Assembly (NCBI GenBank): GCA_944332295.1
Contig: CALVJR010000001.1
Coordinates: 136,598 to 200,597, forward strand
Length of the DNA stretch: 64,000 nucleotides
DNA from: an uncultured Bacilli bacterium
GTDB taxonomy: Bacteria > Bacillota_I > Bacilli_A > RF39 > UBA660
Direction: 5' to 3'
The translations under genes and the position numbers were made by a program. The notes beneath the pieces were generated by a model. The model saw only the letters and a program-made list of their open reading frames with translations, had not been told where the DNA came from and did no database searches. This document shows, one piece after another, positions 1 through 64,000 of this stretch (within the stretch, counting starts at the first letter, position 1; every line of letters begins with the position of its first letter).

Positions 1-322
1 TATTATAAAAACAGCACACATCAAAGAAAAGATAACATCAGATGAAAATATGTCTTTATATAAATTAGATGATGAAGCTGGATCAACTATCGCAACAACA
101 AGAGTCATCGGAAAGTATTCTACAATATATAATAATATTGGAGGAATATTAGATATCTTAGAGTCAAGATTAGGATTCTTATTACTAGTTATTTTACCTA
201 TTCTTTTAATCTTTATGTATCAAATATATGCTTTGATTATAGTGATTAAATACGGAGAAGAAGAAGCAGAAGAAGAATTAAAACAAAAAAAGCAAAAAGA
301 AAAAGAAATAGAGTTACTATAA
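1..322 (+). CDS. 3' part of a SipW-like signal peptidase I (begins before the window)
   Basis: Frame is open from the window edge. VIGKY...GGILDIL followed by GFLLLVILPILLIF resembles the C-terminus of the SipW at 6370. Confidence 0.6.
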   Translation, partial: IIKTAHIKEKITSDENMSLYKLDDEAGSTIATTRVIGKYSTIYNNIGGILDILESRLGFLLLVILPILLIFMYQIYALIIVIKYGEEEAEEELKQKKQKEKEIELL

Positions 323-350
323 AGATTAAGCAATTAATCTTTTTCTTTTT
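322..350 (+). terminator. Probable intrinsic terminator
   Basis: AAGATTAA/TTAATCTT stem followed by a T-tract directly after the stop codon. Confidence 0.55.
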
Positions 351-396
351 GTAAACAAAAGGTTGTGTTATAATATCATTAGAAAGGTAGAATAAG

Positions 397-975
397 ATGA
401 AAATAGTAAAAAAACATAAAATGATAGCTTTAGTAATAGTAATATTAATCTGTCTTTTATATCTAAAAGGTAATAGTACTTATACATCTTATGAATCAGA
501 AGTAACAGGAAATGTAGAAAGTGATATTGCAGACTGGAAAATCAAAGTAAATGATACCTTGATTACGACGGAAAATGAACAAGTAATTAATATTGATTCT
601 ATAAGTTGGGAAACCAATCATACAAGAGATGGAAAAGCATCTCCTGGTGCATCAGGAACCATAGAGATAACGATAGACCCTACCTCAACAGGAGTAGCTT
701 TTAACTATGAATTAACAGTAATTGACCAAACGGTAGATCCTACAAAAATATTAGTAGTAAATGAAATAGATACAGACGTAGGAAAATTTGAAAAAATAGA
801 TAATACTTATTATGGTAGTATGTCACTTGATAATATCAAAGCAGGAAAAAAAGAAAAACTAACGATGCATGTAAAATGGGAAGACCATGGCGAAGACACA
901 GTGGTAGTACCAGGGGATGAACCAACAACTTCAGATTTTATCGAAATGAGTTTTAAAGTCGCACAGAAAAAATAA
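397..975 (+). CDS. Secreted protein with SipW-class signal peptide (TasA/camelysin-like)
   Basis: Basic N-terminus, hydrophobic helix, STYTSYES cleavage-like motif. IADWKIKVN and ASPGASG are shared with the paralog at 7720. Confidence 0.6.
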   Translation: MKIVKKHKMIALVIVILICLLYLKGNSTYTSYESEVTGNVESDIADWKIKVNDTLITTENEQVINIDSISWETNHTRDGKASPGASGTIEITIDPTSTGVAFNYELTVIDQTVDPTKILVVNEIDTDVGKFEKIDNTYYGSMSLDNIKAGKKEKLTMHVKWEDHGEDTVVVPGDEPTTSDFIEMSFKVAQKK

Positions 976-986
976 GGAGGAAAAAT

Positions 987-1625
987 ATGCTAAAGGAAAA
1001 GCACAAACTTAAAATATTAAATAAATTTAAAAAAGAAAATATAGCATATTTTGAAGAAAAGAAAAGATTTATAATTGTTATTTTAGTGATGTTCCTAATT
1101 ATTTTTATTGCAGTAAAACTATTTCAAATAGCCTATGCCTCATATGAATCAACAGCAAAATTAAATGCAAATATTGAAAAAGCAGTTTATATATTAAAAG
1201 AAGGAGGAATGGATTTTAATATTGATTTAGATAAAATAGAACCTTCTCCAGATCCTTATATATATAAGTTTAGTATTTCAAACTTTAATGGAAATAAGCA
1301 CAGTGATGTAGATATCGAATACAGTATATCCATTACAACCACAACCAATCTACCATTAACATATGAATTATATAGAAATGAAAATTATGATGATGAGAAT
1401 GCAACCAATCTATTTAAAGATATGACAGTAAAGCAAGATGCAGATGGTGCTTGGTATAACTATTTTGAAGGAAAAGAATTATATTATTTTCCATACGAAG
1501 AAGATCTAACAGATATATATACATTAGTAATCTATTTTAAAGAAGAAAATAAGATGACAACAGATTATGCAGATAGTCTAGAAAATATTGAGGTAAAATT
1601 ACAGTCACATCAAGTAACAGAATAG
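987..1625 (+). CDS. Secreted protein with SipW-class signal peptide
   Basis: TM helix then IAYASYES, beta-rich body, AAGGAGG SD. Confidence 0.55.
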   Translation: MLKEKHKLKILNKFKKENIAYFEEKKRFIIVILVMFLIIFIAVKLFQIAYASYESTAKLNANIEKAVYILKEGGMDFNIDLDKIEPSPDPYIYKFSISNFNGNKHSDVDIEYSISITTTTNLPLTYELYRNENYDDENATNLFKDMTVKQDADGAWYNYFEGKELYYFPYEEDLTDIYTLVIYFKEENKMTTDYADSLENIEVKLQSHQVTE

Positions 1626-1634
1626 AGGTGTAAT

Positions 1635-2567
1635 ATGAATTTTATAAGAACTCATAAAAAGTTAAGTATCATAGTATTAATCATCGCAATAATATTGTTT
1701 CTTTATGGTACTACATTAGCTCGATACATCTATAATGCAATTCATAATTATATCTTAGAAAGTAAAGAATTTTATTTTAATAGTACAGTATTAGATATGA
1801 ATACAAAACAATTTAGAATTAATAATTGGGACGGTGTTAATGACTATGTATTAACAATAGACGTAAATAATAAGAAAAACTCACTAAAAAGTACACCTAG
1901 TGACATCTCTTACAAGATAGAAGTATCCTGTCCAGATACAGTAGAGTGTAAACTAAGTAAAACAGAAGGCATTATTTATCAAACAGCCGGAACGGATAGT
2001 TATCAAGTAACAGTAATACCAAAAGACAATTTCTATGAAGGGGATGAAGTAGAAGTAACAACTACTGCAACCTCAACATCTCCATATGTAAAATCACTAT
2101 CAGCAACTTATACCATTGGTATTGAAACAAGTAATTTTACTTATGATATAACAGATGCAAAGAATGACAAGTTTTTAACATTAAATTTAACAAATGCTCT
2201 AACATACTACAAGGTAGAAAAATCATTTGGAGCATATCAAGAAGGGGACAGACTTTCAACCGAAGAATATCAAGCATTAACAGAAGAAGAAAAAGCAAAC
2301 TGTTTTTCAGCAAAAGTAACTTTATCTATTCCGACAAGAGAAATATATTTAGACATGACAAACAAGAATTACTTAGCAAAAATAGCTGGTTCAGAAAAAA
2401 CAGAGACCATAGATAATTTTAATTATGTAAAAGAATTTACTTTTAAAATGGATGCTAGTTCCAGTGAAAAAGTAATATTTTATAAAGAAGATATTACAAA
2501 AGATTATACATATCCCATAGTAAATGAGGAATCCATAGTAACAGTAACCGTAGAAACTGCAGAATAG
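1635..2567 (+). CDS. Secreted protein with SipW-class signal peptide
   Basis: TM helix then TTLARY. Thr-rich, beta-sandwich-like body. Confidence 0.55.
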   Translation: MNFIRTHKKLSIIVLIIAIILFLYGTTLARYIYNAIHNYILESKEFYFNSTVLDMNTKQFRINNWDGVNDYVLTIDVNNKKNSLKSTPSDISYKIEVSCPDTVECKLSKTEGIIYQTAGTDSYQVTVIPKDNFYEGDEVEVTTTATSTSPYVKSLSATYTIGIETSNFTYDITDAKNDKFLTLNLTNALTYYKVEKSFGAYQEGDRLSTEEYQALTEEEKANCFSAKVTLSIPTREIYLDMTNKNYLAKIAGSEKTETIDNFNYVKEFTFKMDASSSEKVIFYKEDITKDYTYPIVNEESIVTVTVETAE

Positions 2568-2630
2568 GCTTTGAAAGAAAAAAGATATGTGTTATAATTT
2601 ACCTAGCATAAAATAAGGAGGAGAAAAGAT

Positions 2631-3689
2631 ATGAACTTAGTAACTAAATTTTTAGAATATAAGAAAAATAAACTAGTTTCGTACGGACTAGCACTTTTCT
2701 CCGAAACTGAATATCATGATTTTTTAGTAGAGTGCTTAAAAAAATATATCAATAATTATATAGAAGTGAAATATCATCAACAGTTTGAAACCGTATCTGA
2801 TAATTCTGAAGTAACAAAAGAAGTAATAGAAGAAGAACAGACTGGAATGAGACTAGAACTATTAGATGACCTATCAGTAAAAGAAATTATCGAAACAAAC
2901 GAAGGATATATTAGAAAACAAGAACTAATTAATGTCGCAGCAACAATTGCTAAAACTATAATAAGAATAGATACTTTAGACTTAACAGAAGAAAATAAGG
3001 ATGAAAAACTAGATAGAGTATTAAAAGAAGCAAATAAAGAATTCCCTCTACGCCAAAATGCCAAAACATTAATCGTAAAAATATGGCGAGAAGAAGAGGG
3101 AACAATAAAAAAGATATTAACACCAAAAGAAAGTTTTACTCTAAACTTAATATCATATGAGGGCAATATAAAAGAAGTAAAATTAACTCCTCAAATAAAG
3201 CAATTAAATATCTATAAAAAAAGTCTAGTAGAAAGAGTTTATCAAGAAGAAAAAGTAACATATGAAAAAATAAAATTAATGATAATCTTGTTAAATCAAT
3301 TAGTATTAGAAAAAATAATAAAAAAAGAAGAAATAGAAAATTACATGGTAATCATTCCCGATGAAATATGGACAAAAAAGCAAAAAATGGATGCGATATA
3401 CGAACTATTAGATGACAAAATCCTAAAAGAACATATTTTATTAGGAATTACTTATAACACATTAATTAGTAATAAGACAATACAAGAAAAAAGAAAAGAA
3501 AAATATAAGTTTATCTGTCTCCAAGATTTTACACACATTAATGATATTCCAACCAAAATAAGTAATATTGATACTTCTAATTTATTTGATTATTTAATGG
3601 TAACATCATACAAAGATAAAGACTTTAAAGAGTTTGAAAATATAGAAGTAACGACAATGAAAGGAATTTTATTTAGTAAGGAAGGTTAA
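2631..3689 (+). CDS. Hypothetical cytoplasmic protein, first gene of the AAA+ operon
   Basis: 352-aa ORF, AAGGAGG SD, upstream TGnTATAAT. Ends 2 bp before the AAA+ gene. Confidence 0.7.
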   Translation: MNLVTKFLEYKKNKLVSYGLALFSETEYHDFLVECLKKYINNYIEVKYHQQFETVSDNSEVTKEVIEEEQTGMRLELLDDLSVKEIIETNEGYIRKQELINVAATIAKTIIRIDTLDLTEENKDEKLDRVLKEANKEFPLRQNAKTLIVKIWREEEGTIKKILTPKESFTLNLISYEGNIKEVKLTPQIKQLNIYKKSLVERVYQEEKVTYEKIKLMIILLNQLVLEKIIKKEEIENYMVIIPDEIWTKKQKMDAIYELLDDKILKEHILLGITYNTLISNKTIQEKRKEKYKFICLQDFTHINDIPTKISNIDTSNLFDYLMVTSYKDKDFKEFENIEVTTMKGILFSKEG

Positions 3690-3691
3690 GT

Positions 3692-5233
3692 ATGAATACA
3701 TTTATAAGGTTTTTATATGAATTTATGTCTGTTTTCTTTAATGGTCTTTATACCATAGGTAAAGGAATTGTATCTGGAATTGCTCAAATGTTTAATATTA
3801 GTGAGTATTTATACATCATACAATTTTATAAAAATGATTTTAATGTATCAGAATGGGTACTAGTAATTATTGCGATTATCGTATTAATCATATTATTAGG
3901 ATTAATACTAGTCTTAGGCTGGTTACTAATTAGAAAATATATTAGATTTAGAAAAACATTAGTAGAGCAAGAATCAATGTTAGCAGAAATCGGAGAATTA
4001 AATAAAAAAGTAGCAAGCCTAGTAAAAGAAAAAGAAGAAATACTAGCAATGAAAGTATCTCAATTAGGACTAAAACCAGGGGAAGCAGAAATATTGGATG
4101 AAAAAGAAAATAAAGAAAAACAAGACGAAGTAGAAACATTAGAAGATGATGGAAATTATCGTTTCTCTAAACTACATGCTATTGACTTACAATTTAAAGA
4201 TTATAAAGTACAAAATTATAATAATACATTCACTCTAGAAGAATTAGTAGAATTATTTAGAAACTTTGCCGCATCAAAATTAAGACTGTATTATACAACG
4301 AATATGATAAGATTATTTATCTCATCACTATCCGCAACAAAACTAGTAATACTACAAGGTATTTCTGGTACTGGTAAAACATCTCTTGCTTATGCCTGGG
4401 GAAAATTTATAAAACGAGATGCCATTATCGCATCAGTACAACCATCTTGGAGAGACCGTACGGAGTTATTTGGTTACTTCAACGAATTTACAAAGAAATT
4501 TAATGAAACAGATGTCCTAAAAGGAATGTATACAGCAGGCTATACAGATGATGTTTATGTAACTGTACTAGATGAAATGAACATTGCTCGTGTCGAATAT
4601 TATTTCGCAGAAATGTTATCTATTCTGGAAATGCCTAGCCGTGATGAATGGGTAATTGAATTAGTTCCAAGTAGCTGGGATAATGATCCAAAAAAATTAA
4701 AAAATGGAAAATTACAAATTCCAGGAAACATGTGGTATATAGGAACAATCAACAACGATGACTCTACATTCGCAGTAACAGATAAAGTATACGACCGTGC
4801 TATGCCAATCGATATCAATGACAAAGGGCAACCATTTACACCAACAGATACCGAAGCAATGAATATAAATAGTTCTTATCTAGAAAGTTTATTTGCTGAG
4901 GCAAAACAAAAACATCCTCTATCAGAAGAGATGGAAAGAAAAATTAATGAAATGGATGACTATGTAATCAAACATTTCCGTATTGCCTTCGGTAACCGTA
5001 TCGTAAAACAAATGCGAGACTTTGTCGCAACTTATATTGAATGTGGTGGAACCGAAGTAGATGGAGTAGATTATTATATCGCAAGAAAGATATTAAGAAA
5101 ATTTGAACAATTAAATCTAGCATATATCAGAGATGAAATCGATGGCTTTATCGATTATCTAAATAAAACATTTGGAAAAGATAACTTTAACGAATGTAAA
5201 GACTACTTATTAAGATTAAAGAAATTAGTATAG
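3692..5233 (+). CDS. Membrane-anchored McrB-like AAA+ (AAA_5) NTPase
   Basis: Walker A GISGTGKT, SVQPSW..ELFGYFN, Walker B VLDEMNIAR, McrB-like GTINNDDST, DKVYDRA. N-terminal hydrophobic helices plus coiled coil. Confidence 0.85.
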   Translation: MNTFIRFLYEFMSVFFNGLYTIGKGIVSGIAQMFNISEYLYIIQFYKNDFNVSEWVLVIIAIIVLIILLGLILVLGWLLIRKYIRFRKTLVEQESMLAEIGELNKKVASLVKEKEEILAMKVSQLGLKPGEAEILDEKENKEKQDEVETLEDDGNYRFSKLHAIDLQFKDYKVQNYNNTFTLEELVELFRNFAASKLRLYYTTNMIRLFISSLSATKLVILQGISGTGKTSLAYAWGKFIKRDAIIASVQPSWRDRTELFGYFNEFTKKFNETDVLKGMYTAGYTDDVYVTVLDEMNIARVEYYFAEMLSILEMPSRDEWVIELVPSSWDNDPKKLKNGKLQIPGNMWYIGTINNDDSTFAVTDKVYDRAMPIDINDKGQPFTPTDTEAMNINSSYLESLFAEAKQKHPLSEEMERKINEMDDYVIKHFRIAFGNRIVKQMRDFVATYIECGGTEVDGVDYYIARKILRKFEQLNLAYIRDEIDGFIDYLNKTFGKDNFNECKDYLLRLKKLV

Positions 5234-5251
5234 AATAAAGGAGGGTAACAT

Positions 5252-6376
5252 ATGGAAGATGAAATTGAACTATTAGAAGAAACCACAAATAGTGATATAT
5301 TTTTAAATAATATAAATGCAATATTATCAGTAAAAAAAGATTATGAAAAAAAAGAATATGACTATGAATGGATTGATATGATAGATGAGACTCTTCCATA
5401 TCTAGACAATATTCTAAGAAATCCTAAAAGATTTATTATCAATGAGGAAGAAGTAGTACAAGTAGAAAAATCAAAGAAAGTAACTGTAGAAAGTATTATT
5501 CACTTAACACAACATACCAACTATATTCAAAAAATAGAAGATAATGGTGATGTAAAACCATCCAAAATATTAAATATTAATAAAGAGGAAAGTCTAGATA
5601 CTTATGAAAACAGATTTGTCTATACATTAATTAATAATACAAGAACTTTCTTTGAACAAAGAAAAGCAGTAACGGGAGATTTTTCTTATTTCAAGGATAA
5701 AAAAGAATTAAAATATGAAGCAAATACTCAAATTGGTACGGAAGAAGTAGAACTATCTCTAAATATATCATCTAGAAATGAAGCAAAATTAGAAACAGAA
5801 AAGAAAGACTCTAATGAATCAGTAGCGGATAGACTAAAAAGAATAAAAATACAACTAGATGGATTTACGGGAACAGAACTAATGCAAACGCTATCAAGAT
5901 TACATGTATCACCCGTACGTTCTCCCATTAGAAAAACAAACGTTATCTTAAAAAATCCTAACTTCCAAAAAGCAGAAGCTCTATGGAATTATATTCAAAT
6001 GTATGAAGAAAAAAATGTAAATGAAAAAGAACATAAAGATTATTATGATGAAAGTAATCTAAAAAGAGAATATAACAAAGCATTTCTAGAACTATATCTA
6101 GCAAATAAAGTTCTAGACTATGAAGCAAAACTATTAACAGAAAAGAAACTGTTGCAACAATTAATAAATCGTATGATTGAAAACATATTAGACTCTAATT
6201 CCGAAATGACAGAAAAAACCATCAAAGAATTATTTGAACAGCAATTAAAATTAATAAAAGAAGCAAATGAAGAAAAGAAGAAAAAAATTAGAAAGATATT
6301 ATTAGAAAAGCTAGAAACAGAACAAAATAATTATATAAAAGACTGGAACATACTAGAGGAGACGAGAATATGTTAA
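5252..6376 (+). CDS. DUF2357 / McrC-like partner protein
   Basis: DTYENRFV motif typical of DUF2357/McrC N-domains, directly downstream of the McrB-like gene. C-terminus looks coiled-coil. Confidence 0.7.
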   Translation: MEDEIELLEETTNSDIFLNNINAILSVKKDYEKKEYDYEWIDMIDETLPYLDNILRNPKRFIINEEEVVQVEKSKKVTVESIIHLTQHTNYIQKIEDNGDVKPSKILNINKEESLDTYENRFVYTLINNTRTFFEQRKAVTGDFSYFKDKKELKYEANTQIGTEEVELSLNISSRNEAKLETEKKDSNESVADRLKRIKIQLDGFTGTELMQTLSRLHVSPVRSPIRKTNVILKNPNFQKAEALWNYIQMYEEKNVNEKEHKDYYDESNLKREYNKAFLELYLANKVLDYEAKLLTEKKLLQQLINRMIENILDSNSEMTEKTIKELFEQQLKLIKEANEEKKKKIRKILLEKLETEQNNYIKDWNILEETRIC

Positions 6377-6960
6377 GAAAGATATTAGATAGCAAATACT
6401 TTCAGATTCCATATAGAATAATAAAAGCAATAATTATTATTGTAATGGTAACATATGTAACTTTCGTGGTTGTTCAAAGAGTAAGTGGAAATAAAAGTAT
6501 TTTTGGTTATCGTATTTTTACAGTTGCAACTGGAAGTATGATTCCTGACTATGAAATAAATGATGTTTTAGCAATCAAAGAAGTAAACTCAGACGAATTA
6601 GAGGTAGGAGATGATATTACTTATCTCGGAAAAAAATTAGATGTTAATGGAAAAATAGTTACCCATAGAATTATTAATATAAAAATAGAGGACGGAAAGA
6701 AAGAATTTATAACGAAGGGTGTAAACTCTTCAGCAGAAGATCCTGCCATAACAGATGATCAAATCTATGGTAAAGTAATAGGAAAAATTCCTGTTATAAC
6801 CACAATCAATCATATTATAAAAAATCAATATGGCTTCTTCTTCCTAATCTTTCTTCCTTTAGTAACGGTAATCTTTTTAGAAATTGCTGATACAGTAACG
6901 GAAATAAAATTAGAAAAAAAGAAGGTTGAGGATAATGAAGATGTGGAAGAAATTATTTAA
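6370..6960 (+). CDS. sipW: Signal peptidase I, SipW (S26B) type
   Basis: VATGSMIP (catalytic Ser), VGDDITY, VTHRI (His), ITKG..S..ED. N- and C-terminal TM helices. Confidence 0.88.
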   Translation: MLRKILDSKYFQIPYRIIKAIIIIVMVTYVTFVVVQRVSGNKSIFGYRIFTVATGSMIPDYEINDVLAIKEVNSDELEVGDDITYLGKKLDVNGKIVTHRIINIKIEDGKKEFITKGVNSSAEDPAITDDQIYGKVIGKIPVITTINHIIKNQYGFFFLIFLPLVTVIFLEIADTVTEIKLEKKKVEDNEDVEEII

Positions 6961-7693
6961 ATTAGATCAACCAGTAAATGAAAGAAGAAAAAGTAGAAGA
7001 AAAACCATTGTAAGAAGTATATTACTAATCGCTTTTTTACTAATAATCAATACGTTTGCATGGTTTACTTATATTTCAAAAGCTAATTTATCTCTTAATG
7101 GAAGCGTAGTATCCTGGGAAGTAAGTTTCTTAGATCAAAATAGTATCATAAAAGATATAAATATTGCAATTACAGATATGAAGCCAGGAATGATGCAATT
7201 TGCAAAAACAATTGATATCGTAAATAACAGTGACGTAGCTGCCCAATTTACATATAAAATAACATCAGTAGAGTTACTAGGAACCAAAATATTCGAAGGA
7301 GAAGAAACGGAGACAATTAAACAAAAATTAGAGCAAGAGTTTCCTTTTACGTTAAAGATGATAGTAGGAAAACAAGATTTAGATTTAACTGATACAAGTA
7401 GTTTCGAAGTAACAATGGACTGGACTTATGAAGAAGATAAATATTATAAAGTAAACAGTCTATATACATATGATCCAGCAGTTAATTACTATGTGTTAAT
7501 AAATGATACTTACCAAGTAGATAGTACCGTAACAGAAGAAAATTTCCAGTCTAAAGTACAAACTGGAATATATTTAGCAAAAGATGATGCAGATAGTTTC
7601 TTCGGTTATGCCTGTGGCAATTATGAAAAAAATACCAAGAAACCATGTATGGATGTCCATATAGAATTAGAAGTGAGTCAAAGAACTCCATAA
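6926..7693 (+). CDS. Secreted protein with SipW-class signal peptide
   Basis: TM helix then NTFAWFT, a canonical SipW-type motif, and MKPG. True start is probably ATG 6935 or 6941. Confidence 0.65.
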   Translation: MRIMKMWKKLFKLDQPVNERRKSRRKTIVRSILLIAFLLIINTFAWFTYISKANLSLNGSVVSWEVSFLDQNSIIKDINIAITDMKPGMMQFAKTIDIVNNSDVAAQFTYKITSVELLGTKIFEGEETETIKQKLEQEFPFTLKMIVGKQDLDLTDTSSFEVTMDWTYEEDKYYKVNSLYTYDPAVNYYVLINDTYQVDSTVTEENFQSKVQTGIYLAKDDADSFFGYACGNYEKNTKKPCMDVHIELEVSQRTP

Positions 7694-7694
7694 A

Positions 7695-7721
7695 AAAGCA
7701 GTTTTATGATAAAACTGCTTT
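7695..7721. terminator. Bidirectional terminator between convergent genes
   Basis: AAAGCAGTTTTA-tga-TAAAACTGCTTT perfect 12-bp inverted repeat. Confidence 0.8.
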
Positions 7722-8325
7722 AATTATTTAACTGACTAAATTGAAGAGTAACACTCATCAATGCTTTACTTTCATCATCAGTAGCAACCTCTGTATCCGC
7801 TTGATTATCCATAGTACCCTCATCATCATCCCATTTTATATAAACCCTAAATACTGTTTGATTAGTATTTTTAGAAATCTGTTGAACAATTCCAGTATCT
7901 GCAGAATAAGTTAATCTCTCATCAGTATCACTAACTGGATTAATGACATAAGATAAAGTCTTTAAATCAGAAACACTAGAATCTACAGAAACATCAGAGT
8001 GCATAGTACATAAAAAGTTAACATCTACATCACTTGCATCAATCGTAATAGTATAATATCCTTCCACACCAGGAGCAATAACTCCTTCTTTCGTATTTTC
8101 AGACTCCAAAAATGTAGGCTCGATAGTAGTAGTTAATGTTTTTTTATTAGCAATATCTTCACCATTAACTTTAATATTCCAATTAGCAATATCAGAAGAA
8201 ACTGTTCCTTCTAGTTGTCTTCGATATTTAGCATAAGAAGATTGAAATAAATAAAGAAGACAACAACTAACTAAAACAATAAACAAAATAACAAATTTTA
8301 TATCCTTTTTCTTAGCATTAGTCAT
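7720..8325 (-). CDS. Secreted protein with SipW-class signal peptide, paralog of 397..975
   Basis: SSYAKY after a TM helix, IANWNIKVN, IAPGVEG, VYIKWDD. Confidence 0.65.
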   Translation of the reverse strand: MTNAKKKDIKFVILFIVLVSCCLLYLFQSSYAKYRRQLEGTVSSDIANWNIKVNGEDIANKKTLTTTIEPTFLESENTKEGVIAPGVEGYYTITIDASDVDVNFLCTMHSDVSVDSSVSDLKTLSYVINPVSDTDERLTYSADTGIVQQISKNTNQTVFRVYIKWDDDEGTMDNQADTEVATDDESKALMSVTLQFSQLNN

Positions 8326-8458
8326 AAGACACCTACCTTACACTTAATTTTATCACAGAATAAAAGAAATAAAAAGTGTGTAAACTAAAAAAACAAATAG
8401 TAAAATTGTTTACTATAGAAAAAAAGATATGATATATTCATAATAAGGATGTGAAAAT

Positions 8459-9301
8459 ATGAAAAAGAAAATAGCGTTAATCATAGGAATGTCTCTAGTA
8501 ACCATATTATTAACAGGGTGTGATGGAACGGTAACAAGAGATATCAGACATGCAGGATTTAATCTATCAAATAATGAGTTCGAATGTAGTGAGTTAATGC
8601 CAATAGGAGATAGTGCAGAACCAAATGACAAAATACTATTTATGAATGAAACTTATGCTATTACAGAAAACGGTAATTTATATGATATATCATTATCTCA
8701 ATCCTATAGCAATAACCAAAATTGTAAACAAATAAATTTTGAACAAGACATCATCGCTTATATGGATAGTAATATTTTAAAAGGGGAAGATAATAAATAT
8801 TATTATGCTCCAGGTACTAACAATACAACCCCGTTAACAGAGGTAACCGCAAACGACAGTAATTATCAACTTTATACATTACTATTGGGAAATGAAAATG
8901 TAAAAAAAGTAATAACAGTAGACTCTAATGCAGGAATTTATTACGTTTTAGAAAATGATGGAGTAGTATACCAATATACAATTACAAGACAAAATTATTC
9001 AGCACCATATACATTAGTATCAAAGGAACCAGTATATGATAAAGGAAAATATGGACAAATTGTAGATTTTAACTATGCTGGAGACTCTACTTCTACTTAT
9101 ATAAAAACCAGTACACAAATTTATCGTATGCAAAAAACAAATGAAGAAGAATGTACAAAATATGCTGATGTAGCATGCAAATATACCATGAAAAAAGACG
9201 AAACACTAACAAAGTACTATAAAACAGAACCCAAAATATTATATTACGGACCATCTATCTTAATTACAACCTACAAAAAAGAATTTACACCAATATCGTA
9301 A
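8459..9301 (+). CDS. Lipoprotein of unknown function
   Basis: Signal peptide with lipobox LLTGC. Confidence 0.75.
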   Translation: MKKKIALIIGMSLVTILLTGCDGTVTRDIRHAGFNLSNNEFECSELMPIGDSAEPNDKILFMNETYAITENGNLYDISLSQSYSNNQNCKQINFEQDIIAYMDSNILKGEDNKYYYAPGTNNTTPLTEVTANDSNYQLYTLLLGNENVKKVITVDSNAGIYYVLENDGVVYQYTITRQNYSAPYTLVSKEPVYDKGKYGQIVDFNYAGDSTSTYIKTSTQIYRMQKTNEEECTKYADVACKYTMKKDETLTKYYKTEPKILYYGPSILITTYKKEFTPIS

Positions 9302-9386
9302 GTTCTTTTTTTGACAAAATTATGTTTGCGTGTTAAAATAACGCAATTAAGAGACGAGGTATATGAGTAAGTGAAAAGGAGAAAAT

Positions 9387-10550
9387 ATGAAAGAAGATAA
9401 AGAGAAAAAAAGAAGTAATTTATTTATAAGTAAACTAAATGAAAAAGATGTAAATCACTTTACATCGGATATAGGATTATTTTTAAGAAGAAAATGTGAT
9501 GTTCCATATAAATTGGCCGCTCATGAAATTTGTGGTGTTCATGTTATAAAGCCATCAACAGAAAACTTACTACCAGATGAAGAATATTTTAATAGTCTAA
9601 GTGAGGAGAAAATTCCTCTTTCAAATTATGATTTAAAAAAAGGAAAACATAATATTATAGTAGAGCGATATCCCAAATTAAATAAAAAAGAACCATATAT
9701 TTTTGTATGTAATCATACCTGTCCCGAAGATATAGAAACAGTACTTAACGTTTTAGATAGAAATGCTTATCTAGTATTAGGATCAGTAAAAACACTAAGA
9801 GAAGAATCAGATGGATATTTAGTATGGTTAAATGGAACAATACCATTTGATATTTCCAATAATAAGGAAAAAAGCACCGTAATTCCTAAAGCAGAACGAG
9901 TATTAAAAACAAACAGCGTTTTAATATTTCCAGAAGCATCTCACAATCTTCATCCTAATAAAATAATCAACAACTTATTTGATGGACCAGTAAATATGGC
10001 CTTATCATCAGGTAGAAAAATAGTACTAGTAAGTTTAATTAGAGATAATGAGAAAAATGTTTCCTATGTAGACGTAAGTAACCCGGTGGATATAACAAGA
10101 TTAAATGAAGAACTAGATGAAGAGTTTTCATATAATGATGAAAATTTACCACCAAAAGAATATAACAAGAAAAAAATAAAAAGAATGACTGCTGAACTTA
10201 GAGATAAAATGGCAACATCAGTAATGCATATCTTATTAAGACATGAAGAAGTGTTAATAAGAAAAGACTATAGAAATATAGAGTCATATCTTAGAACAAT
10301 GAAAATTTATGATTCTACTAAGAAATTACATTGGAAGGAATTTGATGATTTTGAAGGAGAATTTAAAACGAAACAAGTTCCTGCCGAACAAACGCATCAA
10401 CAGGTTATTAGCAATCTAGCAAACCTAGCAGCAACAAAAAATGTTGGCTTTGATCAAAGTAGTTGGATAACACTAGCAGACGATTTAGAAAACAAAGATG
10501 CACCAAAAGTGATGAAAAAATATGTAAAACAGTTAACTAAGTTAAAATAA
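9387..10550 (+). CDS. PlsC-like lysophospholipid acyltransferase family protein
   Basis: CNHTCPED (HX4D) and IFPEAS motifs. Confidence 0.75.
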   Translation: MKEDKEKKRSNLFISKLNEKDVNHFTSDIGLFLRRKCDVPYKLAAHEICGVHVIKPSTENLLPDEEYFNSLSEEKIPLSNYDLKKGKHNIIVERYPKLNKKEPYIFVCNHTCPEDIETVLNVLDRNAYLVLGSVKTLREESDGYLVWLNGTIPFDISNNKEKSTVIPKAERVLKTNSVLIFPEASHNLHPNKIINNLFDGPVNMALSSGRKIVLVSLIRDNEKNVSYVDVSNPVDITRLNEELDEEFSYNDENLPPKEYNKKKIKRMTAELRDKMATSVMHILLRHEEVLIRKDYRNIESYLRTMKIYDSTKKLHWKEFDDFEGEFKTKQVPAEQTHQQVISNLANLAATKNVGFDQSSWITLADDLENKDAPKVMKKYVKQLTKLK

Positions 10551-10625
10551 GAAATATTTAAAAACTCAAATTATCATTGCCAAAACTACTAATTTTTATT
10601 AATATATAATCAGAGGCGGTATATA

Positions 10626-12506
10626 ATGATAGAGTTTGAAATACCATTTGTATGTTTAATTTTTACAACACTTATTTCCATAATTTTCTTTACTAAAAAG
10701 AAAGTTGATCTAGAAGAAAATTATTACTATAAAAATATATTAATCTTTACTCTTTTAGTAAATGCAACAAATTTTATATCTCATTATATGGCAAGTATTT
10801 TTGCTAAAGACTATATTAGTGATTGGTTTGCTATAGTATTTGCAAATATTAATAAATTAGGATCACTATTTATTGTAATTATAACAACCAATATCTTATC
10901 TTATATTTTATATATAAGTTTTGAAAAATATAGAAGAAATTTTGTAAGAAATAAGAAAATTAATTATATTTTTTACATAGTAGTAGGTATATTAATATTT
11001 TTATTAAAATTTGATGTATATAAAATAGGGGAAGTAACTAGTGGACGAGGATCAGCAGTCATTTTAACATTTAGTATTGTATTTCTTGATTTAATAGTAG
11101 CATTTATAATTGCTTTAACAAATATAAAGAAATATGACAAAAGATATTATGCGATTTACTTTATTATTCCTTTAATATTCTTACTAGGTATTTTTGTTAT
11201 GTTTCATCCCCAATTTAACATATATGATTTAATTTTAAGCTTGTTATGTTATTTGATGTATTTTACAATAGAAAATCCGGATATGAAAATGATTGTAGAA
11301 TTAAATACCGCCAAGGAACAAGCAGAACGTGCTAATCGAGCAAAAAGCGATTTTCTATCAAGCATGTCACATGAAATTCGTACTCCGTTAAATGCTATTG
11401 TAGGATTATCGGAAGACGTAAAAATGAGAAGCAACTGTCCCGAAGATATGAAAGAAGATTTAGAAGATATTGTATCTGCATCCAAAACGTTATTAGAGAT
11501 TGTTGGAAATATTATGGATATTAATAAAATAGAAAGTGATAAACTAGAAATCACAGAGGTATCTTATAATCCTAAAAAAGAAATAGAAACGCTAGCAAGA
11601 GTAGAAGGAACAAGAATAGGAGATAAACCAATTGATTATAAAATAAATATTGCTGAAGATATACCTTATCATTTAATTGGGGATAAATCACATATAAAAC
11701 AAATTATAAGTAACTTACTTTCTAATGCCATCAAATATACAGAAAAAGGGATAATAGAGTTAAACGTAAACTGTATTAACCAAGGAGAAAACTGTCTATT
11801 AATAATTAGTGTTAAAGACACTGGTAGAGGTATAAAATCAGAAGATATTAATAAATTATTTACTAAGTTCGAACGACTAGACGTAGAAAGAAACACAACA
11901 ACAGAAGGAACCGGGTTAGGATTAGCAATTACTAAAAAATTAGTAGAATTAATGAATGGATTGATTAATGTAGAAAGTAGATATAAAGAAGGTTCTATCT
12001 TCGTGGTACAAATTCCCCAAAAAATAGATATGCTGACAAAACCATTATCAGAAGAAGAATTACTAAACACAGCAGAAATTTTAATAAATGAAAAAATAAA
12101 CATAAGTAATAAAAAAGTATTAATTGTAGACGATAATAAACTAAACATTAAAGTAGCAAGAAGAAGTCTACAAGATTTTAACTTAGTAATAGAAGAATGT
12201 TATAATGGAAAAGAATGTCTAGAAAAAGTAAAGTCTGGAGAAAAATATGACTTAATTCTAATGGATATTATGATGCCGGAAATGAGTGGAGAAACTGCTT
12301 TAACTGAGTTAAAAAAGATAGACGGATTTAATACGCCTGTAATTGCTTTAACAGCAGATGCCATTGCAGGAGCAGAAGAAAAATATAAACAAGATGGATT
12401 TATAGATTATATAGCAAAACCGTTTACAAAAGATCAAATTAAGAAAAAATTAGATAAAATATTTAGAAAGCAAGAAGAACAGAACAATAATATAGAAATG
12501 CTATAA
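10626..12506 (+). CDS. Hybrid sensor histidine kinase with receiver domain
   Basis: Multi-TM N-terminus, [11 protein letters not shown]-box, [20 protein letters not shown], and receiver VDDN..MDIMMP..KP. Confidence 0.95.
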
Positions 12507-12520
12507 CAAGAGGTGAAGGT

Positions 12521-13393
12521 ATGAAATTAGCAACAAATTGGAAAGACTATGAACTAATAAAAACATCTCGTGGTCAAAAGCTAGAACGATGGAAAGATAT
12601 TTATCTACTGAGACCAGATCCACAAGTAATCTGGGATCAAGGAGATTTATATGAAGAGTATCATAAAATACTACATGCTGTATATCATCGCAGTAATAAG
12701 GGTGGAGGAAACTGGGAAAATATAAAAAAAACACCCGAATCTTGGAAGGTAGAATATAAAGGGCTAATATTTAATATAAAGCAAATGGGATTTAAACATA
12801 CAGGACTATTCCCAGAACAAGCAGTAAACTGGGACTTTATGATAGATAAAATAAAAAAAGAAAACAGAAAAATAAAAGTATTAAACTTATTTGCCTATAC
12901 AGGAGGAGCAACCGTTGCCTGTCTTAGTGCAGGAGCCTCTGTTACACACGTAGATTCTTCTAGAGGTATGATAGACTGGTGTAAAGAAAATGTCAAAGAT
13001 AATGGACTAGAAGAAAAAGAAATTCGTTACTTAGTAGATGATGTTGTCAAATTTGTAGAAAGAGAAATTAGAAGAGGTAATAAGTATGATGCTATTGTTA
13101 TGGATCCACCAAGTTATGGACGTGGAGCCAATAAAGAAGTTTGGGATATTGAAAAAAGTCTAAACTACTTAGTAACACAATGTACTAAAATATTAAGTGA
13201 TAATCCGCTATTCTTTATAATAAACTCTTATACAACCGGACTTTCTAGCACAGTATTAGAAAATATATTAGAGCTTACAGTAAATCAGAAGAAAAAAGGT
13301 ATAATTACTTGTGGAGAAATAGGGCTAAAAGGAACCAAAGATAATTTAGTCTTACCTTGTGGAATATATGGAAGATGGGAAAAAAATGAATAA
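12521..13393 (+). CDS. SAM-dependent RNA methyltransferase (RlmI/RlmK-like)
   Basis: KHTGLFPEQ, LNLFAYTGG, MDPPSYG. Confidence 0.88.
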   Translation: MKLATNWKDYELIKTSRGQKLERWKDIYLLRPDPQVIWDQGDLYEEYHKILHAVYHRSNKGGGNWENIKKTPESWKVEYKGLIFNIKQMGFKHTGLFPEQAVNWDFMIDKIKKENRKIKVLNLFAYTGGATVACLSAGASVTHVDSSRGMIDWCKENVKDNGLEEKEIRYLVDDVVKFVEREIRRGNKYDAIVMDPPSYGRGANKEVWDIEKSLNYLVTQCTKILSDNPLFFIINSYTTGLSSTVLENILELTVNQKKKGIITCGEIGLKGTKDNLVLPCGIYGRWEKNE

Positions 13394-14060
13394 AATAAAT
13401 GTATTATATGAAGACAATCATATAATAGTAGTAGAAAAACCTATCAATATGTTAAGCCAAAGTGATAATACCAAAGATCAAGACTTATTAACTTTAGTAA
13501 AAGAGTACATAAAGGAAAAATATCATAAACCAGGCAACGTTTATATAGGGTTAGTTCATAGACTGGATAGACCAGTAGGCGGGCTAATGGTATTTGCTAA
13601 AACATCAAAAGCTGCGAAAAGACTATCAGAAGAAATTCGTTCTCATCAAATAAAAAAAACTTATTTAGCTATTGTAGAAGGATTAATAGAAGAAGATAAA
13701 GGAACATATTGTGACAAAATATTACGTCTAGAAAATGGAAATAGTGTAATAAATAGTCAAGGAAAAGAAGCTATATTAGATTACCAAGTATTAAAAAGAA
13801 ATAAAGAACAAAAAAAAACACTAGTAAAAATATTTTTAAAAACTGGTAGACATCATCAAATAAGAGTACAGTTTGCTTATCACAAACATCCTTTATGCGG
13901 TGATCAACGCTATGGTAAACAAGATAAGACACAAATTGCTTTATATGCTTATCAATTAGAACTTGTTCACCCTACAACGAAAGAAACTTTAAAATTTAAA
14001 AAATTACCACCTAGGATAGATCATTGGACACAATTTACAGTGTCAAGCGATGTACAATAG
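13386..14060 (+). CDS. RluA-family pseudouridine synthase
   Basis: VHRLDRPVGG, TGRHHQIRVQ, GDQRYG. Start placed at ATG 13386, overlapping the upstream gene end. Confidence 0.92.
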   Translation: MNKINVLYEDNHIIVVEKPINMLSQSDNTKDQDLLTLVKEYIKEKYHKPGNVYIGLVHRLDRPVGGLMVFAKTSKAAKRLSEEIRSHQIKKTYLAIVEGLIEEDKGTYCDKILRLENGNSVINSQGKEAILDYQVLKRNKEQKKTLVKIFLKTGRHHQIRVQFAYHKHPLCGDQRYGKQDKTQIALYAYQLELVHPTTKETLKFKKLPPRIDHWTQFTVSSDVQ

Positions 14061-14133
14061 ATAAAATGTTTGCAATTGCAAATATTTTTTGTTATCATAA
14101 TATTAGAATAAAAGTAGAGGGAGTCGATATAAT

Positions 14134-15222
14134 ATGGATTTTAGTTTAGACTGGTTTTTATCTATACCAGGATTATTAATAACAGGAGGAGTACTATTAT
14201 TTCTTATAGCATTTATTCTTTTAATTGTAACAATGTTAAAAAAGAAAAAAGAAAACAAGAGTACCGATGCAGCGGCACCTACTAATGCCAGTGCTACTAC
14301 TGCAGCCGCTACTCCAAACCCTGCAGTAACGCCAGGAACAATGCCAGCACCAGTAGCAGGAGCAACTAGTGCTGTACCAGAGATGACTTCTCCAAGTGTA
14401 ACAGGAGGATCAATTATGGATATTCCTACACCTATGACAGGTCAACCACAAGAAATGAATATGAATATGAATGCCAACATGAATGCTATGGCCATGGGAC
14501 CACAACCAATGCCACAAGCACCAATGAATGTAAGTGTAGAGCAGATGCCACCTCAGATGCCAATGGATACAATGGTACAACCACAACCAATGGCACCAAT
14601 CGAACCAATGGCTCAAGCAGTGCCAACACCTGAACCAATAGCACCTGTTACTCCAACACCAGAACCAATGGCAGTACAAGGAGTAGCACCAATACAAGAG
14701 ACTCCACAAGTACCAGTCGTTGATCCAATGGCACAGAATATTCAAACACCTGAAATTGCACCAACAATACCAACAGAAACACAACAAACACCTGTAATGC
14801 CAACAGTAGAGCCTATTGCACCACAAGAAGCTACACCAGAACCTATTGCTCCAGTAGCACCAATGCCTGAGGAGCCTGCGATGCCAACGGTAGAGCCTAC
14901 TATGCCAGTACAACCTGAAATGCCAAATATACAAACAGCTGCACCAGTAGAGCAACCATTTGTAGAACAGGCACCAGTACAACCTCAACCAACAACTGGA
15001 CCAGTAATTTACGGAGGAGCAAATCCTATTGTACCTGAGATAAATATTAATGAAACACAACATCAAATTTATGGAGGAGCAAATCCTTTAGAAAACACAC
15101 AATCTATTCCAATTTCTAATTTAGCTGGACAACAAAATGTAGTACAAACACCACAGCCAGAACCAACAATGGTAACACCACAAGTTGCTCCAGTAACAGA
15201 AACGAATAATATAGGACAATAA
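14134..15222 (+). CDS. Membrane-anchored Pro/Met/Gln-rich disordered protein
   Basis: One N-terminal TM helix plus KKKK, low-complexity PEP/MAP repeats, two IYGGANP motifs. Confidence 0.8.
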   Translation: MDFSLDWFLSIPGLLITGGVLLFLIAFILLIVTMLKKKKENKSTDAAAPTNASATTAAATPNPAVTPGTMPAPVAGATSAVPEMTSPSVTGGSIMDIPTPMTGQPQEMNMNMNANMNAMAMGPQPMPQAPMNVSVEQMPPQMPMDTMVQPQPMAPIEPMAQAVPTPEPIAPVTPTPEPMAVQGVAPIQETPQVPVVDPMAQNIQTPEIAPTIPTETQQTPVMPTVEPIAPQEATPEPIAPVAPMPEEPAMPTVEPTMPVQPEMPNIQTAAPVEQPFVEQAPVQPQPTTGPVIYGGANPIVPEININETQHQIYGGANPLENTQSIPISNLAGQQNVVQTPQPEPTMVTPQVAPVTETNNIGQ

Positions 15223-15260
15223 AAAGCTTCAAAGCTTTTTTTCTTTATCAGAGTATCTTT

Positions 15261-15782
15261 ATGCTAAAAAAAATTGTATTAATACTCTATGTAATAATCA
15301 TAGGAATAGCAATTGGAGTTATTGTGGTATCAATGAATAGAAACGAACAAGGACTAATACAATTTGGAAATACCATATTAGTAGAAGTTGAAAATAATGT
15401 ATTAGAACCAAAACTTGTAAAAGGAGACTTAGTCTTAGTAAACACAGAAGAACAAAAAGTACAAGAGAAGGATATTATTACCTATTTTACTTTAGAGAAT
15501 CAAAAATCAGAAATTCGTACGAACGAAATAGCAGCCATTACAGAAGATGTAAACGGAGTAACAATTTACTCATTAAAAAAAGAAGATGGAACAATTGAAA
15601 ATATTGATGATAGCTGTATTATAGGAACATATAAATTATCGATACCTTATGCCGGTACAATTTTAAATTACATATTATCAAAAGATGGATTTTTAACGGT
15701 AACCTTAGTACCAGCAATAATTTTATTTTTAATAATGTTATTAAAATTTGTAATGGAAGTAAGTCCCAAAAAACAGATGTAA
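15261..15782 (+). CDS. Degenerate SipW-like protein
   Basis: LEPKLVKGDLV, KDIITY, IIG..IPYAG and terminal TM helices match the SipW layout, but the catalytic Ser and His positions read NNVL and RTNE. Confidence 0.6.
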   Translation: MLKKIVLILYVIIIGIAIGVIVVSMNRNEQGLIQFGNTILVEVENNVLEPKLVKGDLVLVNTEEQKVQEKDIITYFTLENQKSEIRTNEIAAITEDVNGVTIYSLKKEDGTIENIDDSCIIGTYKLSIPYAGTILNYILSKDGFLTVTLVPAIILFLIMLLKFVMEVSPKKQM

Positions 15783-15803
15783 GACCTGAATAGGTCTTTT
15801 TAT
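15781..15803 (+). terminator. Intrinsic terminator
   Basis: AAGACCT-gaat-AGGTCTT followed by T-tract. Confidence 0.65.
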
Positions 15804-15876
15804 TTATTAAGTGAACAAAAAGAAATTTAAGTTTACTTAATAAAGATGTCTTGATATAATGACAATAGGTGATTAC

Positions 15877-17022
15877 ATGAAGAAAGTAGCGATATTATCA
15901 TTACATTTAGGTTATGGAGGAATAGAAAAATCCGTTGCCGCTTTAGCCAATATTTTATGTAAAAAATATGAAGTGGAAATTGCATGCACATATCAATTAT
16001 ATGAAAAACCAGGATTTAAAATTGATGATAGAGTAAAAATCACTTATCTTGTAAAAAACTATGTCCCAAACAAAAAAGAGTTAAAAGAAAGTTTAAAAAA
16101 GAAAAAATTAATTTCTGCATCTAAAGAAGGTTTAAAATCAGTAAAAATACTTTATCTAAGAAGAAAAACTATGGTAGATTATATAAAAAATAGTGATGCA
16201 GATTATATAATTTCTACGAGAGACATTTTTGATCGCTGGTTAGGAGATTATGCTAATACTGATACGGTAAAAATTGGTTGGGAACATAATCATCACCATA
16301 ATAATAAAAAATATGCAATAAATATTATTCGTTCTTCTTGGAACTTAGACTATCTAGTTTTAGTATCTAAAGACCTTACAAAGTTTTATAAGAATGAAAT
16401 GCGTAAATCTAAATGTACTTGTGTATATATACCTAATGTCTTAGATTACATTCCAAAAAAACTAGCTCCATTGCAAGAAAAGAGACTAATTTCTGTAGGA
16501 AGACTATCTAAAGAAAAAGCTCCAGATGACTTAGTAAAAATCTTCAATCTATTGTCAAAGAAACATCCAGATTGGCATCTAGATATCATAGGTGATGGAG
16601 AAGAAAGAGAAAAAATAGAACTATACATAAAAAAACATAAATTAGAAGATAAAGTAACCTTACATGGTTTTCAAAATAAAGAATATATTGATAAATATTT
16701 ACAAAAATCTTCACTGTACATAATGACCTCTCTAACCGAGTCTTTTGGAATTGTCTTGTTAGAAGCAATGTCACATGGTATACCTTGCGTTGCTTTTTCA
16801 TCAGCAGAAGGAGCTAGAGAAATAATTACAAGTGGAAAAAATGGCTATCTGATAAAAAACAGAAATTATGGTGCCATGATAAAAAAAATAGAAGACATAA
16901 TGAAAAAAGAAGATATTAGAAAACAACTAGGAAAAGAAGCAAGAAAAAGTATTAAAAAATATACGAAAGAAGTAGTACAAGAAGATTGGTATGAATTATT
17001 AGAAAAGAAGGTAAAAAAATGA
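15877..17022 (+). CDS. GT4 glycosyltransferase
   Basis: GYGGIEK, VGRLSKEK, ESFGIVLLEAM. Start placed at ATG 15877 after AGGTGA. Confidence 0.92.
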   Translation: MKKVAILSLHLGYGGIEKSVAALANILCKKYEVEIACTYQLYEKPGFKIDDRVKITYLVKNYVPNKKELKESLKKKKLISASKEGLKSVKILYLRRKTMVDYIKNSDADYIISTRDIFDRWLGDYANTDTVKIGWEHNHHHNNKKYAINIIRSSWNLDYLVLVSKDLTKFYKNEMRKSKCTCVYIPNVLDYIPKKLAPLQEKRLISVGRLSKEKAPDDLVKIFNLLSKKHPDWHLDIIGDGEEREKIELYIKKHKLEDKVTLHGFQNKEYIDKYLQKSSLYIMTSLTESFGIVLLEAMSHGIPCVAFSSAEGAREIITSGKNGYLIKNRNYGAMIKKIEDIMKKEDIRKQLGKEARKSIKKYTKEVVQEDWYELLEKKVKK

Positions 17023-17492
17023 AAAGGCAGGTATTATTTATTTCTTCTACCGGAGGACATCTAGACGAATTAATGCAATTAAAACCATTATTTGCAAAAT
17101 ATGACTATCATATTATTACAGAAAAAACAAAATCAAATTTAAAGTTAAAAGAAAAATATAAAGACAAGATTGGATTTTTAGTATATGGAACCAAACTACA
17201 TAAGTTTTCTTATGTGTTTAAGCTACTATATAATTGCTTTAAAAGTCTATATTTCTATATTAAGTTCCACCCGGACTATATTATAACAACAGGTACTCAT
17301 ACAGCTGGGCCAATGTGCTGTATCGGAAAAATATTAGGAAGTAAAATTATTTATATTGAGACATTTGCAAATATCAATACCAAAACTTCAACAGGAAAAT
17401 TAATTTATAAGTTTGCAGATCATTTCATTGTCCAATGGCCTTCTATGAAAAAATTATATCCTAAAGCAATAGACGGGGGATGGATATATTAA
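17019..17492 (+). CDS. PssD/Cps14F (Alg14-like) glycosyltransferase subunit
   Basis: SSTGGHLDEL, ITTG, IYIETFA, VQWP. Confidence 0.9.
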   Translation: MKRQVLFISSTGGHLDELMQLKPLFAKYDYHIITEKTKSNLKLKEKYKDKIGFLVYGTKLHKFSYVFKLLYNCFKSLYFYIKFHPDYIITTGTHTAGPMCCIGKILGSKIIYIETFANINTKTSTGKLIYKFADHFIVQWPSMKKLYPKAIDGGWIY

Positions 17493-18376
17493 TGATATTT
17501 GTAACATTAGGAACACAAGATAAAACATTTGAAAGACTTTTAAAAGCAATAGATAAAGCAATTGAAAATGGTGAAATAAAAGAAAAAGTAATAGTACAAG
17601 CCGGAAATACAAAATACGAATCAAACAATATGGAAATATTCGATTTAATTAGCCAAGATGAATTTCAAAAGTTAGTAGATAAATGTGACCTATTAATTAC
17701 GCATGGTGGAGTAGGATCAATTTTATCAGCGGTAAAGCAAGGAAAAAAAGTAATCGCAGCAGCAAGGCTGAAAAAGTATAATGAACATGTAAATGACCAT
17801 CAAAAACAAATTATTCATGAATTCGAAAAAGAAGGATACCTAATCGAATTAAAAGATTTTAATCAAATAGGAAAAACGATAAGAAAAGCAGAAAATTTTA
17901 AGCCTAATAAATTTAAATCAAACACAAATAATATGATTAATTTAATAGAAGATTTAATAGAAAACGATAATCATATCTCATGGTACAATAAAATAAAAGA
18001 AATTTTATGGTATGGATTTTTTGGCATACTAACAACATTAATTAATATTGTTAGTTTCTATTTATTAGACAAGACAGGAATGAATGTCTATATAAATAAT
18101 TTAATAGCCTGGATTCTATCAGTATTATTTGCCTTTATAACGAATAAGCTATTTGTATTTAATTCAAAATCACTAGACAAAACAATAGTTATGAAAGAAA
18201 TAATTTCCTTTTTCTTCTTTAGAATCTTATCATTAGGTATTGATATGGCAGGAATGTATATTTGTATCAGTCTATTACATATAGATAAATTAGTATCAAA
18301 AATAATCATGAATATAATTGTCATAGTTTCTAACTATATATTCAGTAAAATTTTTATTTTTAAGAACAAAGAGTAG
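17492..18376 (+). CDS. PssE/Cps14G (Alg13-like) glycosyltransferase fused to a GtrA domain
   Basis: MIFVTLGTQ, THGGVGS, EHVNDHQ. C-terminal 4-TM GtrA-like region (YGFFGILTTLIN..FITNKLFVF..NYIFSKIFIF). Confidence 0.85.
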   Translation: MIFVTLGTQDKTFERLLKAIDKAIENGEIKEKVIVQAGNTKYESNNMEIFDLISQDEFQKLVDKCDLLITHGGVGSILSAVKQGKKVIAAARLKKYNEHVNDHQKQIIHEFEKEGYLIELKDFNQIGKTIRKAENFKPNKFKSNTNNMINLIEDLIENDNHISWYNKIKEILWYGFFGILTTLINIVSFYLLDKTGMNVYINNLIAWILSVLFAFITNKLFVFNSKSLDKTIVMKEIISFFFFRILSLGIDMAGMYICISLLHIDKLVSKIIMNIIVIVSNYIFSKIFIFKNKE

Positions 18377-18393
18377 AATAACTCTTTTTTTTT
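18368..18393 (+). terminator. Intrinsic terminator
   Basis: AAAGAGT/ACTCTTT stem with a long T-tract. Confidence 0.6.
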
Positions 18394-18479
18394 CGACTAA
18401 ATTTGTCAACCAACAAGACTATATCTATACAAAAAAACAAAAAAATGATACGATATATAATGATAGGATAGGTGGTAAA

Positions 18480-19046
18480 ATGCCAAAAAGAATCAAAGTT
18501 TTATTTAGTTTAAGCGCATTCTGTATCGTTTTAGGTCTGGTTTTAAATTTTACAACAAGTCTAAAACACGATAAGGAAGAAGTAGCCTCAAGAATGAAAA
18601 CGATTAACGCGGCATATGAAGTTTTTAAGAAAGAAACAGAACAATTTAGTACAACAAGAGACAATTTATATGACAATGTATTTTCAGAGCTATATTTTGA
18701 GACATTGAATCAGACTATTCCAGGTTGCCTAGAAGAATTACAAAAATATGAAATTGTATTAGATGAAGTAGGAAAAGAAGCAGAAAAATTAAAAAATAAT
18801 TGTGAAGATATCTATTTTCCCTCATCAGATGTTAATACCAAATGTAAAACAGCAACAACTACTTATGAAGAAATGTTTAACTACTTTATTAATGATATAA
18901 CACAAGTGAATCAAAATATTGAAGAATATAATAAATACAATCAAGATAATCAAACAGGAGTTGCTCCAGTTCAAAAATATAATACAACAAAAAAATATAT
19001 AGATTTTGATGAAGATAAAAAATACACTGGAAAGGAAGAATTTTAG
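18480..19046 (+). CDS. Hypothetical membrane-anchored helical protein
   Basis: N-terminal TM helix, 188-aa ORF. Confidence 0.7.
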   Translation: MPKRIKVLFSLSAFCIVLGLVLNFTTSLKHDKEEVASRMKTINAAYEVFKKETEQFSTTRDNLYDNVFSELYFETLNQTIPGCLEELQKYEIVLDEVGKEAEKLKNNCEDIYFPSSDVNTKCKTATTTYEEMFNYFINDITQVNQNIEEYNKYNQDNQTGVAPVQKYNTTKKYIDFDEDKKYTGKEEF

Positions 19047-20146
19047 TGATGAATAACAATGAAGAAATAAAAACAGTAAATATAATTTCTCCTGAACCAG
19101 AAAAAGAACATAAAAAAAGAAAAAAATGGAGTAAAAAGAAAAAAGTAACTATTATTTTAGGAAGTGTTTTTACAGTTGGATTAGCCACATTTTTATTCTT
19201 ATTTTACGGTCCATGGCCAGGATTTAGAAATTTCTGGATTACTAGTGCAATGACGACGATGTCTCATCGCTATCTAGCAACTTGGTTCTATAGTGACGAG
19301 ACAATACAGAAGGTATTAGAAAACAACAAAATTATTGAAGTGGGAGAAGTATCAGATCCAGATTTGATTAAGTTTAAAAAATATAATGGAAATATGTTAA
19401 TATTTAAAAATAAATACGAAAAAGAGATATTGACTAAAGACAAAGATAATGATTTATATAAAATCATCGATATTAATGGGCCTACTTATCAAGGTTTTTT
19501 AGTAGCAATCTATGATCCATCCAAAGTCTCTATCGCAACTGCACAGTATCTAGGAACAAGAGGAGAAGCAATTACAGATGTTGCGAAAAGAGAAGGTGCT
19601 GTAATCGCTATGAACGCAGGAGGGTTCTATGATCCTGATTGGAATTCAAATGGAGCCATGCCACATGGTACAGTAATTAAAGACGGAAAAATTGTAAGTG
19701 ATTTTCAAGATGCCAACATGGGTGGAGGATTTATAGGATTTACAAACGATAATAAATTAGTATTAGGAAAAATGACCAAAGAAGAAGCCTTAGAAGTAGG
19801 ATATAGAGACGCGATAGAATTTGGTCCATTCTTAATAGTAAATGGAAAAAGTTCATTTATTAAAGGAAATGGTGGCTGGGGAATTGCACCGCGTACTGCT
19901 ATAGGGCAAAGAAAAGATGGTATCGTATTATTTTTAGTAATTAACGGAAGATTACCAAACAGTATTGGCGCTGATATGGTAGATTTAACAGAAATTATGG
20001 AAAACTATGGTGCTTATAATGCAGCTAATTTAGATGGAGGATCATCAACCGAATTAGTAGTGAATAATAAAATTATTAACACTCCAGTAGCAGGTGGAAC
20101 AAATGGTCTAAGAGATATGCCAACATTCTGGGTAGTGAAAGAATAA
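19046..20146 (+). CDS. Phosphodiester glycosidase (NAGPA/EpsL-like) family protein
   Basis: MNAGGF, PRTAIGQ, NLDGGSS, N-terminal TM helix. Confidence 0.88.
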   Translation: MMNNNEEIKTVNIISPEPEKEHKKRKKWSKKKKVTIILGSVFTVGLATFLFLFYGPWPGFRNFWITSAMTTMSHRYLATWFYSDETIQKVLENNKIIEVGEVSDPDLIKFKKYNGNMLIFKNKYEKEILTKDKDNDLYKIIDINGPTYQGFLVAIYDPSKVSIATAQYLGTRGEAITDVAKREGAVIAMNAGGFYDPDWNSNGAMPHGTVIKDGKIVSDFQDANMGGGFIGFTNDNKLVLGKMTKEEALEVGYRDAIEFGPFLIVNGKSSFIKGNGGWGIAPRTAIGQRKDGIVLFLVINGRLPNSIGADMVDLTEIMENYGAYNAANLDGGSSTELVVNNKIINTPVAGGTNGLRDMPTFWVVKE

Positions 20147-20274
20147 TTCGCAACCATTGACGATAACAAAAAATTATAGTAAAATAATAAACCAAAATAT
20201 TATAAAAACACTACACCTATCATAAGATAAAGACGAGAAAATAAGAAAAGTAACAAAAAGAAACTGGTGATAGA

Positions 20275-20826
20275 ATGGAACTATATTTAAGAAAAGTAAC
20301 AATATTCGATGAGAAATTAGTAGATGATTTTGCTAGAGAACATTATGCCTTAAAAGAAACAGTACAAGCAGGAGATTGTTCTCTAATTTTGGGAAAAACA
20401 TATGAAGAATATGAGAACTTCTACGATTGGTTCAAAGAAGAAGAAAAACTAGATCAAGAAGAAAATTTAAAAAAAGGGCAAGTGGGATGTACTACTTATC
20501 TAGTATTAACAAAAGAAGATGATGAGCTAATTGCTTTATTAGATATGAGACATAGCCTAAATTTTAAACATGGTTCTGTTTATGGACACATAGGAATAGA
20601 TATTAGACCAACAAAGAGAAACAAGGGTTATTATAAAGAAATATTAAAATTATCAGTAGAATTAGCCAAAGAATTAAAAATGGAGAAATTAGTAATTGCC
20701 TGTGATTATACAAATATCCCATCAAAAAAAGGAATAGAGCATATCTTTGGTAATAAATATCAGACAATCCCTGTAGAAGGTACCTATTATTTAGTTTATG
20801 AAAAGAATCTAAGAAAGAAGGGGTAA
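20275..20826 (+). CDS. GNAT acetyltransferase
   Basis: GHIGIDIRPTKRNKGY..N..S motif. Confidence 0.8.
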   Translation: MELYLRKVTIFDEKLVDDFAREHYALKETVQAGDCSLILGKTYEEYENFYDWFKEEEKLDQEENLKKGQVGCTTYLVLTKEDDELIALLDMRHSLNFKHGSVYGHIGIDIRPTKRNKGYYKEILKLSVELAKELKMEKLVIACDYTNIPSKKGIEHIFGNKYQTIPVEGTYYLVYEKNLRKKG

Positions 20827-20827
20827 G

Positions 20828-21244
20828 ATGTTTTATATTTTAGACTATGAAAGAGTAAGCGAAGATATCATAGAAGCTTGTGGAAGCATAGGAATCGCAG
20901 GATTAATTAATATTGTAAAAACAGTATTATCTTTAATTCAGATAATTGGGCCAATTCTTTGCATGATTGCTCTAACTATAAATTTTATAAAATTAATGTC
21001 AAATCCAGATGAAAAAAAATATAAACCAATAATAAAAAATTGTATTATGGCATTAGTAATATTATTTATGGTACCACTAATTATTAATGTGGTGATGAGG
21101 TTTGCAGATGAGTCTTTTGATTTAGCAAAATGTTGGAATAATGCAGAAGATGTAGTAGAGCTTGGAGAAGATAGTCAATATGTTGACACATCAGAAGAAC
21201 CACCACAATCTATCTTACCAGATACACAAGGAACATCTTCATAA
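20828..21244 (+). CDS. Two-TM pilin-like (TrbC/VirB2-like) membrane protein
   Basis: Two hydrophobic helices separated by a short charged loop (SNPDEKKYK). Family call is inferred. Confidence 0.5.
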   Translation: MFYILDYERVSEDIIEACGSIGIAGLINIVKTVLSLIQIIGPILCMIALTINFIKLMSNPDEKKYKPIIKNCIMALVILFMVPLIINVVMRFADESFDLAKCWNNAEDVVELGEDSQYVDTSEEPPQSILPDTQGTSS

Positions 21245-21461
21245 AATAAGTATATAAAATTTTTTAAAACAAAAGAAATAAGTAAACAATTTTAGAAAAA
21301 ATCCGACACACAAAATGATGAAAAATGTAATATGAGTATGGATAATATAGAAATAACACGATATAAAATAATAAGAAACTGTAGATAGTAATAATCATAC
21401 AGTTTTTTAATGAAAAAAAGTAAAAAATAGGATATAATGAAAATATAAGGGAGGAAACAAG

Positions 21462-24400
21462 ATGAAAAAAATAATGGATGGAAATGAAGCTTGTAGCTTC
21501 GTATCATACAATTTTACTGATGTTGCAGGAATATATCCAATTACACCCGCATCACCTATGGCAGAGCTAACAGACAAATGGGCAAATGAAGGAAAAACAA
21601 ATTATTTTGGCATGCCAGTAAAAGTAGTAGAGATGGAATCAGAAGCAGGAGCTGCTGGTATGGTTCATGGATCTCTTCAAGCAGGATGTCTAACCACAAC
21701 CTACACAGCTAGTCAAGGTTTATTATTAATGCTTCCCAATATGTATAAAATAGCAGGAGAGTTATTACCTTGTGTAATCAATGTCGCTGCAAGATCAATT
21801 GCAACCCATGCACTATCTATTTTTGGTGATCACCAAGATATTTATGCTGCAAGAGCAACCGGGTTTGCTATGCTTGCATCATCATCAGTACAACAAGTAA
21901 TGGACTTAACTGGTGTTGCTCATCTATCAGCAATCAAAGGAAGAGTACCATTTATTAATTTTTTTGATGGATTTAGAACCAGTCACGAATTACAAAAAGT
22001 TGAAGTAATTGATACTGACAAATTAAAAGAGTTAATTGATCAAAAAGCCTTAGAAGAATTTAGAAATAGAGCACTAAATCCAAGTAGTCCAGTAATTAGA
22101 GGAACATCTCAAAACGAAGATATCTATTTCCAAGCAACAGAAATTAGAAATGAATATTATGATAAAGTACCAGATATCGTAAATGAATACATGCAAGAAA
22201 TTAATAAAATAACAGGAGAAAACTACGCACCATTTAATTATTACGGAAGTGAAAATGCAACAAAAGTAATTGTTGCCATGGGAAGCGTATGTGAGACCAT
22301 CAAAGAAACAATAGACTACCTAAGTAACAAAAGAAGTGACCTAGGATTACTAGAAGTACATCTATATCGTCCATTTAGTGCCAAATATTTCTTAAAAGTA
22401 TTACCAAAATCAGTAAAAAAGATTGCAGTACTAGACCGTACAAAAGAGCCAGGTTCTGCCGGAGAACCATTATATCTAGATGTAGTAAAAACAATTAAAG
22501 AAGTAGAAGGAAAAGTAAGAGTAATTGGAGGACGTTACGGTCTTTCTAGTAAAAATACAACACCAGCCATGATTAAAGGTGTATTCGATTATATGGATAG
22601 AAAAGATGCTCATACTAACTTCACAGTAGGTATTGAAGATGATGTAACAAATCTTTCTATTCCTTATGATAAAGACTTTAAAATACCATCACCAACAACA
22701 GAATTTTTAATCTATGGATATGGTAGTGATGGAATGGTAAGTGCCTGTAAAGACATTATGAAATTAACGGGTACTTATACAAGAGCTAATGTTCAAGGAT
22801 ATTTTCAGTATGACTCAAAAAAATCTGGTGGAATTACTATGTCTCATTTACGAATGGGAACAAAACCAATTAGATCAACTTACTATGTAGAAAATCCATC
22901 CATGGTAGTATGTACAAAAGAGTCTTATTTACAAAAGATGAAAATGCTAGACAAAATTAAAAAGAATGGTATTTTCTTATTAAATACCAATAAAAATAAA
23001 GATGAAATATTAAAAGAAATGACTTCTCATGACAAAAAGATATTACAATCTAGAAATATTAAGTTCTATATTGTCGATGCGGGAAGAATAGCAGCAGATA
23101 ATGGTCTATCTGGAAAAATCAGTGCTATTATGGAAACATTAATCTTTAAATTAGGACGTATTATGGATTTTGATTTTACTATTCAAAAGATGAAAGAAAG
23201 CATCGCAGCAAAATTTGCCAATAAAAGTGGTGGAATTGTAGAAAAGAATCTAAAAGCAATCGATTGTAGTATTAATAGTTTAATCCAAGTAAAATTACCA
23301 GTAGTAGATTATGTAGAAGAGTTTCCTAAGAAAAAAAATATGTTTGAAATCATCAGTAGTATGGAAGGAGATACACTTCCAGTAAGTAGTTTTATGAAAA
23401 ATCCTGATGGTACTTTTGAAGTAGGAACAACCAAACATGAAAAGAGAAACATATCAGACATTATTCCTTGCTACAACAGTGAAAACTGTATCTCTTGTAA
23501 TCTATGTGCTCTAGTATGTCCGCACGCAGTAATCAGACCTTTCTTATTAGATGAAAAAGAAGTAATGGACGCACCAGAAGAGCTAAGAGAAAAATTACTT
23601 CCTGCAAACATCAAAGAACAAGATTTAAAATTTACAATAGGAATTAGTGCTGCAGACTGTACTGGTTGTGGATTATGTGCCAATATTTGTCCAGGTAAAA
23701 AAGGTGCCAAAGCACTAACTATGAAAATAAAAGAAGAATTAGATGAAGAAAAAACAAAAGAAGAATATACTTACTTATTTAATGAAGTAAAAGAAAAAGA
23801 TGTAATGCCAACGACAACAGTAAAGGGAAGCCAATTTAAAACACCAAAATTTGAATTCTCTGGAGCTTGTGCTGGTTGTGGAGAAACACCATATTTAAAA
23901 CTATTAACACAACTATTTGGTGATAGATTAGTAATTGCCAACGCAACAGGATGTTCTTCTATCTATGGTGCATCAACTCCATCTATGCCTTATTCCGTAC
24001 CTTGGGCAAACTCATTATTTGAAGATAATGCCGAATACGGATATGGTATGAAAATAGCGGATGATACAATCAAAGCAAGAATTAAAAAGATAATTACAGA
24101 CAATATAAAATTAGTTAAAAACTCTCAACAAGAAACTTATAAAAACTATGTAGAAAATGTAAATACTGAAACAGCAGAAGAACTATTAAAAGTAATTGAT
24201 GAGACAAAAATAAAGGAATTATTACCATTAAAGAACTTTATAAAACCAAAATCTGTATGGATGATTGGTGGTGATGGTTGGGCCTATGATATAGGGTATA
24301 ATGGTATTGACCATGTTCTAGCAAACAAAGAAAATGTAAATATCTTAGTATTAGATACAGAAGTATACTCAAACACAGGAGGACAAGCTTCTAAATCAAC

Positions 24401-24887
24401 CAGAACAGGAGCCGTTGCGAAATTTGCATCAGCTGGAAAAGAAACTGCTAAGAAAGATTTAGCAAAAATTGCCTTAACGTATCCACATGTCTATGTCGCA
24501 ACTATATCTCTTGGAGCAAATCCTAATCAAACAATCAAAGTATTACAAGAAGCAGAAAGTTATCAAGGACCATCCATAATTATTGCTTATGCACCATGTA
24601 TTGCACAAGGAATTATTAAAGGAATGAAAAACTCTATAGAAGAAGAAAAAGAAGCAACAAGATCAGGTTACTTCCCAATATTCCATTACAATCCTGAAAC
24701 AAAAGAATTTAAAATGGATAGTAAATCAGACTTTACGAGATATGAAGAATTTATATTAGGAGAAGATAGATATCGTTCCTTAGAAAAAATATCAAAGAAT
24801 CATAAAAAATTATTATCAGAAAATAAACAACATGCAGAAGAAAGCTATGAATATTATGAAAGTCTAGCAAATAAAGAAAAAGAATAA
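21462..24887 (+). CDS. nifJ: Pyruvate:ferredoxin (flavodoxin) oxidoreductase
   Basis: YPITP, SEAGAAG, two CxxCxxCxxxCP ferredoxin motifs, GACAGCGE, GGDGWAYDIG. Confidence 0.97.
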   Translation: MKKIMDGNEACSFVSYNFTDVAGIYPITPASPMAELTDKWANEGKTNYFGMPVKVVEMESEAGAAGMVHGSLQAGCLTTTYTASQGLLLMLPNMYKIAGELLPCVINVAARSIATHALSIFGDHQDIYAARATGFAMLASSSVQQVMDLTGVAHLSAIKGRVPFINFFDGFRTSHELQKVEVIDTDKLKELIDQKALEEFRNRALNPSSPVIRGTSQNEDIYFQATEIRNEYYDKVPDIVNEYMQEINKITGENYAPFNYYGSENATKVIVAMGSVCETIKETIDYLSNKRSDLGLLEVHLYRPFSAKYFLKVLPKSVKKIAVLDRTKEPGSAGEPLYLDVVKTIKEVEGKVRVIGGRYGLSSKNTTPAMIKGVFDYMDRKDAHTNFTVGIEDDVTNLSIPYDKDFKIPSPTTEFLIYGYGSDGMVSACKDIMKLTGTYTRANVQGYFQYDSKKSGGITMSHLRMGTKPIRSTYYVENPSMVVCTKESYLQKMKMLDKIKKNGIFLLNTNKNKDEILKEMTSHDKKILQSRNIKFYIVDAGRIAADNGLSGKISAIMETLIFKLGRIMDFDFTIQKMKESIAAKFANKSGGIVEKNLKAIDCSINSLIQVKLPVVDYVEEFPKKKNMFEIISSMEGDTLPVSSFMKNPDGTFEVGTTKHEKRNISDIIPCYNSENCISCNLCALVCPHAVIRPFLLDEKEVMDAPEELREKLLPANIKEQDLKFTIGISAADCTGCGLCANICPGKKGAKALTMKIKEELDEEKTKEEYTYLFNEVKEKDVMPTTTVKGSQFKTPKFEFSGACAGCGETPYLKLLTQLFGDRLVIANATGCSSIYGASTPSMPYSVPWANSLFEDNAEYGYGMKIADDTIKARIKKIITDNIKLVKNSQQETYKNYVENVNTETAEELLKVIDETKIKELLPLKNFIKPKSVWMIGGDGWAYDIGYNGIDHVLANKENVNILVLDTEVYSNTGGQASKSTRTGAVAKFASAGKETAKKDLAKIALTYPHVYVATISLGANPNQTIKVLQEAESYQGPSIIIAYAPCIAQGIIKGMKNSIEEEKEATRSGYFPIFHYNPETKEFKMDSKSDFTRYEEFILGEDRYRSLEKISKNHKKLLSENKQHAEESYEYYESLANKEKE

Positions 24888-24891
24888 AACA

Positions 24892-24924
24892 ATAAAAATC
24901 ACTATTAACCTTAGTGATTTTTAT
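24892..24924 (+). terminator. Terminator after nifJ
   Basis: ATAAAAATCACTA/TAGTGATTTTTAT inverted repeat. Confidence 0.65.
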
Positions 24925-24953
24925 TATGAATAGAAAATAAGAATAAATATATG

Positions 24954-25092
24954 AAAAAAGAAGACACCGGCAAATGTCTTCTTTTACTTTTCATCTAAGA
25001 GGTTGCACCCCCTGAGGGCAACCTCTAAAAAGAATAAAAAGGGGTTGGCTAGTGTGATACTAGCGACCAATTCGCCTAATTCCGAATTGGTA
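24954..25092 (-). ncRNA. Candidate ~140-nt orphan small RNA
   Basis: Minus-strand TTGACA-N17-TAGTAT (25127-25099), three GC-rich hairpins, a final hairpin plus U-tract, no ORF. Confidence 0.55.
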
Positions 25093-25310
25093 GTTCTTAT
25101 ACTAACCGAAAGGACCTAATTTGTCAATAAAAAAATGAAAAAATTTAAAAAAAATAGAAAAAATAAAGCCAAAGAAAAAGAATAGCAACCAGAAAACAAG
25201 TAAGAACTGAAAAAAAGAAAATGTTGTTAATCTTTTTTTCAAAAAATTATAAAAACATTGGAAAAAGAATCAAAAAATATGATATAATATGCCAAGAAGG
25301 AAGTGATAGT

Positions 25311-27305
25311 GTGGCAGAACTAAAAGACGTAAAAGGAATCGGACCCAAATCTCTTGCCTTATTAAATAAAATTAATATATACACAGTAGAAGACTTAGTG
25401 ACACATTACCCATTTCGTTATGAAATATTAAAAAGAAATGACCTACAAGAAGTAGAAGATGGAGAAAAAATTGTAATAGATGGAAAAGTAGAAAGTATTC
25501 CTATATTAATGCGTTTTAAAGCAGGCCTAAATAAAATGAACTTTAGATTAGTAACTCAATCAGGAGTGGTTGGTGTATCTATTTTTAATCGAGCATTTTT
25601 AAAAAGCCAACTAACAGTAGGAACTGGTGTAACAGTAATTGGTAAATTAGACAAAAAGAAAAATGTAATTACTGCCGCAGATATAAAACTAGAAACCCTT
25701 TCAAATAAGATGAAAATAGAGCCAGTATATCATGCAACAAGTGGATTAACAAATAAAAATATTTCTACTTATATTAATATGGCTTTATTGATGTATGGTA
25801 AAGAAATACCAGACTATATTCCTGAAGAGTATATGGAACGATACCATTTTTCTAATAAAAAAACATCACTAAACTTAATACATAATCCTTCAACAGAAGA
25901 AAAATTAAAAGAAGTAACGATTCGTCTAAAGTATGAAGAACTATTTGCATTCATGTTTAAAATAAATTATTTAAAAATAGAAAATAAAAAGAAAAAGCAA
26001 GGACTAGAAAGAAAGATAGATAAAGAGAAATTAGAAAAATTTATAAACGATTTACCTTTTGAATTAACAAATGATCAAAAAACAGCAGTAGATGAAATTG
26101 TTGCTGACCTAGAAGCACCACATCGTATGAACCGTTTATTACAAGGAGATGTAGGATCAGGTAAAACAATTGTCTCTTTTCTAGCAATGATTGCTAATCA
26201 TTTAAGTGGTTATCAAAGTGCTCTTATGGCACCAACCGAAATTCTCGCAACACAACACTATCATAATCTAGAAAACTTCTTAAAAAATACAGATGTAAAG
26301 ATTGCTCTTTTAACAGGTTCTACCGCAAAAAAGGATAAACAAAAAATATATGAAGAATTAAAAGATGGAACAATTAGTATGATTGTTGGTACCCATGCAT
26401 TGATACAAGAAGAAGTACAGTACCATAATTTAGGCTTAGTAATTACAGATGAACAACATCGATTTGGAGTGCATCAAAGAGCAAATCTTCAAAACAAAGG
26501 AAAAAAACCAGATGTCTTATATATGAGTGCAACACCAATTCCAAGAACTTATGCTTTAACTATTTTTGGAGATATGGATGTATCTACCATTAAAGAGCGA
26601 CCAAAAGGAAGACAAAAAATCACAACCGTAGTAAAGAAAAATAGTGAAATTAAAGATGTATTAGAAATGATGTACAAAGAATTAAAAGCAAATCATCAAG
26701 TCTATGTTATTGCACCACTAATTGAAGAAAGTGAAAACTCAGATTTAACAACAGTCTGTAAATTAAAAGATCAAATGAAACTTGCATTTAAAGAACATTA
26801 CAAAATAGATATTGTTCATGGAAAAATGGCAAGTGCTGCTAAAGACATGATAATGAATCAATTTTCTAATAATGAAATACAAATACTAATATCAACAACA
26901 GTAATTGAGGTAGGAGTAGATGTTCCAAATGCAACGACGATGGTCATCTTTGATGCTGACCGCTTTGGCTTGTCAACACTACATCAATTACGTGGTCGTG
27001 TAGGAAGAGGTAGTTCTAAATCTCAATGTATCCTAATTAGTGATAGTGATGCCGAAAGATTAAAGATTATGGAACAAGTAGATGATGGATTTAAAATCAG
27101 TGAAGAAGACTTTAAATTACGTGGTCATGGAGATTTATTTGGAACCAAACAAAGTGGAGATATGTCTTTTAAAATTGCTAGCATAAAATCAGATTATAAA
27201 ATCCTACTACAAGCAAAAAAAGATTCTAAGGAATATCTTCTAAATAAAGAAACAGACAACGACCCTTTAAAAATAAAATTAATAGAATCTATTACCAAAG
27301 GATAA
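25311..27305 (+). CDS. recG: ATP-dependent DNA helicase RecG
   Basis: LQGDVGSGKT, DEQHRFG, SATPIPR, HQLRGRVGRG, RGHGDLFG. GTG start after GGAAGTGA. Confidence 0.97.
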   Translation: MAELKDVKGIGPKSLALLNKINIYTVEDLVTHYPFRYEILKRNDLQEVEDGEKIVIDGKVESIPILMRFKAGLNKMNFRLVTQSGVVGVSIFNRAFLKSQLTVGTGVTVIGKLDKKKNVITAADIKLETLSNKMKIEPVYHATSGLTNKNISTYINMALLMYGKEIPDYIPEEYMERYHFSNKKTSLNLIHNPSTEEKLKEVTIRLKYEELFAFMFKINYLKIENKKKKQGLERKIDKEKLEKFINDLPFELTNDQKTAVDEIVADLEAPHRMNRLLQGDVGSGKTIVSFLAMIANHLSGYQSALMAPTEILATQHYHNLENFLKNTDVKIALLTGSTAKKDKQKIYEELKDGTISMIVGTHALIQEEVQYHNLGLVITDEQHRFGVHQRANLQNKGKKPDVLYMSATPIPRTYALTIFGDMDVSTIKERPKGRQKITTVVKKNSEIKDVLEMMYKELKANHQVYVIAPLIEESENSDLTTVCKLKDQMKLAFKEHYKIDIVHGKMASAAKDMIMNQFSNNEIQILISTTVIEVGVDVPNATTMVIFDADRFGLSTLHQLRGRVGRGSSKSQCILISDSDAERLKIMEQVDDGFKISEEDFKLRGHGDLFGTKQSGDMSFKIASIKSDYKILLQAKKDSKEYLLNKETDNDPLKIKLIESITKG

Positions 27306-27364
27306 AGAAGACTAACATCTTGTTTATCCTTTTTTTAACATGTTATAATAAAAGTGGTGATGTT

Positions 27365-28381
27365 ATGCAAGAAAGTATGAGTGTAGAAGATGTTTTAAAA
27401 GCCTTAAAAGGTAAAATTTATTATTCTAAAGAAAAAAAACAAAAAGAAAGAAATATAGGAATAGAAGATATTTATAAAACCACAATAGTAATCGCTGTAA
27501 AAGACTTAACAGAAGAAAAAATAAATAGTTTAGAAGAATCCTCATTTTTTAGAAAGAATTATCAAAAAAACATCATAACAAACAATATAGATATCAATGA
27601 ATATCATGCACGATTAATAAGACGGTTAAACTCAGAACAAGAGATTAAAGCTTATTCTTTCTTACCAACAGGTCTCGGTCATTATGAAAATAAAAAAGAA
27701 TTAATGAATCAAATAGTAAGACAAGCATTACAAGAAGATAGAAAGTATATCTATGTATATATTGATGATTACGATATAGAAAGTCTAAATAAAAGTTTAG
27801 CGGAAATAACAGAAGAAATGACAAATACACTATTATTAATAATAGGAATAAATAAAGATGAGTCAACTTTAACAATATGGAAGAAAAAAGAAATTATCAA
27901 CGACTGGATTATTAGAAGACCAGAAAGTAATGAATATCGTACATTTAGTAAGATGGCTAAAAACTTTGAAAAATTATATAGAACCAAAAGAAAAGATATT
28001 TTTACAAGTTATGTTCCTTATGAATCAATAGAGTTTAATAGTTTATGTAATCCTCATCAAATGCGAATATTATTAATTTATGAACAAGATAAAGAAATGT
28101 TAGGTTTTATCGAAGCAGAACGAATTAATACAATAGGAAGTTATCGTTATACCCCTGCAAGAATCATAAGAATTCATCGAATATTCGTAGTAGAACATAG
28201 GAGAAGAGAAAAAATAGGAACAAGACTATATCAAGCAGTATTAGATTTCGCAAGAAAAGAAAGATATAGTAGAATCGAAGTTCAAGTTTATAATTTTACA
28301 CCAGAAGCACAAGCCTTTTTCGAATCATTCGGACTAAATATCTTAGCATATCAATATGAAACACCAGTATCAAAAAAATAA
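27365..28381 (+). CDS. Protein with C-terminal GNAT domain
   Basis: IFVVEHRRREKIGTRL..N..AQAFFESFG. Confidence 0.75.
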   Translation: MQESMSVEDVLKALKGKIYYSKEKKQKERNIGIEDIYKTTIVIAVKDLTEEKINSLEESSFFRKNYQKNIITNNIDINEYHARLIRRLNSEQEIKAYSFLPTGLGHYENKKELMNQIVRQALQEDRKYIYVYIDDYDIESLNKSLAEITEEMTNTLLLIIGINKDESTLTIWKKKEIINDWIIRRPESNEYRTFSKMAKNFEKLYRTKRKDIFTSYVPYESIEFNSLCNPHQMRILLIYEQDKEMLGFIEAERINTIGSYRYTPARIIRIHRIFVVEHRRREKIGTRLYQAVLDFARKERYSRIEVQVYNFTPEAQAFFESFGLNILAYQYETPVSKK

Positions 28382-28450
28382 TAATGTCAATTAAGAAAAA
28401 TTTTATCATAAGCAATTGACTTTTTATCAAATATACTTTATTATTAAGAT

Positions 28451-28550
28451 GCGTGATACATATCACGCCGATATCTCTCACGGTGTTTCAATGTGAGAGT
28501 ATATTCAACCGAACCCCCTGAAATTCCCCTCGAGAGAGGGGAATACTTTT
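28451..28550 (+). ncRNA. Candidate ~100-nt small RNA that serves as the integration target
   Basis: TTGACT-N17-TATTAT (28416-28444), hairpins GCGTGATA/TATCACGC and CTCTCAC/GTGAGAG, C-rich linker, terminator ATTCCCCTC/GAGGGGAAT plus T-tract. Confidence 0.55.
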
Positions 28551-28608
28551 GTTTATAAGGGATTTTTAACTATTTTGGATTTATCTAGATACCATACTAG
28601 ATACTAAA
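28514..28608 (+). repeat. attL: left end of element 1, with arm-type repeats at 28584-28608
   Basis: 28514-28550 is identical (37 bp) to 39355-39391. Similarity continues through TCTAGATACCATACTAGATACTAAA. Confidence 0.85.
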
Positions 28609-28630
28609 TTATTTTTTTATTTGAGTTTAT

Positions 28631-29749
28631 TTAAATACTTAGATTTAAATTATCCATAGTATTTTTTACATCAGTTAGATTATTTGGAAACATATGAGCA
28701 TATGTATCTAATGTTTCTTTAGTACTAGCGTGTCCTAAATATTTTGATACAGTTGTTACTGGTTGTCCAGTATTTATTAGTAAAGAAGCACAACTATGTC
28801 TAAAAGAGTGTAGTGGAATTCTTCGGATATCTGCGTTTTTAGCAATCCTACCATTAATTCTAGACATCATACCGAAAGTTAATGGTTCATGTTCTCCGAA
28901 GATAAACCATTTGTCATTGAAGCCATAGTACTTCTTTTTTTCATTGTATAAATCTACTAAATCATTATATAAAACTTCGGTAAGTGGTAAAGTTCTAATG
29001 CTTTTAGATGTTTTAGGTGGAGTTAGTTCATAATACTTTTGACTATCCTTTACACTATTAGCTTGTTTGGTAATAGATACTAATTTATTATTCCAGTCTA
29101 TATCAGACCATTGAAGACCTCTTGCTTCACCACGACGTAATCCACAATAATATAACATTTCAAACATTGCTTTATCATTTAGATTAGTAGTTCCTGTTAT
29201 ATATTTTTGGAATTCTTCAAAAGTGTAAACATCTTTTTCTTCTTTCATTTCATTAGGGTCTTTAAAGAACTCTATTTTTTTATAAAATTTCATTAGATTG
29301 ATATCATACATTTTCATTCCCCAATTAAGAATAATTTTAAGAAATTTTTGAACATCATTTCTAGTAGAACATTTAATAGGTTTATTCCATAAATCTTGTT
29401 GAAATTTATGATATAGATTTCCATCCATATCTTTTAATTTAACATTTTCAAAATCAGCAAAATATCTTCTTCTTTTTAAATATGTTTCCATTGTTCTTCT
29501 TCTAACTTTATTTTTTTGAGATTCAATATATTGGTCGGTTAGTGTACCAAATGTCATATCCATATCTCCACCAAATTCAACCTTACTATTTAAAAACTCT
29601 CTTTCAGCATTCATAGCATCTAATTTAGTTTTATAAGCTTTAGAAAACTTTTTATGCCATTTTCCATTTTTATCTTTTTCATTCCAATAATATTTATATT
29701 TACGACCGTCTTTGGTCCATTGATTTTTTGGTAATTTATATATTCCCAT
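28631..29749 (-). CDS. int: Tyrosine recombinase / integrase
   Basis: GLRRGEA (R), PKT (K), HSFRHS (HxxR), LGHA, TYAH (Y), with an N-terminal arm-binding-like region. Confidence 0.95.
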   Translation of the reverse strand: MGIYKLPKNQWTKDGRKYKYYWNEKDKNGKWHKKFSKAYKTKLDAMNAEREFLNSKVEFGGDMDMTFGTLTDQYIESQKNKVRRRTMETYLKRRRYFADFENVKLKDMDGNLYHKFQQDLWNKPIKCSTRNDVQKFLKIILNWGMKMYDINLMKFYKKIEFFKDPNEMKEEKDVYTFEEFQKYITGTTNLNDKAMFEMLYYCGLRRGEARGLQWSDIDWNNKLVSITKQANSVKDSQKYYELTPPKTSKSIRTLPLTEVLYNDLVDLYNEKKKYYGFNDKWFIFGEHEPLTFGMMSRINGRIAKNADIRRIPLHSFRHSCASLLINTGQPVTTVSKYLGHASTKETLDTYAHMFPNNLTDVKNTMDNLNLSI

Positions 29750-29836
29750 ATTTCATTCCTCCTTTTTTGTTGGGATTTATAAATATACCAGTTCGTAACA
29801 ATTATATTTTATCATACAAACTACGAATATTTATAA

Positions 29837-31219
29837 TCATCTCTCAAAATCATCTTTAGATTTTGAATGTTTTCTTAAATAACTACTAGTTTTATCAATA
29901 GCAAAATCTATATCATTTGCTTCATACCAAGTATATGGTATATGAAGAATATCAAATATTTTAGAAGTTAGTGAGAATATTTTATTTTGAATTTTCTTTT
30001 TAAATATCTTAAATTCATTAGTTATTTCTTCAAATTTATTTTTCCATATATTTATTTCATTATCTTTTTCACTAATAATTTTCTTTTGACTATCAATAAT
30101 TCTATTTTGTTCTTTATAAGTTTTACCTGATTTAAAATCATTAACTTCTTTAGTTAGAAGTTTAATTTCTAAATCCTTTTTAATATTATCTTCAGCAAGT
30201 TCTTTTGAGTAAGTAGATAGATTATCTATATCTTCATCTTTATATTGCTTAATAATACCTTTTTTAATAGGATTTAAGATATCTTTTGATGTTTCTTTAT
30301 CAACTTTATCAATAAATCTATTCTCGGCTTTATTTGCCTCTTTTAATAGCTCATTTTCTTTTCTTATTTCTTTATTTAAAGCATTTAATTCTTTTTGTTG
30401 TTTCATAGCATTAGTTAGATGAGTTTTATCTCCACCAATTTCACCTCTAAATAAGTTATAACCTTTTGACTTAATAAATTCGTTATAATCATCTTGAAGT
30501 AGAGTATAAGAAGCATTACCACCTTTTTGTTTCCAAAATTGATCTGAATTTAGAAATTTACCTTTAACTGTTTCATAGATATTATTTCCATTTTTATCTT
30601 TCTTTTGAATTGGTACTAATTTCTTTTCTCCTTTTTTATTAGTTATTTCGTGTTTTAATTGATGACCATTTTCATCAAGTTCAAATACTTTTCTTTTAAC
30701 TTCATTAACTACTGGAGTAAAATATATATGCATATGTGGAGTAGATTCATCAAGATGTATTGCTGCATATCTTATATTTTCTTTTCCTACAAAATCAGAA
30801 ATAAAGTTTAGACTTTCATCAAAAAATCTTTTTATTTCAGTTGGTAGTTTATGATTTTCATCTATAACAACATGTTTAATTGGTTTACCGGCATTATCTC
30901 CAGTTTTATAAACTTCTCCAGTATCTTTAAATTCCATTCCGTAATGTTCAAAGAATTCTTGACCACTTGTTATGATTAATCCATTCAATACTTTTGTACT
31001 TTTTTTATTTGGGTTATAGTTTATATTATTAGAATAAAGATAATCAAACGTTGAACTTGCTAGAGTAGGTCCATCATAATTTATTAATTCTATATTATAT
31101 GGAGTTCTAGTACTATCATATTTACCAGAACCTTTTCTTTCCTTTAATTCTTTATCAAGTCCACCAATATCTGATGCTTTAAACTTTTCTAATCGTAGTG
31201 CTTGTTTTCCTGAGTACAT
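29837..31219 (-). CDS. MOB_V (Pre/Mob) relaxase
   Basis: IHLDESTPHMHIYFTP (HxDExxPHxH), YDSTRTPYN, LQDDY..RG, C-terminal coiled coil. Confidence 0.88.
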   Translation of the reverse strand: MYSGKQALRLEKFKASDIGGLDKELKERKGSGKYDSTRTPYNIELINYDGPTLASSTFDYLYSNNINYNPNKKSTKVLNGLIITSGQEFFEHYGMEFKDTGEVYKTGDNAGKPIKHVVIDENHKLPTEIKRFFDESLNFISDFVGKENIRYAAIHLDESTPHMHIYFTPVVNEVKRKVFELDENGHQLKHEITNKKGEKKLVPIQKKDKNGNNIYETVKGKFLNSDQFWKQKGGNASYTLLQDDYNEFIKSKGYNLFRGEIGGDKTHLTNAMKQQKELNALNKEIRKENELLKEANKAENRFIDKVDKETSKDILNPIKKGIIKQYKDEDIDNLSTYSKELAEDNIKKDLEIKLLTKEVNDFKSGKTYKEQNRIIDSQKKIISEKDNEINIWKNKFEEITNEFKIFKKKIQNKIFSLTSKIFDILHIPYTWYEANDIDFAIDKTSSYLRKHSKSKDDFER

Positions 31220-31254
31220 TTATTTTGACCTCCTTTCAATGCTTGTTTTAAAAT

Positions 31255-31470
31255 AATACTCTATCTCACTAGGGCATAATATATGCCCAACCGTGAGCTA
31301 AGGAATATTCCTTAGAATCCTTTATGCTTGTAATAGCTAGAGCCAATACCTAATAAATAGGTAAAGGCGTTCGCTATCACAAGATTAATTAAACGATATA
31401 CTATATCATTTAATTAATGGATAATGAATTCACTATCGCCACTTCCAACCTTACAGGTCAGAACGTGCCA
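31255..31470. other. Probable oriT / replication-origin region
   Basis: Non-coding stretch upstream of the relaxase with inverted repeats: GGGCAT/ATGCCC, CTAAGGAATATTCCTTAG, CTTGTAATAGC/GCTATCACAAG, ATTAATTAAA/TTTAATTAAT. Confidence 0.55.
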
Positions 31471-31473
31471 CGT

Positions 31474-32424
31474 TCATTCATTATTTTCAGAAGGTTCTTC
31501 ATAAGAACAATGCCATAATCTCTCATTAGCAGTTCTTTTACTTGTTATATGAAGACCTTCTTTCTCCAACAAACTTAGGTTTCTTTGAATTAAACCTCCA
31601 AGTTGTGTTGGAGTTAACAAAATATTTGTTTTAGATAAGATATCTGATATCGTATAATCAAAATCCTTCTTAGTAACTGCATATTTTATAAATAATAATA
31701 GATTATAATCAGTTTCATCATCAGTATTTTCATCTATAACGCTAAATGTTTGATTTTCATTTCTTTTCAAATTTAATTCTAATCTACTAAAATCTCTACC
31801 TTTATAATCTAAAGTTAGTTTATTACAATTATTTTTTGATTCTTTTAATTTCATAATTCCAGATGCGTCAGCAGTTAGTCCGACACTACCCATAATTCCA
31901 TTACTTTTATTTAAGTGATGTGTAACAAATAATGTACAGTTATATTTTCTACATATTTCTTTAAACTTTTTAAATACAACATTATTTATTTCTTGATAAT
32001 CATTTTGATTATAGTCACTATCAAATTTAATGTCTTTAAACATATCAATTATTACGAATAAAGGTTCTTTATCAAAGGTTAATTCATGAATATCTCTTTC
32101 AATATCTCTGATATAAAAATCTGGAATATCATCTATATCTATAATGTGTAATTTATCTACATTAGGTTTCAAATTCATTAATTTAAATCGGTCTTGTAAT
32201 TGATTTATATCGCCCTCTGTGGTAATATATAAGACATGAGAGGGATTTACTTTGAATCCTAAAAAATCTTCTCCAGTAGTAAGAGAGAAGGCAAGTTGCT
32301 GAGCAAACATTGACTTGCCAACCTTAGGATGAGATACAAGTAGATAAACTCCATTTGATATCATTAGGTTTTCGACGATGATATCTTTTTTTATGCTTTT
32401 ATTTAATTCATTTATCTGTTTCAA
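31474..32424 (-). CDS. AAA_25 / RepA-like helicase-fold replication protein
   Basis: SHPKVGKS Walker A, VLYITTE, VIID, VTHHLNK, GS.GL. Confidence 0.82.
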   Translation of the reverse strand: MKQINELNKSIKKDIIVENLMISNGVYLLVSHPKVGKSMFAQQLAFSLTTGEDFLGFKVNPSHVLYITTEGDINQLQDRFKLMNLKPNVDKLHIIDIDDIPDFYIRDIERDIHELTFDKEPLFVIIDMFKDIKFDSDYNQNDYQEINNVVFKKFKEICRKYNCTLFVTHHLNKSNGIMGSVGLTADASGIMKLKESKNNCNKLTLDYKGRDFSRLELNLKRNENQTFSVIDENTDDETDYNLLLFIKYAVTKKDFDYTISDILSKTNILLTPTQLGGLIQRNLSLLEKEGLHITSKRTANERLWHCSYEEPSENNE

Positions 32425-32439
32425 TTTGTATCTCCTTTC

Positions 32440-32691
32440 TTACATGTTTTTAATTAATTGTTTACTAGAAACTCTAGATTCTAAATAAGGAATATCTATA
32501 TCAAAGAATGCTACAACTTCTTTTGTTGGAACAACAGACTTTGGAATAAGATAACCTTGTTTTTCTAATTTATCTTTTATTTTCTTTTTAGCTTTTAGTG
32601 CAGAATTCCTACCTAGATGTCCTAACTTCATAATATCTTCTAGGGTGCACCATTGCTTAGCTATTAATTTTAATGTTTCTTCTGCAGACAT
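32440..32691 (-). CDS. Excisionase-like small DNA-binding protein
   Basis: 83 aa, WCTLEDIMKL..GRNSA HTH-like segment, position in the element backbone. Confidence 0.55.
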   Translation of the reverse strand: MSAEETLKLIAKQWCTLEDIMKLGHLGRNSALKAKKKIKDKLEKQGYLIPKSVVPTKEVVAFFDIDIPYLESRVSSKQLIKNM

Positions 32692-32711
32692 ATTATTTTC
32701 CTCCCTTCGTA

Positions 32712-32966
32712 TTAATTTTTTTGTGGTGATACAAAAACGTAATATGTATCATCTAATGAATTATAGATAATATATTTTTTCTTTCTTAATTCTCTAAATG
32801 CTAGAGCAACATCTTTTCTACTATCATTACTAAGAGAGTAAAGATCAGTATTTTCAAGTTCATCATTAGTTCTAACTAATAATGAATTAAGCATACCAGT
32901 TGCTCCAATAGATAAATCTTTAGGAATTATATAATCATTTATATTATCTTTCTTAAATAATCTCAT
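32712..32966 (-). CDS. Small winged-HTH-like protein
   Basis: LSIGATGML...AFRELRKKKYI pattern, strong SD. Confidence 0.55.
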   Translation of the reverse strand: MRLFKKDNINDYIIPKDLSIGATGMLNSLLVRTNDELENTDLYSLSNDSRKDVALAFRELRKKKYIIYNSLDDTYYVFVSPQKN

Positions 32967-32990
32967 ATTCTTAACCTCCTTCCTTTGTAA

Positions 32991-33090
32991 TGTCCGATAT
33001 TAAGGACAATTTAAATATAACACTGTCCGAAAACATTGTCAATACAATTTGACCGAAAAACTAGACATTTAAATAAAAACGTGGTAAAAT
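32991..33090. promoter_or_regulatory. Divergent promoters with three 18-bp operator-like boxes
   Basis: TGTCCGATATTAAGGACA (32991), TGTCCGAAAACATTGTCA (33024), TGACCGAAAAACTAGACA (33050). Minus-strand TTGACA-N17-TATATT and plus-strand TAGACA-N17-TAAAAT. Confidence 0.75.
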
Positions 33091-33130
33091 TAAATTGTTG
33101 AGAGAAAAAAGGGGAGAAAGAAGTGTTATT

Positions 33131-33652
33131 ATGAACTCAGAAGAACTTAAAAATTTAATTGAATCTGCAAGAGAGGCAAAAGGTATTTCACAAAGAGAAC
33201 TTGCTAAATTAACAGGTATTAGTAGAAGTACTTTAAATGATTTAATTAATGGTAAAATAAAAAAAGTAGATATTGATGATCTACGTAAAATTGCTGAAAC
33301 TTTAGATATGTCATTACAGAAACTATTAAAGGTTGCAGGATATGATGAAATGCTTTTCTATTTTTCTAAGGATAAATATGCAAATAAATCTAGTAAAGAT
33401 TTAAAAGACTTAATTGAACAATATAAAGAATCTGAATTAGAATTACTAGATTTTGATAATGAAAAAAGAAAAAAAGTAAGTGATGCAAGACAAAAATTAT
33501 TTTACACTATGGAACACTTAAAAATAATGAAAGATAATAAAGATAGTTTATATACAATAGATAAAGCCATTGAAGATATTAAATATGCATTTGACGAATT
33601 AGAGGATGCAGAACATAAATACGATTATAGTAAATTACCAAAGAAAAACTAG
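33131..33652 (+). CDS. XRE-family HTH repressor
   Basis: AREAKGISQRELAKLTGISRSTLNDLING. Start placed at ATG 33131. Confidence 0.9.
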   Translation: MNSEELKNLIESAREAKGISQRELAKLTGISRSTLNDLINGKIKKVDIDDLRKIAETLDMSLQKLLKVAGYDEMLFYFSKDKYANKSSKDLKDLIEQYKESELELLDFDNEKRKKVSDARQKLFYTMEHLKIMKDNKDSLYTIDKAIEDIKYAFDELEDAEHKYDYSKLPKKN

Positions 33653-33664
33653 GGAGATGATATT

Positions 33665-34270
33665 ATGGACATAATTAAGTTCAATTTAGATGAACTTGAA
33701 AATCAAAATACAGGTTTTTCATACTATTTATTAGGAAGAAGTTATGATTTAGAAGAAAATGGTGCTATCCAAGATTATACAAAAGCATTAGAATATTATT
33801 TAAAGGGTTTAAATATTGATTATCCATTATGTATTTATTCTTTAGGTATTTCTTACGAATTAGGATTAGGAGAAATATTATCAATAGATAAAAATAAATC
33901 AAAAGAACTTCTAAACAATGCATATCCTAAGATTATTAAATTAATAAATAATCCTAACATTTCTGATACAGAAAGAATCTATGCAAAATTTGTAACTGGT
34001 GCTTATTATTATTTTGGACTTGGTAATATAGAAAAAGATTATAACAAAGCATTTCAGATTATTAAAGAATGTGCTGATAAAGGTCATATTGCCGCAATTT
34101 ATGATTTGGGTGCTAATTTTTATTTTAATGGTAATGGAACGGATATTAATTATGACTTGGCAGATTATTATTTGAATCTTGCAAAAGAAAATGGTTTAAA
34201 AAGAGCAATGGATTTATGTAAATCAAGAAGTAAAATTAAGAAAAAATCGGAGAGGGATAATAATGAATAA
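33665..34270 (+). CDS. Sel1-like repeat protein
   Basis: LGxxY..G....D..KA repeats. Confidence 0.85.
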   Translation: MDIIKFNLDELENQNTGFSYYLLGRSYDLEENGAIQDYTKALEYYLKGLNIDYPLCIYSLGISYELGLGEILSIDKNKSKELLNNAYPKIIKLINNPNISDTERIYAKFVTGAYYYFGLGNIEKDYNKAFQIIKECADKGHIAAIYDLGANFYFNGNGTDINYDLADYYLNLAKENGLKRAMDLCKSRSKIKKKSERDNNE

Positions 34271-34892
34271 AAAAATTGAAAATGCTATAAAATATTATAA
34301 GTTATGTACTAAACTAAAGGATACAATTAGGACAGGTCCTATTGTTTGGAATGCAAAAAGAGAAAGAATCGAAAGTGTTGCAGAACACATATACGGAGTT
34401 CAAATGTTAGCGATATCAATTTATTATCAATTGGGATACAAATTAGATATTATGAAAGTTATTTATATGTTGGCAGTTCATGAACTTGAAGAAATAGAAA
34501 TTGGCGATTTAGCATTCTTTGAAACTACAAGAGAAGAAAAACTTATTAAAGGTAAGAAAGCAACAGATTATATATTAAAGGATTTGCTTGGAAAAGATGA
34601 AATATCAGCATTATTAGATGAGTATAATGAAAGAACTACAGAAGAAGCAAAATTTGCTTATCATTGTGATAAATTAGAGTGTGATATTCAAATGAAACTA
34701 TATGATCAAGAAGGATGTTTTGATTTAAATAATCAGCCTAATAACCCAATTCTTAATAATCCTAATGTTAGAAAAGTATTAGATAGTGAAAAAAATATAT
34801 CTAATGCATGGATTGAATTTGATAGAAGTAAATATGAAGATGATAAAAACTTTATTGAGATTATCGACTATTTAAAAGAAAACGAAATATAA
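34263..34892 (+). CDS. HD-domain phosphohydrolase (YfbR/HDDC2-like)
   Basis: LKDTIRTG, ESVAEH, VHELEE, GD, CDKLE. Confidence 0.85.
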   Translation: MNKKIENAIKYYKLCTKLKDTIRTGPIVWNAKRERIESVAEHIYGVQMLAISIYYQLGYKLDIMKVIYMLAVHELEEIEIGDLAFFETTREEKLIKGKKATDYILKDLLGKDEISALLDEYNERTTEEAKFAYHCDKLECDIQMKLYDQEGCFDLNNQPNNPILNNPNVRKVLDSEKNISNAWIEFDRSKYEDDKNFIEIIDYLKENEI

Positions 34893-34909
34893 GTTAGGAG
34901 AATCGAAAG

Positions 34910-35635
34910 ATGAATAATAAAGTAGCATTAGTTACTGGTGGAACTAGTGGAATAGGAAAAGAGATAGTAAAAGAATTATTAGATAAAAATTGTAAAGTAA
35001 TAACTTGTTACCATAATAATGAAATAATAGCTAAAGAAACTGAGAAAGAATTTAATAATGAAAATTTATTAATAATAAAATGTGATGTAAGTAATGAAGA
35101 AGAAGTTATTGATATGTTTGATAAAATAAAAACTAAATATGGTAAAATTGATTATTTAGTTAATAATGCTGGAACATTTATAGATAATTTAATTAAAGAT
35201 TTTGATATAAGTGATTTTAAAAAGGTCTTAGATATCAATTTGTTAGGAAAGGTTATTTGTACTAAACATAGTTATCCGATTATGAATGAAGGTGGTAGTA
35301 TAGTAAATATTTCATCTCATTTAGGAGTAGTACCTTGTACTGAATCACCTGCATATTGTTCAGCTGCTGCCGGCATTATCACATTTACTAAAGCAACAGC
35401 ATTAGAATTTTCTGATAAAAAAATTAGAGCTAATTGTATATGCCCTGCATTTACCCCAACACCTTTGTCATTAAGAGGATGGAAACAAGAAGAAATAGAT
35501 CAAAAATTAAAAGAAACTCCATTAGGAAGATTTGCTACTCCTGAGGATACGGCTAAATTGTGTTTATTTTTATTATCTGATGATTCAAGTTTTATAACTG
35601 GTGAAAATATTTGGATTAATGGAGGAAGATTCTAA
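34910..35635 (+). CDS. SDR-family oxidoreductase
   Basis: TGGTSGIG, NNAG, and YCSAA (the Lys of YxxxK is absent). Confidence 0.9.
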   Translation: MNNKVALVTGGTSGIGKEIVKELLDKNCKVITCYHNNEIIAKETEKEFNNENLLIIKCDVSNEEEVIDMFDKIKTKYGKIDYLVNNAGTFIDNLIKDFDISDFKKVLDINLLGKVICTKHSYPIMNEGGSIVNISSHLGVVPCTESPAYCSAAAGIITFTKATALEFSDKKIRANCICPAFTPTPLSLRGWKQEEIDQKLKETPLGRFATPEDTAKLCLFLLSDDSSFITGENIWINGGRF

Positions 35636-36177
35636 TGAATAATTACATAGTATTACATGGAAGCTTTGGCTCAAAGAATGGAAATTGGTTTCCTTGGTTA
35701 AAGAAAGAATTAGAAGAAAGAAATTTGAAAGTTGATGTACCACAAATGCCTGTAGGTGTTGGTAATCAAAATTTTGAAAATTGGTCTAAAATAATGAATG
35801 AACTAAATATTAATGCTAATACAACAATAATTGCTCATAGTATTGCTCCAATATTTGTATGTAAATATTTAATAACAAATAAGATAAAAGTAAAAAAATT
35901 AATATTTGTATGTGGATTTAATAATTATTTAGGGATAGATAAAGATTTTGATGCAGTAAATGAACCTATGTTTATTGATAACTATAAGGATATTAAAAAT
36001 TATTGTGATAATATAGTTTGTTATTATTCTGATAATGATCCTTATGTAAAATTTGAAGTTGAACAAGAATTTGCTGATGTTATTTCAAATAGACAATATA
36101 TTATTGAAGAAGGCGGTCATATAAACGAAGAAAGCGGATATATAACTTTTGAAGAAATATTACAGGAAGTAGGTTAA
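35635..36177 (+). CDS. YdeN/RBBP9-like alpha/beta hydrolase
   Basis: VLHG, NWFPWL, AHSIA, SDNDPYV, GGHIN. Confidence 0.88.
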   Translation: MNNYIVLHGSFGSKNGNWFPWLKKELEERNLKVDVPQMPVGVGNQNFENWSKIMNELNINANTTIIAHSIAPIFVCKYLITNKIKVKKLIFVCGFNNYLGIDKDFDAVNEPMFIDNYKDIKNYCDNIVCYYSDNDPYVKFEVEQEFADVISNRQYIIEEGGHINEESGYITFEEILQEVG

Positions 36178-36181
36178 AGAT

Positions 36182-36904
36182 ATGAAAATAGTTACTTGGA
36201 ACATTGGTGAAGATGAAAGAAATGAAAATGGTAAATTAAATATAAATTCTTATAATTATATAGTAGATTTTATTAAAAAAGAAAATATAGATGTTATTTG
36301 CTTACAAGAAGCTATTATAAAATCAGATTATTTACCAAGCATAGCAAAATATATAAATGATAAAACTGATTTAAAATATTCAGTTGAATATGAATTGTCT
36401 GATTCTCATATTAACATTGGATGTAAAATGGGGATTGTTATCTGTTCTAGATATGAAATAACTAATTATGAAACATTACTATTAGATAATCCTAACTTAA
36501 TTTATTCAGTGGATGAAAATACAACTTATTATTCACATGATAAAGGATTTATTATTTCGAATATTCAAGGAATAAATATTATTACAGGTCATTGCTTACC
36601 ATTTCATGTATTTAAAGAAAATCCATTAGATTATTTAAGTATATTTGAAAAAGCAGATGACAAATTCATAAATGCTTATGATTATAATGATAAATTAGTA
36701 TTATGTGGAGATTTTAATTATGATGATGTTAATACTATATTTCCAAAAATAATGACTCATTGTAAAGATTTAATAAATGAGTCAACAAGAAAAGATAAAC
36801 AATTAGATCATTTTATTATAAGTAATAAATTAAATTGTTCTTATAATAAAGTTGTTGATAATATATTTGATCATAAATTAGGAATTTTTGAAATTTATAA
36901 TTAA
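36182..36904 (+). CDS. Endonuclease/exonuclease/phosphatase (EEP) family protein
   Basis: VTWNI, CLQE, GDFN, LDHF, FDH. Confidence 0.88.
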   Translation: MKIVTWNIGEDERNENGKLNINSYNYIVDFIKKENIDVICLQEAIIKSDYLPSIAKYINDKTDLKYSVEYELSDSHINIGCKMGIVICSRYEITNYETLLLDNPNLIYSVDENTTYYSHDKGFIISNIQGINIITGHCLPFHVFKENPLDYLSIFEKADDKFINAYDYNDKLVLCGDFNYDDVNTIFPKIMTHCKDLINESTRKDKQLDHFIISNKLNCSYNKVVDNIFDHKLGIFEIYN

Positions 36905-36952
36905 ATTAGAAATATATATATATAAATTACACTTTTGAAAGTGAGTGATATT

Positions 36953-37345
36953 GTGAAAGTATTAAGTTTAACTGAACCATATGCAACATTAATAAAAAAT
37001 GGAAGTAAAACTATTGAAACTAGAAGTTGGAAAACAAATTATAGGGGTAAACTATATATTCATGCAAGTTCAACAAAAATTCCAAAAGAATATAAAAATA
37101 ATGAAGCATTAATGTCATTAGTTAATTTAAATGAATTAAACTATGGTAATATAATTTGTTCTTGTGAATTAGTAGATTGTATTGAAATGACAGATAAATT
37201 TATAGAGGATATAAAGAAAAATAAAAATGAGTATATAACAGGTGTTTATGCTATCGGAAGATATGCGTGGATATTAAAAGATATAAAAGTATTAGATAAA
37301 CCTATTAAAGCTAAAGGACATTTAGGTATTTGGAATTTTGAATAA
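36953..37345 (+). CDS. ASCH-domain protein
   Basis: LSLTEPYATLI..GSKTIETRSW..YRG.LYIHAS, KGHLGIW. Start is uncertain (GTG 36953). Confidence 0.88.
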   Translation: MKVLSLTEPYATLIKNGSKTIETRSWKTNYRGKLYIHASSTKIPKEYKNNEALMSLVNLNELNYGNIICSCELVDCIEMTDKFIEDIKKNKNEYITGVYAIGRYAWILKDIKVLDKPIKAKGHLGIWNFE

Positions 37346-37385
37346 TTTTTAAATACAATATTAAATTATTAGATAAATTTAGATA

Positions 37386-37453
37386 AAAATGACACTGTGA
37401 CACTAAAAATGAGTGTAGGGTACTCACAAACAATGTGTCACTGTGTCATTTTT
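37386..37453. repeat. Long inverted repeat with tandem TGACAC units (terminator or protein-binding site)
   Basis: AAAAATGACACTGTGACAC / GTGTCACTGTGTCATTTTT, 19-bp arms with one mismatch. Inner TGAGTG/TACTCA hairpin, then a T-tract. Confidence 0.7.
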
Positions 37454-37496
37454 TTTAAATAAATTAGTTGAATTGATAGAAAAAATTGGTGATTTT

Positions 37497-37505
37497 TGAT
37501 ATAAT
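37497..37505 (+). promoter_or_regulatory. Extended -10 promoter of the RT locus
   Basis: TGATATAAT (TGnTATAAT). Predicted transcription start near 37512. Confidence 0.6.
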
Positions 37506-37511
37506 ATTCTC

Positions 37512-38012
37512 GTACTTAGGAACAGATAATAGTTTTATTTGGTACATTCAATTCGGTGAAAGTCCGAGGAATCCTTATAATGGGAGTATTAGCATTGCTC
37601 ATAGCAATAGCTAGGTAAATGATATGGAGTCCTCGTGGTTCGCTTGCAGACAAGCTGCAGCTCACCTACGAGTACTTACCATACATGACGTAAATTGCCA
37701 AACGTATGGAGATTAATTAAGATTTCAGGTTGCTGCTTTTCCCCTTTGTTTATTAGTTAATATATAAAGGAGGAATGCCTATGAAAAAGAAAAAGAAACA
37801 AAAAGTTATTGTTATTACAACAATTCTTGCATTTATTTTTCCAATTATGGTGAAGGTTTTAAATTTAGACTCTGATCAAATGACAACTTGCATAGTGTTT
37901 TATGGATTAGTAGTCAATTTGTACTCAAATTTTAATTTTGGGGAAGCCCTTCTAGTGAAGCTGAGTATTATCACTTAATTAATCGTTGATGTATGTTTGG
38001 CGTTTTTACGTT
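37512..38012 (+). ncRNA. RT-associated structured RNA (retron msr/msd-like) with an embedded ORF
   Basis: GC-enriched hairpin domain at 37550-37685 and a long-range stem between 37688-37721 and 37974-38011, directly upstream of the RT SD. Confidence 0.65.
37781..37978 (+). CDS. Small basic 2-TM peptide, candidate toxin/effector
   Basis: AAGGAGG SD at 37767-37773, 7 nt before ATG 37781. MKKKKKQK followed by two hydrophobic segments, 65 aa. Confidence 0.65.
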   Translation: MKKKKKQKVIVITTILAFIFPIMVKVLNLDSDQMTTCIVFYGLVVNLYSNFNFGEALLVKLSIIT

Positions 38013-38025
38013 AAAGAGGTGAAAA

Positions 38026-39207
38026 ATGAAAATCAAAGTAATAAAGAATAGTGATTCTAAACTATATAATAGAGGAAGCAAAAAATATGTAGCAGATTTA
38101 TTATCAGATAAAAATAAAAATATAATTTTTACAAAGAATGATTTAAATAATATCATTTATAAATATGATAAGAAAGAAATTATATTTTATGAAAGTAAGA
38201 AAACTAAAAAAAGATATAAAAGAGAACCAAAAGATTATACATCTAAAAAATATAGAAAATTTACTGATGTTCCAGAACCTAGAAAGACTGCATTAAAAAA
38301 ATTAAATAGTTATTTATCTGAATTAAGTATACCTGATTATGTGTTTGCTAAAACTGATGGTGGTTATGTAAAAAATGCTAGACATCATAGAGGAAATACT
38401 AATTTTTTGTTAATAGATATAGCGAGTTTTTATCCAAATTGCAAATTTAAAGAAGTTAAACGTTTTTTTATGTCAGGTGGTGGATTTAAAATGAAAAATG
38501 ATCTTGCACAAAGAATGGCAGAATTAGTAACTGTACCAGAGAAGAGTAATCCAAAAATAAGAGTAATCCCACAAGGATTTCCAACTAGTACATTAATAAG
38601 TTTCTTTGCATATAGAAAAATGTTTGCAGAATTAAATAAGATTGCTTTAGAAAATGACTTGGTATTTAGTACCTATGTAGATGATGTAACTTTTTCTACT
38701 AATAATGAAAAATTTGATTTCAATTCGATTTTAGAATCTATAGATGGAGTATTAGAAAAATATGGGCATAAAAGAAAAAAAGAAAAGACACAAATTTGTT
38801 TATTAAAAGATAGTAAATGCCCGACAATAACTGGTATATGGATAAAAAGACATAAAGTAAGAGCTTCTTCAAAAATGTATAAAAAGTTGATTACTAATTA
38901 TAGATGGCTTATATCTAATCCTATTATTGATGGTACTAGTTATTTAAATGCTTGGAAACATTTTGTTGTTTTAGATGGATTACTAAACACAATTGATTAT
39001 ATCGAACCAGTTAATAAAATAAAAAGAGATTATATTAGAAATTATTTAAATGAAAATAGAGCAAACTTTATACAAGGATTATCTCCATATACGAAAAAAT
39101 TTAATAGTAATTATTGGAAATCTAAATTTTATAACGCCTATAAATGTAGTGATTTAGAAAAATTCTATTTATCTAATAAAGATAAGTTAAAGAAAAAAAG
39201 AATATAG
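38026..39207 (+). CDS. Retron-like reverse transcriptase
   Basis: NARHH (retron region X NAxxH), IDIASFYP, PQGFPTS, YVDD catalytic motif, ITG (VTG-like region Y). No maturase or endonuclease domain seen. Confidence 0.9.
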   Translation: MKIKVIKNSDSKLYNRGSKKYVADLLSDKNKNIIFTKNDLNNIIYKYDKKEIIFYESKKTKKRYKREPKDYTSKKYRKFTDVPEPRKTALKKLNSYLSELSIPDYVFAKTDGGYVKNARHHRGNTNFLLIDIASFYPNCKFKEVKRFFMSGGGFKMKNDLAQRMAELVTVPEKSNPKIRVIPQGFPTSTLISFFAYRKMFAELNKIALENDLVFSTYVDDVTFSTNNEKFDFNSILESIDGVLEKYGHKRKKEKTQICLLKDSKCPTITGIWIKRHKVRASSKMYKKLITNYRWLISNPIIDGTSYLNAWKHFVVLDGLLNTIDYIEPVNKIKRDYIRNYLNENRANFIQGLSPYTKKFNSNYWKSKFYNAYKCSDLEKFYLSNKDKLKKKRI

Positions 39208-39215
39208 TTATTTTT

Positions 39216-39454
39216 TCTAGATACCAAAATCAGATACTAAACGTTTAAAATAAAGTTATTTTTATAAACTTTACTAAATTATGATAAAAGAAAAAGCCTT
39301 ATTTTATAAGACTTTAACTAATTAATAAATTGTTACGAACTGATAATAATATTTCCCCCTGAAATTCCCCTCGAGAGAGGGGAATACTTTTTTTGTAAGG
39401 AATTATTACTAATTTAGATTTTTCTAGACACCATACTAGATACTAAATTATTTT
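39216..39454 (+). repeat. Composite att junction: right end of element 1 plus left end of element 2
   Basis: 39216-39357 resembles 41904-41990, and 39355-39454 resembles 28514-28615. Confidence 0.85.
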
Positions 39455-39955
39455 CAATATATTTATAAATATGTTGTATTACTATCTGAAAATAAAAAAG
39501 TTGATAGAGAAGTTTTAGAATTAAGTGCTTTATTACATGATATTGCTATGACTGATAGAAGCTTAGATAGAACTAATCATAATGAATATGGTTCAGTTAT
39601 TGCAGAACAATTACTACGAAAAAATAATTATCCAGAAGATAAAATACAACTAGTGAAAAAATGTATTTTAAATCATAGTAGTAAACGAGCGGATTTTAGA
39701 ACAACAGAAGAAGAAAGAATATTAGTAGATGCTGATGGTTTATCACATTTTGATTCAATTAACAATTTATATTCTTTAGCACATAATGTCATGGAACTTA
39801 ATGATAAAGATACAATAAAATTTATCCAAGACAAATTAACCAAAGATTATAATGAAATAAGTGATAATTTGAAATGTTTGATTCAAGAAAAATATGACAG
39901 TGTTATGAATATAAAAACAATAGATGAATTGCTAACTATAAGTAAAGAGAAATAA
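39455..39955 (+). pseudogene. 5'-truncated HD-domain protein
   Basis: The frame upstream of ATG 39548 reads QYIYKYVVLLSENKKVDREVLELSALLHDIA, so the HD motif precedes the first ATG and no start codon lies before it. Confidence 0.75.
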
Positions 39956-40010
39956 TAATTTGTTACAAATATATGATATAATATAATAAAAATAGGAGAA
40001 TTTTAATTGT

Positions 40011-40406
40011 ATGAAAACGAGAATAGTATTAACTGGTATATTAAGAGATAAAGATTTATTTTTAGTAGTTAAGAGAAATGAAAATGATAATCTGTATCCT
40101 GGTTCTTGGGAGTTTCCAGGAGGTCATTTAGAAAAAGGAGAAACATTAAAGGATGGATTAAAAAGAGAACTTGAAGAAGAAATTGGTTTTACTGAAAATT
40201 TCAATCCAATTATTACTCATTATTTTGATGAATTAAACGAAAGAAATAACGAATTAATTCATGATTTAGAACTTGATTTTATCATAAATGTTGATAGTTC
40301 AAAAATAGATATTAAATTAAGTGATGAACACTCTGATTATAAATGGGTTACAAGAGATTCTGAATATTTAGATGATTTTATAAAAGATAAATTATCAAAT
40401 ATATAA
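40011..40406 (+). CDS. NUDIX hydrolase (MutT-like)
   Basis: WEFPGGHLEKGETLKDGLKRELEEEIG Nudix box. Confidence 0.92.
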   Translation: MKTRIVLTGILRDKDLFLVVKRNENDNLYPGSWEFPGGHLEKGETLKDGLKRELEEEIGFTENFNPIITHYFDELNERNNELIHDLELDFIINVDSSKIDIKLSDEHSDYKWVTRDSEYLDDFIKDKLSNI

Positions 40407-40504
40407 AAAAATAAGGGATTTTGAATTAGCCCTCATACAAATTTTGTACGGAAGTACAAATTCAGTGCTACCTGGACGAAAATGTAACTCCTAAATATAA
40501 GTTT

Positions 40505-40541
40505 AAAGTACTATCTAAAATTTAGGTAGTGCTTTCTTTTT
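40505..40541 (+). terminator. Intrinsic terminator
   Basis: AAAGTACTATCTAA/TTAGGTAGTGCTTT stem plus T-tract. Confidence 0.6.
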
Positions 40542-40772
40542 CATGAAATTTTTAATTTTTAATAGATTGTTTTTTACAATTTTACGATTATATTCTAGAA
40601 TATAAAAATATATAAGTGTTTACTTAGGATTAATCTCCTACAAGAAATTTGATATCTGTTTTAAAAAAACTAAAATACCACATTCAATTGATTTTCGTAG
40701 TAAATTATTAAAATCTTATTAAATGTTTATAATATATAATTATTATGATATATTATATGTACTGATAAGAAG

Positions 40773-41786
40773 GTGAAGTATATGGATAATACCAAAAATT
40801 TAAGTTCTTTAAGATCTATGATGAATATATCAGAAATGGTTCCATATTTAAAGCAAAAAAATATAAAATTTAATTTAATTTCTGAAGATGATGCGGAAGC
40901 ATATTTAAAATATAATAATAATTATTATAATGTAACTGCATATAAACACAATTTCCCAAAATATCCATCTCCTGCTGGAAAATATGAAGGACTATATCAA
41001 GATTTAGATTTTGCATATTTAAAAGATATGGCAATTATTGATTATAGAATCAGATTACTATTATTTAAAATGATAATTGATATTGAACATTATTTAAAAA
41101 TAAAAATATTAAATACAATAGAAGAAATCGAAGATGAGGATGGATATAGAATAGTTAATTTGTATTTGGAAAAAGATTTCAATGATGAAAAGTTTCCTAA
41201 AAGAGTTCATAATAGTATTTTTAAAAAAGTAGGTAATGAATATTATCAAAAAATATTTTCTAAATATGATGTTGATAAAGATAAAAAGTTAGAAAATATA
41301 CCAATATGGGAATTCCTTGAAATTATTACATTTGGCGAATTGGTTAATTTCTATGATTTTTACACTAAGAAATATAATTTAGTGGATGAAAATAGAGATG
41401 TATATATATTAAGAGATATTGTGAAATTAAGAAATGCTGTTGCACATAATACATGCATATTAAGTGAATTAAATAAGAAAGATAATACTTATCCAGCATC
41501 ATATAAAATTGTACAATATTTAAAAGATTGTAATATAGGGAAAGCAACAAGAAATAATAAGCTTCGTAATTCAAGAATTAGACAAATTACATATACACTT
41601 TATATGTTTAATGAAATAGTAACAAGTGATGGTATAAAAGAAAATGTAAATAAAGAAATAAATAAATTATTTTTTGATAGAATAATTTTACATAAAGAAT
41701 ATTATAATAATAATGAACTATTAAAATCAATATATTCATATTTCAAAAATATAATTGAAAAAAATTATGTGAATGTTGATAAATAG
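40773..41786 (+). CDS. Abi family (AbiD/AbiF-like) HEPN protein
   Basis: NNYY....Y, D..LR......IE..LK, PIWEFLEIITFGEL, HEPN RNAVAH (RX4H). Start may be ATG 40782. Confidence 0.88.
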   Translation: MKYMDNTKNLSSLRSMMNISEMVPYLKQKNIKFNLISEDDAEAYLKYNNNYYNVTAYKHNFPKYPSPAGKYEGLYQDLDFAYLKDMAIIDYRIRLLLFKMIIDIEHYLKIKILNTIEEIEDEDGYRIVNLYLEKDFNDEKFPKRVHNSIFKKVGNEYYQKIFSKYDVDKDKKLENIPIWEFLEIITFGELVNFYDFYTKKYNLVDENRDVYILRDIVKLRNAVAHNTCILSELNKKDNTYPASYKIVQYLKDCNIGKATRNNKLRNSRIRQITYTLYMFNEIVTSDGIKENVNKEINKLFFDRIILHKEYYNNNELLKSIYSYFKNIIEKNYVNVDK

Positions 41787-41822
41787 TTTGACATAAAAAT
41801 ATATTTTATGATATATTGTTTA

Positions 41823-41886
41823 TGCAAGAAAAAAACGTTAAATCGTTTTTGCAAGGGCACTATCTAACGGTGGAGCCCTATTTTTA
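41823..41886 (+). ncRNA. Candidate abiF-type antitoxin RNA
   Basis: TTGACA (41788) and TGnTATATT (41809-41817) directly after the abi stop. Two hairpins (AAAAACG/CGTTTTT and GGGC/GCCC) plus T-tract. Confidence 0.5.
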
Positions 41887-41903
41887 TGCACAAAATTAAA
41901 TCT

Positions 41904-41990
41904 TCTAGATACCAAAATCAGAACTAAATACAAAAAAAGTTATTTTTATAAAATTTAATAAATTATTACAAACTGATATAAATATTTCCC
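41904..41990 (+). repeat. attR: right end of element 2
   Basis: TCTAGATACCAAAATCAGA..AAAGTTATTTTTATAAA..AACTGATA..AATATTTCCC matches 39216-39357 with an internal deletion. Confidence 0.8.
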
Positions 41991-41995
41991 ATAAA

Positions 41996-42021
41996 GACGG
42001 ACAAAAGTCCGTCACTTTTTT
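41996..42021 (+). terminator. Terminator, possibly the displaced native 3' end of the 28451 RNA
   Basis: GACGGAC-aaaa-GTCCGTC plus T-tract, 5 bp beyond the attR core. Confidence 0.65.
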
Positions 42022-42053
42022 ATATTTTAATTAACATAGTGAAGTGATTATAT

Positions 42054-42240
42054 ATGAAAAGAATTAGAAACTTAAGAGAAAACAAAAGTTTAAGTCAAAA
42101 TAAAGTAGTAGAAATATTAAATTATTCACAAACAACTGATTCAAAATAGAAAAAAATCTAAATATATCTGTTGCTTTTTTAATTAAGTTTACAATATGTA
42201 TTAATGATTTAAATGGACTTGCTGATGAAAAAAGCATTAT
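42054..42240 (+). pseudogene. Decayed XRE HTH gene
   Basis: MKRIRNLRENKSLSQNKVVEILNYSQTTDSK then a stop, followed by degenerate remains. Confidence 0.55.
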
Positions 42241-42369
42241 AAAAAATCCCATAGATTAACTAAATAAAATTACTATATAGTAGGATGTAATCTACTATTT
42301 TTATTTTATATTTGATGTTATAATTATATATATCAACAAGTGATAAGTGGCAATTATAAAGGAGTATGT

Positions 42370-42558
42370 ATGAAAAATAATAAAGCTAATATAAATAATA
42401 TAGTGGGTATCATATGATCTATTGTACAAATAATAATAAGTATTATATGTATGATATATAATATTGTTTCAGGCGGAAATTATATAATATGGATTTTAAT
42501 ATTAGGCTCTGGTTTATGTATATTATTTTCTAATATAGATTCACAAAATAAAAAATAA
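42370..42558 (+). pseudogene. Small 2-TM protein gene with an in-frame TGA
   Basis: AAGGAG SD. MKNNKANINNIVGII*SIVQIIISII...SQNKK, TGA at 42415-42417. Confidence 0.55.
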
Positions 42559-42594
42559 TACAAATTATAAATTTATTGTTTAGGAGAATCAATT

Positions 42595-42762
42595 ATGAAT
42601 AATAAAAATGAAACAATAACTAAAACAGTTAAAACCGGTATTACTTTTGGAAGTGCATTAGCAATGGTAATTAGTTATGTTAATTGGCATTCAGTAGGCT
42701 GGGCAATTATTCACGGATTAATGAGTTGGCTGTATGTTATTTATTATATAATTAGATATTAA
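42595..42762 (+). CDS. Small membrane protein (55 aa, not in the ORF track)
   Basis: AGGAG SD. GITFGSALAMVISYVNWHSVGWAIIHGLMSWLYVIYY. Confidence 0.75.
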   Translation: MNNKNETITKTVKTGITFGSALAMVISYVNWHSVGWAIIHGLMSWLYVIYYIIRY

Positions 42763-42871
42763 GTTGCAATTTATTAAAGTTAAACTAGAATTATTTTTAA
42801 TAATTAAACCAGCAGTATGTGTAAAAAAGATAAGATAATTGATAATATTATTCTTGAAACGAGGGATAATT

Positions 42872-43384
42872 ATGAATCAAGAAAAAATTGGAAAGTTTAT
42901 TGCTCAAAAAAGAAAATTAAAAAAATTAACGCAAGAACAACTCGCTGAAAAACTTGGTGTCAGTACCAATGCAGTTAGTAAATGGGAACGAGGATTGTGT
43001 TTAATGGATATGTCATTGTTAAAGCCGATAAGTAAAATACTAGATGTTACTATAAACGAAATCCTTTCAGGTGAAGAAATAAATAAGGAAGATATAATTA
43101 GTAAAACAGATGAAAATATTGTCAATCTTACGGAACTCTATGATTTAAAATCATCAAAAATTGGAGTAGATGTATTTACTATTGTTACATTAATCTTATT
43201 AATTTATTATGGAAAAAAAGATATGAATTGTTTAGGATTTGCCATGATTTGGTTTGTATATCGTATGACATATAGTTATAATAAATATAAATACACAAGA
43301 GATAAAAAGGAAATAAGAGCATCTGTTTTCTATTGTATTTTCTTTATATTGACGACAATAGTTTTTTTTAAACAAACACTTTAA
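42872..43384 (+). CDS. XRE HTH regulator with C-terminal TM helices
   Basis: MNQEKIGKFIAQKRK..LTQEQLAEKLGVS..AVSKWERG. Confidence 0.88.
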   Translation: MNQEKIGKFIAQKRKLKKLTQEQLAEKLGVSTNAVSKWERGLCLMDMSLLKPISKILDVTINEILSGEEINKEDIISKTDENIVNLTELYDLKSSKIGVDVFTIVTLILLIYYGKKDMNCLGFAMIWFVYRMTYSYNKYKYTRDKKEIRASVFYCIFFILTTIVFFKQTL

Positions 43385-43404
43385 TTAACTATAAATGACA
43401 ATTT

Positions 43405-43827
43405 ATGGAGATGATTATGTTGAATAAATATATTCAAGCAACAGGAATATGGTTTTTAATTATTCCACTAGCAATTATAAATGGTGGATTAAGAGAAAAT
43501 ATATTGATTAAATTAGGAGATATTGCATTACCATTAAGTGGAATTATTCTAAGTATATGTATATTTGTGGTAGCATACTTGTTAATACCAAAAATAAAAA
43601 ATTGTAAACAAACAGATTATTTTATCTTTGGAATAATTTGGTTTATTTTAACGAATCTATTTGATTTATTTATGTATATTAGTGAATGTAGAGGAATCAA
43701 AGATTTATTAGGTTCGTATAACTTTTTAACGGGTAATTTATGGATTTTAGTTGTCATTACCACATTTGTATCTCCAATAGTAGTATCAAGAATAAAAAAT
43801 AAGAAAGGTGGAATAGAAAATGTATAA
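43405..43827 (+). CDS. Four-TM membrane protein
   Basis: LAIINGGLRE and hydrophobic helices. Confidence 0.75.
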   Translation: MEMIMLNKYIQATGIWFLIIPLAIINGGLRENILIKLGDIALPLSGIILSICIFVVAYLLIPKIKNCKQTDYFIFGIIWFILTNLFDLFMYISECRGIKDLLGSYNFLTGNLWILVVITTFVSPIVVSRIKNKKGGIENV

Positions 43828-43978
43828 AACAGCTGTTATAGAATATTCTCCAAAAGCAGATGAAATGGCCAAAAAAATAGAGAAAAAAGCCAATGAAATG
43901 TTACAAGATGGTTATGAACTAGTTACTATGTCAATTACAGGAACAGCAAAAGCAATTTTAGTATTTAAAAAGGATTAA
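43820..43978 (+). CDS. Small protein, 52 aa (DUF4177-like, not in the ORF track)
   Basis: AAAGGTGG SD. NEMLQDGYELV...ILVFKK pattern. Confidence 0.65.
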   Translation: MYKTAVIEYSPKADEMAKKIEKKANEMLQDGYELVTMSITGTAKAILVFKKD

Positions 43979-44018
43979 AATAGGGTTGTATAAATTAATG
44001 AAAAGGAGTAAGAAAATA

Positions 44019-44216
44019 ATGAAAAAAACCTTACCCGTGATAGTACTTACAATATTATCGTTGTTAATAACATTTTTTCTATTTGAAATAATGAGTTGGT
44101 ATGATTTTGGTAGCCCTATAACAAGAGTAGTATTATTTAGAATAATTATATGCTTTGTTATTATATTTACTATTTTATTAGGACTAATGTTATTAGTAAA
44201 AAAAAATAAAGAATAA
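44019..44216 (+). CDS. Small 2-TM membrane protein
   Basis: AAGGAG SD, two hydrophobic segments. Confidence 0.65.
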   Translation: MKKTLPVIVLTILSLLITFFLFEIMSWYDFGSPITRVVLFRIIICFVIIFTILLGLMLLVKKNKE

Positions 44217-44363
44217 ATAATGTTAGGTAATAATTTTTTTAACACTAAAAATATAATTTAGTGTTTTTTCTTGAAATAAAGAGTAAAAAGAATTAAACTA
44301 ATAAGCATTAAAATGGTATATAACAAAAAATTATCAATTTGTGAAATATAAAAGGAGAATAAA

Positions 44364-45605
44364 ATGGAATTCATTAATCAATATATAACAACAATAAAAA
44401 AGAATACTTATAAGCTCACTTATTCTAGCGAAGATATAGAAAGATTAAAAGAATATATCATTTTATTAAAAAACTCATATCATAATCCTTTAACAATAGA
44501 TGACCTATATCTAATTCGTATTACAAAGGAAAAATACCTCCCTAAAAATATGACTTACTTTCCTCTAGATTATAGAAATTGTCTTCGATATATTGATAAT
44601 CCCTTTAAATATATTATTGGTTGGACAGAACATAAAATAGGTGACTATGAAAATATGGATTTAGGAGGACCTGTTGAAGAAGGTGCATTTGGAAATAATA
44701 AACTAGCAACTTATTATTACAGATATACCAAGCATTTTTCCATTAACGGATTAGCATCAAATATCTATAATTTTTTAGGACCAAAACATATTTTTGATGA
44801 TGGAGATTTTATCATACTAGAGCCATTAAAAAACAAAATAGAAGATCCTAGGTTAGTGATACTAAATCCAGTAGATACTTTTTTTGATTTGCACGAAAAA
44901 GAGATGAAAATAGGAGAAGATGCAATTTTTATAATAAAAGACTCAGTATACCAGAAATTAGATTCTAGTACTCTAAAAAAATTAGGAGATAGAAAAGTGT
45001 ATCTTTTTGATAATGAGGCATCAGCCGCAACAGATATCGTTTTATTATCTCTAGGTATACTACCACAACACTCTATCGATCAATCGAAGTTAATATCAGA
45101 AAGTTATTTTACAGATAAAAGCATAATAGATGACGAAGCCTATTTAAGACGTTTTCAAGACTTAATAGAAGAAACAAGCCAAAATTATTTACACCAATCG
45201 TATCAAAATCCCCCTGTAGAAATCACAGAAGAAAGAATAAAAAATTTTAAAGAAATGGTAGAAGTACCAGGAATATTACATTCGGAAACTCCATATTTCA
45301 AAGAAGAACAAGAAAAAAATGAACAATCAGAAATAAAAACATACCAAGAATACATGTTTGGATTAATTCCGTTAATAGATAAGGTACCTGAAGAAACCAT
45401 AAGAAAGATAGTATCGACTATAGAATTTGATGTAAAAGAAAAAAATCATTTACCAATTGTGCAAACTTTTTTTGAAACATATCAAGAGTATGAAAAAGAA
45501 TTATTAAATATTATGTTAGAATTATCTTATCCAAATTTTCAAAAATATACAGAAGAATTTAATCAAAAGAAGCTAAAAAAGATAGATAAAAATAGAATTG
45601 GCTAA
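44364..45605 (+). CDS. Hypothetical protein
   Basis: 413-aa ORF with AAGGAG SD. No motif recognised. Confidence 0.75.
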   Translation: MEFINQYITTIKKNTYKLTYSSEDIERLKEYIILLKNSYHNPLTIDDLYLIRITKEKYLPKNMTYFPLDYRNCLRYIDNPFKYIIGWTEHKIGDYENMDLGGPVEEGAFGNNKLATYYYRYTKHFSINGLASNIYNFLGPKHIFDDGDFIILEPLKNKIEDPRLVILNPVDTFFDLHEKEMKIGEDAIFIIKDSVYQKLDSSTLKKLGDRKVYLFDNEASAATDIVLLSLGILPQHSIDQSKLISESYFTDKSIIDDEAYLRRFQDLIEETSQNYLHQSYQNPPVEITEERIKNFKEMVEVPGILHSETPYFKEEQEKNEQSEIKTYQEYMFGLIPLIDKVPEETIRKIVSTIEFDVKEKNHLPIVQTFFETYQEYEKELLNIMLELSYPNFQKYTEEFNQKKLKKIDKNRIG

Positions 45606-45753
45606 AATATATAAATAATCATGAAAAAAGTATAGATTTAAGTGACAAATGTAATGATGCCACCTATCAGAATATTGACAAATGAGTAATTAGGTAATGT
45701 TTTTTTGATTTTAAAAAAGTCTATAGTATAATAAAAAAATTAAAGGTGATAGT

Positions 45754-46706
45754 ATGACAAAATTAGAACAAGATTTACAACTTGCTTATGCATTGATAGA
45801 AGAAAAAGAAAAATATGTGGAGTATTACTGGCAGTTTTATAGACTTTGGCCTTTCACAACAATCAACATGAAAGAATACTTAAATCCATATGATTTAGAA
45901 AATAAAAAATGTACAACAATACAAGGAAGCTCTGATCATATATTAGAACTTTTTCTAAAAAAACCTAAAAAAATAATAGGAGTAGACACAAATCCATTAA
46001 CTGGACATTATGGTAATTTAAAACTAGCATCTTTTGCAGTTTTAAAAAATCCAAAAGAATATTTAGATTTTTTTAGATGGCATGACTATCCTAGTTTTGT
46101 AAAAATAATTATAAAGTACTTGATAAAGATATATTTCAAGAAATATCAAAATATTTATCCGGAGATAGTAAATCATTCTGGGAAGAATTATTTAAAAAAT
46201 ATGAACCAGTAAAAATACGAACAAATTTATTTAAAGATACCGACGAAGAAAATAATCAAGCCCTATATCAAGCATTAAACTATTTGTCAGTAGAAAATTA
46301 TAACTATATTGTAAATAATAGAGAAAAAATGAACTTTAGTTTTAAAAATGTAGATATCAGAAATTTTACAGAGTCAGTAGAAGAAGAACAGGATTTTATA
46401 ACTTTATCTAATCTTATTATTTATGCACATTGTATGTATCCTAATGATACTCTGCAAAGCTACAAAGGATTAATAGAAAATTTATCACAAAGATTAAGTA
46501 AAAAGGGTAAAATCATAGCAGGATATCTCTATGATATTGAAAATGAAGATGATGATAGAAAAATCTACAAACAAGTATTAAGAGATAAAGCATTTCAAGA
46601 ACCAGAATATTCATATCAATATGTAAAAAGAATGAGAGATTTACATTGCAATCAAGACTCAACAAATCATGATGCTACTTTAATATATACCAAAAATAAC
46701 AAATAA
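45754..46706 (+). pseudogene. Frameshifted DUF3419/BtaA-like SAM-binding protein
   Basis: FTTIN, GSSDH, VDTNP motifs. Adding one T at the T4 tract 46095-46098 joins both ORFs (FCKNNYKVLDK..SFWEELF..NYLSVENY). Confidence 0.7.
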
Positions 46707-46805
46707 ATTTTTAGTAAAGAAAAAGAATAAAAGAATAAAGGAATCTTTTTAATCACCTCTTTTATTCTTTTTCTTTTTAAGCTATAATAAAAAATAGGTG
46801 ATACT

Positions 46806-47669
46806 ATGAGTGATAAACTACCAACAAGAGAAGAATATCGAAAAAGAAAAAAGAAAAAATTAAGATTTCGAAAATGGGTAATTGTAGTTTTTTTTATCTT
46901 CTTTCTAAGCATATTATCAGTTGGTAGTATTGGAATTTATTTTTGGTTAAATGATAATAATGAGATTGATAAAATACAAGAAAAAGTAGTTGATGATACA
47001 AAGGTAAAAGAAAAAGAAGATAATGATAATACAGAACAAATAAATCCTCCAGAAGATAAAGCGGATGATTACTGGGATTATATTAAGATGAATCTACTAG
47101 AAGTTGATTTTAATGATTTATTAGCCAAAAATTCGGATACAGTAGGATGGATTCAAGTACAAGGAACAAATATTAATTATCCCATTGTACAAACAACTAA
47201 CAATGACTACTACTTAAATCATGCTTTCGATAAAACAGAAAATAAAGCAGGTTGGGTCTATATGGATTATCGAAATAATGCTGTGGATTTTAATCAAAAT
47301 ACAATTATTTATGCTCATAGTCGTTATAATGGAACCATGTTTGGAAGCTTAAAAAATATATTAAACAGTTCTTGGTATACCAATAAAGAAAATCATATTA
47401 TAAGATTATCAACACCAACGGAAAACACAATGTGGCAAGTTTTTAGTGTCTATACTATCCCAAAAGAGAGTTACTATATTACACCTAGTTTTCCAACTGA
47501 TGAAAGTTACCAAGAATTTTTAAATACCATTAAAGAACGAAGTGAAGTGGACTTTTCGGGAACAGTAAGTACAGGAGATAAAGTGTTAACACTGTCAACC
47601 TGTAAAGACAATTTTGGCAACAGAATCGTTATGCACGCTAAGTTAATCAAAAAAGAGACCAGAAATTAG
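46806..47669 (+). CDS. srtB: Class B sortase
   Basis: VGWIQV.GT.INYPIVQ..DYYL, IIYAH, MFGSL, TLSTC, R.V. Confidence 0.92.
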   Translation: MSDKLPTREEYRKRKKKKLRFRKWVIVVFFIFFLSILSVGSIGIYFWLNDNNEIDKIQEKVVDDTKVKEKEDNDNTEQINPPEDKADDYWDYIKMNLLEVDFNDLLAKNSDTVGWIQVQGTNINYPIVQTTNNDYYLNHAFDKTENKAGWVYMDYRNNAVDFNQNTIIYAHSRYNGTMFGSLKNILNSSWYTNKENHIIRLSTPTENTMWQVFSVYTIPKESYYITPSFPTDESYQEFLNTIKERSEVDFSGTVSTGDKVLTLSTCKDNFGNRIVMHAKLIKKETRN

Positions 47670-47774
47670 TAGAAAAAAATGTGTAATTTATGTAAAAAAA
47701 AGTAAACTTCTATGATATACTAAATATAACGATAGGAGACCTATCTGAAAAATTGGAAAGGAAGGAAGAGAAAA

Positions 47775-48662
47775 ATGAGAAGTTTAAAGAAAATCATGAT
47801 GATGGTTCTAGTTGGTGCATTTGCATTTGTACCAATGGTTAGCGTTGATGCTGCAGAAACGGATATTAAACAAGTTAGTACTGGTGAAGAATTTTTGGCA
47901 GCTATTAAAGATGAAAATGTTACAAATATTGAATTAACAGACGATATTGAAATCACAGAAAGAGGAGTAATCACAACAACAAAAAATATTAATGGTAATG
48001 GACACAAGATTACTTATACGGGTAGTTTCAAAAATGGTGGAGATAACACTACCTGGGGAAGTGATACATCAAATGGTGATGGTATCTACGTAATTTTAGC
48101 TTGGCACACAGATGTTACATTAAGCAACATTACACTAACTGGTGGTAACGTTGGTCTTAGTACAAATGGTGCAAATGTAACATTAGAAGGAACAATTGAT
48201 GTTAGTGGAAATGGATTTGGAGGAATTGAAGTAACAGATGGACAAGATGACCCAAGACTACCTTCATTAACAATTAATGGAACAATCGTAAATACAACTG
48301 AGACTGATTTAACTCCTACATTATGGACTGATGGACTTACAGATGAAGAAGTTGCAACAGTAAATATTGAATACAATGGTGTACAAGTTGCTGCTTATGA
48401 AAATGTAAAAGGACAAGTTCAATTATTCTTAAAAGCAGAAAACACTCCAGAAGGTCAAAATTATGATGCTCTTGACGCTAACGATTATAAACCAGCACCA
48501 ACAGAAGAACCAGATGAACCAACTACTCCTCCAACAGAACAAGACAGAGTAGAAGATAATACTGAAAATCCTGAAACAAGTGATGGAATCTTATTACTTA
48601 GTCTATTAGCAATCGTTGGAGTTACTGGAACAGCATTAACTTACAGAAGATTACATAATTAA
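47775..48662 (+). CDS. Sortase-anchored surface protein
   Basis: Signal peptide (VDA), beta-helix-like body, Pro/Thr linker, NPETSD plus TM helix plus RRLHN. Confidence 0.8.
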   Translation: MRSLKKIMMMVLVGAFAFVPMVSVDAAETDIKQVSTGEEFLAAIKDENVTNIELTDDIEITERGVITTTKNINGNGHKITYTGSFKNGGDNTTWGSDTSNGDGIYVILAWHTDVTLSNITLTGGNVGLSTNGANVTLEGTIDVSGNGFGGIEVTDGQDDPRLPSLTINGTIVNTTETDLTPTLWTDGLTDEEVATVNIEYNGVQVAAYENVKGQVQLFLKAENTPEGQNYDALDANDYKPAPTEEPDEPTTPPTEQDRVEDNTENPETSDGILLLSLLAIVGVTGTALTYRRLHN

Positions 48663-48667
48663 TAACA

Positions 48668-48697
48668 AAAGTACTGCATAAGCAGTGCTTTTTTTTG
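48668..48697 (+). terminator. Intrinsic terminator
   Basis: AAAGTACTGC-ataa-GCAGTGCTTT plus T-tract. Confidence 0.8.
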
Positions 48698-48866
48698 CCA
48701 TAATTTATAAAGAATAAAATAAACAGAAAAAAAGAAACTAAAAATATTCAGATGATAACTTAAATGTTATAAAAAAGAACAACGAATTGTTAGAAACAGA
48801 TGATTTTGTTCTGTCTAGGAAGAAAGATATGGTATAATATTATACAGGTAAAGGCAGGAGAAAGTT

Positions 48867-49976
48867 ATGACTAGAAAAAAAATAGAATATGAAAATGAAG
48901 ATTTTTTAACAAATCAAATTATTACATATATAGGAAATAAAAGATCTTTATTAGAATTTATTGGAGAAGCGATAGAATTAATAAAAAATAAAGAAAAAAA
49001 GGAAAAATTAAATATTGTAGATATTTTCTCAGGATCAGGAATTGTAGCTAGATATTTAAAAAGATATGCAAATACATTAATTACTAACGACCTAGAAAGT
49101 TATTCTCTAACTATTAATAAATGCTATTTATCAAATAAAAGTGAATTAAATATGGATCAATTAGTAAGTTATTATAATTTATTACAAGAAAAACTAAATG
49201 AAAAACTAGAACCAGGTTTTATCTCTAAATTATATGCCCCAAAAGACTCAAATAATATAAAAGAAGGGGAAAGAGTCTTTTTTACAACACGTAATGCAGA
49301 ATATATTGATACTTGTAGAAAAATAATAGAAAGCTTTCCAGAAGAAGTAAAACCATATTTTATTGCACCTTTATTATCAGAAGTATCAATAAAAAATAAC
49401 ACAGCGGGAGTATTTAAAGGTTTTTATAAAAATAAAAAAGGAAAAGGTCAATTCGGCGGAGAAGGTCAAAATGCTCTAAGTCGTATTACTGCCGATATTA
49501 ATATTCCTTTCCCTATATTTAGTAATTATGAATGTAAAGTAATCAATTATCAAAAAGATGCAAATACTCTAGCAAAAGAATTAAAGGATATAGATGTAGT
49601 ATACATGGATCCGCCTTATAATCAACATCCTTATGGCTCAAACTATTTTATGTTAAATGTAGTAAATGATTATAAAGAACCAAAAAAAATCAGTAAAGTA
49701 TCAGGAATACCAGATAATTGGAATCGTTCCAACTACAATAAACGAAAAGAAGCATTAACAGCTATGGAAGACCTATGTAAAAACTTAAATGCCAAATATT
49801 TGTTAATTTCCTATAACTCAGATGGTTTCATTACCAAAAAAGAAATGACGGATATGTTAAAGAAAATAGGAAAAGTAACTGTCTTAGAAAAAAAGTATAA
49901 TGTGTATAGAGCATCAAGAAATCTAAAAGATAGGTCACTTTATGTAAAAGAATATTTATTTATAGTAGAAAAGTAG
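48867..49976 (+). CDS. N6-adenine DNA methyltransferase (D12 class)
   Basis: YIGNKRSL, DIFSGSG, YMDPPY, ISYN. Confidence 0.92.
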   Translation: MTRKKIEYENEDFLTNQIITYIGNKRSLLEFIGEAIELIKNKEKKEKLNIVDIFSGSGIVARYLKRYANTLITNDLESYSLTINKCYLSNKSELNMDQLVSYYNLLQEKLNEKLEPGFISKLYAPKDSNNIKEGERVFFTTRNAEYIDTCRKIIESFPEEVKPYFIAPLLSEVSIKNNTAGVFKGFYKNKKGKGQFGGEGQNALSRITADINIPFPIFSNYECKVINYQKDANTLAKELKDIDVVYMDPPYNQHPYGSNYFMLNVVNDYKEPKKISKVSGIPDNWNRSNYNKRKEALTAMEDLCKNLNAKYLLISYNSDGFITKKEMTDMLKKIGKVTVLEKKYNVYRASRNLKDRSLYVKEYLFIVEK

Positions 49977-49984
49977 GCGATGGT

Positions 49985-51037
49985 ATGGATGTAAAAAAAA
50001 TAATTGAAATTATTAATAAAGAAGGAAGACAAGGTCCCAAAGATTTAAAGAGTGAAGAAGTATATAACTGGGTCAAGAAACAATTAAAGATATCATATGA
50101 CGATTATAAAAAGATTTTAGAAAGTAACGCAATAGATGATAGTAAAAGAAATGAAAATAGAAATGCTTTCTTTGTAATAGACAAACATGGTAAATATCAA
50201 TTATTTAAATCCAATGAAGAAGAAATTAGAAAATATTTATGTTACATTGTAAGAGAAAATGAAAAAATTACATCAGCAGAAGTAAGAAAAAAATTTAAAT
50301 TAATCTACCAAGAATATACAATTGTTGATTTAATGGACCAAAAAAATCTATCTTCAAAACAAGATATTATAGACCAGACTATCAGAAATATTTTAGTATC
50401 TAATTATGACAGAAAAAATAATAAAATTCTTTTTAATAGAACAGAAACACCCCCTTATAAATACACTTTAACAAAAGAAGGATACCGTCTAGCAGAAGAA
50501 GTAGATATCTTACTACAAAATCATAAAAATGAAGAAATACAAACAGAACACGAATTAGATGGACTAGACAGTATAGAGATAAATAAGGGTATAGGATATT
50601 ATACAGAAGAAGAACTACAAAAGATGTTTGAAGAAAATAAAAATTTTGACTTTTATACAGCATATGATGTATCTTATCATGAAAAAGGTAGAATCCCTAC
50701 TGATCCAAAATTAAAAACAACAAGATTCTATCAAGTAAAATGTTGCTGTGAAAGTGATAGAAGTCATAAAACATTTAAAACATCAATATTTCCAAACTTC
50801 TTAGAAGGACACCATTTAGTACCAATATCAGCTCAAAGAAACTTTCCATCAATTAACTTAGACTGCATTCAAAATATTGTGGCACTATGTCCTAACTGTC
50901 ATAGTAAAATTCATTTTGGAACAAGAGAAGAAAAGAAAGAAGTATTTGATAAAATAGTACAGTCTAGAAAAGAAGATTTAGAAAAAATAGGATTTACAGA
51001 ACCAATATTAAAAGTAATCTTTGATATCTATTATTAA
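49985..51037 (+). CDS. HNH endonuclease, probable restriction partner
   Basis: EGHHLVP..NIVALCPNCHSKIH. Starts 8 bp after the MTase. Confidence 0.85.
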   Translation: MDVKKIIEIINKEGRQGPKDLKSEEVYNWVKKQLKISYDDYKKILESNAIDDSKRNENRNAFFVIDKHGKYQLFKSNEEEIRKYLCYIVRENEKITSAEVRKKFKLIYQEYTIVDLMDQKNLSSKQDIIDQTIRNILVSNYDRKNNKILFNRTETPPYKYTLTKEGYRLAEEVDILLQNHKNEEIQTEHELDGLDSIEINKGIGYYTEEELQKMFEENKNFDFYTAYDVSYHEKGRIPTDPKLKTTRFYQVKCCCESDRSHKTFKTSIFPNFLEGHHLVPISAQRNFPSINLDCIQNIVALCPNCHSKIHFGTREEKKEVFDKIVQSRKEDLEKIGFTEPILKVIFDIYY

Positions 51038-51054
51038 AAATAAAAGGAGCAAGT

Positions 51055-51939
51055 ATGAGTTTAATAAATAAATTAGTATTAGGAATTTATAATAATCAAT
51101 TAAAAGATGTGGATAACAAACAACAAAATATGACCTGGGATAACGAAGTAGCAATCGAAGAAAATATTCCATATCAAGAAGGAAATGATAATCTATATAC
51201 ATATGACTACATATATGCCAAAAAAGAAGAAAATCCTCAATCTTTACCATTAATAATTAATATTCACGGAGGTGCTTTCTGTGGAGGAGATAAATCTGTA
51301 AATAAATATTATGGAGCTTTTTTAGCAAAGTATCATTATCAGGTAACAACACTAAATTATCATTACGCACCAGAAGGCAATCTAAAAAAACAAGTACAAG
51401 ATTGCTTAGCAGCAATTACTAAAATTGTTGAAAATTATCAAAAAGAAGAGTTCTTTTTAACAGGAGACTCATCTGGATCTGTTTTAGTATTACTAATTAG
51501 TCTACTTTGGAAAAATGAAGAAATGAGAAAATCTTATGGAGTAGAAGTACCAAATGTTAGAATAAAAACACTAGGATTAACTGGAACACAAGCAGGAATT
51601 GATATGTTTCCTCCATTTATGAAACCATTTAACAAGGAAAATAGAAGATTAATATTAACAGGGTGTGAGGAAATAGAAAAATATACCAATATAAAAGAAT
51701 TATGGACTAATGATATGCCTGCAGTTTTTATAATGAGTGCAGAAGAAGATGTTTGTTACCCTAATTGCCAAGACTTTGACCAATTCTTAACAGAAAAAAA
51801 TCATCCTCATCAAAGTTTCTACTGTAAAAAGAAAGAAGAAGGAAAACTATACCATTGCTTTAATGTAATAAGACCAGATCTCAATTGTAGCAAAAGAATG
51901 AATGAAGCAATGATAAACTACTTTAATAATATAAAGTAA
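51055..51939 (+). CDS. Alpha/beta hydrolase (HSL-like esterase)
   Basis: HGGAF, GDSSG, HCF. Confidence 0.88.
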   Translation: MSLINKLVLGIYNNQLKDVDNKQQNMTWDNEVAIEENIPYQEGNDNLYTYDYIYAKKEENPQSLPLIINIHGGAFCGGDKSVNKYYGAFLAKYHYQVTTLNYHYAPEGNLKKQVQDCLAAITKIVENYQKEEFFLTGDSSGSVLVLLISLLWKNEEMRKSYGVEVPNVRIKTLGLTGTQAGIDMFPPFMKPFNKENRRLILTGCEEIEKYTNIKELWTNDMPAVFIMSAEEDVCYPNCQDFDQFLTEKNHPHQSFYCKKKEEGKLYHCFNVIRPDLNCSKRMNEAMINYFNNIK

Positions 51940-51948
51940 GGGATAAAT

Positions 51949-52941
51949 ATGCCAAAAATAAGTATAATAGTACCGGTATTTAATTCAGAACAAGAAATAA
52001 AAGATTGTCTCGACTCATTAGTAGACCAAACAGAAAAAGATTTAGAAATTATTGTAATAGATGATAAATCAACAGACCACAGCCTAGAAATTATAGAATC
52101 ATATGCTAAAAACTATTCTAATATTAGGGTATATAGAAATGAAGAAAATAAAGGTGTAAGTGATTCAAGAAATTTAGGTATTGCCCTGGCAACTGGAGAA
52201 TACATCACATTTGTAGACAGTGATGACTATGTTAATACTACAATGTATGAAGAATTATATGAAGTAGCCAAAATGTATAACAAGCCAGAATTAATAACAA
52301 CCGGAATCGTATTTGTAAAAGGAAACGAATATAGAACAAAAGACTTAAGTTACTTAGGAAAATCATCTCCTAAAGTAATACATCCGATAGATAACGAAGA
52401 AGCAATATATGCAGAAAGTCCAACCACCTGTAATAAATTATTTAGAAAAGATACAGTAAAAGACTATAAATTTTTAAAAAATTGTCTCTGGGAAGATATT
52501 GCCTTTAGCTTTACTAGATTTTTAGAAGCAGATACCGTAATAGAAGTACCAACTCCAAATTATTTTTATAGAAGAGATATAACAAATGGATTATCCTCTA
52601 AGAATTACCAAGAAAATGATAAAATAACGGATATTTTTAAAGTAGCAGATGAACTAGAAGAAGAATTAAAGAAAAAAGGAAAGTATGATTATTTTAAAGA
52701 ACAAGTAAAACTACTACAAATAGCAATATGTCTACAAAGAGTAGACGAATTAAAATGCTGGGATATAGAAGAAGAAAAGAAAAACCAAGTAAAGGAAAAT
52801 ATGTTTGCAACTATCTATCAAAAGTATGGAGACTTAGAAGGAGTAGATGAGGTTACTCTACAATGTAAAGCAAGTTTTAATACAATAGAAGAGTATAGTA
52901 ATTTTCTAGAAACAAAGAAGAAAACAGTAACTAGAAAATAA
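51949..52941 (+). CDS. GT2 glycosyltransferase
   Basis: SIIVPVFN, DDKSTD, FVDSDD, WED. Confidence 0.92.
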   Translation: MPKISIIVPVFNSEQEIKDCLDSLVDQTEKDLEIIVIDDKSTDHSLEIIESYAKNYSNIRVYRNEENKGVSDSRNLGIALATGEYITFVDSDDYVNTTMYEELYEVAKMYNKPELITTGIVFVKGNEYRTKDLSYLGKSSPKVIHPIDNEEAIYAESPTTCNKLFRKDTVKDYKFLKNCLWEDIAFSFTRFLEADTVIEVPTPNYFYRRDITNGLSSKNYQENDKITDIFKVADELEEELKKKGKYDYFKEQVKLLQIAICLQRVDELKCWDIEEEKKNQVKENMFATIYQKYGDLEGVDEVTLQCKASFNTIEEYSNFLETKKKTVTRK

Positions 52942-53026
52942 AAATCTACAAAAATAAAAACCAAACATAGTATAAAATTGACATTTTAGTAAAAAATGAT
53001 ATAATAAACACCAATAAAAAGGGAAT

Positions 53027-53258
53027 ATGGTTATGGAAAAATAAAAACAAGAAAGTAAGTGGACAGAACAATTAGAAGAGCAAGTGATTATAAAGAAAAC
53101 TAACAGAAATGTGTTTTGAACGTACAGAAGAATTTATAGAACAAGGAAATATCATTTACCAAACTAGCACACAAGAGTTACAACAACAAACAAAAATAAA
53201 AGTTTGCTCTAGATTGTATGTTGCAACGATAAAAAACAAAGTATTAACCAAAAGATGA
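53027..53258 (+). pseudogene. Possible decayed small ORF
   Basis: TTGACA and TATAAT promoter elements, then a coding-like stretch with an early TAA and a frameshift. It ends NKVLTKR*, overlapping the next SD. Confidence 0.3.
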
Positions 53259-53270
53259 GGAGACTGAAAA

Positions 53271-53969
53271 ATGAATAGAAACTTAGATGTCTGGGCAATT
53301 CAAAAATATCCGAATGAATTATATACTGCCTTAGAAAATGTAAAAACTGATACAGGAGATTTAATTCTTTTTACTAATTTAGAATGTGATTTTGAATTAA
53401 ATGGTCAAACAGTAAAAAGAAGTTTTGATACCTCGCTTTATTATGATGCTGGAAATGGTAATGATGCACTAATATTATTAATGAAAGCTGGTATTGCAAC
53501 AGCAGACCAAATAAGAGAATATCTAGAAAAAAAACAATTAAGGTATCATGAAGTATCATTGGCCAAAGATTTTAATAATGCATACAAAGAAGAAAAAGAC
53601 GATGAAAATATTCCGGAAATTTGGTTTGCAAGAGAAGAATATGTCTTAAGAGATGCCCTAAATGATAGCATAGAGCAAGGAAATATTACATGTGATTATT
53701 ACCCTTTATTGCAAGGATTTCTAAGTCTAAACTACAGTGCCAATTCTAATCTTTCTAGTTACAGTGTTGATGGAAGAAAGATATTAGGAGTAATTACCTT
53801 AGAAGACAAAATGATTTTATTGATTAATAATGGTAATGACGAGCGAAATATAAGTCCATTTCAAGCACACAAAATTATGGAGGAATTAGGAGTCTCTGTG
53901 AATGTTCTTTCTGATAGGGAATTTAATATTGAAAAACCTTATCAAGGAAAAATGATAGAGAAAAAATAA
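53271..53969 (+). CDS. Hypothetical protein
   Basis: 232-aa ORF with GAGGAG SD. Confidence 0.7.
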   Translation: MNRNLDVWAIQKYPNELYTALENVKTDTGDLILFTNLECDFELNGQTVKRSFDTSLYYDAGNGNDALILLMKAGIATADQIREYLEKKQLRYHEVSLAKDFNNAYKEEKDDENIPEIWFAREEYVLRDALNDSIEQGNITCDYYPLLQGFLSLNYSANSNLSSYSVDGRKILGVITLEDKMILLINNGNDERNISPFQAHKIMEELGVSVNVLSDREFNIEKPYQGKMIEKK

Positions 53970-53972
53970 ATC

Positions 53973-54698
53973 ATGAATGAAATTGAAAGACTAGCCCAAA
54001 TCATTAAAGATTCATCTAATACTGTGTTTTTTGGAGGAGCAGGAGTATCAACAGAAAGTGGTCTAAAAGATTTTAGAAGCAAAGATGGCCTATATCATGA
54101 AAAATATAAATATCCTCCAGAAGAAATTTTATCTCATCATTTCTTTTTAGAAAATACCCAAGAATTTTATAAGTTTTATAGAGATAAAATGAATAGTCTA
54201 AATTATAAACCTAACATTACTCATCATGTTTTAGCAAAACTAGAAGAAAAAGGACTATTAAAAGCAATTATTACTCAAAATATCGACGGATTTCATCAAA
54301 TGGCTGGTTCAAAAAATGTATTAGAACTACATGGCTCTGTACTCAGAAATCATTGTATAAAGTGTCACAATTTTTATGCTGCAGAGTATATTTTTTCATC
54401 TAAAGATATTCCAAAATGTAGTTGCGGAGGAATAATAAAACCAGAGGTAGTACTATATGAAGAACCATTAGACGATGAAATATTAAAAAAAGCAATAAAA
54501 GAAATATCTGCGGCAGATACTTTAATTATAGGAGGAACATCTTTAAATGTTTATCCTGCAGCAGGTCTAATTAATTACTTCCAAGGCAAAAATTTAGTAT
54601 TAATTAATAAAGAAAAAACAGCCTATGATATTAAATGTAACTTAGTGATTCATGATAGTATTGGAAAAGTAATGGAAAAAATAAACATGGATTTTTAG
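53973..54698 (+). CDS. cobB: NAD-dependent protein deacylase (sirtuin)
   Basis: GAGVSTESG..DFR, TQNIDG, LHGS, CxxC..CxC, GTSL.VYPA. Confidence 0.93.
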   Translation: MNEIERLAQIIKDSSNTVFFGGAGVSTESGLKDFRSKDGLYHEKYKYPPEEILSHHFFLENTQEFYKFYRDKMNSLNYKPNITHHVLAKLEEKGLLKAIITQNIDGFHQMAGSKNVLELHGSVLRNHCIKCHNFYAAEYIFSSKDIPKCSCGGIIKPEVVLYEEPLDDEILKKAIKEISAADTLIIGGTSLNVYPAAGLINYFQGKNLVLINKEKTAYDIKCNLVIHDSIGKVMEKINMDF

Positions 54699-54708
54699 TA
54701 AATGAAAT

Positions 54709-54894
54709 TTGACTTTTACGAAAAAGTATAATAAAATTAAAAAGCAAGCGAGGAGATATAAACAATTATGTGAGCTATCTCGGGATAAAACCTACACGAA
54801 CAAAGCAGTAAGTACGGAGTCGCTAAGCAATAGCAGTAGACTTTGTGCTTTTTTATTTTGCAAAGCATAAAGTAAAATAAAGGAGAGAGAAAAA
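54709..54894 (+). promoter_or_regulatory. Promoter plus ~150-nt structured leader or sRNA
   Basis: TTGACT-N17-TAAAAT, GC-enriched hairpins (GAGATA/TATCTC, GCTA/TAGC), T-tract, CTTTGTGCTT/AAGCATAAAG. Confidence 0.45.
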
Positions 54895-55440
54895 ATGCAA
54901 AAAAATTTACAAACAGATACTGGTATAGATTTGGTGAATAGCCAACCATTATCATATGACTATATGGCATCTAAATATAAGGATTATAAAGAAGGAATAG
55001 TGCCAATAGAAAAGTTAAATGAAAAAGAAAAAAAAGAAGTAGAAACATTGAAAATATTAGAAAAATTAGGGTATTCTTTGACAGAAACAGGAACATATTT
55101 TTATAAAGATGTCATTGTAAAAGCTATAGAACAATTACAAGAAGCTACTTTGGAAGAAAATTATCGAGAGTTAATAATTGCTATCAACAATGACTATTCA
55201 CAATTCTACTTTGATATTGCAAGAAATAACTATGATGTAGGGCTAAAAACATTTCACAGTTGTATTAATATATCTTTTCAAACGACATCGCGAGTTAATA
55301 AAGAATTACAAAGAAAAATTGGTTTAGATGAATATAATATGAATTATAAACAAGAAGCATTATTGATTGCTAATCACATAATAGAAAATCAACCAAGAAA
55401 AGAAAAGGAAAGCATGAAAAAGAAAGTAATAAGTTATTGA
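54895..55440 (+). CDS. Hypothetical protein, weakly Spo0A C-terminal-like
   Basis: ILEKLGY....GTYFYKDVI...FYFDIAR pattern. Confidence 0.6.
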   Translation: MQKNLQTDTGIDLVNSQPLSYDYMASKYKDYKEGIVPIEKLNEKEKKEVETLKILEKLGYSLTETGTYFYKDVIVKAIEQLQEATLEENYRELIIAINNDYSQFYFDIARNNYDVGLKTFHSCINISFQTTSRVNKELQRKIGLDEYNMNYKQEALLIANHIIENQPRKEKESMKKKVISY

Positions 55441-55697
55441 TAATACTTAAAATTAGAAAAGCCAAAAAATAATTTGTGCTTTTTTTCTTAAAAAGGAAGT
55501 AAGTATGATATACTAAAAATAGAAAAGTAAAGCAGAAGAAAAAATTGATATTAATATTAAAATATGGTGACAAATATGTAAAACTGCGAATTCTATAATC
55601 TTAGGGTTTACATTAAAAGAAAACATCTACTATCATGATAATATTAGGGAATCATTAAGGGTAAATAAAAACAAGCAACTTCTAAAAGGAGAGAGAT

Positions 55698-56243
55698 ATG
55701 AACAATATTGATGATTTTTATAATTCAATTTTAAATATTAGACTACAGCAAAATGAAAAGACAAAAGAATTAATACAAAGAATAACTAAAAATGCAGTAG
55801 AGGAAGTGAAAAAGGTAACTCCAGATTTAGATGGATTTTGCAAGTTTTTAGCAAGCGAAATACAAGGAAAACTAGACCAAAATGGAATCAGAAACTACTG
55901 GATAGATTTAAATGAATTAATTAACGTAGATCATGTAGTGTTAATTGCAGAATATCGAACAGCAATAGGGATGCAACGTCTACTAATTGATCCTAGCTTT
56001 CAACAGTTTACAAAACAAGAAAATAAAAAATTAATAAAATTAAATGACTGGCCAAGTGAGAAAATAGAAGATAAAAATATGGTCACAGATTTACTAGAAA
56101 CAGGCATCACAGAACTAGATGAAAAAAGGTGGACTGACTACTTACAGGGATTTACAGAAAATAGTCAAAATATCACTCTAGATAATTTACTAAAAGGGAA
56201 GTTAAAAAGGGAGGAACAAGGAAATGATAGAAAAAGAAAATAA
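55698..56243 (+). CDS. Hypothetical protein with a possible Cys-His-Asp triad
   Basis: GFCKFLA, DHVVLI, LIDPSFQQF. Confidence 0.65.
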   Translation: MNNIDDFYNSILNIRLQQNEKTKELIQRITKNAVEEVKKVTPDLDGFCKFLASEIQGKLDQNGIRNYWIDLNELINVDHVVLIAEYRTAIGMQRLLIDPSFQQFTKQENKKLIKLNDWPSEKIEDKNMVTDLLETGITELDEKRWTDYLQGFTENSQNITLDNLLKGKLKREEQGNDRKRK

Positions 56244-56487
56244 AATTATCTATGAAATGAATGGAGAAGAAATAGGTGTAGTAAAATATGAAAAAATAGA
56301 TGAAAACACGATAGATATTTATCATACTTATGTAGCTCCAGATTATCAAGGAAGGCATATTGCAGGAGATTTAATGGAATACTTATTTAAGAAACTACAA
56401 AAGGAAAAGATAAAAGCAACAGCCAGTTGTTCTTATGCAAAACATTGGATGGAAAAACATCCAGAATATAATGACAATTTTATATAA
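56224..56487 (+). CDS. YjdJ-like small GNAT acetyltransferase
   Basis: HTYVAPDYQGRHIAG..ASCSYA. Confidence 0.88.
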   Translation: MIEKENKIIYEMNGEEIGVVKYEKIDENTIDIYHTYVAPDYQGRHIAGDLMEYLFKKLQKEKIKATASCSYAKHWMEKHPEYNDNFI

Positions 56488-56571
56488 AATAAAGGTAAAA
56501 GGAATTCGACTAAAAAGAATATGAAACTTCAAAGGAAAGTAAAAATACTTTTCTTTTTTTATGAAAACAAA

Positions 56572-56601
56572 TTGACAAGCGTACAACAATACGCATATAA
56601 T
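56572..56601 (+). promoter_or_regulatory. sigma70 promoter with a palindromic operator in the spacer
   Basis: TTGACA-N18-TATAAT containing GCGTA-N6-TACGC. Confidence 0.7.
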
Positions 56602-56627
56602 TAAATTGTAGAAAGGAGCAACAAAGC

Positions 56628-57287
56628 ATGGAAGTAAATAATCCCAAGTATGAGCATCAAGGCATCCATGTAATAGCATCTATTTTCACCATCGATAAGG
56701 GTAAGTTAAAGATTTTGTTAGTAAAAAGAAAAAACAATCCTTATCAAGGTCTCTGGGCTTTAACTGGGGGAGCACTTTATAATGATGAAGATTTAGAAGA
56801 AGGACTAAAACGAGAAATTTATGAAAAGACAGGACTAGAAAATATTGAAGTAAAATTAGCAAACGTCTTTGGTAAAAAGAATCGATCACCAGTAATGAGA
56901 ATGGTTGCTGTAACATACATAGGAATAATCGATGCTAGTAAAGTTGAAATTGCAAAATCGACACTGAAAACTAGTAATGCCGAATGGTTTAGTATTGATG
57001 AAGTTCCGCATCTTGCCTATGATCATAACGAAATCATTACGGATGCCATCAAAAAACTAAAAGAAGAAATTTTAAAAACTGACTTATTAAAAGTATTTTT
57101 CCCGAACGGCTTTACTTTACCAGAATTACAAAAAGTCTATGAAAGCATTCTAGAAAAAAAACTAGACAGGAGAAACTTTAGAAAAAAAATACTAAATATG
57201 GATATGATTATTCCAACAGAAGAAGAAAAGATATTTGAAGGGAAGAAAAAAGCTAAAATTTATAAGTTTAAAGAAAAAGAGGAATAA
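56628..57287 (+). CDS. nrtR: NrtR-family regulator (Nudix plus wHTH)
   Basis: WALTGG..E.LEEGLKREIYEKTG, LAYDH, FTLPELQKVYE..DRRNFRKK. Confidence 0.88.
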   Translation: MEVNNPKYEHQGIHVIASIFTIDKGKLKILLVKRKNNPYQGLWALTGGALYNDEDLEEGLKREIYEKTGLENIEVKLANVFGKKNRSPVMRMVAVTYIGIIDASKVEIAKSTLKTSNAEWFSIDEVPHLAYDHNEIITDAIKKLKEEILKTDLLKVFFPNGFTLPELQKVYESILEKKLDRRNFRKKILNMDMIIPTEEEKIFEGKKKAKIYKFKEKEE

Positions 57288-57288
57288 A

Positions 57289-57909
57289 ATGAAAGAAAAA
57301 TTAACATTTTATTATGGAAGTATGGAAGGTGGAAAAACAACAAGAATATTTCAAATGCTATACGTATTAGAAAAGAATAATCAACAAGTATTAGTTATAA
57401 AATCTGCTAAAGATACCAAGGGAGAAGAGGCAATTATCAATCGCCAAGAGGAACGAAGAAAGGTAGATATCCTACTGCAACCGGGAGAAACATTATTATC
57501 AGGAGAAAACTTAGAAAAAATCTTTAATTGCAATCACATTATAGTAGATGAAGCACAATTTCTAGATTCAAAACAAGTAGAAGAACTATGGCAAATTAAT
57601 AAAAGAATGAATATTGGAGTTACTTGTTTTGGATTAAGAGGTAACTTTAAAACAAATTATTTTGAAGGAACCGCAAGATTGTTTGCTATGGCAGATGAAG
57701 TAAAAATGATTGAAACAAATGCACTATGTGCCTGCGGTTCCGAAGCAGTATTTAATGCAAGATTAGTAGATGGTAAATTTACTATGGAAGGAGAAGATAT
57801 CGAAATCGATGGAGAAAATAGTCGTGTAAAATATGTCCCACTTTGTGGAGAATGTTTTTATAACAAAGTATATATTAGAAGGAGAAAAAATAAATGTCCA
57901 GACAAATAA
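57289..57909 (+). CDS. tdk: Thymidine kinase
   Basis: GSMEGGKT, VDEAQF, FGL..F..FEG, CACG, Y.PLC..C. Start placed at ATG 57289. Confidence 0.88.
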   Translation: MKEKLTFYYGSMEGGKTTRIFQMLYVLEKNNQQVLVIKSAKDTKGEEAIINRQEERRKVDILLQPGETLLSGENLEKIFNCNHIIVDEAQFLDSKQVEELWQINKRMNIGVTCFGLRGNFKTNYFEGTARLFAMADEVKMIETNALCACGSEAVFNARLVDGKFTMEGEDIEIDGENSRVKYVPLCGECFYNKVYIRRRKNKCPDK

Positions 57910-59003
57910 AAAAAATTGCCTTAACCGGAGGTCCTTGTGCCGGGAAAACAACAGCTATTCAAGAAATAGAAAAAGAATTTACGGAAAAAGGGTATTTAGT
58001 ATTAATTGTTCCAGAAGCAGCAACTATATTAATTAATAGTGGAGTAAGACCCTTTGGAGAGTTTGCAATTAATACCATAGAATTTCAAAAACAAGTAATA
58101 AAACTACAATTAACATTAGAAAGTATCGCAGATGAAGTTGCAAATCAAAGTAATAAACCAGTAATTATTTTATGTGACAGAGGAGTATTAGATGATAAAG
58201 CCTATGTAACAAAAAAAGAATGGCAACAATTACTAAAAGAATTTAAAGTAAAAGAGTTAGACCTTATGAATCGTTACAACCTAACTCTTCATCTAAGAAC
58301 TGCAGCCCTAGGAAAAGAAGAGTTTTATACCTTAGACAATAATACAGCAAGAACAGAAACCATAGAAGAAGCAAGACAAAAGGATAAGAAAACACTAGAA
58401 GGCTGGCTTGGTCATGAAAACTTAAAAATTATTGGTAATGAAACATCATTTAATGAGAAAATAAATCAAGTAATAAGAGAAATTTACGACACACTAGCAA
58501 AACCATATCCAACCCAGATTCAAAGAAAATATCTAATAGAAAAAATAGATCTTTCTAAGATAGAAGAGATAAAACTAGTAAAATTATCCATAGAACAATA
58601 CATGATAGAAAGCGGAAATATTGAATACATCTATAGAAAAACGGGAAAAGAAGAAGAGGAAAAATACACACTAATTACCAAAATAGATACTGATATTAAC
58701 AATGAAAGAATCACAACAAGAAGACTAATTAGTGAAGAAGAGTATTATGGAAATTTATCAAAAGAAAAACCAGTCCAAAAAACTAGGTACTGTTTCGAAT
58801 ACAAAAATCAGTATTTTAGATTAGACATTTTTGAAAATGGACTACAAATGTTAGAAATAGAACCATCATCGAATAAAAGAGAAATCACACTTCCAAATTT
58901 TATAAAAGTAGAAAAAGAAGTAACAGATGATAAAGAATACAGAAATAGTTCTATATATAAAAAGTTAAATAAAGAAACATCAAAAACCTATCAAAAAGTA
59001 TAG
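57894..59003 (+). CDS. AAA_28 / NadR-like P-loop kinase fused to a CYTH-like domain
   Basis: TGGPCAGKTT, PEAAT, CDRG. C-terminal IQRKYL, KTRYCF..LDIF..LEIE, EVT...Y.N. Confidence 0.8.
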   Translation: MSRQIKKIALTGGPCAGKTTAIQEIEKEFTEKGYLVLIVPEAATILINSGVRPFGEFAINTIEFQKQVIKLQLTLESIADEVANQSNKPVIILCDRGVLDDKAYVTKKEWQQLLKEFKVKELDLMNRYNLTLHLRTAALGKEEFYTLDNNTARTETIEEARQKDKKTLEGWLGHENLKIIGNETSFNEKINQVIREIYDTLAKPYPTQIQRKYLIEKIDLSKIEEIKLVKLSIEQYMIESGNIEYIYRKTGKEEEEKYTLITKIDTDINNERITTRRLISEEEYYGNLSKEKPVQKTRYCFEYKNQYFRLDIFENGLQMLEIEPSSNKREITLPNFIKVEKEVTDDKEYRNSSIYKKLNKETSKTYQKV

Positions 59004-59066
59004 TCTAGAAAAACATAGAAAAAAGTAGTATAATGATACAAGTAACCTAAAGAAAGGGAAGATAAA

Positions 59067-59948
59067 ATGGAAAGATTTGACTCAGCAAAAAAAGCCGGTG
59101 TTTTAGGAATTGTTGGTAATATTATTCTCTTGCTATTAAAAGGAACAATTGGTATCATAACTCAAAGTCAAGCAATGATTGCTGATGCTACGAATAGTGC
59201 TGGTGATATTTTTTCATCACTAATGACATTAATTGGTAATAAAATAGCTTCCAAACCTTCAGATGAAGACCATAATCTAGGCCACGGAAAGGCAGAATAT
59301 ATTTATTCTTTATTAATCAGTATAGCCATGATTGTAATGGGATTAACTGTCGCAACAGATTCAATCAATGCATTAATAAAAAGAGAAGAATTTACATTTT
59401 CTATCTGGTTAGTAATTATTTGTATCATAACAATAATAACAAAACTAGCATTATATCTTTATACTAGAAATATTGCTAAGAAATATAATAACTTACTAAT
59501 GAAAGCAAACTGTAAAGACCATAGAAATGACTGTATTGTAACAGCAGTAAACTTAATTGCTATTATATTAGGTAGTTTTGGAATCTACTTTGTAGATGGA
59601 GTAGTAGGTATTGCAATATCAATTTGGATTATCATAACAGGAATCGGTATATTTAAAGAAAGTTATGATGTATTAATGGATAAATCCATAGATAACAAAA
59701 CAAAAGAAAAAGTATATGATATTGTAAAAGAACATGACATAGTACAAGGAATGAAAGACTTTCATTCAGCACCAGTCGGGTATCAATATCAAATATTTTT
59801 TACAATCGAAGTAGATGGTAATCTAAAGACTTTTGAAAGTCATAAAATTGCGAATCACTTAGAAAAAGAAATAACGAAAAAGATACCAGAAATCTTTTTA
59901 ACTGTCATTCATGTAGATCCAATTCATATTAATAATAAGAAAAAATAA
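59067..59948 (+). CDS. Cation diffusion facilitator transporter
   Basis: SQAMIADA.NS..D, HNLGHGKAE, DHRND, IHVDP. Confidence 0.92.
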   Translation: MERFDSAKKAGVLGIVGNIILLLLKGTIGIITQSQAMIADATNSAGDIFSSLMTLIGNKIASKPSDEDHNLGHGKAEYIYSLLISIAMIVMGLTVATDSINALIKREEFTFSIWLVIICIITIITKLALYLYTRNIAKKYNNLLMKANCKDHRNDCIVTAVNLIAIILGSFGIYFVDGVVGIAISIWIIITGIGIFKESYDVLMDKSIDNKTKEKVYDIVKEHDIVQGMKDFHSAPVGYQYQIFFTIEVDGNLKTFESHKIANHLEKEITKKIPEIFLTVIHVDPIHINNKKK

Positions 59949-59968
59949 AAGGCAGAAAATGCCTTTTT
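59947..59968 (+). terminator. Intrinsic terminator
   Basis: AAAAGGCA-gaaaa-TGCCTTTT. Confidence 0.7.
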
Positions 59969-60046
59969 ATTGTGAAATTTAAGTAAAAACTATACCAAAC
60001 AAAAATAAAAAAAGATATAATATTATAGAAAAGGAGCTTATGCAGT

Positions 60047-60745
60047 ATGGATCAAGAACAAATTGGAAAATTTATTTTGAACCTGAGAAAACAAAATAAC
60101 TTGACTCAGAAAGAATTTGCAGATAGACTACACGTTACTGCACAAGCAGTATCCAAATGGGAAAACGGAAGAGGAATACCAGATATTGAAATATTACAAA
60201 AAATGAGTAAAGAATTTAATGTAGATATAGATAGTATTTTAACCGGAAAAAAAGAAAAAACTAAATTATCTAAATGGCATATCATAACACTTGTTTTTCT
60301 AGGAGTCGTTCTATGTTTTTCTATCTATGTTTTCTTATCACCAAAAGATTATAATTTTAGTGATGTAAAAGCAGTAAGTACAAAGTTTGATGTAAATGGA
60401 GTAGCCGCTTACTCTAAAGACAAAAACTCTATTTACATATCAAAAATAGAATACTTAGATGGAGAAGAAGATAAAAAATATATTGGTATGGAATGTATTC
60501 TCTATGAAAGTCATAATAATCTAGAAGAAAAAGTATCTCAATGTGGTTCTTTAAAAGAAGAAAAACAAACACCAAAGACATTATCTGAGTTGTTAACAGA
60601 AACTGAATTTAAAGTAGAAAACTTTAGTTGTACGAACCGTAATATGAAAAACAGCAACTTATATATTAGTATTAATTTATTAGATACAGATAATAAACTA
60701 ACAACATATAAAGTACCATTAAAATTAACAGGAACTTGTAACTAA
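60047..60745 (+). CDS. XRE HTH regulator with a TM helix and extracellular domain
   Basis: LTQKEFADRLHVTAQAVSKWENGRGIPD, central TM helix. Confidence 0.88.
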   Translation: MDQEQIGKFILNLRKQNNLTQKEFADRLHVTAQAVSKWENGRGIPDIEILQKMSKEFNVDIDSILTGKKEKTKLSKWHIITLVFLGVVLCFSIYVFLSPKDYNFSDVKAVSTKFDVNGVAAYSKDKNSIYISKIEYLDGEEDKKYIGMECILYESHNNLEEKVSQCGSLKEEKQTPKTLSELLTETEFKVENFSCTNRNMKNSNLYISINLLDTDNKLTTYKVPLKLTGTCN

Positions 60746-60826
60746 ACGCATCGTTTACTAAATTAAACGCTACGTTTATTTTTTTTATTTAGAATTTAGG
60801 TTAAAATAATAGCAAGGAGTGAAAGT

Positions 60827-62803
60827 ATGACAAAGAAAAAACAAAGTAAGAAAAAAAGTATAACAAAGAAAATAATATTACTAGTTGTTGCTATTGTATT
60901 TATAGCTATCATAGTAACATTATTAGTATTAAATAATGTATCAACAGAAAGAAAATTACTTGCAGTAAGTGATAGTCTAATAACAAAACAAGAAAAGCTA
61001 GAGAAAAAGTTTACAAGTAAAGGATATACATTAGAAAGTCCTAATGTTATTGTAGATCCTTATGACAATTCACCATTAACTGCGTTAGTAATTTTCGAAA
61101 CAAAAGATAGTGTTGCTCCAAAAATCACCATAAAAGGGAAAGATAAATTAACAACTTATACTCATGAATTTGAAAAAGAAACTACACACTACTTACCAAT
61201 TTATGGATTATATCCAGGAAAAGAAAATACGATAGTAATCGAATGTGGAGATGAAAAACAAGAATTAAAAATAAAAACCGAACAATTACCAGAAGATTTC
61301 ATTTTACCTACATCAGTAGAAAAAGAGGAAAGTAAATTAACAAATGACTTATATTTTTTTACACCATCAAGTGGTGGATACACTTGTGCTTATGATGTAA
61401 ATGGTGATGTAAGATGGTACTTAACCAATGCTGCAACTTGGAAAATAGATAGATTAAAAAACGGACACTTATTAGTAAGTACAGAACGTTTAGTAAATCA
61501 ACCATACTATTTAACCGGATTATATGAGATGGATATGTTAGGAAAAATATATGTAGAATATAGCTTACCTGGAGGATATCATCATGATTATTATGAAATG
61601 CCAAATGGTAATATTTTAGTAGCTAGTGACGATTTTGCTAGTGGCGAAGGAACAGTAGAAGACTATATTGTAGAACTAGATAGAAAGACTGGAAATATTG
61701 TAAAAGAAATTAATCTAAAAGATATCTTAAACACAGAAGATGGAAAAAGTGAAAACTGGGTAGAATATGACTGGTTTCATAATAATTCTGTTTGGTATGA
61801 CGAAAAGACTAATTCAATTACTTTATCAGGTAGACATCAAGATGCTGTAATTAATATTGACTATGAAACAGAAAAACTAAATTGGATTATAGGAGACCCT
61901 ACCAACTGGAGTGAAGAATATCAAAAATATTTCTTTAAACCAGTAGGTAAAGATTTTGAGTGGCAATGGAGTCAACATGCCGCAATGATTACCCCAGAAG
62001 GATATGTATTTATCTTTGACAATGGAAATAATAAGTCAAAAGAAAAAGCGGAATATGTATCTGCAGAAGATAGTTATTCTAGAGGAGTAATGTATAAAAT
62101 CGATACAGATAAAATGACAATAGAGCAAGTCTTCGAGTATGGTAAAGAAAGAGGCAGTGAATTTTATTCTCCTTATATTTCTGATGTAGACTATATAGAC
62201 AAAGACCATTATATAATTCATTCTGGAGGAATCGTTTATGTAGATGGTAAAAATTCAAATCAACCTGCAGGGTTAGGTGGAGCAGATAAACTAGTAAGTG
62301 ACACAGTAGAATTATTAAACGATGAAGTAATTTTTGAAATAAAATTACCAACCAATAATTATCGTGTAGAAAAAATGCCATTATATGGAACAGATAACTT
62401 TGAATTAGGAAAAAGAGAGAAAAAAGGAAGTCTAGGAGAAACCAAAGTAGACACTACAAGATTTGGCTTTATAACAAATGCTAAAGACATAGATAAAGAA
62501 TATAAATCTCATGAGATTAGTATTACAAATGAAGAAGATCGTCTAGAAATAAAAGGAAGATTTAAAAGAGGAGTAGAAGTAAAAGCCATACTTTACAAAA
62601 ATGGAATAATAAAAGAATACAATATTCCAATCAGTAAAAAACCATATACGGCAATGTGTGTAGATATCTTTACAGAAGAAGAAAATAAAAATGGTATTAT
62701 AGTCACAAAATATATAAATAAAGAAAATTTATCTGGTAAATACTCCCTATATTTACAAATTAATGATACAATATATAAGACTGGAAAATATATAGAAGAA
62801 TAA
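60827..62803 (+). CDS. Aryl-sulfate sulfotransferase (ASST) family protein
   Basis: PY..SPLTA Ig-like N-domain, YHHD, DWFHNN, SGRHQ, SQH, DNG. Confidence 0.88.
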   Translation: MTKKKQSKKKSITKKIILLVVAIVFIAIIVTLLVLNNVSTERKLLAVSDSLITKQEKLEKKFTSKGYTLESPNVIVDPYDNSPLTALVIFETKDSVAPKITIKGKDKLTTYTHEFEKETTHYLPIYGLYPGKENTIVIECGDEKQELKIKTEQLPEDFILPTSVEKEESKLTNDLYFFTPSSGGYTCAYDVNGDVRWYLTNAATWKIDRLKNGHLLVSTERLVNQPYYLTGLYEMDMLGKIYVEYSLPGGYHHDYYEMPNGNILVASDDFASGEGTVEDYIVELDRKTGNIVKEINLKDILNTEDGKSENWVEYDWFHNNSVWYDEKTNSITLSGRHQDAVINIDYETEKLNWIIGDPTNWSEEYQKYFFKPVGKDFEWQWSQHAAMITPEGYVFIFDNGNNKSKEKAEYVSAEDSYSRGVMYKIDTDKMTIEQVFEYGKERGSEFYSPYISDVDYIDKDHYIIHSGGIVYVDGKNSNQPAGLGGADKLVSDTVELLNDEVIFEIKLPTNNYRVEKMPLYGTDNFELGKREKKGSLGETKVDTTRFGFITNAKDIDKEYKSHEISITNEEDRLEIKGRFKRGVEVKAILYKNGIIKEYNIPISKKPYTAMCVDIFTEEENKNGIIVTKYINKENLSGKYSLYLQINDTIYKTGKYIEE

Positions 62804-62814
62804 GGATGATGTAA

Positions 62815-63291
62815 ATGACAAAGAAAAGTGTAATAATATCACTAGTTTCTGCAATAGTAGTATTGACAATTCTAGTAGGAGCAGTATCAACACAAGCATC
62901 CTCTAGAACAACAAGGACACTAAAAGAGCAAACAGCAAGTGATATTAAATATAATGATGAAAAAATAAATGTTTACTTTTTCTGGGGAAATGGATGCCAG
63001 CATTGTGAAGCATTAATTAGCTACTTAAATACACTTCCTGAAGAATATGATAACTACTTTGATTTATATACCCTAGAGGTATGGTATAATGAAGATAACA
63101 GTAAGTTAATGACAGAATTAGGAAAACATCTAGGACAAGAAACAAAAGGAGTTCCATGTTTAATCATTGGAGACCAAGTGTTCATAGGTTTTTCAGAAGA
63201 AAATAAAGAAGCAATAAAAGATGCTATAAAAAAAGCATATAACAAGAAAGAACGATATGATGCTTACAAAGACTACAAAGAACAGGTATGA
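62815..63291 (+). CDS. Exported thioredoxin/glutaredoxin-like protein
   Basis: N-terminal TM helix, CQHC, GVP. Confidence 0.82.
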   Translation: MTKKSVIISLVSAIVVLTILVGAVSTQASSRTTRTLKEQTASDIKYNDEKINVYFFWGNGCQHCEALISYLNTLPEEYDNYFDLYTLEVWYNEDNSKLMTELGKHLGQETKGVPCLIIGDQVFIGFSEENKEAIKDAIKKAYNKKERYDAYKDYKEQV

Positions 63292-63339
63292 GAAAATCAT
63301 ACCTTTTTATTTTTCCTAAATTTTGTTATACTATTAACT

Positions 63340-63897
63340 ATGAAAGTAGGGACCAATATGCATATTATCAAACACTTTATAACAATAACATCACATAGAT
63401 TAAAAGTAATGAATATGTGTTTTAGATGTGGATTATACTGGAGAGGCCTAACACATGACTTATCCAAATATTCACCAAAAGAATTCCTAGAAGGTGCAAA
63501 ATATTATGTAGGAAGTCATTCTCCAATTTCTGAGTGTAAAAAGCAAACTGGAAAAAGTGAAGCTTGGCTACATCATAAAGGAAGAAATCCCCATCATCCA
63601 GAATACTGGGTAGATAGTAATAAACCAATAATGATGCCTTATCAATATGTTGTAGAAAGTATTTGTGATAGAATTGCCGCAGGAAAAACTTATAAGAAAG
63701 AAAAATTTAACCAAACAGAGCCATTAAAGTATTGGTATAAGAATCTAGGCTTTTCTCTAGTAAATGAAAAAACAGCCGAGTTTTTTGAACATGTATTAAC
63801 AGATTTATCCATTCATGGAGAAAAGTATATCCTAAATAAAAAATATATGAAGAAAACTTACGAACAAATTTGTGGAACGAAAAAAAGTAGGAAGTAG
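63340..63897 (+). CDS. DUF5662 (HD-like) family protein
   Basis: THDLSKYSP.EF, WLHHKGRNPHHPEYW, CDRIAA. Start may be ATG 63358. Confidence 0.8.
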   Translation: MKVGTNMHIIKHFITITSHRLKVMNMCFRCGLYWRGLTHDLSKYSPKEFLEGAKYYVGSHSPISECKKQTGKSEAWLHHKGRNPHHPEYWVDSNKPIMMPYQYVVESICDRIAAGKTYKKEKFNQTEPLKYWYKNLGFSLVNEKTAEFFEHVLTDLSIHGEKYILNKKYMKKTYEQICGTKKSRK

Positions 63898-63904
63898 GAA
63901 AGAA

Positions 63905-64000
63905 ATGTTAGAAGAATTATATGAAAAATATGATAAATTACAAAGAAAATATGGAGATAAAAAACTACATTCAATCTATTTCGGAGGAAAAAAAGAAAAT
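63905..64000 (+). CDS. Start of a CDS running off the window
   Basis: ATG 63905, MLEELYEKYDKLQRKYGDKKLHSIYFGGKKEN, open to the window edge. Confidence 0.55.
   Translation, partial: MLEELYEKYDKLQRKYGDKKLHSIYFGGKKEN

What the first reader, a model, noticed from the sequence alone, without database searches (positions are those of the whole stretch)
2631..6960. Membrane-tethered McrB-like NTPase and apparently nuclease-less McrC-like partner coupled to sipW inside a fibre-protein cluster
Seen: the McrB-type AAA+ has N-terminal hydrophobic helices and a coiled coil where a DNA-reading domain normally sits. The DUF2357-like partner ends in a coiled-coil-like tail with no PD-(D/E)xK motif that I can see, and its stop overlaps the sipW start. 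SipW-substrate genes flank both sides. Established: McrBC systems are modification-dependent restriction enzymes, and SipW processes TasA/camelysin fibre subunits. Inference: an McrBC motor repurposed for assembly or export of a surface fibre, or a membrane-linked defence.
Basis: partly seen in the sequence, partly recalled or inferred. Interest (0 to 1): 0.72.

Follow-up and report, generated by a model that had tools for sequence, protein, structure and literature searches.

The report
Membrane McrBC-like GTPase in SipW operon
A relative of the McrBC restriction motor that has lost its nuclease and gained a membrane anchor sits in a signal-peptidase and secreted-protein operon of a gut bacterium; this type was named CoCoPALM in 2024 but has never been tested, and it probably helps build a surface structure rather than cut DNA.

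Summary
Window 2631-6960 is a tightly coupled operon with four genes. The first encodes a 352-aa protein of no known family. The second encodes a 513-aa McrB-like GTPase with a transmembrane helix and stalk where a DNA reader normally sits, and an NxD signature motif. The third encodes a 374-aa McrC-like partner: a DUF2357 N-domain plus a helical tail, with no nuclease. The fourth encodes an active SipW-type signal peptidase whose start overlaps the McrC-like stop.

The flanking genes encode secreted beta-sandwich proteins that share a T-[FY]-A-W-[FY]-like motif after their signal anchor. They match neither the TasA/camelysin family nor the SipW-signal model.

Every defining feature of CoCoPALM (Bell et al., eLife 2024, one paragraph) is met, so this is a new member of a known, untested kind. 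The scan has already found it in at least 8 other genomes.

The synteny is strongly conserved. SipW lies within three genes in 77 of 80 closest loci, and the family occurs in 106 of 300 sampled genomes of the class. Neighbours are adhesin-like giant proteins and c-di-GMP enzymes, not defence genes.

Additions here:
- The upstream SipW paralog is a pseudo-peptidase.
- The 352-aa domain is fused to signal peptidases in relatives.
- SipW clusters exist without the motor.

A role in surface-fibre or adhesin biogenesis is likely but unproven.

The parts
2..322 (+). C-terminal 106 residues of a 194-aa SipW-like pseudo-peptidase. The gene starts upstream of the window, at L071 16336-16920.
   Evidence: NCBIfam SipW E 4.6e-5 on the C-terminal part. 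Full ORF. In an alignment with active SipW the Ser box and His box are both replaced, as in its orthologs of the same family.
397..975 (+). 192-aa secreted-looking protein (T192): signal anchor followed by TYTSY.
   Evidence: ORF. No Pfam or NCBIfam family. Motif. Profile-profile related to T212 (97.5%, 150 columns).
987..1625 (+). 212-aa paralog (T212): signal anchor followed by AYASY.
   Evidence: hhalign to T192 97.5% and to T310 95.7%.
1635..2567 (+). 310-aa paralog (T310): signal anchor followed by TLARY.
   Evidence: Conserved in this position in close relatives.
2571..2598 (+). Best sigma-70-like promoter match in the region (TTGAAA, 16 nt, TATAAT, with TG), in the 63-base gap before the 352-aa gene.
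   Evidence: 11 of 12 matches. The number of such sites in the region is not above shuffles (64 against 69.5), so this is only suggestive.
2631..3689 (+). 352-aa protein of no known family (P352), directly upstream of the GTPase. In relatives the same domain is the C-terminal part of a signal-peptidase fusion.
   Evidence: No family. Found directly upstream of the McrB-like gene in 56 of 80 closest loci. 10 of 53 family members carry an N-terminal S24/S26 peptidase domain. Stop and next start are 2 bases apart.
3692..5233 (+). 513-aa McrB-like NxD GTPase. Layout: N-terminal hydrophobic region and TM helix (about 55-80), stalk (about 85-135), acidic linker, AAA+ domain (about 190-513).
   Evidence: Walker A GISGTGKT, Walker B LDEMN and the signature INNDDS are aligned to an invariant N-x-D-[DE] in 47 of 47 relatives.
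5252..6376 (+). 374-aa McrC-like partner: DUF2357 N-domain (about 20-255) plus helical or coiled-coil tail (266-374). No nuclease domain.
   Evidence: Neither a TM segment nor a SipW domain in any of 119 family members.
6370..6960 (+). 196-aa SipW-type (ER/archaeal-type) signal peptidase I, predicted active. Start overlaps the McrC-like stop.
   Evidence: (GSM and THR boxes).
6926..7693 (+). 255-aa secreted beta-sandwich protein (T255): signal anchor followed by TFAWF. The start is uncertain (TTG 6926 or a nearby ATG).
   Evidence: AlphaFold2 pLDDT 73.7, N-terminal helix then beta-sandwich. Only generic Ig-like structural matches, Z at most 6.8. Large family around these operons: 104 hits in 28 of 40 loci.
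7695..7721 (.). 12-pair hairpin between the convergent T255 and T201 genes. Terminator-like on the + strand.
   Evidence: 10 terminator-like sites in the region against 2.4 in shuffles.
7720..8325 (-). 201-aa paralog of T192 on the opposite strand: signal anchor followed by SYAKY.
   Evidence: Conserved convergent position in close relatives.

Best explanation
This is a CoCoPALM system: a nuclease-free, membrane-anchored derivative of the McrBC GTPase motor built into a signal-peptidase operon.

Shown:
- The GTPase has intact Walker A and B motifs and the NxD signature.
- It carries a TM helix plus stalk in place of a DNA reader.
- The partner keeps the McrC N-domain, which in McrBC plugs the hexamer and stimulates GTP hydrolysis, and ends in a helical tail instead of a nuclease.
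- Both genes are translationally coupled to an active SipW-type peptidase.
- They are embedded among secreted beta-sandwich proteins that share a motif at the predicted cleavage site.

Inferred:
- The GTPase forms a cytoplasmic hexamer hung under the membrane by its six anchors, with the McrC-like adaptor in its pore.
- GTP hydrolysis is used mechanically or as a checkpoint for processing, release or polymerisation of the SipW-dependent surface proteins encoded alongside (small subunits, and in relatives giant adhesins).
- This would be loosely analogous to the way an assembly ATPase serves a prepilin peptidase and pilins in type IV pili.
- The inactive SipW paralog and the 352-aa cytoplasmic protein would be accessory parts that tie motor and peptidase together.
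- The module is an add-on, because related SipW clusters exist without it.
For: Membership:
- NxD-[DE] is invariant in 47 of 47 aligned relatives.
- A TM segment is present in 47 of 47.
- DUF2357 scores above the cut-off.
- The McrC-like model ends in a helical tail.
- The class definition comes from Bell et al. 2024, section 7 and supplement.

No nuclease:
- 0 of 16 McrC-likes scanned hit any nuclease family (1, 12, 3 more).
- Structural matches cover the N-domain only.

Linkage in 40 hand-picked loci (47 GTPase genes):
- 45 have an adjacent McrC-like gene.
- 34 have SipW within 3 genes.
- 30 have a T-family gene within 6 genes.

Linkage in the 80 closest loci of species-representative genomes:
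- McrC-like is the next gene in 77 of 79.
- SipW lies within 3 genes in 77 of 80.
- A T-family gene lies within 6 genes in 76 of 80.

Genome level:
- 101 of 106 genomes with the GTPase also have a SipW-type peptidase, against 78 of 194 without it. I compared the tables by eye. Related genomes are not independent.

Distribution is lineage-wide in several families: f12 20/22, f19 14/15, f18 6/6, f28 6/6. It extends to Clostridia-labelled genomes.

Context is surface and biofilm-like:
- GGDEF/EAL proteins in 14 of 40 loci.
- A 2334-aa protein with 13 cadherin-like domains.
- Giants of at least 1000 aa in 36 of 80 loci.

Operon coupling.
Against: - No experiment exists on any member. Searches for 'CoCoPALM', for McrB with FtsB, and for DUF2357 with signal peptidase found only the 2024 paper and its preprint.
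- The flanking proteins are not recognisable TasA/camelysin. No Pfam hit. TIGR04088 appeared for 1 of 12 at E 2.3. The fold match is generic. So 'fibre' is a guess and cleavage by SipW is unproven.
- In the window's own family the GTPase is patchy (13 of 34 genomes) while SipW is nearly universal (32 of 34). SipW clusters with giant proteins exist without it. It is therefore not required for SipW-dependent export as such.
- 13 of the 47 GTPase genes in the hand-picked loci have no SipW within three genes. These include McrB-McrC-McrB triples, pairs next to 2300-aa proteins, and 900-aa forms.
- How a cytoplasmic GTPase would act on extracellular assembly is unexplained.
- The GTPase core matches a PADLOC defence-candidate model.
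Confidence: 0.65

Rival explanations
1. A membrane-linked anti-phage or abortive-infection system. The McrBC-derived GTPase senses an invader or damage to the envelope at the surface structure and triggers a membrane or secretion-based response, with the peptidase or membrane anchors acting as effector.
For: - Ancestry lies in type IV restriction.
- The GTPase core matches the PADLOC candidate PDC-M26A at E 3.1e-33 here, and at 1e-41 to 1e-50 in relatives.
- The sister CoCoNuT clade is predicted to be defensive.
- Presence within the window's family is patchy, 13 of 34 genomes.
- Some genomes carry several copies.
Against: - No nuclease or other known effector domain appears in the operon.
- None of the 7 McrC-like partners scanned hits any PADLOC model (1, 6).
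- Gene order with sipW and secreted proteins is conserved from Bacilli to Clostridia, and presence is near-universal in four families. That is unlike typical defence islands.
- Most neighbours scanned are surface, c-di-GMP or housekeeping genes. One locus, L046, has ToxN and Fic genes nearby.
Confidence: 0.1
2. A regulatory or quality-control GTPase rather than an assembly motor. It gates SipW activity, or clears cleaved signal anchors or stalled precursors from the membrane, perhaps in response to c-di-GMP. It does not power polymerisation.
For: - Related SipW clusters work without it, as expected for a modulator.
- c-di-GMP enzymes and two-component genes are frequent neighbours.
- In two loci a GGDEF-EAL protein sits where the 352-aa gene sits here (L041, L044).
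- The 352-aa domain is fused to signal peptidases in 10 of 53 relatives.
Against: - No sequence evidence ties the 352-aa protein to a c-di-GMP-binding fold. hhalign probabilities are 0.4% and 2%. 0 of 53 members hit Pfam EAL. HMM scores equal those of shuffled sequences.
- Nothing distinguishes this reading from the motor model with the data in hand.
Confidence: 0.2
3. A cell-division or envelope-organising factor, suggested by the FtsB/FtsL-like anchor, and only fortuitously next to sipW.
For: - Weak matches of residues 54-125 to FtsL, ATP synthase b and SpoIIIAF (E 0.005 to 0.06).
- The authors of the class saw FtsB at HHpred E 1.2.
Against: - The matches are weak and typical of any TM-plus-coiled-coil stalk.
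- Linkage to sipW and secreted proteins is far too consistent to be chance.
- The gene was not found in many families of the class: 0 of 28, 0 of 18 and 0 of 13 genomes in f4, f11 and f21.
Confidence: 0.03

Closest known systems
[quoted passage not shown] Bell, Sahakyan, Makarova, Wolf, Koonin, eLife 2024, PMC11090510. I read section 7, passages, and supplementary table rows.
   Same: - NxD-type McrB-like GTPase.
- FtsB-like TM-plus-coiled-coil N-terminus.
- Coiled coil on the McrC-like partner.
- Association with signal-peptidase-family genes.
   Different: Nothing contradicts membership. The paper gives about three sentences and defers the analysis.

It likens the peptidase to the pilus chaperone SipA (4N31, HHpred E 8.1e-8). 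Here the operon's own peptidase is an active SipW/SEC11-type enzyme, and a separate paralog is the inactive one.

Not described there:
- The secreted-protein families.
- The 352-aa domain and its peptidase fusions.
- The giant proteins.
- The c-di-GMP neighbours.
CoCoNuT systems (coiled-coil nuclease tandems), same paper
   Same: - NxD GTPase branch.
- Coiled-coil fusions.
- McrC homologs that often lack an active PD-(D/E)xK domain.
   Different: CoCoNuTs always have a HEPN or other nuclease nearby and are cytoplasmic. Here there is no nuclease, there is a membrane anchor, and the neighbours are secretion genes.
Canonical McrBC type IV restriction enzyme (E. coli, Thermococcus gammatolerans; PDB 6hz4, 6ut6, 6ut5)
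   Same: - AAA+ GTPase core (E 4.1e-6).
- McrC N-domain fold (Z 9.0 and 8.6).
- Adjacent gene pair.
   Different: - NxD instead of NxxD.
- No DNA-binding N-domain.
- No nuclease domain.
- Membrane anchored.
Bacillus subtilis tapA-sipW-tasA biofilm fibre operon (recalled; TasA fibre structure 8aur appears)
   Same: A dedicated SipW-type peptidase is encoded with secreted beta-sandwich proteins. A conserved aromatic motif sits at the end of the signal sequence.
   Different: - No NTPase is known in the Bacillus system.
- The secreted proteins here do not match the TasA/camelysin family or TIGR04088.
- The structural match to TasA-like filaments is weak: 8aur at Foldseek rank 28, 7ueg at Z 5.2.
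Streptococcus pyogenes SipA/LepA, an inactive signal-peptidase homolog needed for sortase pilus polymerisation (function recalled; PDB 4n31 named)
   Same: A catalytically dead signal-peptidase paralog is encoded in a surface-structure locus, as with the 194-aa pseudo-SipW here.
   Different: - No sortase or LPXTG motifs are seen at the C-termini of the window's five secreted proteins (read).
- The match of the peptidase-fusion profile to 4n31 is only E 1.4.
Type IV pilus, type II secretion and archaellum machinery (recalled; analogy only)
   Same: The same logic: a dedicated peptidase, subunits with an N-terminal hydrophobic anchor, and a cytoplasmic hexameric NTPase at the membrane.
   Different: The protein families are unrelated. 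No platform protein was identified. Cleavage is predicted on the outer side of the anchor, not the inner.

Membership tests
CoCoPALM (Bell et al. 2024) | McrB-like GTPase with the NxD variant of the signature motif | tested here: met
   Window protein has I-N-N-D-D-S. The aligned column pattern N-x-D-[DE]-S-T is invariant in 47 of 47 relatives.
CoCoPALM (Bell et al. 2024) | GTPase fused to an FtsB-like transmembrane plus coiled-coil N-terminus | tested here: met
   TM segment at residues 55-80 (hydropathy 3.82), and one in 47 of 47 relatives. Weak profile matches of residues 54-125 to FtsL, ATP synthase b and SpoIIIAF. The coiled coil itself is read from the sequence, not modelled.
CoCoPALM (Bell et al. 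2024) | McrC homolog (DUF2357) with a coiled-coil extension | tested here: met
   DUF2357 at 44.5 bits against a cut-off of 23.3. The model has helices at 269-290, 297-314 and 321-373. The profile of longer homologs matches only the SMC1A coiled coil.
CoCoPALM (Bell et al. 2024) | Association with signal-peptidase-family genes | tested here: met
   SipW start overlaps the McrC-like stop. SipW lies within 3 genes in 77 of 80 closest loci and for 34 of 47 genes in the diverse hand-picked loci.
Canonical McrBC restriction system | PD-(D/E)xK nuclease domain in McrC | tested here: not met
   No nuclease family in Pfam, NCBIfam or PADLOC. After residue 255 the model has one strand and three helices, too little for the nuclease core. 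McrC structures align only over their N-domains. This is a model, not a solved structure.
Canonical McrBC restriction system | N-terminal DNA-binding specificity domain in McrB | tested here: not met
   Residues 1-190 hold hydrophobic segments, a stalk and an acidic linker. No DNA-binding family was hit.
Canonical McrBC restriction system | NxxD GTPase signature | tested here: not met
   The family-wide alignment shows N-x-D. The window's own N-N-D-D could be read either way when taken alone.
SipW / ER-archaeal-type signal peptidase I (gene 6370-6960) | Family model above the cut-off, and catalytic Ser and His present | tested here: met
   TIGR02228 at 78.1 bits against 51.85. The Bacillus SipW equivalog scores 83.4 bits, below its cut-off of 190. 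GSM and THR boxes are present.
SipW / ER-archaeal-type signal peptidase I (upstream 194-aa paralog, window 2-322) | Catalytic Ser and His | tested here: not met
   Both boxes are replaced in the window's paralog and in 4 orthologs of the same family. In other families the upstream paralog keeps both.
TasA / camelysin (Peptidase_M73) fibre subunits, for the flanking proteins | Match to the family model | tested here: not met
   No Pfam family at E 0.1 or less for the five window proteins, nor at E 0.001 or less for the T-family proteins of 12 other loci. A profile of 69 T255 relatives finds no TasA in the PDB at E 10 or less.
TasA / camelysin (Peptidase_M73) fibre subunits, for the flanking proteins | TasA-like jelly-roll fold | tested here: inconclusive
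   The T255 model (pLDDT 73.7) is a beta-sandwich. Best matches are generic Ig/PapD-like domains, Z at most 6.8. TasA-like filaments rank low: 7ueg Z 5.2, 7pnb Z 4.9, 8aur Foldseek rank 28.
SipW-dependent-type signal peptide (TIGR04088) | Match to the signal-peptide model | tested here: not met
   1 of 12 proteins, E 2.3, 8.5 bits against a cut-off of 19. A similar-looking T-[FY]-A-W-[FY] motif follows the anchor in 55 of 121 T-family proteins, against 24 of 284 other ORFs.
PADLOC candidate defence system PDC-M26 | Both subunits match | tested here: not met
   The A model matches the GTPase; the best-scoring stretch covers the AAA+ core (profile 315-433 of 724). No PADLOC model matches any of the 7 McrC-like partners scanned.

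The most novel reading that the evidence does not exclude
CoCoPALM is a distinct, GTP-powered pathway for building surface fibres or displaying giant adhesins in Gram-positive gut bacteria.

- A membrane-hung McrB-like hexamer with a McrC-like shaft acts as the motor.
- A SipW-type peptidase acts as the processing enzyme.
- A dead SipW paralog acts as a SipA-like subunit chaperone.
- The 352-aa cytoplasmic domain, elsewhere fused to the peptidase, couples peptidase and motor, possibly under c-di-GMP control.

This would be a functional analogue of the type IV pilus machine assembled from restriction-enzyme parts.
Probability: 0.2. Interest if true: 0.8.

Novelty: new member of a known kind. 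Interest (0 to 1): 0.4.

Why it matters
If the prediction holds, a restriction-enzyme motor has been converted into part of a cell-surface assembly machine. That would be a clear case of a defence module turned to a cellular job.

The system is widespread:
- 106 of 300 sampled genomes of the class carry it.
- Relatives occur in genomes labelled Clostridia.
- 766 protein clusters match at E 1e-30 or better.

It could therefore govern adhesion or biofilm formation by many uncultured gut bacteria. No member has been tested, so the first genetic or biochemical study would settle what the whole class does.

For this scan the finding is a repeat. The class was already named in print, and the scan has already flagged it in at least 8 other genomes.

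Tried and rejected
- The 352-aa protein as a degenerate EAL (c-di-GMP) domain. The leads were a language-model hit (clusters with EAL on 13% of members, scores 0.92 and 0.90), an earlier scan note, and GGDEF-EAL genes in the same position in two loci. Every sequence test was negative. hhalign probability was 0.4% with 6 sequences and 2% with 53. 0 of 53 members hit Pfam EAL at E 1 or less. There was no EAL chain in the PDB profile search. Scores against an EAL HMM equalled those of shuffled sequences.

- Complex prediction of the GTPase with the 352-aa protein. No verdict (score 0.01 against a mark of 0.32). This is neither support nor evidence against binding.

- Expression. Four chicken-gut metatranscriptome runs hold 5-7% of the sampled words.

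- C-terminal extensions of long SipW forms as homologs of the 352-aa domain. No HMM hits.

- McrC-like fused to SipW, reported in earlier scan notes for other genomes. Not seen in any of 119 McrC-likes in my loci.

- Sequence search of the McrC-like protein and of its family profile against the PDB. Only chance or coiled-coil matches.

- Foldseek on both models. Nothing at E 0.001 or less.

- The GTDB-phylum sample added no new classes. All listed genomes were of the same class.

Full report
**What is there.** Window 1-8400 of this low-GC genome (26-30% G+C) carries one co-oriented run of genes plus one convergent gene. The genome is 1.7 Mb in 86 contigs. The closest database proteins are labelled Candidatus Faecimonas or Bacilli MAGs. 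In order, the genes are:
- The end of a SipW-like gene (2-322).
- Three paralogous small secreted-looking proteins (397-975, 987-1625, 1635-2567).
- A 352-aa protein (2631-3689).
- A 513-aa McrB-like protein (3692-5233).
- A 374-aa McrC-like protein (5252-6376).
- A 196-aa SipW (6370-6960).
- A 255-aa secreted-looking protein (6926-7693).
- A convergent 201-aa paralog of the first (7720-8325, minus strand).

The four genes of the finding are tightly packed. There is a 2-base gap, then an 18-base gap, then a 7-base overlap. The best promoter-like site of the region lies just upstream at 2571-2598. A 12-pair hairpin follows the 255-aa gene at 7695-7721. The promoter count is not above shuffles, so the promoter is only suggestive.

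**The GTPase.**
- The 513-aa protein matches E. coli McrB in NCBIfam (E 7.1e-7) and in the PDB (6hz4_A, E 4.1e-6, residues 203-379).
- It matches the PADLOC candidate model PDC-M26A (E 3.1e-33); the best-scoring stretch covers the AAA+ core.
- In an alignment of 47 relatives, Walker A (SGTGK[TS]), Walker B (LDE[ML]N) and the signature G-T-[AI]-N-x-D-[DE]-S-T are conserved. That signature is the NxD variant, not the canonical NxxD.
- The N-terminus has no DNA reader. It has a strongly hydrophobic helix at about 55-80 (hydropathy 3.82), followed by R-K-Y-I-R-F-R-K and a heptad-like stretch.
- That stretch gives weak matches to TM-plus-stalk proteins: ATP synthase b E 0.0053, FtsL E 0.056.
- The positive cluster after the helix places the GTPase in the cytoplasm. 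This is an inference from the positive-inside rule.
- All 47 relatives examined have such a hydrophobic segment.

**The partner.**
- The 374-aa protein matches Pfam DUF2357, the McrC N-domain, above the curated cut-off. It matches nothing else.
- An AlphaFold2 model built on 41 homologs has mean pLDDT 83.4.
- Foldseek gave nothing at E 0.001 or less, with E. coli McrC at rank 7.
- An all-against-all structural search put the two McrC structures on top. These are 6ut5_G (Z 9.0, rmsd 4.6, 137 aligned) and 6hz4_M (Z 8.6, rmsd 5.0, 137 aligned). The next rows score 7.9, so the margin is modest.
- Both alignments cover model residues 35-253. In E. coli McrC they cover residues 36-189, the N-domain and not the nuclease.
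- After residue 255 the model has one strand and three helices. That cannot make a PD-(D/E)xK core.
- Of 12 McrC-likes from other loci, 8 hit DUF2357 and none hit a nuclease. Three more long forms (724-821 aa), plus one rescanned, hit nothing at E 0.01 or less.
- None of 119 McrC-likes has a TM segment or a SipW domain.

**The peptidases.**
- The 196-aa protein passes the archaeal/ER-type signal peptidase model (78.1 bits against 51.85). It keeps the Ser (GSM) and His (THR) boxes.
- The gene whose tail lies at window 2-322 is a 194-aa SipW-like protein with the same two-anchor layout but with both catalytic boxes replaced. Four orthologs in the same family show the same loss.
- In other families the upstream paralog keeps both residues.
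- A second such degenerate copy lies at 15261-15782.

**The flanking proteins.**
- None of the five matches any Pfam or NCBIfam family.
- T192, T212 and T310 are related by profile comparison (97.5% and 95.7% over about 150 columns). T255 shares only the N-terminal 19-60 columns with them.
- All five have a basic N-terminus and a hydrophobic anchor, followed by TYTSY, AYASY, TLARY, TFAWF or SYAKY.
- Across loci, the commonest residues are T at position 0, F or Y at 1, A at 2, W at 3 and F at 4. By my filter the motif occurs in 55 of 121 T-family proteins and in 24 of 284 other ORFs.
- Most of those 24 are further small proteins with G-F-A-[SA]-W next to a 600-aa form of the GTPase.
- This looks like the TasA/camelysin signal end, which I recall from memory. 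The curated SipW-signal model does not recognise it: 1 of 12, E 2.3.
- The T255 model (pLDDT 73.7) is an N-terminal helix plus a beta-sandwich. Structural matches are generic, Z at most 6.8, with TasA-like filaments low in the list.
- These are therefore secreted beta-sandwich proteins that plausibly depend on SipW. 'Fibre subunit' is not shown.

**Conservation.**
- The GTPase family is large. 8206 cluster representatives match at E 0.001 or less, 5905 at E 1e-10 or less, and 766 at E 1e-30 or less.
- In 300 sampled genomes of the same class it was found in 106 at E 1e-10 or less. It is nearly universal in some families (f12 20/22, f19 14/15, f18 6/6, f28 6/6). It was not found in others (f4 0/28, f11 0/18, f21 0/13). 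In the window's own family it is patchy, 13/34.
- I fetched 40 loci chosen by hand to span families and odd forms and labelled ORFs with HMMs iterated from the window's proteins.
- Of the 47 GTPase genes in those loci, 45 have an adjacent McrC-like gene, 34 have SipW within three genes (16 have two), and 30 have a T-family gene within six genes.
- The exceptions have no SipW nearby. They are pairs next to roughly 2300-aa proteins (L041, L044), McrB-McrC-McrB triples (L047, L048, L060, L064) and 900-aa forms (L058, L059).
- An independent scan of species-representative genomes returned 606 relatives. The 80 closest (55-97% identity) carry labels of Bacilli, Erysipelotrichaceae, Tenericutes/Mollicutes and Clostridia, the last including Acutalibacteraceae, Oscillospiraceae and Ruminococcus.
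- In those 80, McrC-like follows in 77 of 79, SipW is within three genes in 77 of 80, a T-family gene is within six genes in 76 of 80, the 352-aa gene is directly upstream in 56 of 80, and a protein of at least 1000 aa is nearby in 36 of 80. The three loci without SipW are contig ends.
- At genome level, 101 of the 106 GTPase-positive genomes also carry a SipW-type peptidase, against 78 of 194 negative ones. The five exceptions are G089, G112, G162, G176 and G256. I compared the tables by eye, and related genomes are not independent.

**Context.**
- Pfam on 134 neighbouring proteins from 12 loci showed GGDEF/EAL or HD-type c-di-GMP enzymes, LytS-type kinases with response regulators, and Wzy_C proteins at the cluster edges. 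Known defence genes were absent, apart from one ToxN and one Fic near L046.
- GGDEF/EAL relatives occur in 14 of the 40 loci.
- One giant neighbour has 13 cadherin-like domains and another has a transglutaminase core. Five of the eight giant or large surface proteins scanned have no Pfam match.
- Upstream of the window the same locus continues with two T255-like genes, a 418-aa SipW with a long tail and a 2694-aa protein.
- In family members without the GTPase, SipW clusters with a T192-like gene and a giant protein still exist: G021 and G161, 2 of 5 genomes looked at. The GTPase pair is therefore an add-on to a subset of SipW clusters.

**The 352-aa protein.**
- It has no family.
- In 10 of 53 relatives the same domain follows an S24/S26 signal-peptidase domain in one polypeptide of 650-834 aa. 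That N-terminal part matches human SEC11C at E 7.8e-5.
- Such a fusion puts the domain on the cytoplasmic side next to a peptidase. This is the best hint that it links peptidase and motor.
- The EAL-fold idea failed every sequence test and rests only on language-model leads. It needs a structure.

**What it is called.**
- Bell et al. (eLife 2024) define a clade of NxD GTPases fused to an FtsB-like TM and coiled-coil domain. [quoted passage not shown]
- They name it CoCoPALM and defer its study to a later paper.
- Their supplement rests this on HHpred matches to FtsB (E 1.2) and to the pilus factor SipA (E 8.1e-8).
- Four full-text searches found no later work.
- Every defining feature is met here, so the finding is a new member of a named, uncharacterised class.
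- The scan has reached the same conclusion in at least 8 other genomes.

**How it probably works.**
- Shown: a GTPase with intact catalytic motifs, a membrane anchor, a McrC-type activator domain without a nuclease, translational coupling to an active signal peptidase, and conserved company of secreted proteins.
- Inferred from McrBC structures: a hexamer with the McrC-like N-domain in its pore.
- Inferred from context: GTP hydrolysis serves processing, release or polymerisation of the neighbouring surface proteins, or gates it. The dead SipW paralog and the 352-aa protein would be accessory parts.
- I put about 0.65 on a role in surface-protein biogenesis (assembly motor or closely related). 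I put 0.2 on a purely regulatory or quality-control role, 0.1 on defence, and little on cell division.

**Limits.**
- There is no expression evidence.
- The complex prediction gave no verdict.
- There is no structure for the GTPase N-terminus or for the 352-aa protein.
- ORF calls in other loci are my own simple longest-ORF calls under table 11.

Noticed in passing
window 15261-15782 (+), with 14134-15222 (+): A second 173-aa SipW-like ORF without recognisable Ser and His boxes. It sits directly after a 362-aa membrane protein with a long Pro/Met/Gln-rich tail.
   Followed up: partly
L071 6857-16213 (same contig, just upstream of the window): A 418-aa SipW with a 250-residue C-terminal tail, then a 2694-aa protein with no Pfam match, preceded by two T255-like genes. 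With these the whole locus is about 25 kb. An earlier scan note (e1-3652514) covers it.
   Followed up: partly
L047 6556-12478, L060 2391-10162, also L048 and L064: McrB-McrC-McrB triples without sipW nearby. In L047 and L060 they are preceded by a further McrB-like paralog that has lost Walker A and B. They lie next to large surface proteins, one of which has a transglutaminase core.
   Followed up: partly
L058 7384-11650, L059 7613-11858: 900-aa membrane-anchored McrB-like proteins paired with roughly 520-aa McrC-like partners among housekeeping genes, with no SipW within three genes. Their role may differ from that of the sipW-linked form.
   Followed up: no
L050-L057 (600-aa form of the GTPase): This form sits after a 330-350-aa SipW with an inserted loop. 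It is followed by an ABC-transporter ATPase and flanked by small proteins whose anchor ends in G-F-A-[SA]-W.
   Followed up: partly
L038 3200-4624, L044 10554-11918, L049 13328-14917, L056 2509-3966, L066 12818-14215 and others: GGDEF/EAL or HD-EAL proteins sit at the edge of many clusters (14 of 40 loci). In L041 and L044 one lies directly upstream of the GTPase.
   Followed up: partly
L049 2795-4939, L056 11686-13191: Wzy_C (O-antigen-ligase-like) membrane proteins lie inside two clusters. This could mean that the secreted proteins are glycosylated.
   Followed up: no
L037 and L039 (also G107, G207): Two copies of the GTPase lie about 15 kb apart on one contig, separated by a roughly 2350-aa protein. 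The first copy lacks an adjacent McrC-like gene.
   Followed up: no
window 10626-12506 (+): A 626-aa hybrid histidine kinase with a multi-pass membrane N-terminus and a receiver domain, about 2 kb downstream of the cluster. It is a possible regulator.
   Followed up: no
window 33000-44000: A stretch of lower G+C (22-26%) with strong positive GC skew and many small co-oriented ORFs. I did not look at it further.
   Followed up: no

Follow-up and report, generated by a model that had tools for sequence, protein, structure and literature searches.

A reverse transcriptase (RT) gene preceded by an RNA of about 500 nt, in which a long-range stem encloses the gene of a small hydrophobic protein (SP), raises the question of what kind of system the locus encodes and how the SP would be kept silent. 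The locus lies in what we call the window, the whole 64,000-nt stretch of DNA from an uncultured Bacilli bacterium that was analysed. An earlier note, based on the letters of this DNA, proposed a hybrid of a retron and a type I toxin-antitoxin system, in which the template RNA of the RT might itself be the toxin mRNA. Inspection of the sequence and the ORF listing located all parts named there within 37497-39207, and the features of the locus are collected in Table 1.

Table 1. Features of the locus and its 3' flank, in window coordinates.
Feature	Position	Strand	Basis and remarks
Promoter (predicted)	37477..37505	+	-35-like TAGAAA at 37477, 17-nt spacer, extended -10 TGATATAAT at 37497-37505
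Hybrid RNA (hyRNA-like), ~500 nt	37511..38011	+	Fold and covariation; both ends predicted
Hairpin H1	37512..37545	+	Helices 1-2: 9 pairs, 7 compensatory, 88-90% paired; conserved GAUAAUAG-type loop
Hairpin H2	37552..37568	+	Helix 3: 5 pairs, 2 compensatory, 94% paired
Hairpin H3	37589..37614	+	Helices 5-6: 8 pairs, 7 compensatory, 84-90% paired
Hairpin H4, longest (~61 nt)	37623..37683	+	Helices 7-9: 24 pairs, 19 compensatory; invariant GUG/CUAC core
Long-range stem, 5' strand	37688..37728	+	Fold and covariation, helices 10-13
Anti-SD strand A	37729..37748	+	Core CCCCUU 37741-37746; helix 16: 7 pairs, 5 compensatory, 82% paired
SP ribosome-binding site and start codon	37765..37783	+	GGAGG 37769-37773; ATG 37781-37783; in helices 16-17
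SP, 65-aa basic hydrophobic small protein, candidate membrane toxin	37781..37978	+	ORF, dN/dS, GRAVY
Segment B, SD-like decoy in SP 3' coding end	37940..37949	+	Can pair with strand A
Long-range stem, 3' strand	37961..38011	+	Fold and covariation; includes SP stop codon 37976-37978
Retron reverse transcriptase, 393 aa	38026..39207	+	Pfam RVT_1 3.3e-15; own SD ~38015-38021
3' flank	39208..39385	+	~150-nt repeated element, then intrinsic terminator hairpin 39364-39385

The retron-like character that had been read from the RT was borne out by profile and structure database searches. The PADLOC model RT_VI matched the window RT at 4.1e-51 (172 bits, next model 95.5 bits), the best 25 PADLOC matches listed were retron RT models throughout, with RT_IV absent among them, and all 14 matches of a PDB sequence search were retron RTs. 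In NCBIfam the RT fell under every curated cut-off, the best model being retron_St85_RT (96 bits vs 235 required). The NAxxH, YVDD and ITG motifs are present as N117-A-x-x-H121, Y217-V-D-D220 and I268-T-G270, and are invariant or nearly so in 17 relatives; related RTs form 89 clusters in public metagenomes at E <= 0.001. RT_VI likewise ranked first for four divergent members of the clade, L014, L017, L018 and L044 (161-192 bits, next 73-90), while the RTs of the canonical SP-HTH-RT loci L020 and L060 scored 236-251 bits, above the window RT. With RT_VI leading by 76 bits here and ranking best in 4/4 divergent members, the RT falls with the type VI lineage. The RT tree holds no type IV or V references. 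As this tree is in addition unrooted (its L002 row, with a wrong ORF and a branch length of 10, was disregarded), the clade could be a sister of type VI instead of lying inside it. The clade RTs are 381-426 aa long, those of the canonical loci 278-288 aa. RT_VI covers residues 36-327 of the window RT, so that about 35 N-terminal and 65 C-terminal residues are extra. Pfam found no domain in these termini, and no HTH-like region was found in the RT (hhalign probability 0.2%).

The RNA upstream of the RT is predicted to be strongly folded. The MFE of 37505-38030 was -142.6 kcal/mol, compared with -112.05 ± 5.79 kcal/mol for 100 shuffles (z -5.28), none of which was as stable, and the long-range stem forms in the MFE and centroid structures of this region alike. 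The earlier note had looked to covariation in the upstream RNA of homologs, and this was found: across 25 non-redundant homologous loci, compensatory changes occurred in 73 of 107 consensus pairs, a number reached by 0/500 shuffles, and 88.7% of cells were paired vs 37-46% in slid controls.

The long-range stem has about 35 bp; its 5' strand precedes the SP gene, and its 3' strand takes in the end of that gene with the stop codon. The three pairings put forward previously all exist, namely ACGTAAA (37688) with TTTACGT (38005), GCCAAACGTAT (37697) with GTATGTTTGGC (37991), and GATTAATTAAG (37711) with CTTAATTAATC (37974), the last being perfect over 11 nt and spanning the stop codon TAA at 37976-37978. 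Among 16 loci, 16 of the 32 stem pairs showed changes in both partners (6.8 ± 1.7 in shuffles, with 0/500 reaching 16), and 95.5% of cells were paired, against 33-39% in slid controls. When 25 loci were aligned, 23 of the 31 pairs in helices 10-13 carried compensatory changes; helices 11 and 12 were paired in 97.1% and 99.3% of cells, respectively, with 8/11 compensatory pairs in each. The G-U differences that had been taken to suggest selection on pairing are part of this real covariation pattern. The proposed inner extension TTCAG/CTGAG was upheld (helix 13, 4/4 pairs compensatory); the other, TTCCCC/GGGGAA, can indeed pair, in competition with the SD.

The 5' domain consists of four covarying hairpins, and the loop bases of H1 are invariant in the alignment of 25 loci. 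H4 is our candidate for the cDNA template (msd), because the 63-86-nt msDNA of Retron-Vpa2 derives from a long stem-loop of its hyRNA. Neither msr/msd boundaries nor a branching (priming) G nor an a1/a2 pair could be assigned in the structured RNA, and no direct repeat of the conserved 7-nt type described for Vpa2 was found, the best candidates occurring in only 9-13 of the 25 sequences (AAGCUG in 13, UAUGGAG in 11-12, GAGUAUUA in 9-10). These repeats were dropped as evidence because they are limited to a close subclade and are invariant there. A 30-aa ORF running through H4 (from ~37624) and open in ten close loci was not accepted as a gene: no SD precedes it, distant loci differ in frame and sequence, and its changes are those of the compensatory pairs of H4. 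A search of Rfam gave no family at gathering score in the whole window, and only a chance-level plastid match in 36500-40500. In two studies, contigs of RNA libraries span 37444-38010, 37524-37924, 37532-37960 and 37524-38002, and in one of these studies the hybrid RNA was the sole part of the locus covered. Such contigs prove neither transcription, ends nor abundance, their orientation carries no strand information and they do not bear on cDNA, and uncovered parts are not evidence of silence; we take them as a weak hint of expression.

The SP ribosome-binding site is itself engaged in structure. In 13/13 representatives, the MFE structure has strand A paired to the SD, and opening the SD would cost 5-19 kcal/mol, which argues for translational repression. 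When the SD was held open in the models, strand A re-paired with segment B in 10/13 representatives, and cognate A:B duplexes had a mean energy of -13.8 kcal/mol, compared with -9.7 for non-cognate ones. We found a covarying switch with two predicted states, in which the anti-SD strand would be bound either to the SD or to the 3' coding end of the candidate toxin gene.

The SP start codon ATG 37781 lies 7 nt downstream of GGAGG; an earlier ATG, 37775, is too near the SD to be usable. The internal small ORF proved to be conserved in homologs, as the earlier note had envisaged, with an SP ORF directly 5' of the RT in 46/46 related loci carrying an RT ORF. Values of dN/dS were 0.07-0.38 in 11/12 pairs, and third-codon-position identity was 0.94 in SP codons 49-65 but 0.63-0.77 elsewhere. 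On the basis of these ratios and of the constrained last 17 codons, we judge the SP to be a real gene that is under constraint at both the protein and the RNA level. As for the 65-aa basic ORF with two TM segments described before, the ORF and its size stand and the two segments do so in part, since Kyte-Doolittle analysis gives one strong hydrophobic segment (~6-30) and a weaker one (34-48). The window SP has a GRAVY of +0.80, within the +0.2 to +1.2 of clade SPs, and two canonical SPs have -0.2 to -0.4. Related SPs form 132 clusters in public metagenomes, in none of which a Pfam domain was found, and a search of the ESM Atlas with the SP returned no usable match. A sub-threshold NCBIfam match to lactococcin_972 (E 0.0057) was treated as noise, and the JGI label 'lipoprotein signal peptidase' on two SP relatives probably reflects erroneous automatic annotation of a hydrophobic peptide. 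Comparison with a single canonical SP, that of the Bacteroidota locus L060, showed no sequence relation (hhalign probability 0.5%). The helical small-protein families of type VI, cl2075, cl2760, cl3272, cl3897 and 'Large', are described as having a common fold rather than a common sequence (Mestre 2020; Zhang 2025).

The earlier note recognised no described retron or DRT class in this layout, and that view has to be given up. The same hybrid-RNA layout has been published for the type VI retrons Retron-Vpa2 (2025) and Retron-Sen3 (2026), so that the match to a described retron layout, which the earlier note had named as speaking against its reading, is largely there. In Retron-Vpa2 of Vibrio parahaemolyticus, a hybrid RNA of ~470 nt is reported to combine the msr-msd with a translationally repressed toxic SP gene; it is closed by inverted repeats, and the msDNA, which maps to a 5'-arm stem-loop and not to the SP gene, derepresses SP translation (Zhang 2025, bioRxiv 10.1101/2025.10.22.683967). 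The Vpa2 HTH protein represses reverse transcription, and its mutation is toxic (Zhang 2025, 10.1101/2025.10.22.683967). In Retron-Sen3 (type VI, cl2075 lineage), a long-range stem, IR1-IR2, flanks the SP gene, and the HTH protein is described as an antitoxin that acts post-translationally, binds both SP and RT and is needed for viability (Garcia-Rodriguez 2026, bioRxiv 10.64898/2026.04.27.721009). Phage defence is reported for both retrons (Zhang 2025; Garcia-Rodriguez 2026).

As in the published account of Vpa2, the window locus has a structured RNA of ~470-500 nt that joins a retron-type 5' domain to a small-protein CDS (toxic in Vpa2), an SP ribosome-binding site and AUG held in stem-loops, inverted repeats around the SP gene, and a type VI-family RT downstream of the SP. 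The two differ in that the 3' end of the Vpa2 RNA anneals to its first arm, whereas the 5' strand of the stem here follows the 5' domain, and in that the 7-nt repeats of Vpa2 were not found here. The Vpa2 SP has 55 aa and a hydrophobic C-terminal helix, the SP here being membrane-like, and the Vpa2 host is a proteobacterium, the host here a gut Bacilli MAG. With Sen3 the locus shares the position of the 5' arm of the stem within the ncRNA (the 3' arm of Sen3 lying just past the SP stop codon), structural selection on the SP coding region and a sequestered SP ribosome-binding site; the SP families appear unrelated, and the IR1-IR2 stem of Sen3 is reported as lacking significant covariation, in contrast to the 16/32 and 23/31 compensatory stem pairs given above. 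A stem of like kind flanking the SP also appeared in single-sequence folds of the canonical loci L060 and L020. Type IV retrons (for example Retron-Eco6/Ec48), which share RT clade 3 with type VI, likewise pair a retron RT with a membrane effector, one with two TM segments, but as described this effector is larger, and its gene follows or overlaps the RT gene instead of lying within the ncRNA (Mestre 2020, PMC7736814).

The locus has the type VI layout: the SP gene precedes that of the RT and lies, flanked by inverted repeats, in a hybrid RNA in which its ribosome-binding site and AUG are sequestered. The accessory gene by which type VI is defined is described as a Cro/C1-type HTH gene beside or overlapping the RT (Mestre 2020, PMC7736814), and Vpa2 carries its HTH gene between SP and RT. 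ORF listings showed no HTH gene in this position in 46/46 related loci, and here the SP stop and the RT start are only 47 nt apart; the identical listing did bring out HTH genes in the canonical loci L020 and L060-L063. The absence of the HTH gene, whose product is the antitoxin in Sen3, is as far as the sequences tell the real difference from published type VI. By analogy with its characterised relatives, we consider it likely that the locus is a stripped-down, HTH-less member of the Type VI retron family and an abortive-infection anti-phage system. HTH-less members from Bacillota may already be listed in the supplementary tables of Mestre 2020 and of the two preprints.

Homology to other genomes spans only ~37497 to 39202. 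It starts at 37476-37512 in most loci and at precisely 37497 in many, and in most other genomes the 3' flank lies outside the conserved module. The predicted TGnTATAAT promoter at 37497 was confirmed as the top-ranked site on the + strand (10/12 consensus matches, TG present). Since promoter-like sites were no commoner in the scan than in shuffles, the scan is weak by itself; the TG-n-TATAAT is also kept across the alignment of 25 loci. Judged by its sequence, the 1.7-kb module is self-contained, with a single promoter, a single hybrid RNA of ~500 nt and two genes. In the window it is cargo of an integrative mobilizable element of 10.8 kb, which also encodes an integrase and a Mob_Pre relaxase. 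It was found in 0/20 genomes of the same genus and in 1/399 scored genomes of the class, solely the window's own, and occurs among many unrelated flanks in other genomes. The module appears to be mobile and sporadic, as is usual for defence genes.

How such a module could work can be sketched from Vpa2. In the uninfected cell, the RNA would be in the OFF fold and the SP would not be made. The RT would bind the 5' domain and make single-stranded cDNA from a section of it, H4 being the likeliest template. Infection would cause this cDNA to build up or the RT-RNA complex to be disturbed; the anti-SD strand would then leave the SD for the SD-like decoy near the end of the SP coding sequence, whereupon the SP would be translated, enter the membrane and halt the infected cell. 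As the lineage has no HTH, restraint of the toxin must come either from the RNA switch by itself or from the extra ~100 residues of the RT. We tentatively propose, as one possible answer, a minimal retron without a protein regulator, in which the bistable RNA switch alone would silence the membrane toxin and the RT or its cDNA would flip the switch on infection.

The extra RT residues could instead serve a constitutively armed design resembling that of Sen3, with basal SP translation, neutralisation of the SP by the RT extensions and release on infection, the RNA switch only tuning expression. The post-translational mode reported in type VI, with HTH binding SP and RT (Garcia-Rodriguez 2026, 10.64898/2026.04.27.721009), provides a precedent, and the window RT, at 393 aa, exceeds the canonical RTs at both ends of the RT_VI match, its length being conserved in the clade. 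However, neither Pfam nor profile comparison found a domain in these extensions, and the SD is sequestered in all 13 MFEs at the cost of opening given above, and we regard this design as unlikely.

Type I toxin mRNAs (hok/sok, tisB/istR) encode a small hydrophobic membrane peptide, and their SD is hidden by long-range 5'-3' pairing. The locus resembles them in its hydrophobic toxin-like peptide, its 5'-3' pairing and its hidden SD, and it sits on a mobilizable element, so that it might be an addiction or stabilisation module of its carrier, in which the 5' RNA silences the toxin in cis and the role of the RT is not phage defence. Unlike in type I systems, however, control would here be tied to an RT, which is always present with invariant catalytic motifs; no antisense RNA antitoxin was evident, as far as a scan for consensus promoters shows, and no conserved second small gene was evident either. 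The unit is moreover found in many flanks besides this one element, and both studied relatives are reported to protect from phage (Zhang 2025; Garcia-Rodriguez 2026), and an addiction role seems to us quite improbable. The sharp edges of the 1.7-kb unit in differing genomic contexts could also suggest a selfish retroelement that multiplies by copying its own transcript into DNA, the small ORF being accessory. This is the reading to which we give least credence, and retrotransposition was dropped: the conserved unit includes a promoter upstream of the transcription start, so that the copies are DNA-level and not cDNA-level. The RT is also of the retron type and not of the group II intron or DGR type, and neither target-site duplications nor template/variable repeats turned up.

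A type VI retron that dispenses with the HTH gene bears on a disagreement between the published mechanisms, which are given as translational control by msDNA for Vpa2 and post-translational control by HTH for Sen3 (Zhang 2025; Garcia-Rodriguez 2026). As both studied Type VI retrons are reported to need HTH, the HTH-less lineage amounts to a natural test of which layer of regulation is indispensable. A 1.7-kb system of two genes would be easy to dissect, and the covariation yields a two-state RNA model with named nucleotides; a compact Gram-positive retron with RNA-gated translation could also serve retron technology. If the RNA switch alone does suffice, the HTH protein of Vpa2 and Sen3 would be an add-on, and the RNA switch would be the ancestral core of the family.

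The 393-aa protein encoded at the 3' end of the retron module is a reverse transcriptase (RT; Pfam RVT_1, 3.3e-15). In PADLOC it is matched best by the type VI retron RT (4.1e-51, 172 bits), a model that spans residues 36-327 only, followed by RT_III-A (95.5 bits). A profile of 17 RT relatives gave 14 solved-structure matches, all of them retron RTs, with Retron-Kva2 at the top (1.2e-17), while alignment with the 17 relatives shows N117, H121, Y217-V-D-D220 and T269-G270 to be invariant. The ORF listing contains no credible gene in the ~270 nt between the promoter and the 65-aa ORF of a small hydrophobic protein (SP). Related loci were collected from species-representative genomes (17, of which 15 at 39-93% RT identity) and from metagenomes (44).

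Coordinates of the retron module, the mobile element that carries it and associated features (window positions unless a locus is named)
Feature	Position	Strand	Basis or remark
~96-nt direct repeats	28514-28612, 39353-39452		border the mobile element
Integrative mobilizable element, ~10.8 kb	28514-39452		bounded by the ~96-nt direct repeats; empty site in same-genus genome G016
Tyrosine integrase	28631-29749	-	inside the element
Mob_Pre relaxase	29837-31219	-	inside the element
AAA_25/DnaB-like gene	31474-32424	-	inside the element
Extended -10 promoter TGATATAAT	37497-37505	+	sequence inspection and promoter scan
SP ORF, 65 aa	37781-37978	+	ORF listing; ATG 7 nt 3' of GGAGG
RT ORF, 393 aa, own Shine-Dalgarno sequence (SD)	38026-39207	+	ORF listing; start 47 nt past the SP ORF
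~150-nt conserved 3' element	39208-39365, 41896-41990
~150-nt 3' element, other copies	L065 4903-5047, 8994-9155; L066 5151-5300; L067 1134-1196
AbiD/Abi_2-like gene	40773-41786		Pfam Abi_2 6.3e-24; PADLOC AbiD 1.7e-18

Judged by its conservation, the small ORF is a gene. The internal ORF described in the earlier note recurs directly 5' of the RT in all 46 loci with a callable RT ORF, at 58-74 aa (45 called automatically; that of L055, where the RT is split, picked by hand from the ORF listing), and L011, where the contig ends within the RT, has it too. In the aligned proteins a basic N-terminus precedes two hydrophobic segments, the first of them strong, which are separated by a short polar turn; a Phe within an SNFNF-like motif is invariant. 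GRAVY values range from +0.21 to +1.22 across 24 members (best 19-residue window 1.5-3.2), dN/dS is 0.94 in one of 12 pairs and 0.07-0.38 in the others, and none of 132 relatives found by profile search has a Pfam domain. Two metagenome copies keep an intact SP ORF beside a damaged RT, which is broken into 66-aa and 314-aa ORFs in L055 (2298-3532) and truncated to 245 aa in L041 (2501-3238).

The 526 nt from 37505 fold with a minimum free energy (MFE) of -142.6 kcal/mol, compared with -112.05 ± 5.79 for shuffled sequences (z -5.28; 0/100 as stable). The long-range stem that the earlier note had drawn around the SP gene is present in both MFE and centroid folds, and its arms were also recovered by a repeat finder. 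Across 16 upstream regions RNAalifold predicted 83 pairs, of which 49 show compensatory changes; the long-range stem, with 32 pairs, is 95.5% paired, falling to 33-39% when the partner is slid by 1-3 columns, and 16 of its pairs are altered on both sides (6.8 ± 1.7 in shuffles, 0/500 reaching the observed count). A larger alignment of 48 regions, reduced to 25 at <96% identity and reaching down to 37-40% RT identity, extends the covariation: the consensus has 107 pairs, 88.7% paired, and 73 show both-side changes versus 41.7 ± 3.6 in shuffles (0/500 reach 73). Slid controls gave 37-46% paired, a comparison biased in favour of the consensus structure because this was built from the same alignments as those tested; that derivation does not bear on the compensatory changes in the stem, which are many and independent. 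For example, an A-U pair becomes G-C in 10/25 sequences, and even the otherwise invariant GCCAA/UUGGC core shows C-G to U-A in 2/25. Within the last 17 SP codons, third-position conservation (0.94) exceeds both that of positions 1 and 2 (0.87) and that of third positions elsewhere (0.63-0.77). In a distant subclade the SP stop codon occurs earlier, leaving the conserved 3' stem strand untranslated, and its sequence is thus kept for the RNA. A 30-aa ORF through H4, the longest 5' hairpin (ORF 37624-37716), is open in ten close loci, closed in distant ones and lacks an SD; RNA conservation most likely accounts for it.

Part of the window is contained in 13 RNA-library runs from animal gut, and contigs from four of these (two studies, P1 and P2) were aligned. 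Pieces over the hybrid RNA and RT are identical to the window. In P1, a contig at 37524-37924 has a depth of 29, compared with 4.9-8.9 for RT pieces and 4.5 upstream, and a further contig covers 37444-38010; in P2 the hybrid RNA alone is covered (37532-37960; 37524-37691 and 37699-38002). Contig 3' ends at 38002-38010 match the end of the long-range stem. This provides a weak hint that the hybrid RNA is transcribed, as contigs can neither rank abundance nor prove RNA ends, and DNA may contaminate RNA libraries.

The layout is that of the already described Type VI retron hybrid RNA. Zhang et al. (2025, bioRxiv 10.1101/2025.10.22.683967) give ncRNA-SP-HTH-RT as the make-up of the Type VI operon and describe for Retron-Vpa2 a ~470-nt hybrid RNA, closed by inverted repeats, that combines msr-msd with a toxic SP under translational repression and has RBS and AUG in stem-loops; reverse transcription is repressed by the HTH, and the 63-86-nt msDNA, made from a long stem-loop, is required for SP translation. 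In Retron-Sen3 an IR1-IR2 stem flanks the SP, whose coding region is under RNA-level selection, and the HTH is an antitoxin that binds the RT (Garcia-Rodriguez et al. 2026, bioRxiv 10.64898/2026.04.27.721009). Our data set includes canonical loci (Bacteroidota L020 and L060-L063, with SP, HTH and a 278-288-aa RT); as for the window locus, single-sequence folds of the two examined, L060 and L020, place a 9-bp stem either side of the SP gene. The sequence features reported in the earlier note are confirmed, and its interpretation is partly supported: the idea of a retron RT whose structured RNA encloses a small toxin-like gene was right in kind yet already in print in these two preprints, and the layout is not, as had been supposed, undescribed.

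The window locus does differ from described Type VI retrons: it lacks an HTH, its RT is longer, its SP is of membrane type and its host belongs to Bacillota. Nowhere in the clade of the window locus does an HTH gene separate SP from RT, and neither Pfam searches of the RT termini nor profile comparison (probability 0.2%) revealed an HTH-like stretch in the RT, which in this clade is ~100 residues longer than canonical RTs. The SP shows no sequence relationship to the one canonical SP with which it was compared, and is membrane-like whereas two canonical SPs lack a hydrophobic segment and have GRAVY values of -0.24 and -0.38. An unrooted tree separates 25 HTH-less RTs from L019, L058, three canonical RTs and two outgroups (branch support 98/97; the L002 row is a wrong ORF, to be disregarded). 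Type VI was defined by the HTH in Mestre 2020 (PMC7736814). HTH-less type VI RTs have nevertheless already been counted, since ~78% of 158 entries have an HTH (Garcia-Rodriguez et al. 2026) and HTH_3 is the top accessory in only 21/93 candidates of a 2026 survey, 23 of the 93 being from Bacillota (PMC13712802). In literature searches over main texts we found no description of the RNA, SP or non-toxicity mechanism of HTH-less type VI. Two further RT_VI-type RTs, L019 (367-1530, Enterococcus dongliensis contig; 217 bits) and L058 (775-2037; 242 bits), show no HTH ORF in the upstream sequence on hand, so HTH-less arrangements may occur outside the clade studied. The RT frame of L019 includes ~75 additional open codons and has a hydrophobic end, and a 79-aa ORF abuts the RT of L058.

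Homology to other genomes extends from ~37497 to 39202 in most loci, which points to an autonomous 1.7-kb unit. The RT was not found in 20 other genomes of the genus, and among 399 scored class genomes (two more being unscored) only the window's own has it at E <= 1e-40. Genome G016 fuses window 28376-28615 straight onto 39355-39458, and this empty site, the flanking repeats and the integrase/Mob_Pre content identify the retron as cargo of the mobilizable element, at whose right end it lies last, after an HTH protein and several small enzymes. In RNA-library run X1, one contig shows a loose end at 39355 similar to the empty-site junction.

In all six copies examined, the ~150-nt 3' element begins directly past the stop codon of defence genes or operons: the retron RT, the AbiD-like genes of the window and of G016, an OLD/AriA-like ATPase-TOPRIM gene, an AbiEi-AbiEii-AEP_TOTE/PrimPol-helicase operon and a PDC-M49A/B pair. 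Its start word resembles the right part of the att repeat, and its end comprises the left part plus a variable terminator hairpin. It occurs in 2/20 other same-genus genomes and 0/20 outside the genus, and may be a scar or recognition site of cassette-wise defence-gene insertion by the integrase. The window's AbiD-like gene, followed by a copy, sits 1.6 kb 3' of the retron and is not part of the mobile element. Between a Nudix gene and this gene, 40405-40486 (nothing matched in Rfam) has 75-80% identity to sequence 100-200 nt 5' of the retron module in related loci L005, L006 and L023-L027, a resemblance which suggests that equivalent positions hold a retron cassette in some genomes and an AbiD cassette in others.

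Strand A (37729-37748), which lies immediately inward of the long-range stem, is base-paired to the SD both in the consensus (helix 16: 5/7 pairs compensatory, 82% paired) and in the full-length MFE of 13/13 representatives. Strand A can alternatively pair with an SD-like segment, B (37940-37949), in the SP 3' coding end; this is the TTCCCC/GGGGAA pairing of the earlier note, which proves real as an alternative to A:SD. A and B change together in divergent members, L017 and L018 each having perfect 9-10-bp duplexes of very different sequence. Duplex energies for 11 subclade representatives have a mean of -13.8 kcal/mol for cognate A:B versus -9.7 (sd 3.1) for non-cognate A:B, and of -13.0 versus -10.5 for A:SD; in each of the six divergent representatives at most one of the 11 A:B pairings scores better than the cognate one. 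Folds with the SD region held open are 5-19 kcal/mol less stable, and A then re-pairs with B in 10/13 representatives. A conserved Vpa2-like direct repeat joining the candidate msd to the riboregulator was looked for and not found. We read the two pairings as a putative OFF/ON translational switch, in which strand A would hide the SD in the OFF state, and in the ON state would be captured by decoy B, extending the long stem inward and freeing the SD. For the window locus we infer cDNA synthesis, toxicity, defence and a trigger; covariation in favour of a bistable switch in translation is unusually clear at this locus.

Follow-up and report, generated by a model that had tools for sequence, protein, structure and literature searches.

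The Shine-Dalgarno sequence (SD, AAGGAGG, 37767-37773) of a 65-codon hydrophobic ORF (37781-37978) was predicted to be paired with an upstream C-run, and relatives of the locus keep both this hairpin and a competing fold, a pattern suggestive of a toxin controlled by an on/off switch. The ORF is contained in a structured RNA of about 500 nt located upstream of a retron reverse transcriptase (RT) gene (38026-39207). The window, that is, the whole stretch of DNA analysed, is 64 kb long and originates from an uncultured Bacilli bacterium; features lie on the forward strand unless noted otherwise. We designate the anti-SD strand as X (GCUUUUCCCCUUUGU, 37735..37749), the 3' arm of the SD hairpin as Y (37764..37778), and the SD-like decoy inside the ORF as Z (GGGGAAGC, 37940..37947, codons Gly-Glu-Ala). 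X pairs with either Y or Z; the two helices are mutually exclusive, and the anatomy of the RNA is conserved in relatives, with covariation. The hairpin probably locks translation in the 'hybrid RNA' of a Type VI-like retron, an RNA which would be built to toggle and for which RT activity would be the likeliest input.

The candidate promoter (37477..37505; -35 TAGAAA, 17-nt spacer, TG-extended -10 TATAAT) was the top one of 15 consensus matches (10/12, with TG), the total of such matches in the region being no higher than in shuffles. RNA contigs already start at 37444 and 37451, before the putative -10 element, which is at odds with a transcript starting from this promoter. An intrinsic-terminator-like hairpin with a T-run (39364..39394) closes the operon and was the only such site within 37350-39600. 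The hybrid-RNA region was covered by contigs in four of four metatranscriptome runs, which were picked using this stretch as the query. The contigs from two studies stop in the 3' arm of the long-range stem described below, at 38002 and 38010 (a weak hint). The RT ORF was mostly uncovered (no contig in three runs and one partial contig in the fourth), a gap from which nothing follows; the contigs are unstranded. An Rfam scan of 36900-39400 at E <= 10 returned four matches, all far under the gathering scores and none meaningful.

All 49 related loci (49/49) had a small ORF directly before the RT gene, 58-71 aa long and ending 26-75 nt before it. Besides the small ORF and the RT, no neighbour gene was common across the clades of relatives. 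A search for the RT in the genomes of 60 relatives gave no match in those searched. The small protein of the window (SP, 65 aa, 37781..37978) is Lys-rich at the N-terminus and contains hydrophobic segments; by analogy with Retron-Vpa2 and Retron-Sen3, it is presumably toxic. Its stop codon TAA (37976-78) falls in the 3' arm of the long-range stem. SP had no Pfam match and no PADLOC match, SP_VI included, at E <= 0.01; the SP of the canonical Type VI locus L022 does match SP_VI.

The RT (38026..39207) comprises 393 aa and matched Pfam RVT_1 at 3.3e-15. The residues Y217, V218, D219, and D220 of its YVDD box (217-220) were invariant across 25 family members. Its best PADLOC model was RT_VI (4.1e-51, 171.9 bits), followed by a model with 95.5 bits. 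The relatives L015 and L046 reached 191.8 and 161.1 bits with RT_VI, and the canonical Type VI loci L019 and L022 scored above the window RT (266 and 236 bits). HMM ranking, taken alone, places the RT in the Type VI RT clade. The AlphaFold2 model had a mean pLDDT of 86.7. Among the Foldseek matches listed, ranks 1-18 were all solved retron RTs (Eco2, Eco8, type I-A, Eco7, Ec86, Ec78, and Ec83; E 5e-13 to 3e-8), followed by Abi-P2, group II intron RTs, and DRTs. Retron-specific RT motifs were reportedly named NAxxH and VTG by Mestre and colleagues in 2020. The window RT has NARHH at 117-121 and ITG at 268-270, with N117, H121, T269, and G270 invariant and A118 and I268 nearly so.

A helix-turn-helix (HTH) gene was sought at several levels. 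The gap between the SP stop and the RT start was 26-75 nt in all 50 sequences and held no HTH gene, and the N- and C-terminal extensions of the RT had no match to HTH families. The gap from the RT stop to the terminator contained no complete ORF of at least 20 aa, the only ORF nearby being a 20-aa one on the minus strand that overlaps the RT stop. Searches of the operon, the neighbouring genes, and the whole genome yielded nothing specific to HTH: the HTH_VI model is generic, with matches in 13 of 14 control genomes, and its nearest match in the window's genome was about 4 kb off.

The minimum free energy (MFE) fold begins with an msr-like 5' domain (37512..37614) of four stem-loops (37512-45, 37552-68, 37572-85, and 37589-614). 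In alignment A2, helices 1-7 of this domain were 74-95% paired, with the single-pair helix 7 at 48%, and the majority of pairs showed changes on both sides. The following long hairpin SL5 (37619..37686) has an invariant GUG...CUAC core, many compensatory pairs in the RNAalifold consensus, and helices 8-10 paired in 80-95%. SL5 is probably the msd, the template for reverse transcription, by analogy with the template stem-loop of 63-86 nt mapped in Retron-Vpa2, whose RNA is closed by inverted repeats according to passages of the preprint (Zhang et al., bioRxiv 10.1101/2025.10.22.683967). The 5' arm of the long-range stem (37687..37721) follows SL5 immediately and occupies the place of retron a2; in the MFE fold it pairs with the 3' arm (37974..38012), which is in the position of a1 and appears in the MFE fold, the consensus, and the covariation alike. 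Helices 11-12 of this stem comprise 32 pairs, 86-99% paired, 19 of them changing on both sides. Inside it, the 5' strand of helix H2 (UUCAG, 37724..37728) pairs with CUGAG (37961-37965); this helix 13 was 82% paired, with both-side change in four of five pairs. The H2 3' strand is preceded by a small hairpin, CUUC-UAGU-GAAG (37949-60), read off the sequence, and the two elements together occupy 37949..37965. Over the whole scaffold of 101 pairs, 86.8% were paired vs. 78.1% after shuffling (0/500 shuffles as good), and both-side change was seen in 71 pairs vs. 44.2; slid controls were 35-44% paired. The sequences in this and the other shuffle tests are related, which overstates significance. 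The features of a hybrid RNA were thus present: a long stem-loop as the candidate msd, inverted repeats around the SP ORF, and a ribosome-binding site (RBS) and AUG predicted to be paired.

The original prediction had the SD locked in a hairpin formed by CCTTTGTTTATTA (37743-37755) and TAATATATAAAGG (37758-37770), extended by CC with GG (37772-37773). All of its letters were found at their positions, and the SD is indeed hidden, although the pairing as drawn would need an impossible 2-nt loop. The predicted hairpin instead consists of a main stem (37743-49 with 37764-70) and an apical stem (37751-54 with 37759-62) with the loop at 37755-58 and U37750 and U37763 unpaired. Below the main stem, CC 37741-42 pairs with GG 37772-73 across the bulged A37771, and the base is formed by UU 37739-40 with AA 37774-75 and GC 37735-36 with GC 37777-78. 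The ensemble of 37688-38012, the computation proposed along with the hairpin, gave pairing probabilities of 0.92-1.0 for the SD and about 0.88 for the AUG (37781-83) with 37846-48. The partner of the start-codon region (37779-37784) is UUAUGG at 37845..37850 (P 0.56-0.90).

On the single sequence, the hairpin is unusual, not unique. SD accessibility was 0.14 against a median of 0.535 for the 43 SD-bearing ORFs of the window, 3/43 being equally low. These equally buried SDs would fit a chance or stabilising hairpin in an AT-rich leader, free of any regulatory role, a reading which we disfavour as highly improbable in view of the folding energy and the relatives. The segment 37735-37783 folds at -14.2 kcal/mol vs. 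-5.86 +/- 2.21 in 200 shuffles (z -3.77; 0/200 as good), and the hairpin is kept down to 37% RT identity. The covariance model found exactly one match per locus in 31/31 sources and none elsewhere in 232 kb. The SD core was predicted to be paired in 30 of 32 sequences of the family, and the listed ATG in 25/32 relatives.

Column-based covariation support for the SD hairpin itself is weak. In the MAFFT alignment A3, 72.1% of the hairpin was paired vs. 69.9% (33/500 shuffles), and in A4, realigned to the covariance model R1, 72.7% vs. 70.0% (9/500 shuffles); there was no surplus of both-side changes in either A3 or A4. The SD core is invariant, and the pairing register shifts from clade to clade. 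Duplex permutation and flank tests were used for X:Y in place of the weak column test. With its own partner, X formed a duplex of -13.97 vs. -10.73 +/- 0.67 with permuted ones (0/20000 permutations), and 3.07 of 4 flank pairs were formed vs. 2.29 (178/20000 permutations).

The same C-run had been proposed to pair with GGGGAA in the ORF, and this held: TTCCCC is at 37739-37744 and GGGGAA at 37940-37945, and the full helix is 8 bp long (37735-38 and 37741-44 with 37940-47). GGGGAA occurs 11 times on the plus strand of the 64-kb window, which corresponds to a chance of about 3% for one copy in a 198-nt ORF. In the thermodynamic ensemble of the window sequence alone, the hidden SD proposed with the two folds was recovered but X:Z was negligible (ddG +9.6 kcal/mol), and the case that X:Z is real is made by conservation and covariation in relatives. 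Across the whole RNA, the two best or near-best partners of the anti-SD strand were the SD and the ORF segment in 31/31 non-redundant sequences, and as a partner for X, Z ranked third or better in 31/31. The X:Z duplex energy was -13.66 with the own partner vs. -8.99 +/- 0.78 with permuted ones (0/20000 permutations), and two control ORF segments gave no signal in this test. The X:Z columns were 84.4% paired vs. 77.8 +/- 0.9 after shuffling (0/500), with 36 both-side-change cells vs. 9.4 (0/500); slid controls were 43-70% paired. In L032, the change of CCCC to CCUC in X is matched by GGGG to GAGG in Z.

It is improbable, in our judgement, that Z is not the partner of X but is SD-like for another reason (ribosome pausing, standby binding, or Gly-Glu coding), its complementarity to X being a by-product. 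Z does resemble Y in all clades, and the Gly-Glu of a FGEAL motif kept within the window's clade is encoded by GGGGAA; across clades, however, the motif is lost, only F51 being invariant, and the complementarity to X is still kept. Several sequence types also build X:Z with X bases that are unpaired with Y (in L015, 14 X:Z pairs, nine of them shared with X:Y), and the change that restores pairing in L032 is tolerated at the protein cost of Gly to Glu. Z is like Y by construction, and sequence analysis separates pairing of Z with X from mimicry of the SD incompletely. We retain pairing of X with Z as the preferred reading.

The original idea of two partly exclusive folds was borne out, as both are kept across the family down to 37% RT identity and at least six X bases are common to X:Y and X:Z in 14/14 sequence types. 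The hairpin had been supposed to compete with the long-range stem. That stem (37687-37721/37974-38012) proved compatible with both folds; the competitor is the separate helix X:Z, which would stack on H2 and the long-range stem. In the canonical Type VI locus L019 (Companilactobacillus), the SD is also in a hairpin, and the best alternative anti-SD partners are away from the ORF 3' end, a single sequence that says little.

As a translational switch, the RNA would work as follows. One transcript of about 500 nt would carry the retron-type stem-loops, the long template-like hairpin, and, enclosed by the long-range stem, the mRNA of the 65-aa hydrophobic SP, a presumed toxic abortive-infection effector. 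In the resting RNA, X (37735-49) would lie on the SD strand Y (37764-78) and the AUG in a second helix, and no SP would be made. In the alternative state, X would move to the decoy Z (37940-47) near the ORF end and the GGAGG core would be freed. Both pairings are retained by the family, therefore the RNA appears built to toggle. The SD-hidden fold is lower than the X:Z fold by about 9.6-10 kcal/mol in the nearest-neighbour model. The off state would be the kinetic and thermodynamic default because X and Y are transcribed first and this state is about 10 kcal/mol more stable, and therefore an outside input must drive the on state. With this gap of 9.6-10 kcal/mol between the two states, the RNA would practically never switch by itself. 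The proposed switch thus has two conserved exclusive folds and, in the passages on Retron-Vpa2, an experimentally demonstrated precedent in its favour (10.1101/2025.10.22.683967), and this energy gap against it. The direction, from off to on, is inferred.

In another order of events, X:Y would be only a co-transcriptional lock on the nascent RNA and the mature RT-bound RNA would adopt X:Z as a scaffold recognised by the RT, with SP made constitutively and neutralised post-translationally as in Retron-Sen3. X:Z does stack on H2 and the long-range stem, an a1/a2-like region, it covaries more clearly of the two helices, and constitutive SP under post-translational control is what passages on Retron-Sen3 report (Garcia-Rodriguez et al., bioRxiv 10.64898/2026.04.27.721009). 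Still, we regard such sequential folding as unlikely: the operon has neither an HTH antitoxin gene nor another conserved neighbour, refolding from X:Y to a helix about 10 kcal/mol less stable would need help, and SD sequestration is kept in 30/32 relatives. The translational lock remains our preferred reading, and by the analogy with Vpa2, its likeliest input would be the adjacent RT, active in phage infection, acting via msDNA or via the RNA cleavage that accompanies its synthesis; the trigger, RT or cDNA, is inferred from Vpa2. The original suggestion was that cDNA synthesis or RNase H cleavage of the 3' arm could flip the folds.

Complementarity between the msDNA and the switch was examined with a candidate msDNA, the reverse complement of SL5 plus flanks. 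Its best sites recurred on the X side in 11/14 sequence types and on the Z side in 12/14, but shuffled probes were nearly as good (mean z -0.9 and -1.0, respectively). On the X side, the only stand-outs were the window (4/100), L032 (0/100), and L036 (0/100). Significance was confined to the clade of the window, the complementarity was missing in 4-5 of 14 types, and we treat it as a lead, not a finding. No exact direct repeat of at least 7 nt linking the 5' domain or candidate msd to the riboregulator or ORF was kept across clades; GAGTATTA and TATTAGCATT were found in clade A only.

Small hydrophobic toxin mRNAs of the hok/sok type, which belong to type I toxin-antitoxin systems with an antisense RNA antitoxin overlapping the toxin mRNA, are silenced by SD sequestration and whole-mRNA pairing, and alternative complementary boxes set their translatability. 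By this token, SP could be encoded by a processing-activated mRNA, in which the long-range stem is trimmed or cut by a nuclease of the host or of a phage and X:Y refolds to X:Z, the RT having a separate task and its cDNA leaving the switch untouched. The layout fits (small hydrophobic ORF, hidden SD, pairing of the whole mRNA, two alternative boxes), as does the lack of a robust candidate msDNA-switch complementarity across clades. We nevertheless find it quite unlikely, as the ORF is seen only beside this RT family (49/49 loci) and embedded in a retron-type RNA, and SP translation in Retron-Vpa2 is reported, in the part of the preprint concerned, to require the RT active site and msDNA (10.1101/2025.10.22.683967). 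For the preferred lock driven by the RT, a possible but doubtful extension is a minimal two-part retron of one RNA and one RT, without an accessory protein, in which msr and msd are circularly permuted and the toggle is flipped solely by reverse transcription. The long-range stem would then be the a2/a1 duplex, the template hairpin would abut a2, the toxin mRNA would occupy the a2-a1 loop, and the priming G would be found past a1, close to the SD of the RT gene.

The Vpa2 preprint, in the passages concerned, raises the question of which RNA elements silence the toxin mRNA and how it is released (10.1101/2025.10.22.683967), and the present family may give a concrete, testable answer: a three-element switch of anti-SD, SD, and a decoy in the ORF, both alternative helices of which are retained by evolution. 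The lineage without HTH could allow the RT and the RNA to be studied alone, and it adds small-genome gut Bacilli to the hosts of hybrid-RNA retrons. Should the switch answer to a DNA product, it would be a natural DNA-triggered riboregulator.

The closest known system is Retron-Vpa2, where, according to passages of the preprint, the RBS and AUG are in stem-loops of the hybrid RNA, an HTH protein represses reverse transcription, and conserved 7-nt direct repeats in the msd loop and the loop of what Zhang et al. term the 'riboregulator' are part of the model (10.1101/2025.10.22.683967). As there, the window has a single structured transcript with retron stem-loops, a long template hairpin, and the ORF of a hydrophobic SP, the RBS and start codon are in stem-loops, the 3' end folds back on the first arm via inverted repeats, and the RT gene is downstream. 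Unlike Vpa2, as far as its preprint passages describe it, the window lineage has no HTH gene, no SP_VI match of SP, and no conserved 7-nt loop repeats, and it has a covarying alternative anti-SD partner within the ORF, none being described in these passages. The hosts are gut Bacilli-type MAGs here and Vibrio for Vpa2.

The lineage differs from published Type VI retrons in having no HTH gene, a larger RT, and gut Bacilli hosts. The window RT has 393 aa vs. 288-309 aa in the canonical L019 and L022, that is, about 90-100 aa more. In the passages of Garcia-Rodriguez et al., about 78% of Type VI entries have an HTH gene and about 22% do not, and this Cro/C1-type gene is upstream of the RT or overlaps it (10.64898/2026.04.27.721009). 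The same source describes for Retron-Sen3 a long-range IR1-IR2 pairing that flanks SP, and constitutive SP neutralised post-translationally by the HTH antitoxin (10.64898/2026.04.27.721009). The window shares with Retron-Sen3/cl2075, as described there, the long-range inverted repeat around the SP gene and two alternative conformations involving the SP RBS. In Retron-Sen3, however, the RBS is paired in both conformations, whereas one predicted conformation of the window RNA frees the SD core, and the HTH antitoxin of Sen3 has no counterpart gene in the window operon.

With hok/sok-type systems, the window shares the small hydrophobic ORF, the hidden SD, whole-mRNA pairing, and alternative complementary boxes; it differs in that mRNA and retron template RNA form one molecule beside an RT and that reverse transcription, rather than 3' trimming, would be the trigger. 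Toehold-type riboregulators and attenuator leaders likewise contain an anti-SD strand that can pair with the SD or with a different segment. Here, in contrast, the second partner would be a decoy about 170 nt downstream, within the very ORF that is regulated, and the proposed trans input would be DNA made by the product of the neighbouring gene.

The segment 37735–37783 was predicted to fold into one dominant hairpin of −14.2 kcal/mol; 200 dinucleotide shuffles gave −5.86 ± 2.21 kcal/mol, and none was as good (z −3.77). Its main, lower helix pairs 37743–37749 with 37764–37770, and an apical helix pairs 37751–37754 with 37759–37762 around a loop at 37755–37758. Further pairs are formed by CC 37741–37742 with GG 37772–37773 across the bulged A37771, by UU 37739–37740 with AA 37774–37775, and by GC 37735–37736 with GC 37777–37778. 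We designate the anti-SD strand 37735–37749 as X and the 3′ arm 37764–37778, which holds the SD AAGGAGG (37767–37773), as Y. All the letters cited in the original prediction were found in place. The 13-on-13 pairing with a 2-nt loop is not possible as drawn there; the hidden SD was confirmed, its pairs having probabilities of 0.92–1.0 in the fold ensemble of 37688–38012. SD accessibility was 0.14, contributed by the bulged A alone; the 43 other ORFs with an SD in the window had a median of 0.535, and three of them were equally low. Judged on the window sequence alone, the SD hairpin is unusual but not unique. The start of the small protein (SP), a presumed toxic effector, is ATG 37781, 7 nt past AAGGAGG, with a 65-aa product (37781–37978, + strand); ATG 37775, which the ORF tool listed, lies too near the SD and was rejected. 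The AUG (37781–37783) pairs with 37846–37848 (probability about 0.88, same ensemble).

For 32 sequences of the family, the segment folded ran from 100 nt upstream of SP to the start of the reverse transcriptase (RT) gene. Within the SD core, the Gs had a mean unpaired probability below 0.2 in 30 of them and of 0.24–0.25 in the remaining two, and the listed SP ATG was paired in 25 of the 32. A covariance model of the switch module matched exactly once in each of 31 sources and nowhere else in 232 kb. Fixed-column covariation of X:Y was weak, with 72.1% paired vs. 69.9% shuffled in the MAFFT alignment (33/500 shuffles) and 72.7% vs. 70.0% after model-based realignment (9/500); changes on both sides were not in excess over shuffles in either alignment. 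The SD core is invariant in the relatives, and bulges shift the X:Y register between clades. Two permutation tests that are not tied to one register were positive. Across 14 sequence types picked beforehand, X paired with its own Y at −13.97 kcal/mol vs. −10.73 ± 0.67 with permuted partners (0/20000). Complementarity between the four bases 3′ of GGAGG and those preceding the C-run reached 3.07 of 4 vs. 2.29 ± 0.32 (178/20000), and these flank pairs change from AA:UU to UA:UA, UG:CA, GAUG:CAUC, and AAUGG:CCAUU. In one clade (L046, L047, L048, L050, L052, L054, L055, and L057), a strong SD, AGGAGG, lies 20 nt upstream of the listed ATG and 8 nt upstream of an in-frame GUG; SP probably starts there at the GUG, four codons before the listed ATG.

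The most interesting result of the analysis is the competing helix of X with Z, an SD-like segment inside the SP ORF (37940–37947). The rival TTCCCC/GGGGAA pairing of the original prediction lengthens to 8 bp (37735–37738 and 37741–37744 with 37940–37947) and covaries among relatives, though it is negligible in the ensemble of the window sequence alone. An 18-nt X was scanned against the whole RNA (about 520 nt) of 31 non-redundant sequences. In every one of them, the SD and the homologous ORF site Z (alignment columns ~522–558) were its two best partners or ranked within the top three. X and Z vary in concert: GCUU..CCCC with GGGGAAGC in the window, GGUUAUCCC with GGGAUAAUC in L012, AUGACAUCCC with GGGAUGUCAU in L015, UGCCAUUCC with GGAAUGGCA in L016, and UGUCACCUU with AAGGUGGCA in L046. 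In the permutation test, X bound its own Z at −13.66 kcal/mol vs. −8.99 ± 0.78 (14 types; 0/20000), and two control ORF segments gave no signal. In alignment A2, the eight X:Z columns were 84.4% paired vs. 77.8 ± 0.9 in shuffles, 36 cells vs. 9.4 ± 3.2 were changed on both sides, and the covariation score was 0.394 vs. 0.278 (0/500 shuffles in each case); slid controls were 43–70% paired. In the close relative L032 (87% RT identity; L032:363–416 and the ORF), CCCC to CCUC in X occurs together with GGGG to GAGG in Z, and this double change alters SP from FGEAL to FEEAL (Gly to Glu). It suggests that RNA pairing outweighed protein conservation at Z. X:Y and X:Z cannot coexist, since at least six X bases are common to both in all 14 types. 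With both partners of X kept, the comparative data support the proposed two-fold translational switch, in which X:Y would be the off state and X:Z the on state.

The switch is embedded in a larger structured RNA; the 531 nt upstream of RT (37500–38030) are much more stably folded than their shuffles (z −5.1), and no Rfam family was found for the region. On the + strand, a predicted TG-extended −10 box (37500–37505) is followed by four stem-loops (37512–37614) and a long hairpin, the candidate msd (37619–37686). A long-range stem (37687–37721 with 37974–38012) encloses the entire small ORF and has the SP stop codon inside its 3′ arm, and a 5-bp helix, H2, pairs 37724–37728 with 37961–37965. A terminator-like hairpin (39364–39385) follows RT. 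The scaffold of stem-loops, long hairpin, long-range stem, H2, and X:Z (101 pairs) had 86.8% of cells paired vs. 78.1% in shuffles and 71 pairs changed on both sides vs. 44.2 ± 3.1, both with 0/500 shuffles. Slid controls were 35–44% paired. Independently, RNAalifold found 28 of its 42 predicted pairs to have compensatory changes. The relatedness of the sequences makes the shuffle counts for the scaffold and for X:Z overstate independence.

The free minimum-energy fold of 37512–38016 (−137.6 kcal/mol) includes the SD hairpin, and forcing X:Z gave −127.4 kcal/mol, with an ensemble difference of +9.6 kcal/mol; at this cost, the off state is predicted to be the default. It would also be the default kinetically, transcription reaching X and Y about 170 nt ahead of Z. 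In the X:Z-forced fold, Z occupies the C-run and leaves the GGAGG core without G-C partners, surrounded by weak A-U/G-U pairs alone; the AUG helix persists. Switching on would need about 10 kcal/mol from some input. Ribosomes that pass Z would unwind X:Z, and translation would thereby tend to restore the lock.

Metatranscriptome matches to this stretch were obtained in six runs, and contigs of four runs from two studies were examined. They cover 37444–38010 (X15), 37451–37947 (X16), 37532–37960 (X17), and 37524–37691 plus 37699–38002 (X18). Two contigs end at most 8 nt apart, in the 3′ arm of the long-range stem. In two runs, the contigs start at 37444 and 37451, 5′ of the predicted −10 box. 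This cover points only weakly to a discrete hybrid RNA, one transcript of retron stem-loops, msd-like hairpin, and SP mRNA, as contigs cannot show true ends and the runs had been selected with this stretch as the query. At 37405–37452, between an ASCH gene and the predicted retron promoter, a GC-poor hairpin region is bordered by AAAAATGA...TCATTTTTTTT.

The candidate msd lies directly against the 5′ arm of the long-range stem, just as an msd abuts a2. By this analogy, the retron RNA may be circularly permuted, having the toxin mRNA inside the a2-to-a1 loop and the priming G beyond 38012, in agreement with a remark in the Retron-Vpa2 text (10.1101/2025.10.22.683967). The SD of RT itself (AAAGAGGUG, 38013–38025) starts directly past the 3′ arm. 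Should the long-range stem be the a2/a1 duplex, this SD would hold or adjoin the priming G, and priming would be linked to RT translation.

By analogy with Retron-Vpa2, an RT product or activity is favoured as the trigger. A general signature of the Vpa2 kind was looked for and not found: no exact direct repeats of at least 7 nt between the 5′ domain or candidate msd and the riboregulator or ORF were kept across clades. Two repeats specific to clade A, GAGTATTA (37584–37591 and 37963–37970) and TATTAGCATT (columns ~100 and ~396 of A2), connect the third/fourth stem-loop region with the ORF and the strand past H2; both are absent from distant clades. A candidate msDNA, reverse-complementary to the long hairpin, had its strongest predicted sites on the X side in 11 of 14 types and on the Z side in 12, and shuffled msDNA probes were nearly as good (mean z −0.9 and −1.0, respectively). 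The only X-side exceptions were the window (−18.8 kcal/mol; 4/100 shuffles), L032, and L036 (0/100 each). As a lead, this match suggests that cDNA of 37651–37671 could, in the window clade, invade 37720–37743 and displace X from the SD.

Both sequence and modelled structure identify the ORF 38026–39207 (+) as a reverse transcriptase. It matched Pfam RVT_1 (3.3e-15), and its best PADLOC model was RT_VI (4.1e-51, 171.9 bits; next model 95.5 bits). The AlphaFold2 model had a mean pLDDT of 86.7, and the first 18 PDB matches listed in the structural search were solved retron RTs, followed by Abi, group II intron, and DRT enzymes. Homologues formed 89 clusters (E ≤ 1e-10); a search of 60 related genomes gave no match to RT. 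With an alignment of 25 RTs as the query, 21 loci were obtained in genome contigs and 44 in metagenome contigs, those with titled records being mostly from MAGs of uncultured gut Bacilli, Erysipelotrichaceae, or Clostridia. The 49 loci with RT identity of at least 37% and upstream DNA were examined; L041, L058, and L059 (contig begins inside RT) and L017–L022 and L060–L066 (identity ≤34%) were left out. All 49 carry a hydrophobic ORF of 58–71 aa ending 26–75 nt upstream of RT, a gap with no room for an HTH gene. No HTH families were detected in the extra N- and C-terminal parts of RT or in the rest of the operon; the PADLOC HTH_VI model is generic (matches in 13 of 14 control genomes), and its nearest matches in the host genome are about 4 kb off. 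SP identity to distant clades is 17–24%, with F51 the sole invariant residue, and in the 3′ part of the gene the nucleotides are far better conserved than the protein.

No neighbour besides SP is common to RT across clades. The flanking genes for a small HD-like protein (39548–39955, +; weak PADLOC Cas3-HD match, 1.6e-4), an endonuclease/exonuclease/phosphatase-family protein (36182–36904, +), and an ASCH-domain protein (36935–37345, +) are not kept beside RT in other clades. An Abi_2/AbiD-family gene (40773–41786, +; Pfam 6.3e-24, PADLOC AbiD 1.7e-18) lies 1.5 kb downstream of the retron, which would place the latter in a small defence island.

Two distant relatives, L019:2321–3765 (Companilactobacillus nuruki) and L022:2366–3768 (Rikenella microfusus), are canonical Type VI loci in the order SP-HTH-RT, with RT_VI scores of 266 and 236 bits, respectively, and HTH_VI matches in both; the L022 SP matches SP_VI. 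In L019, the SD of SP is also inside a long hairpin. The family of the window is therefore placed beside Type VI as a divergent, HTH-less, long-RT branch.

Literature on the hybrid-RNA Type VI layout was found in two preprints. The text on Retron-Vpa2 (Zhang et al., 10.1101/2025.10.22.683967) describes a "hybrid RNA" of about 470 nt, composed of msr-msd and the mRNA of a translationally repressed toxic SP, with the RBS and AUG within stem-loops and inverted repeats that bring the 3′ end onto the first arm; msDNA is needed for SP translation. In Retron-Sen3 (Garcia-Rodriguez et al., 10.64898/2026.04.27.721009), according to its text, SP is flanked by long-range IR1-IR2 pairing, is made constitutively, and is controlled post-translationally; about 78% of Type VI entries have an HTH gene. 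Neither preprint appears to describe a mutually exclusive anti-SD/SD/decoy arrangement, although their supplementary figures may show related structures. The window locus lacks an HTH gene, an SP_VI match, and conserved loop repeats. By its layout the RNA is a Type VI hybrid RNA, and the locus agrees with that type in how the RT models rank, where SP lies, and how the RNA is built.
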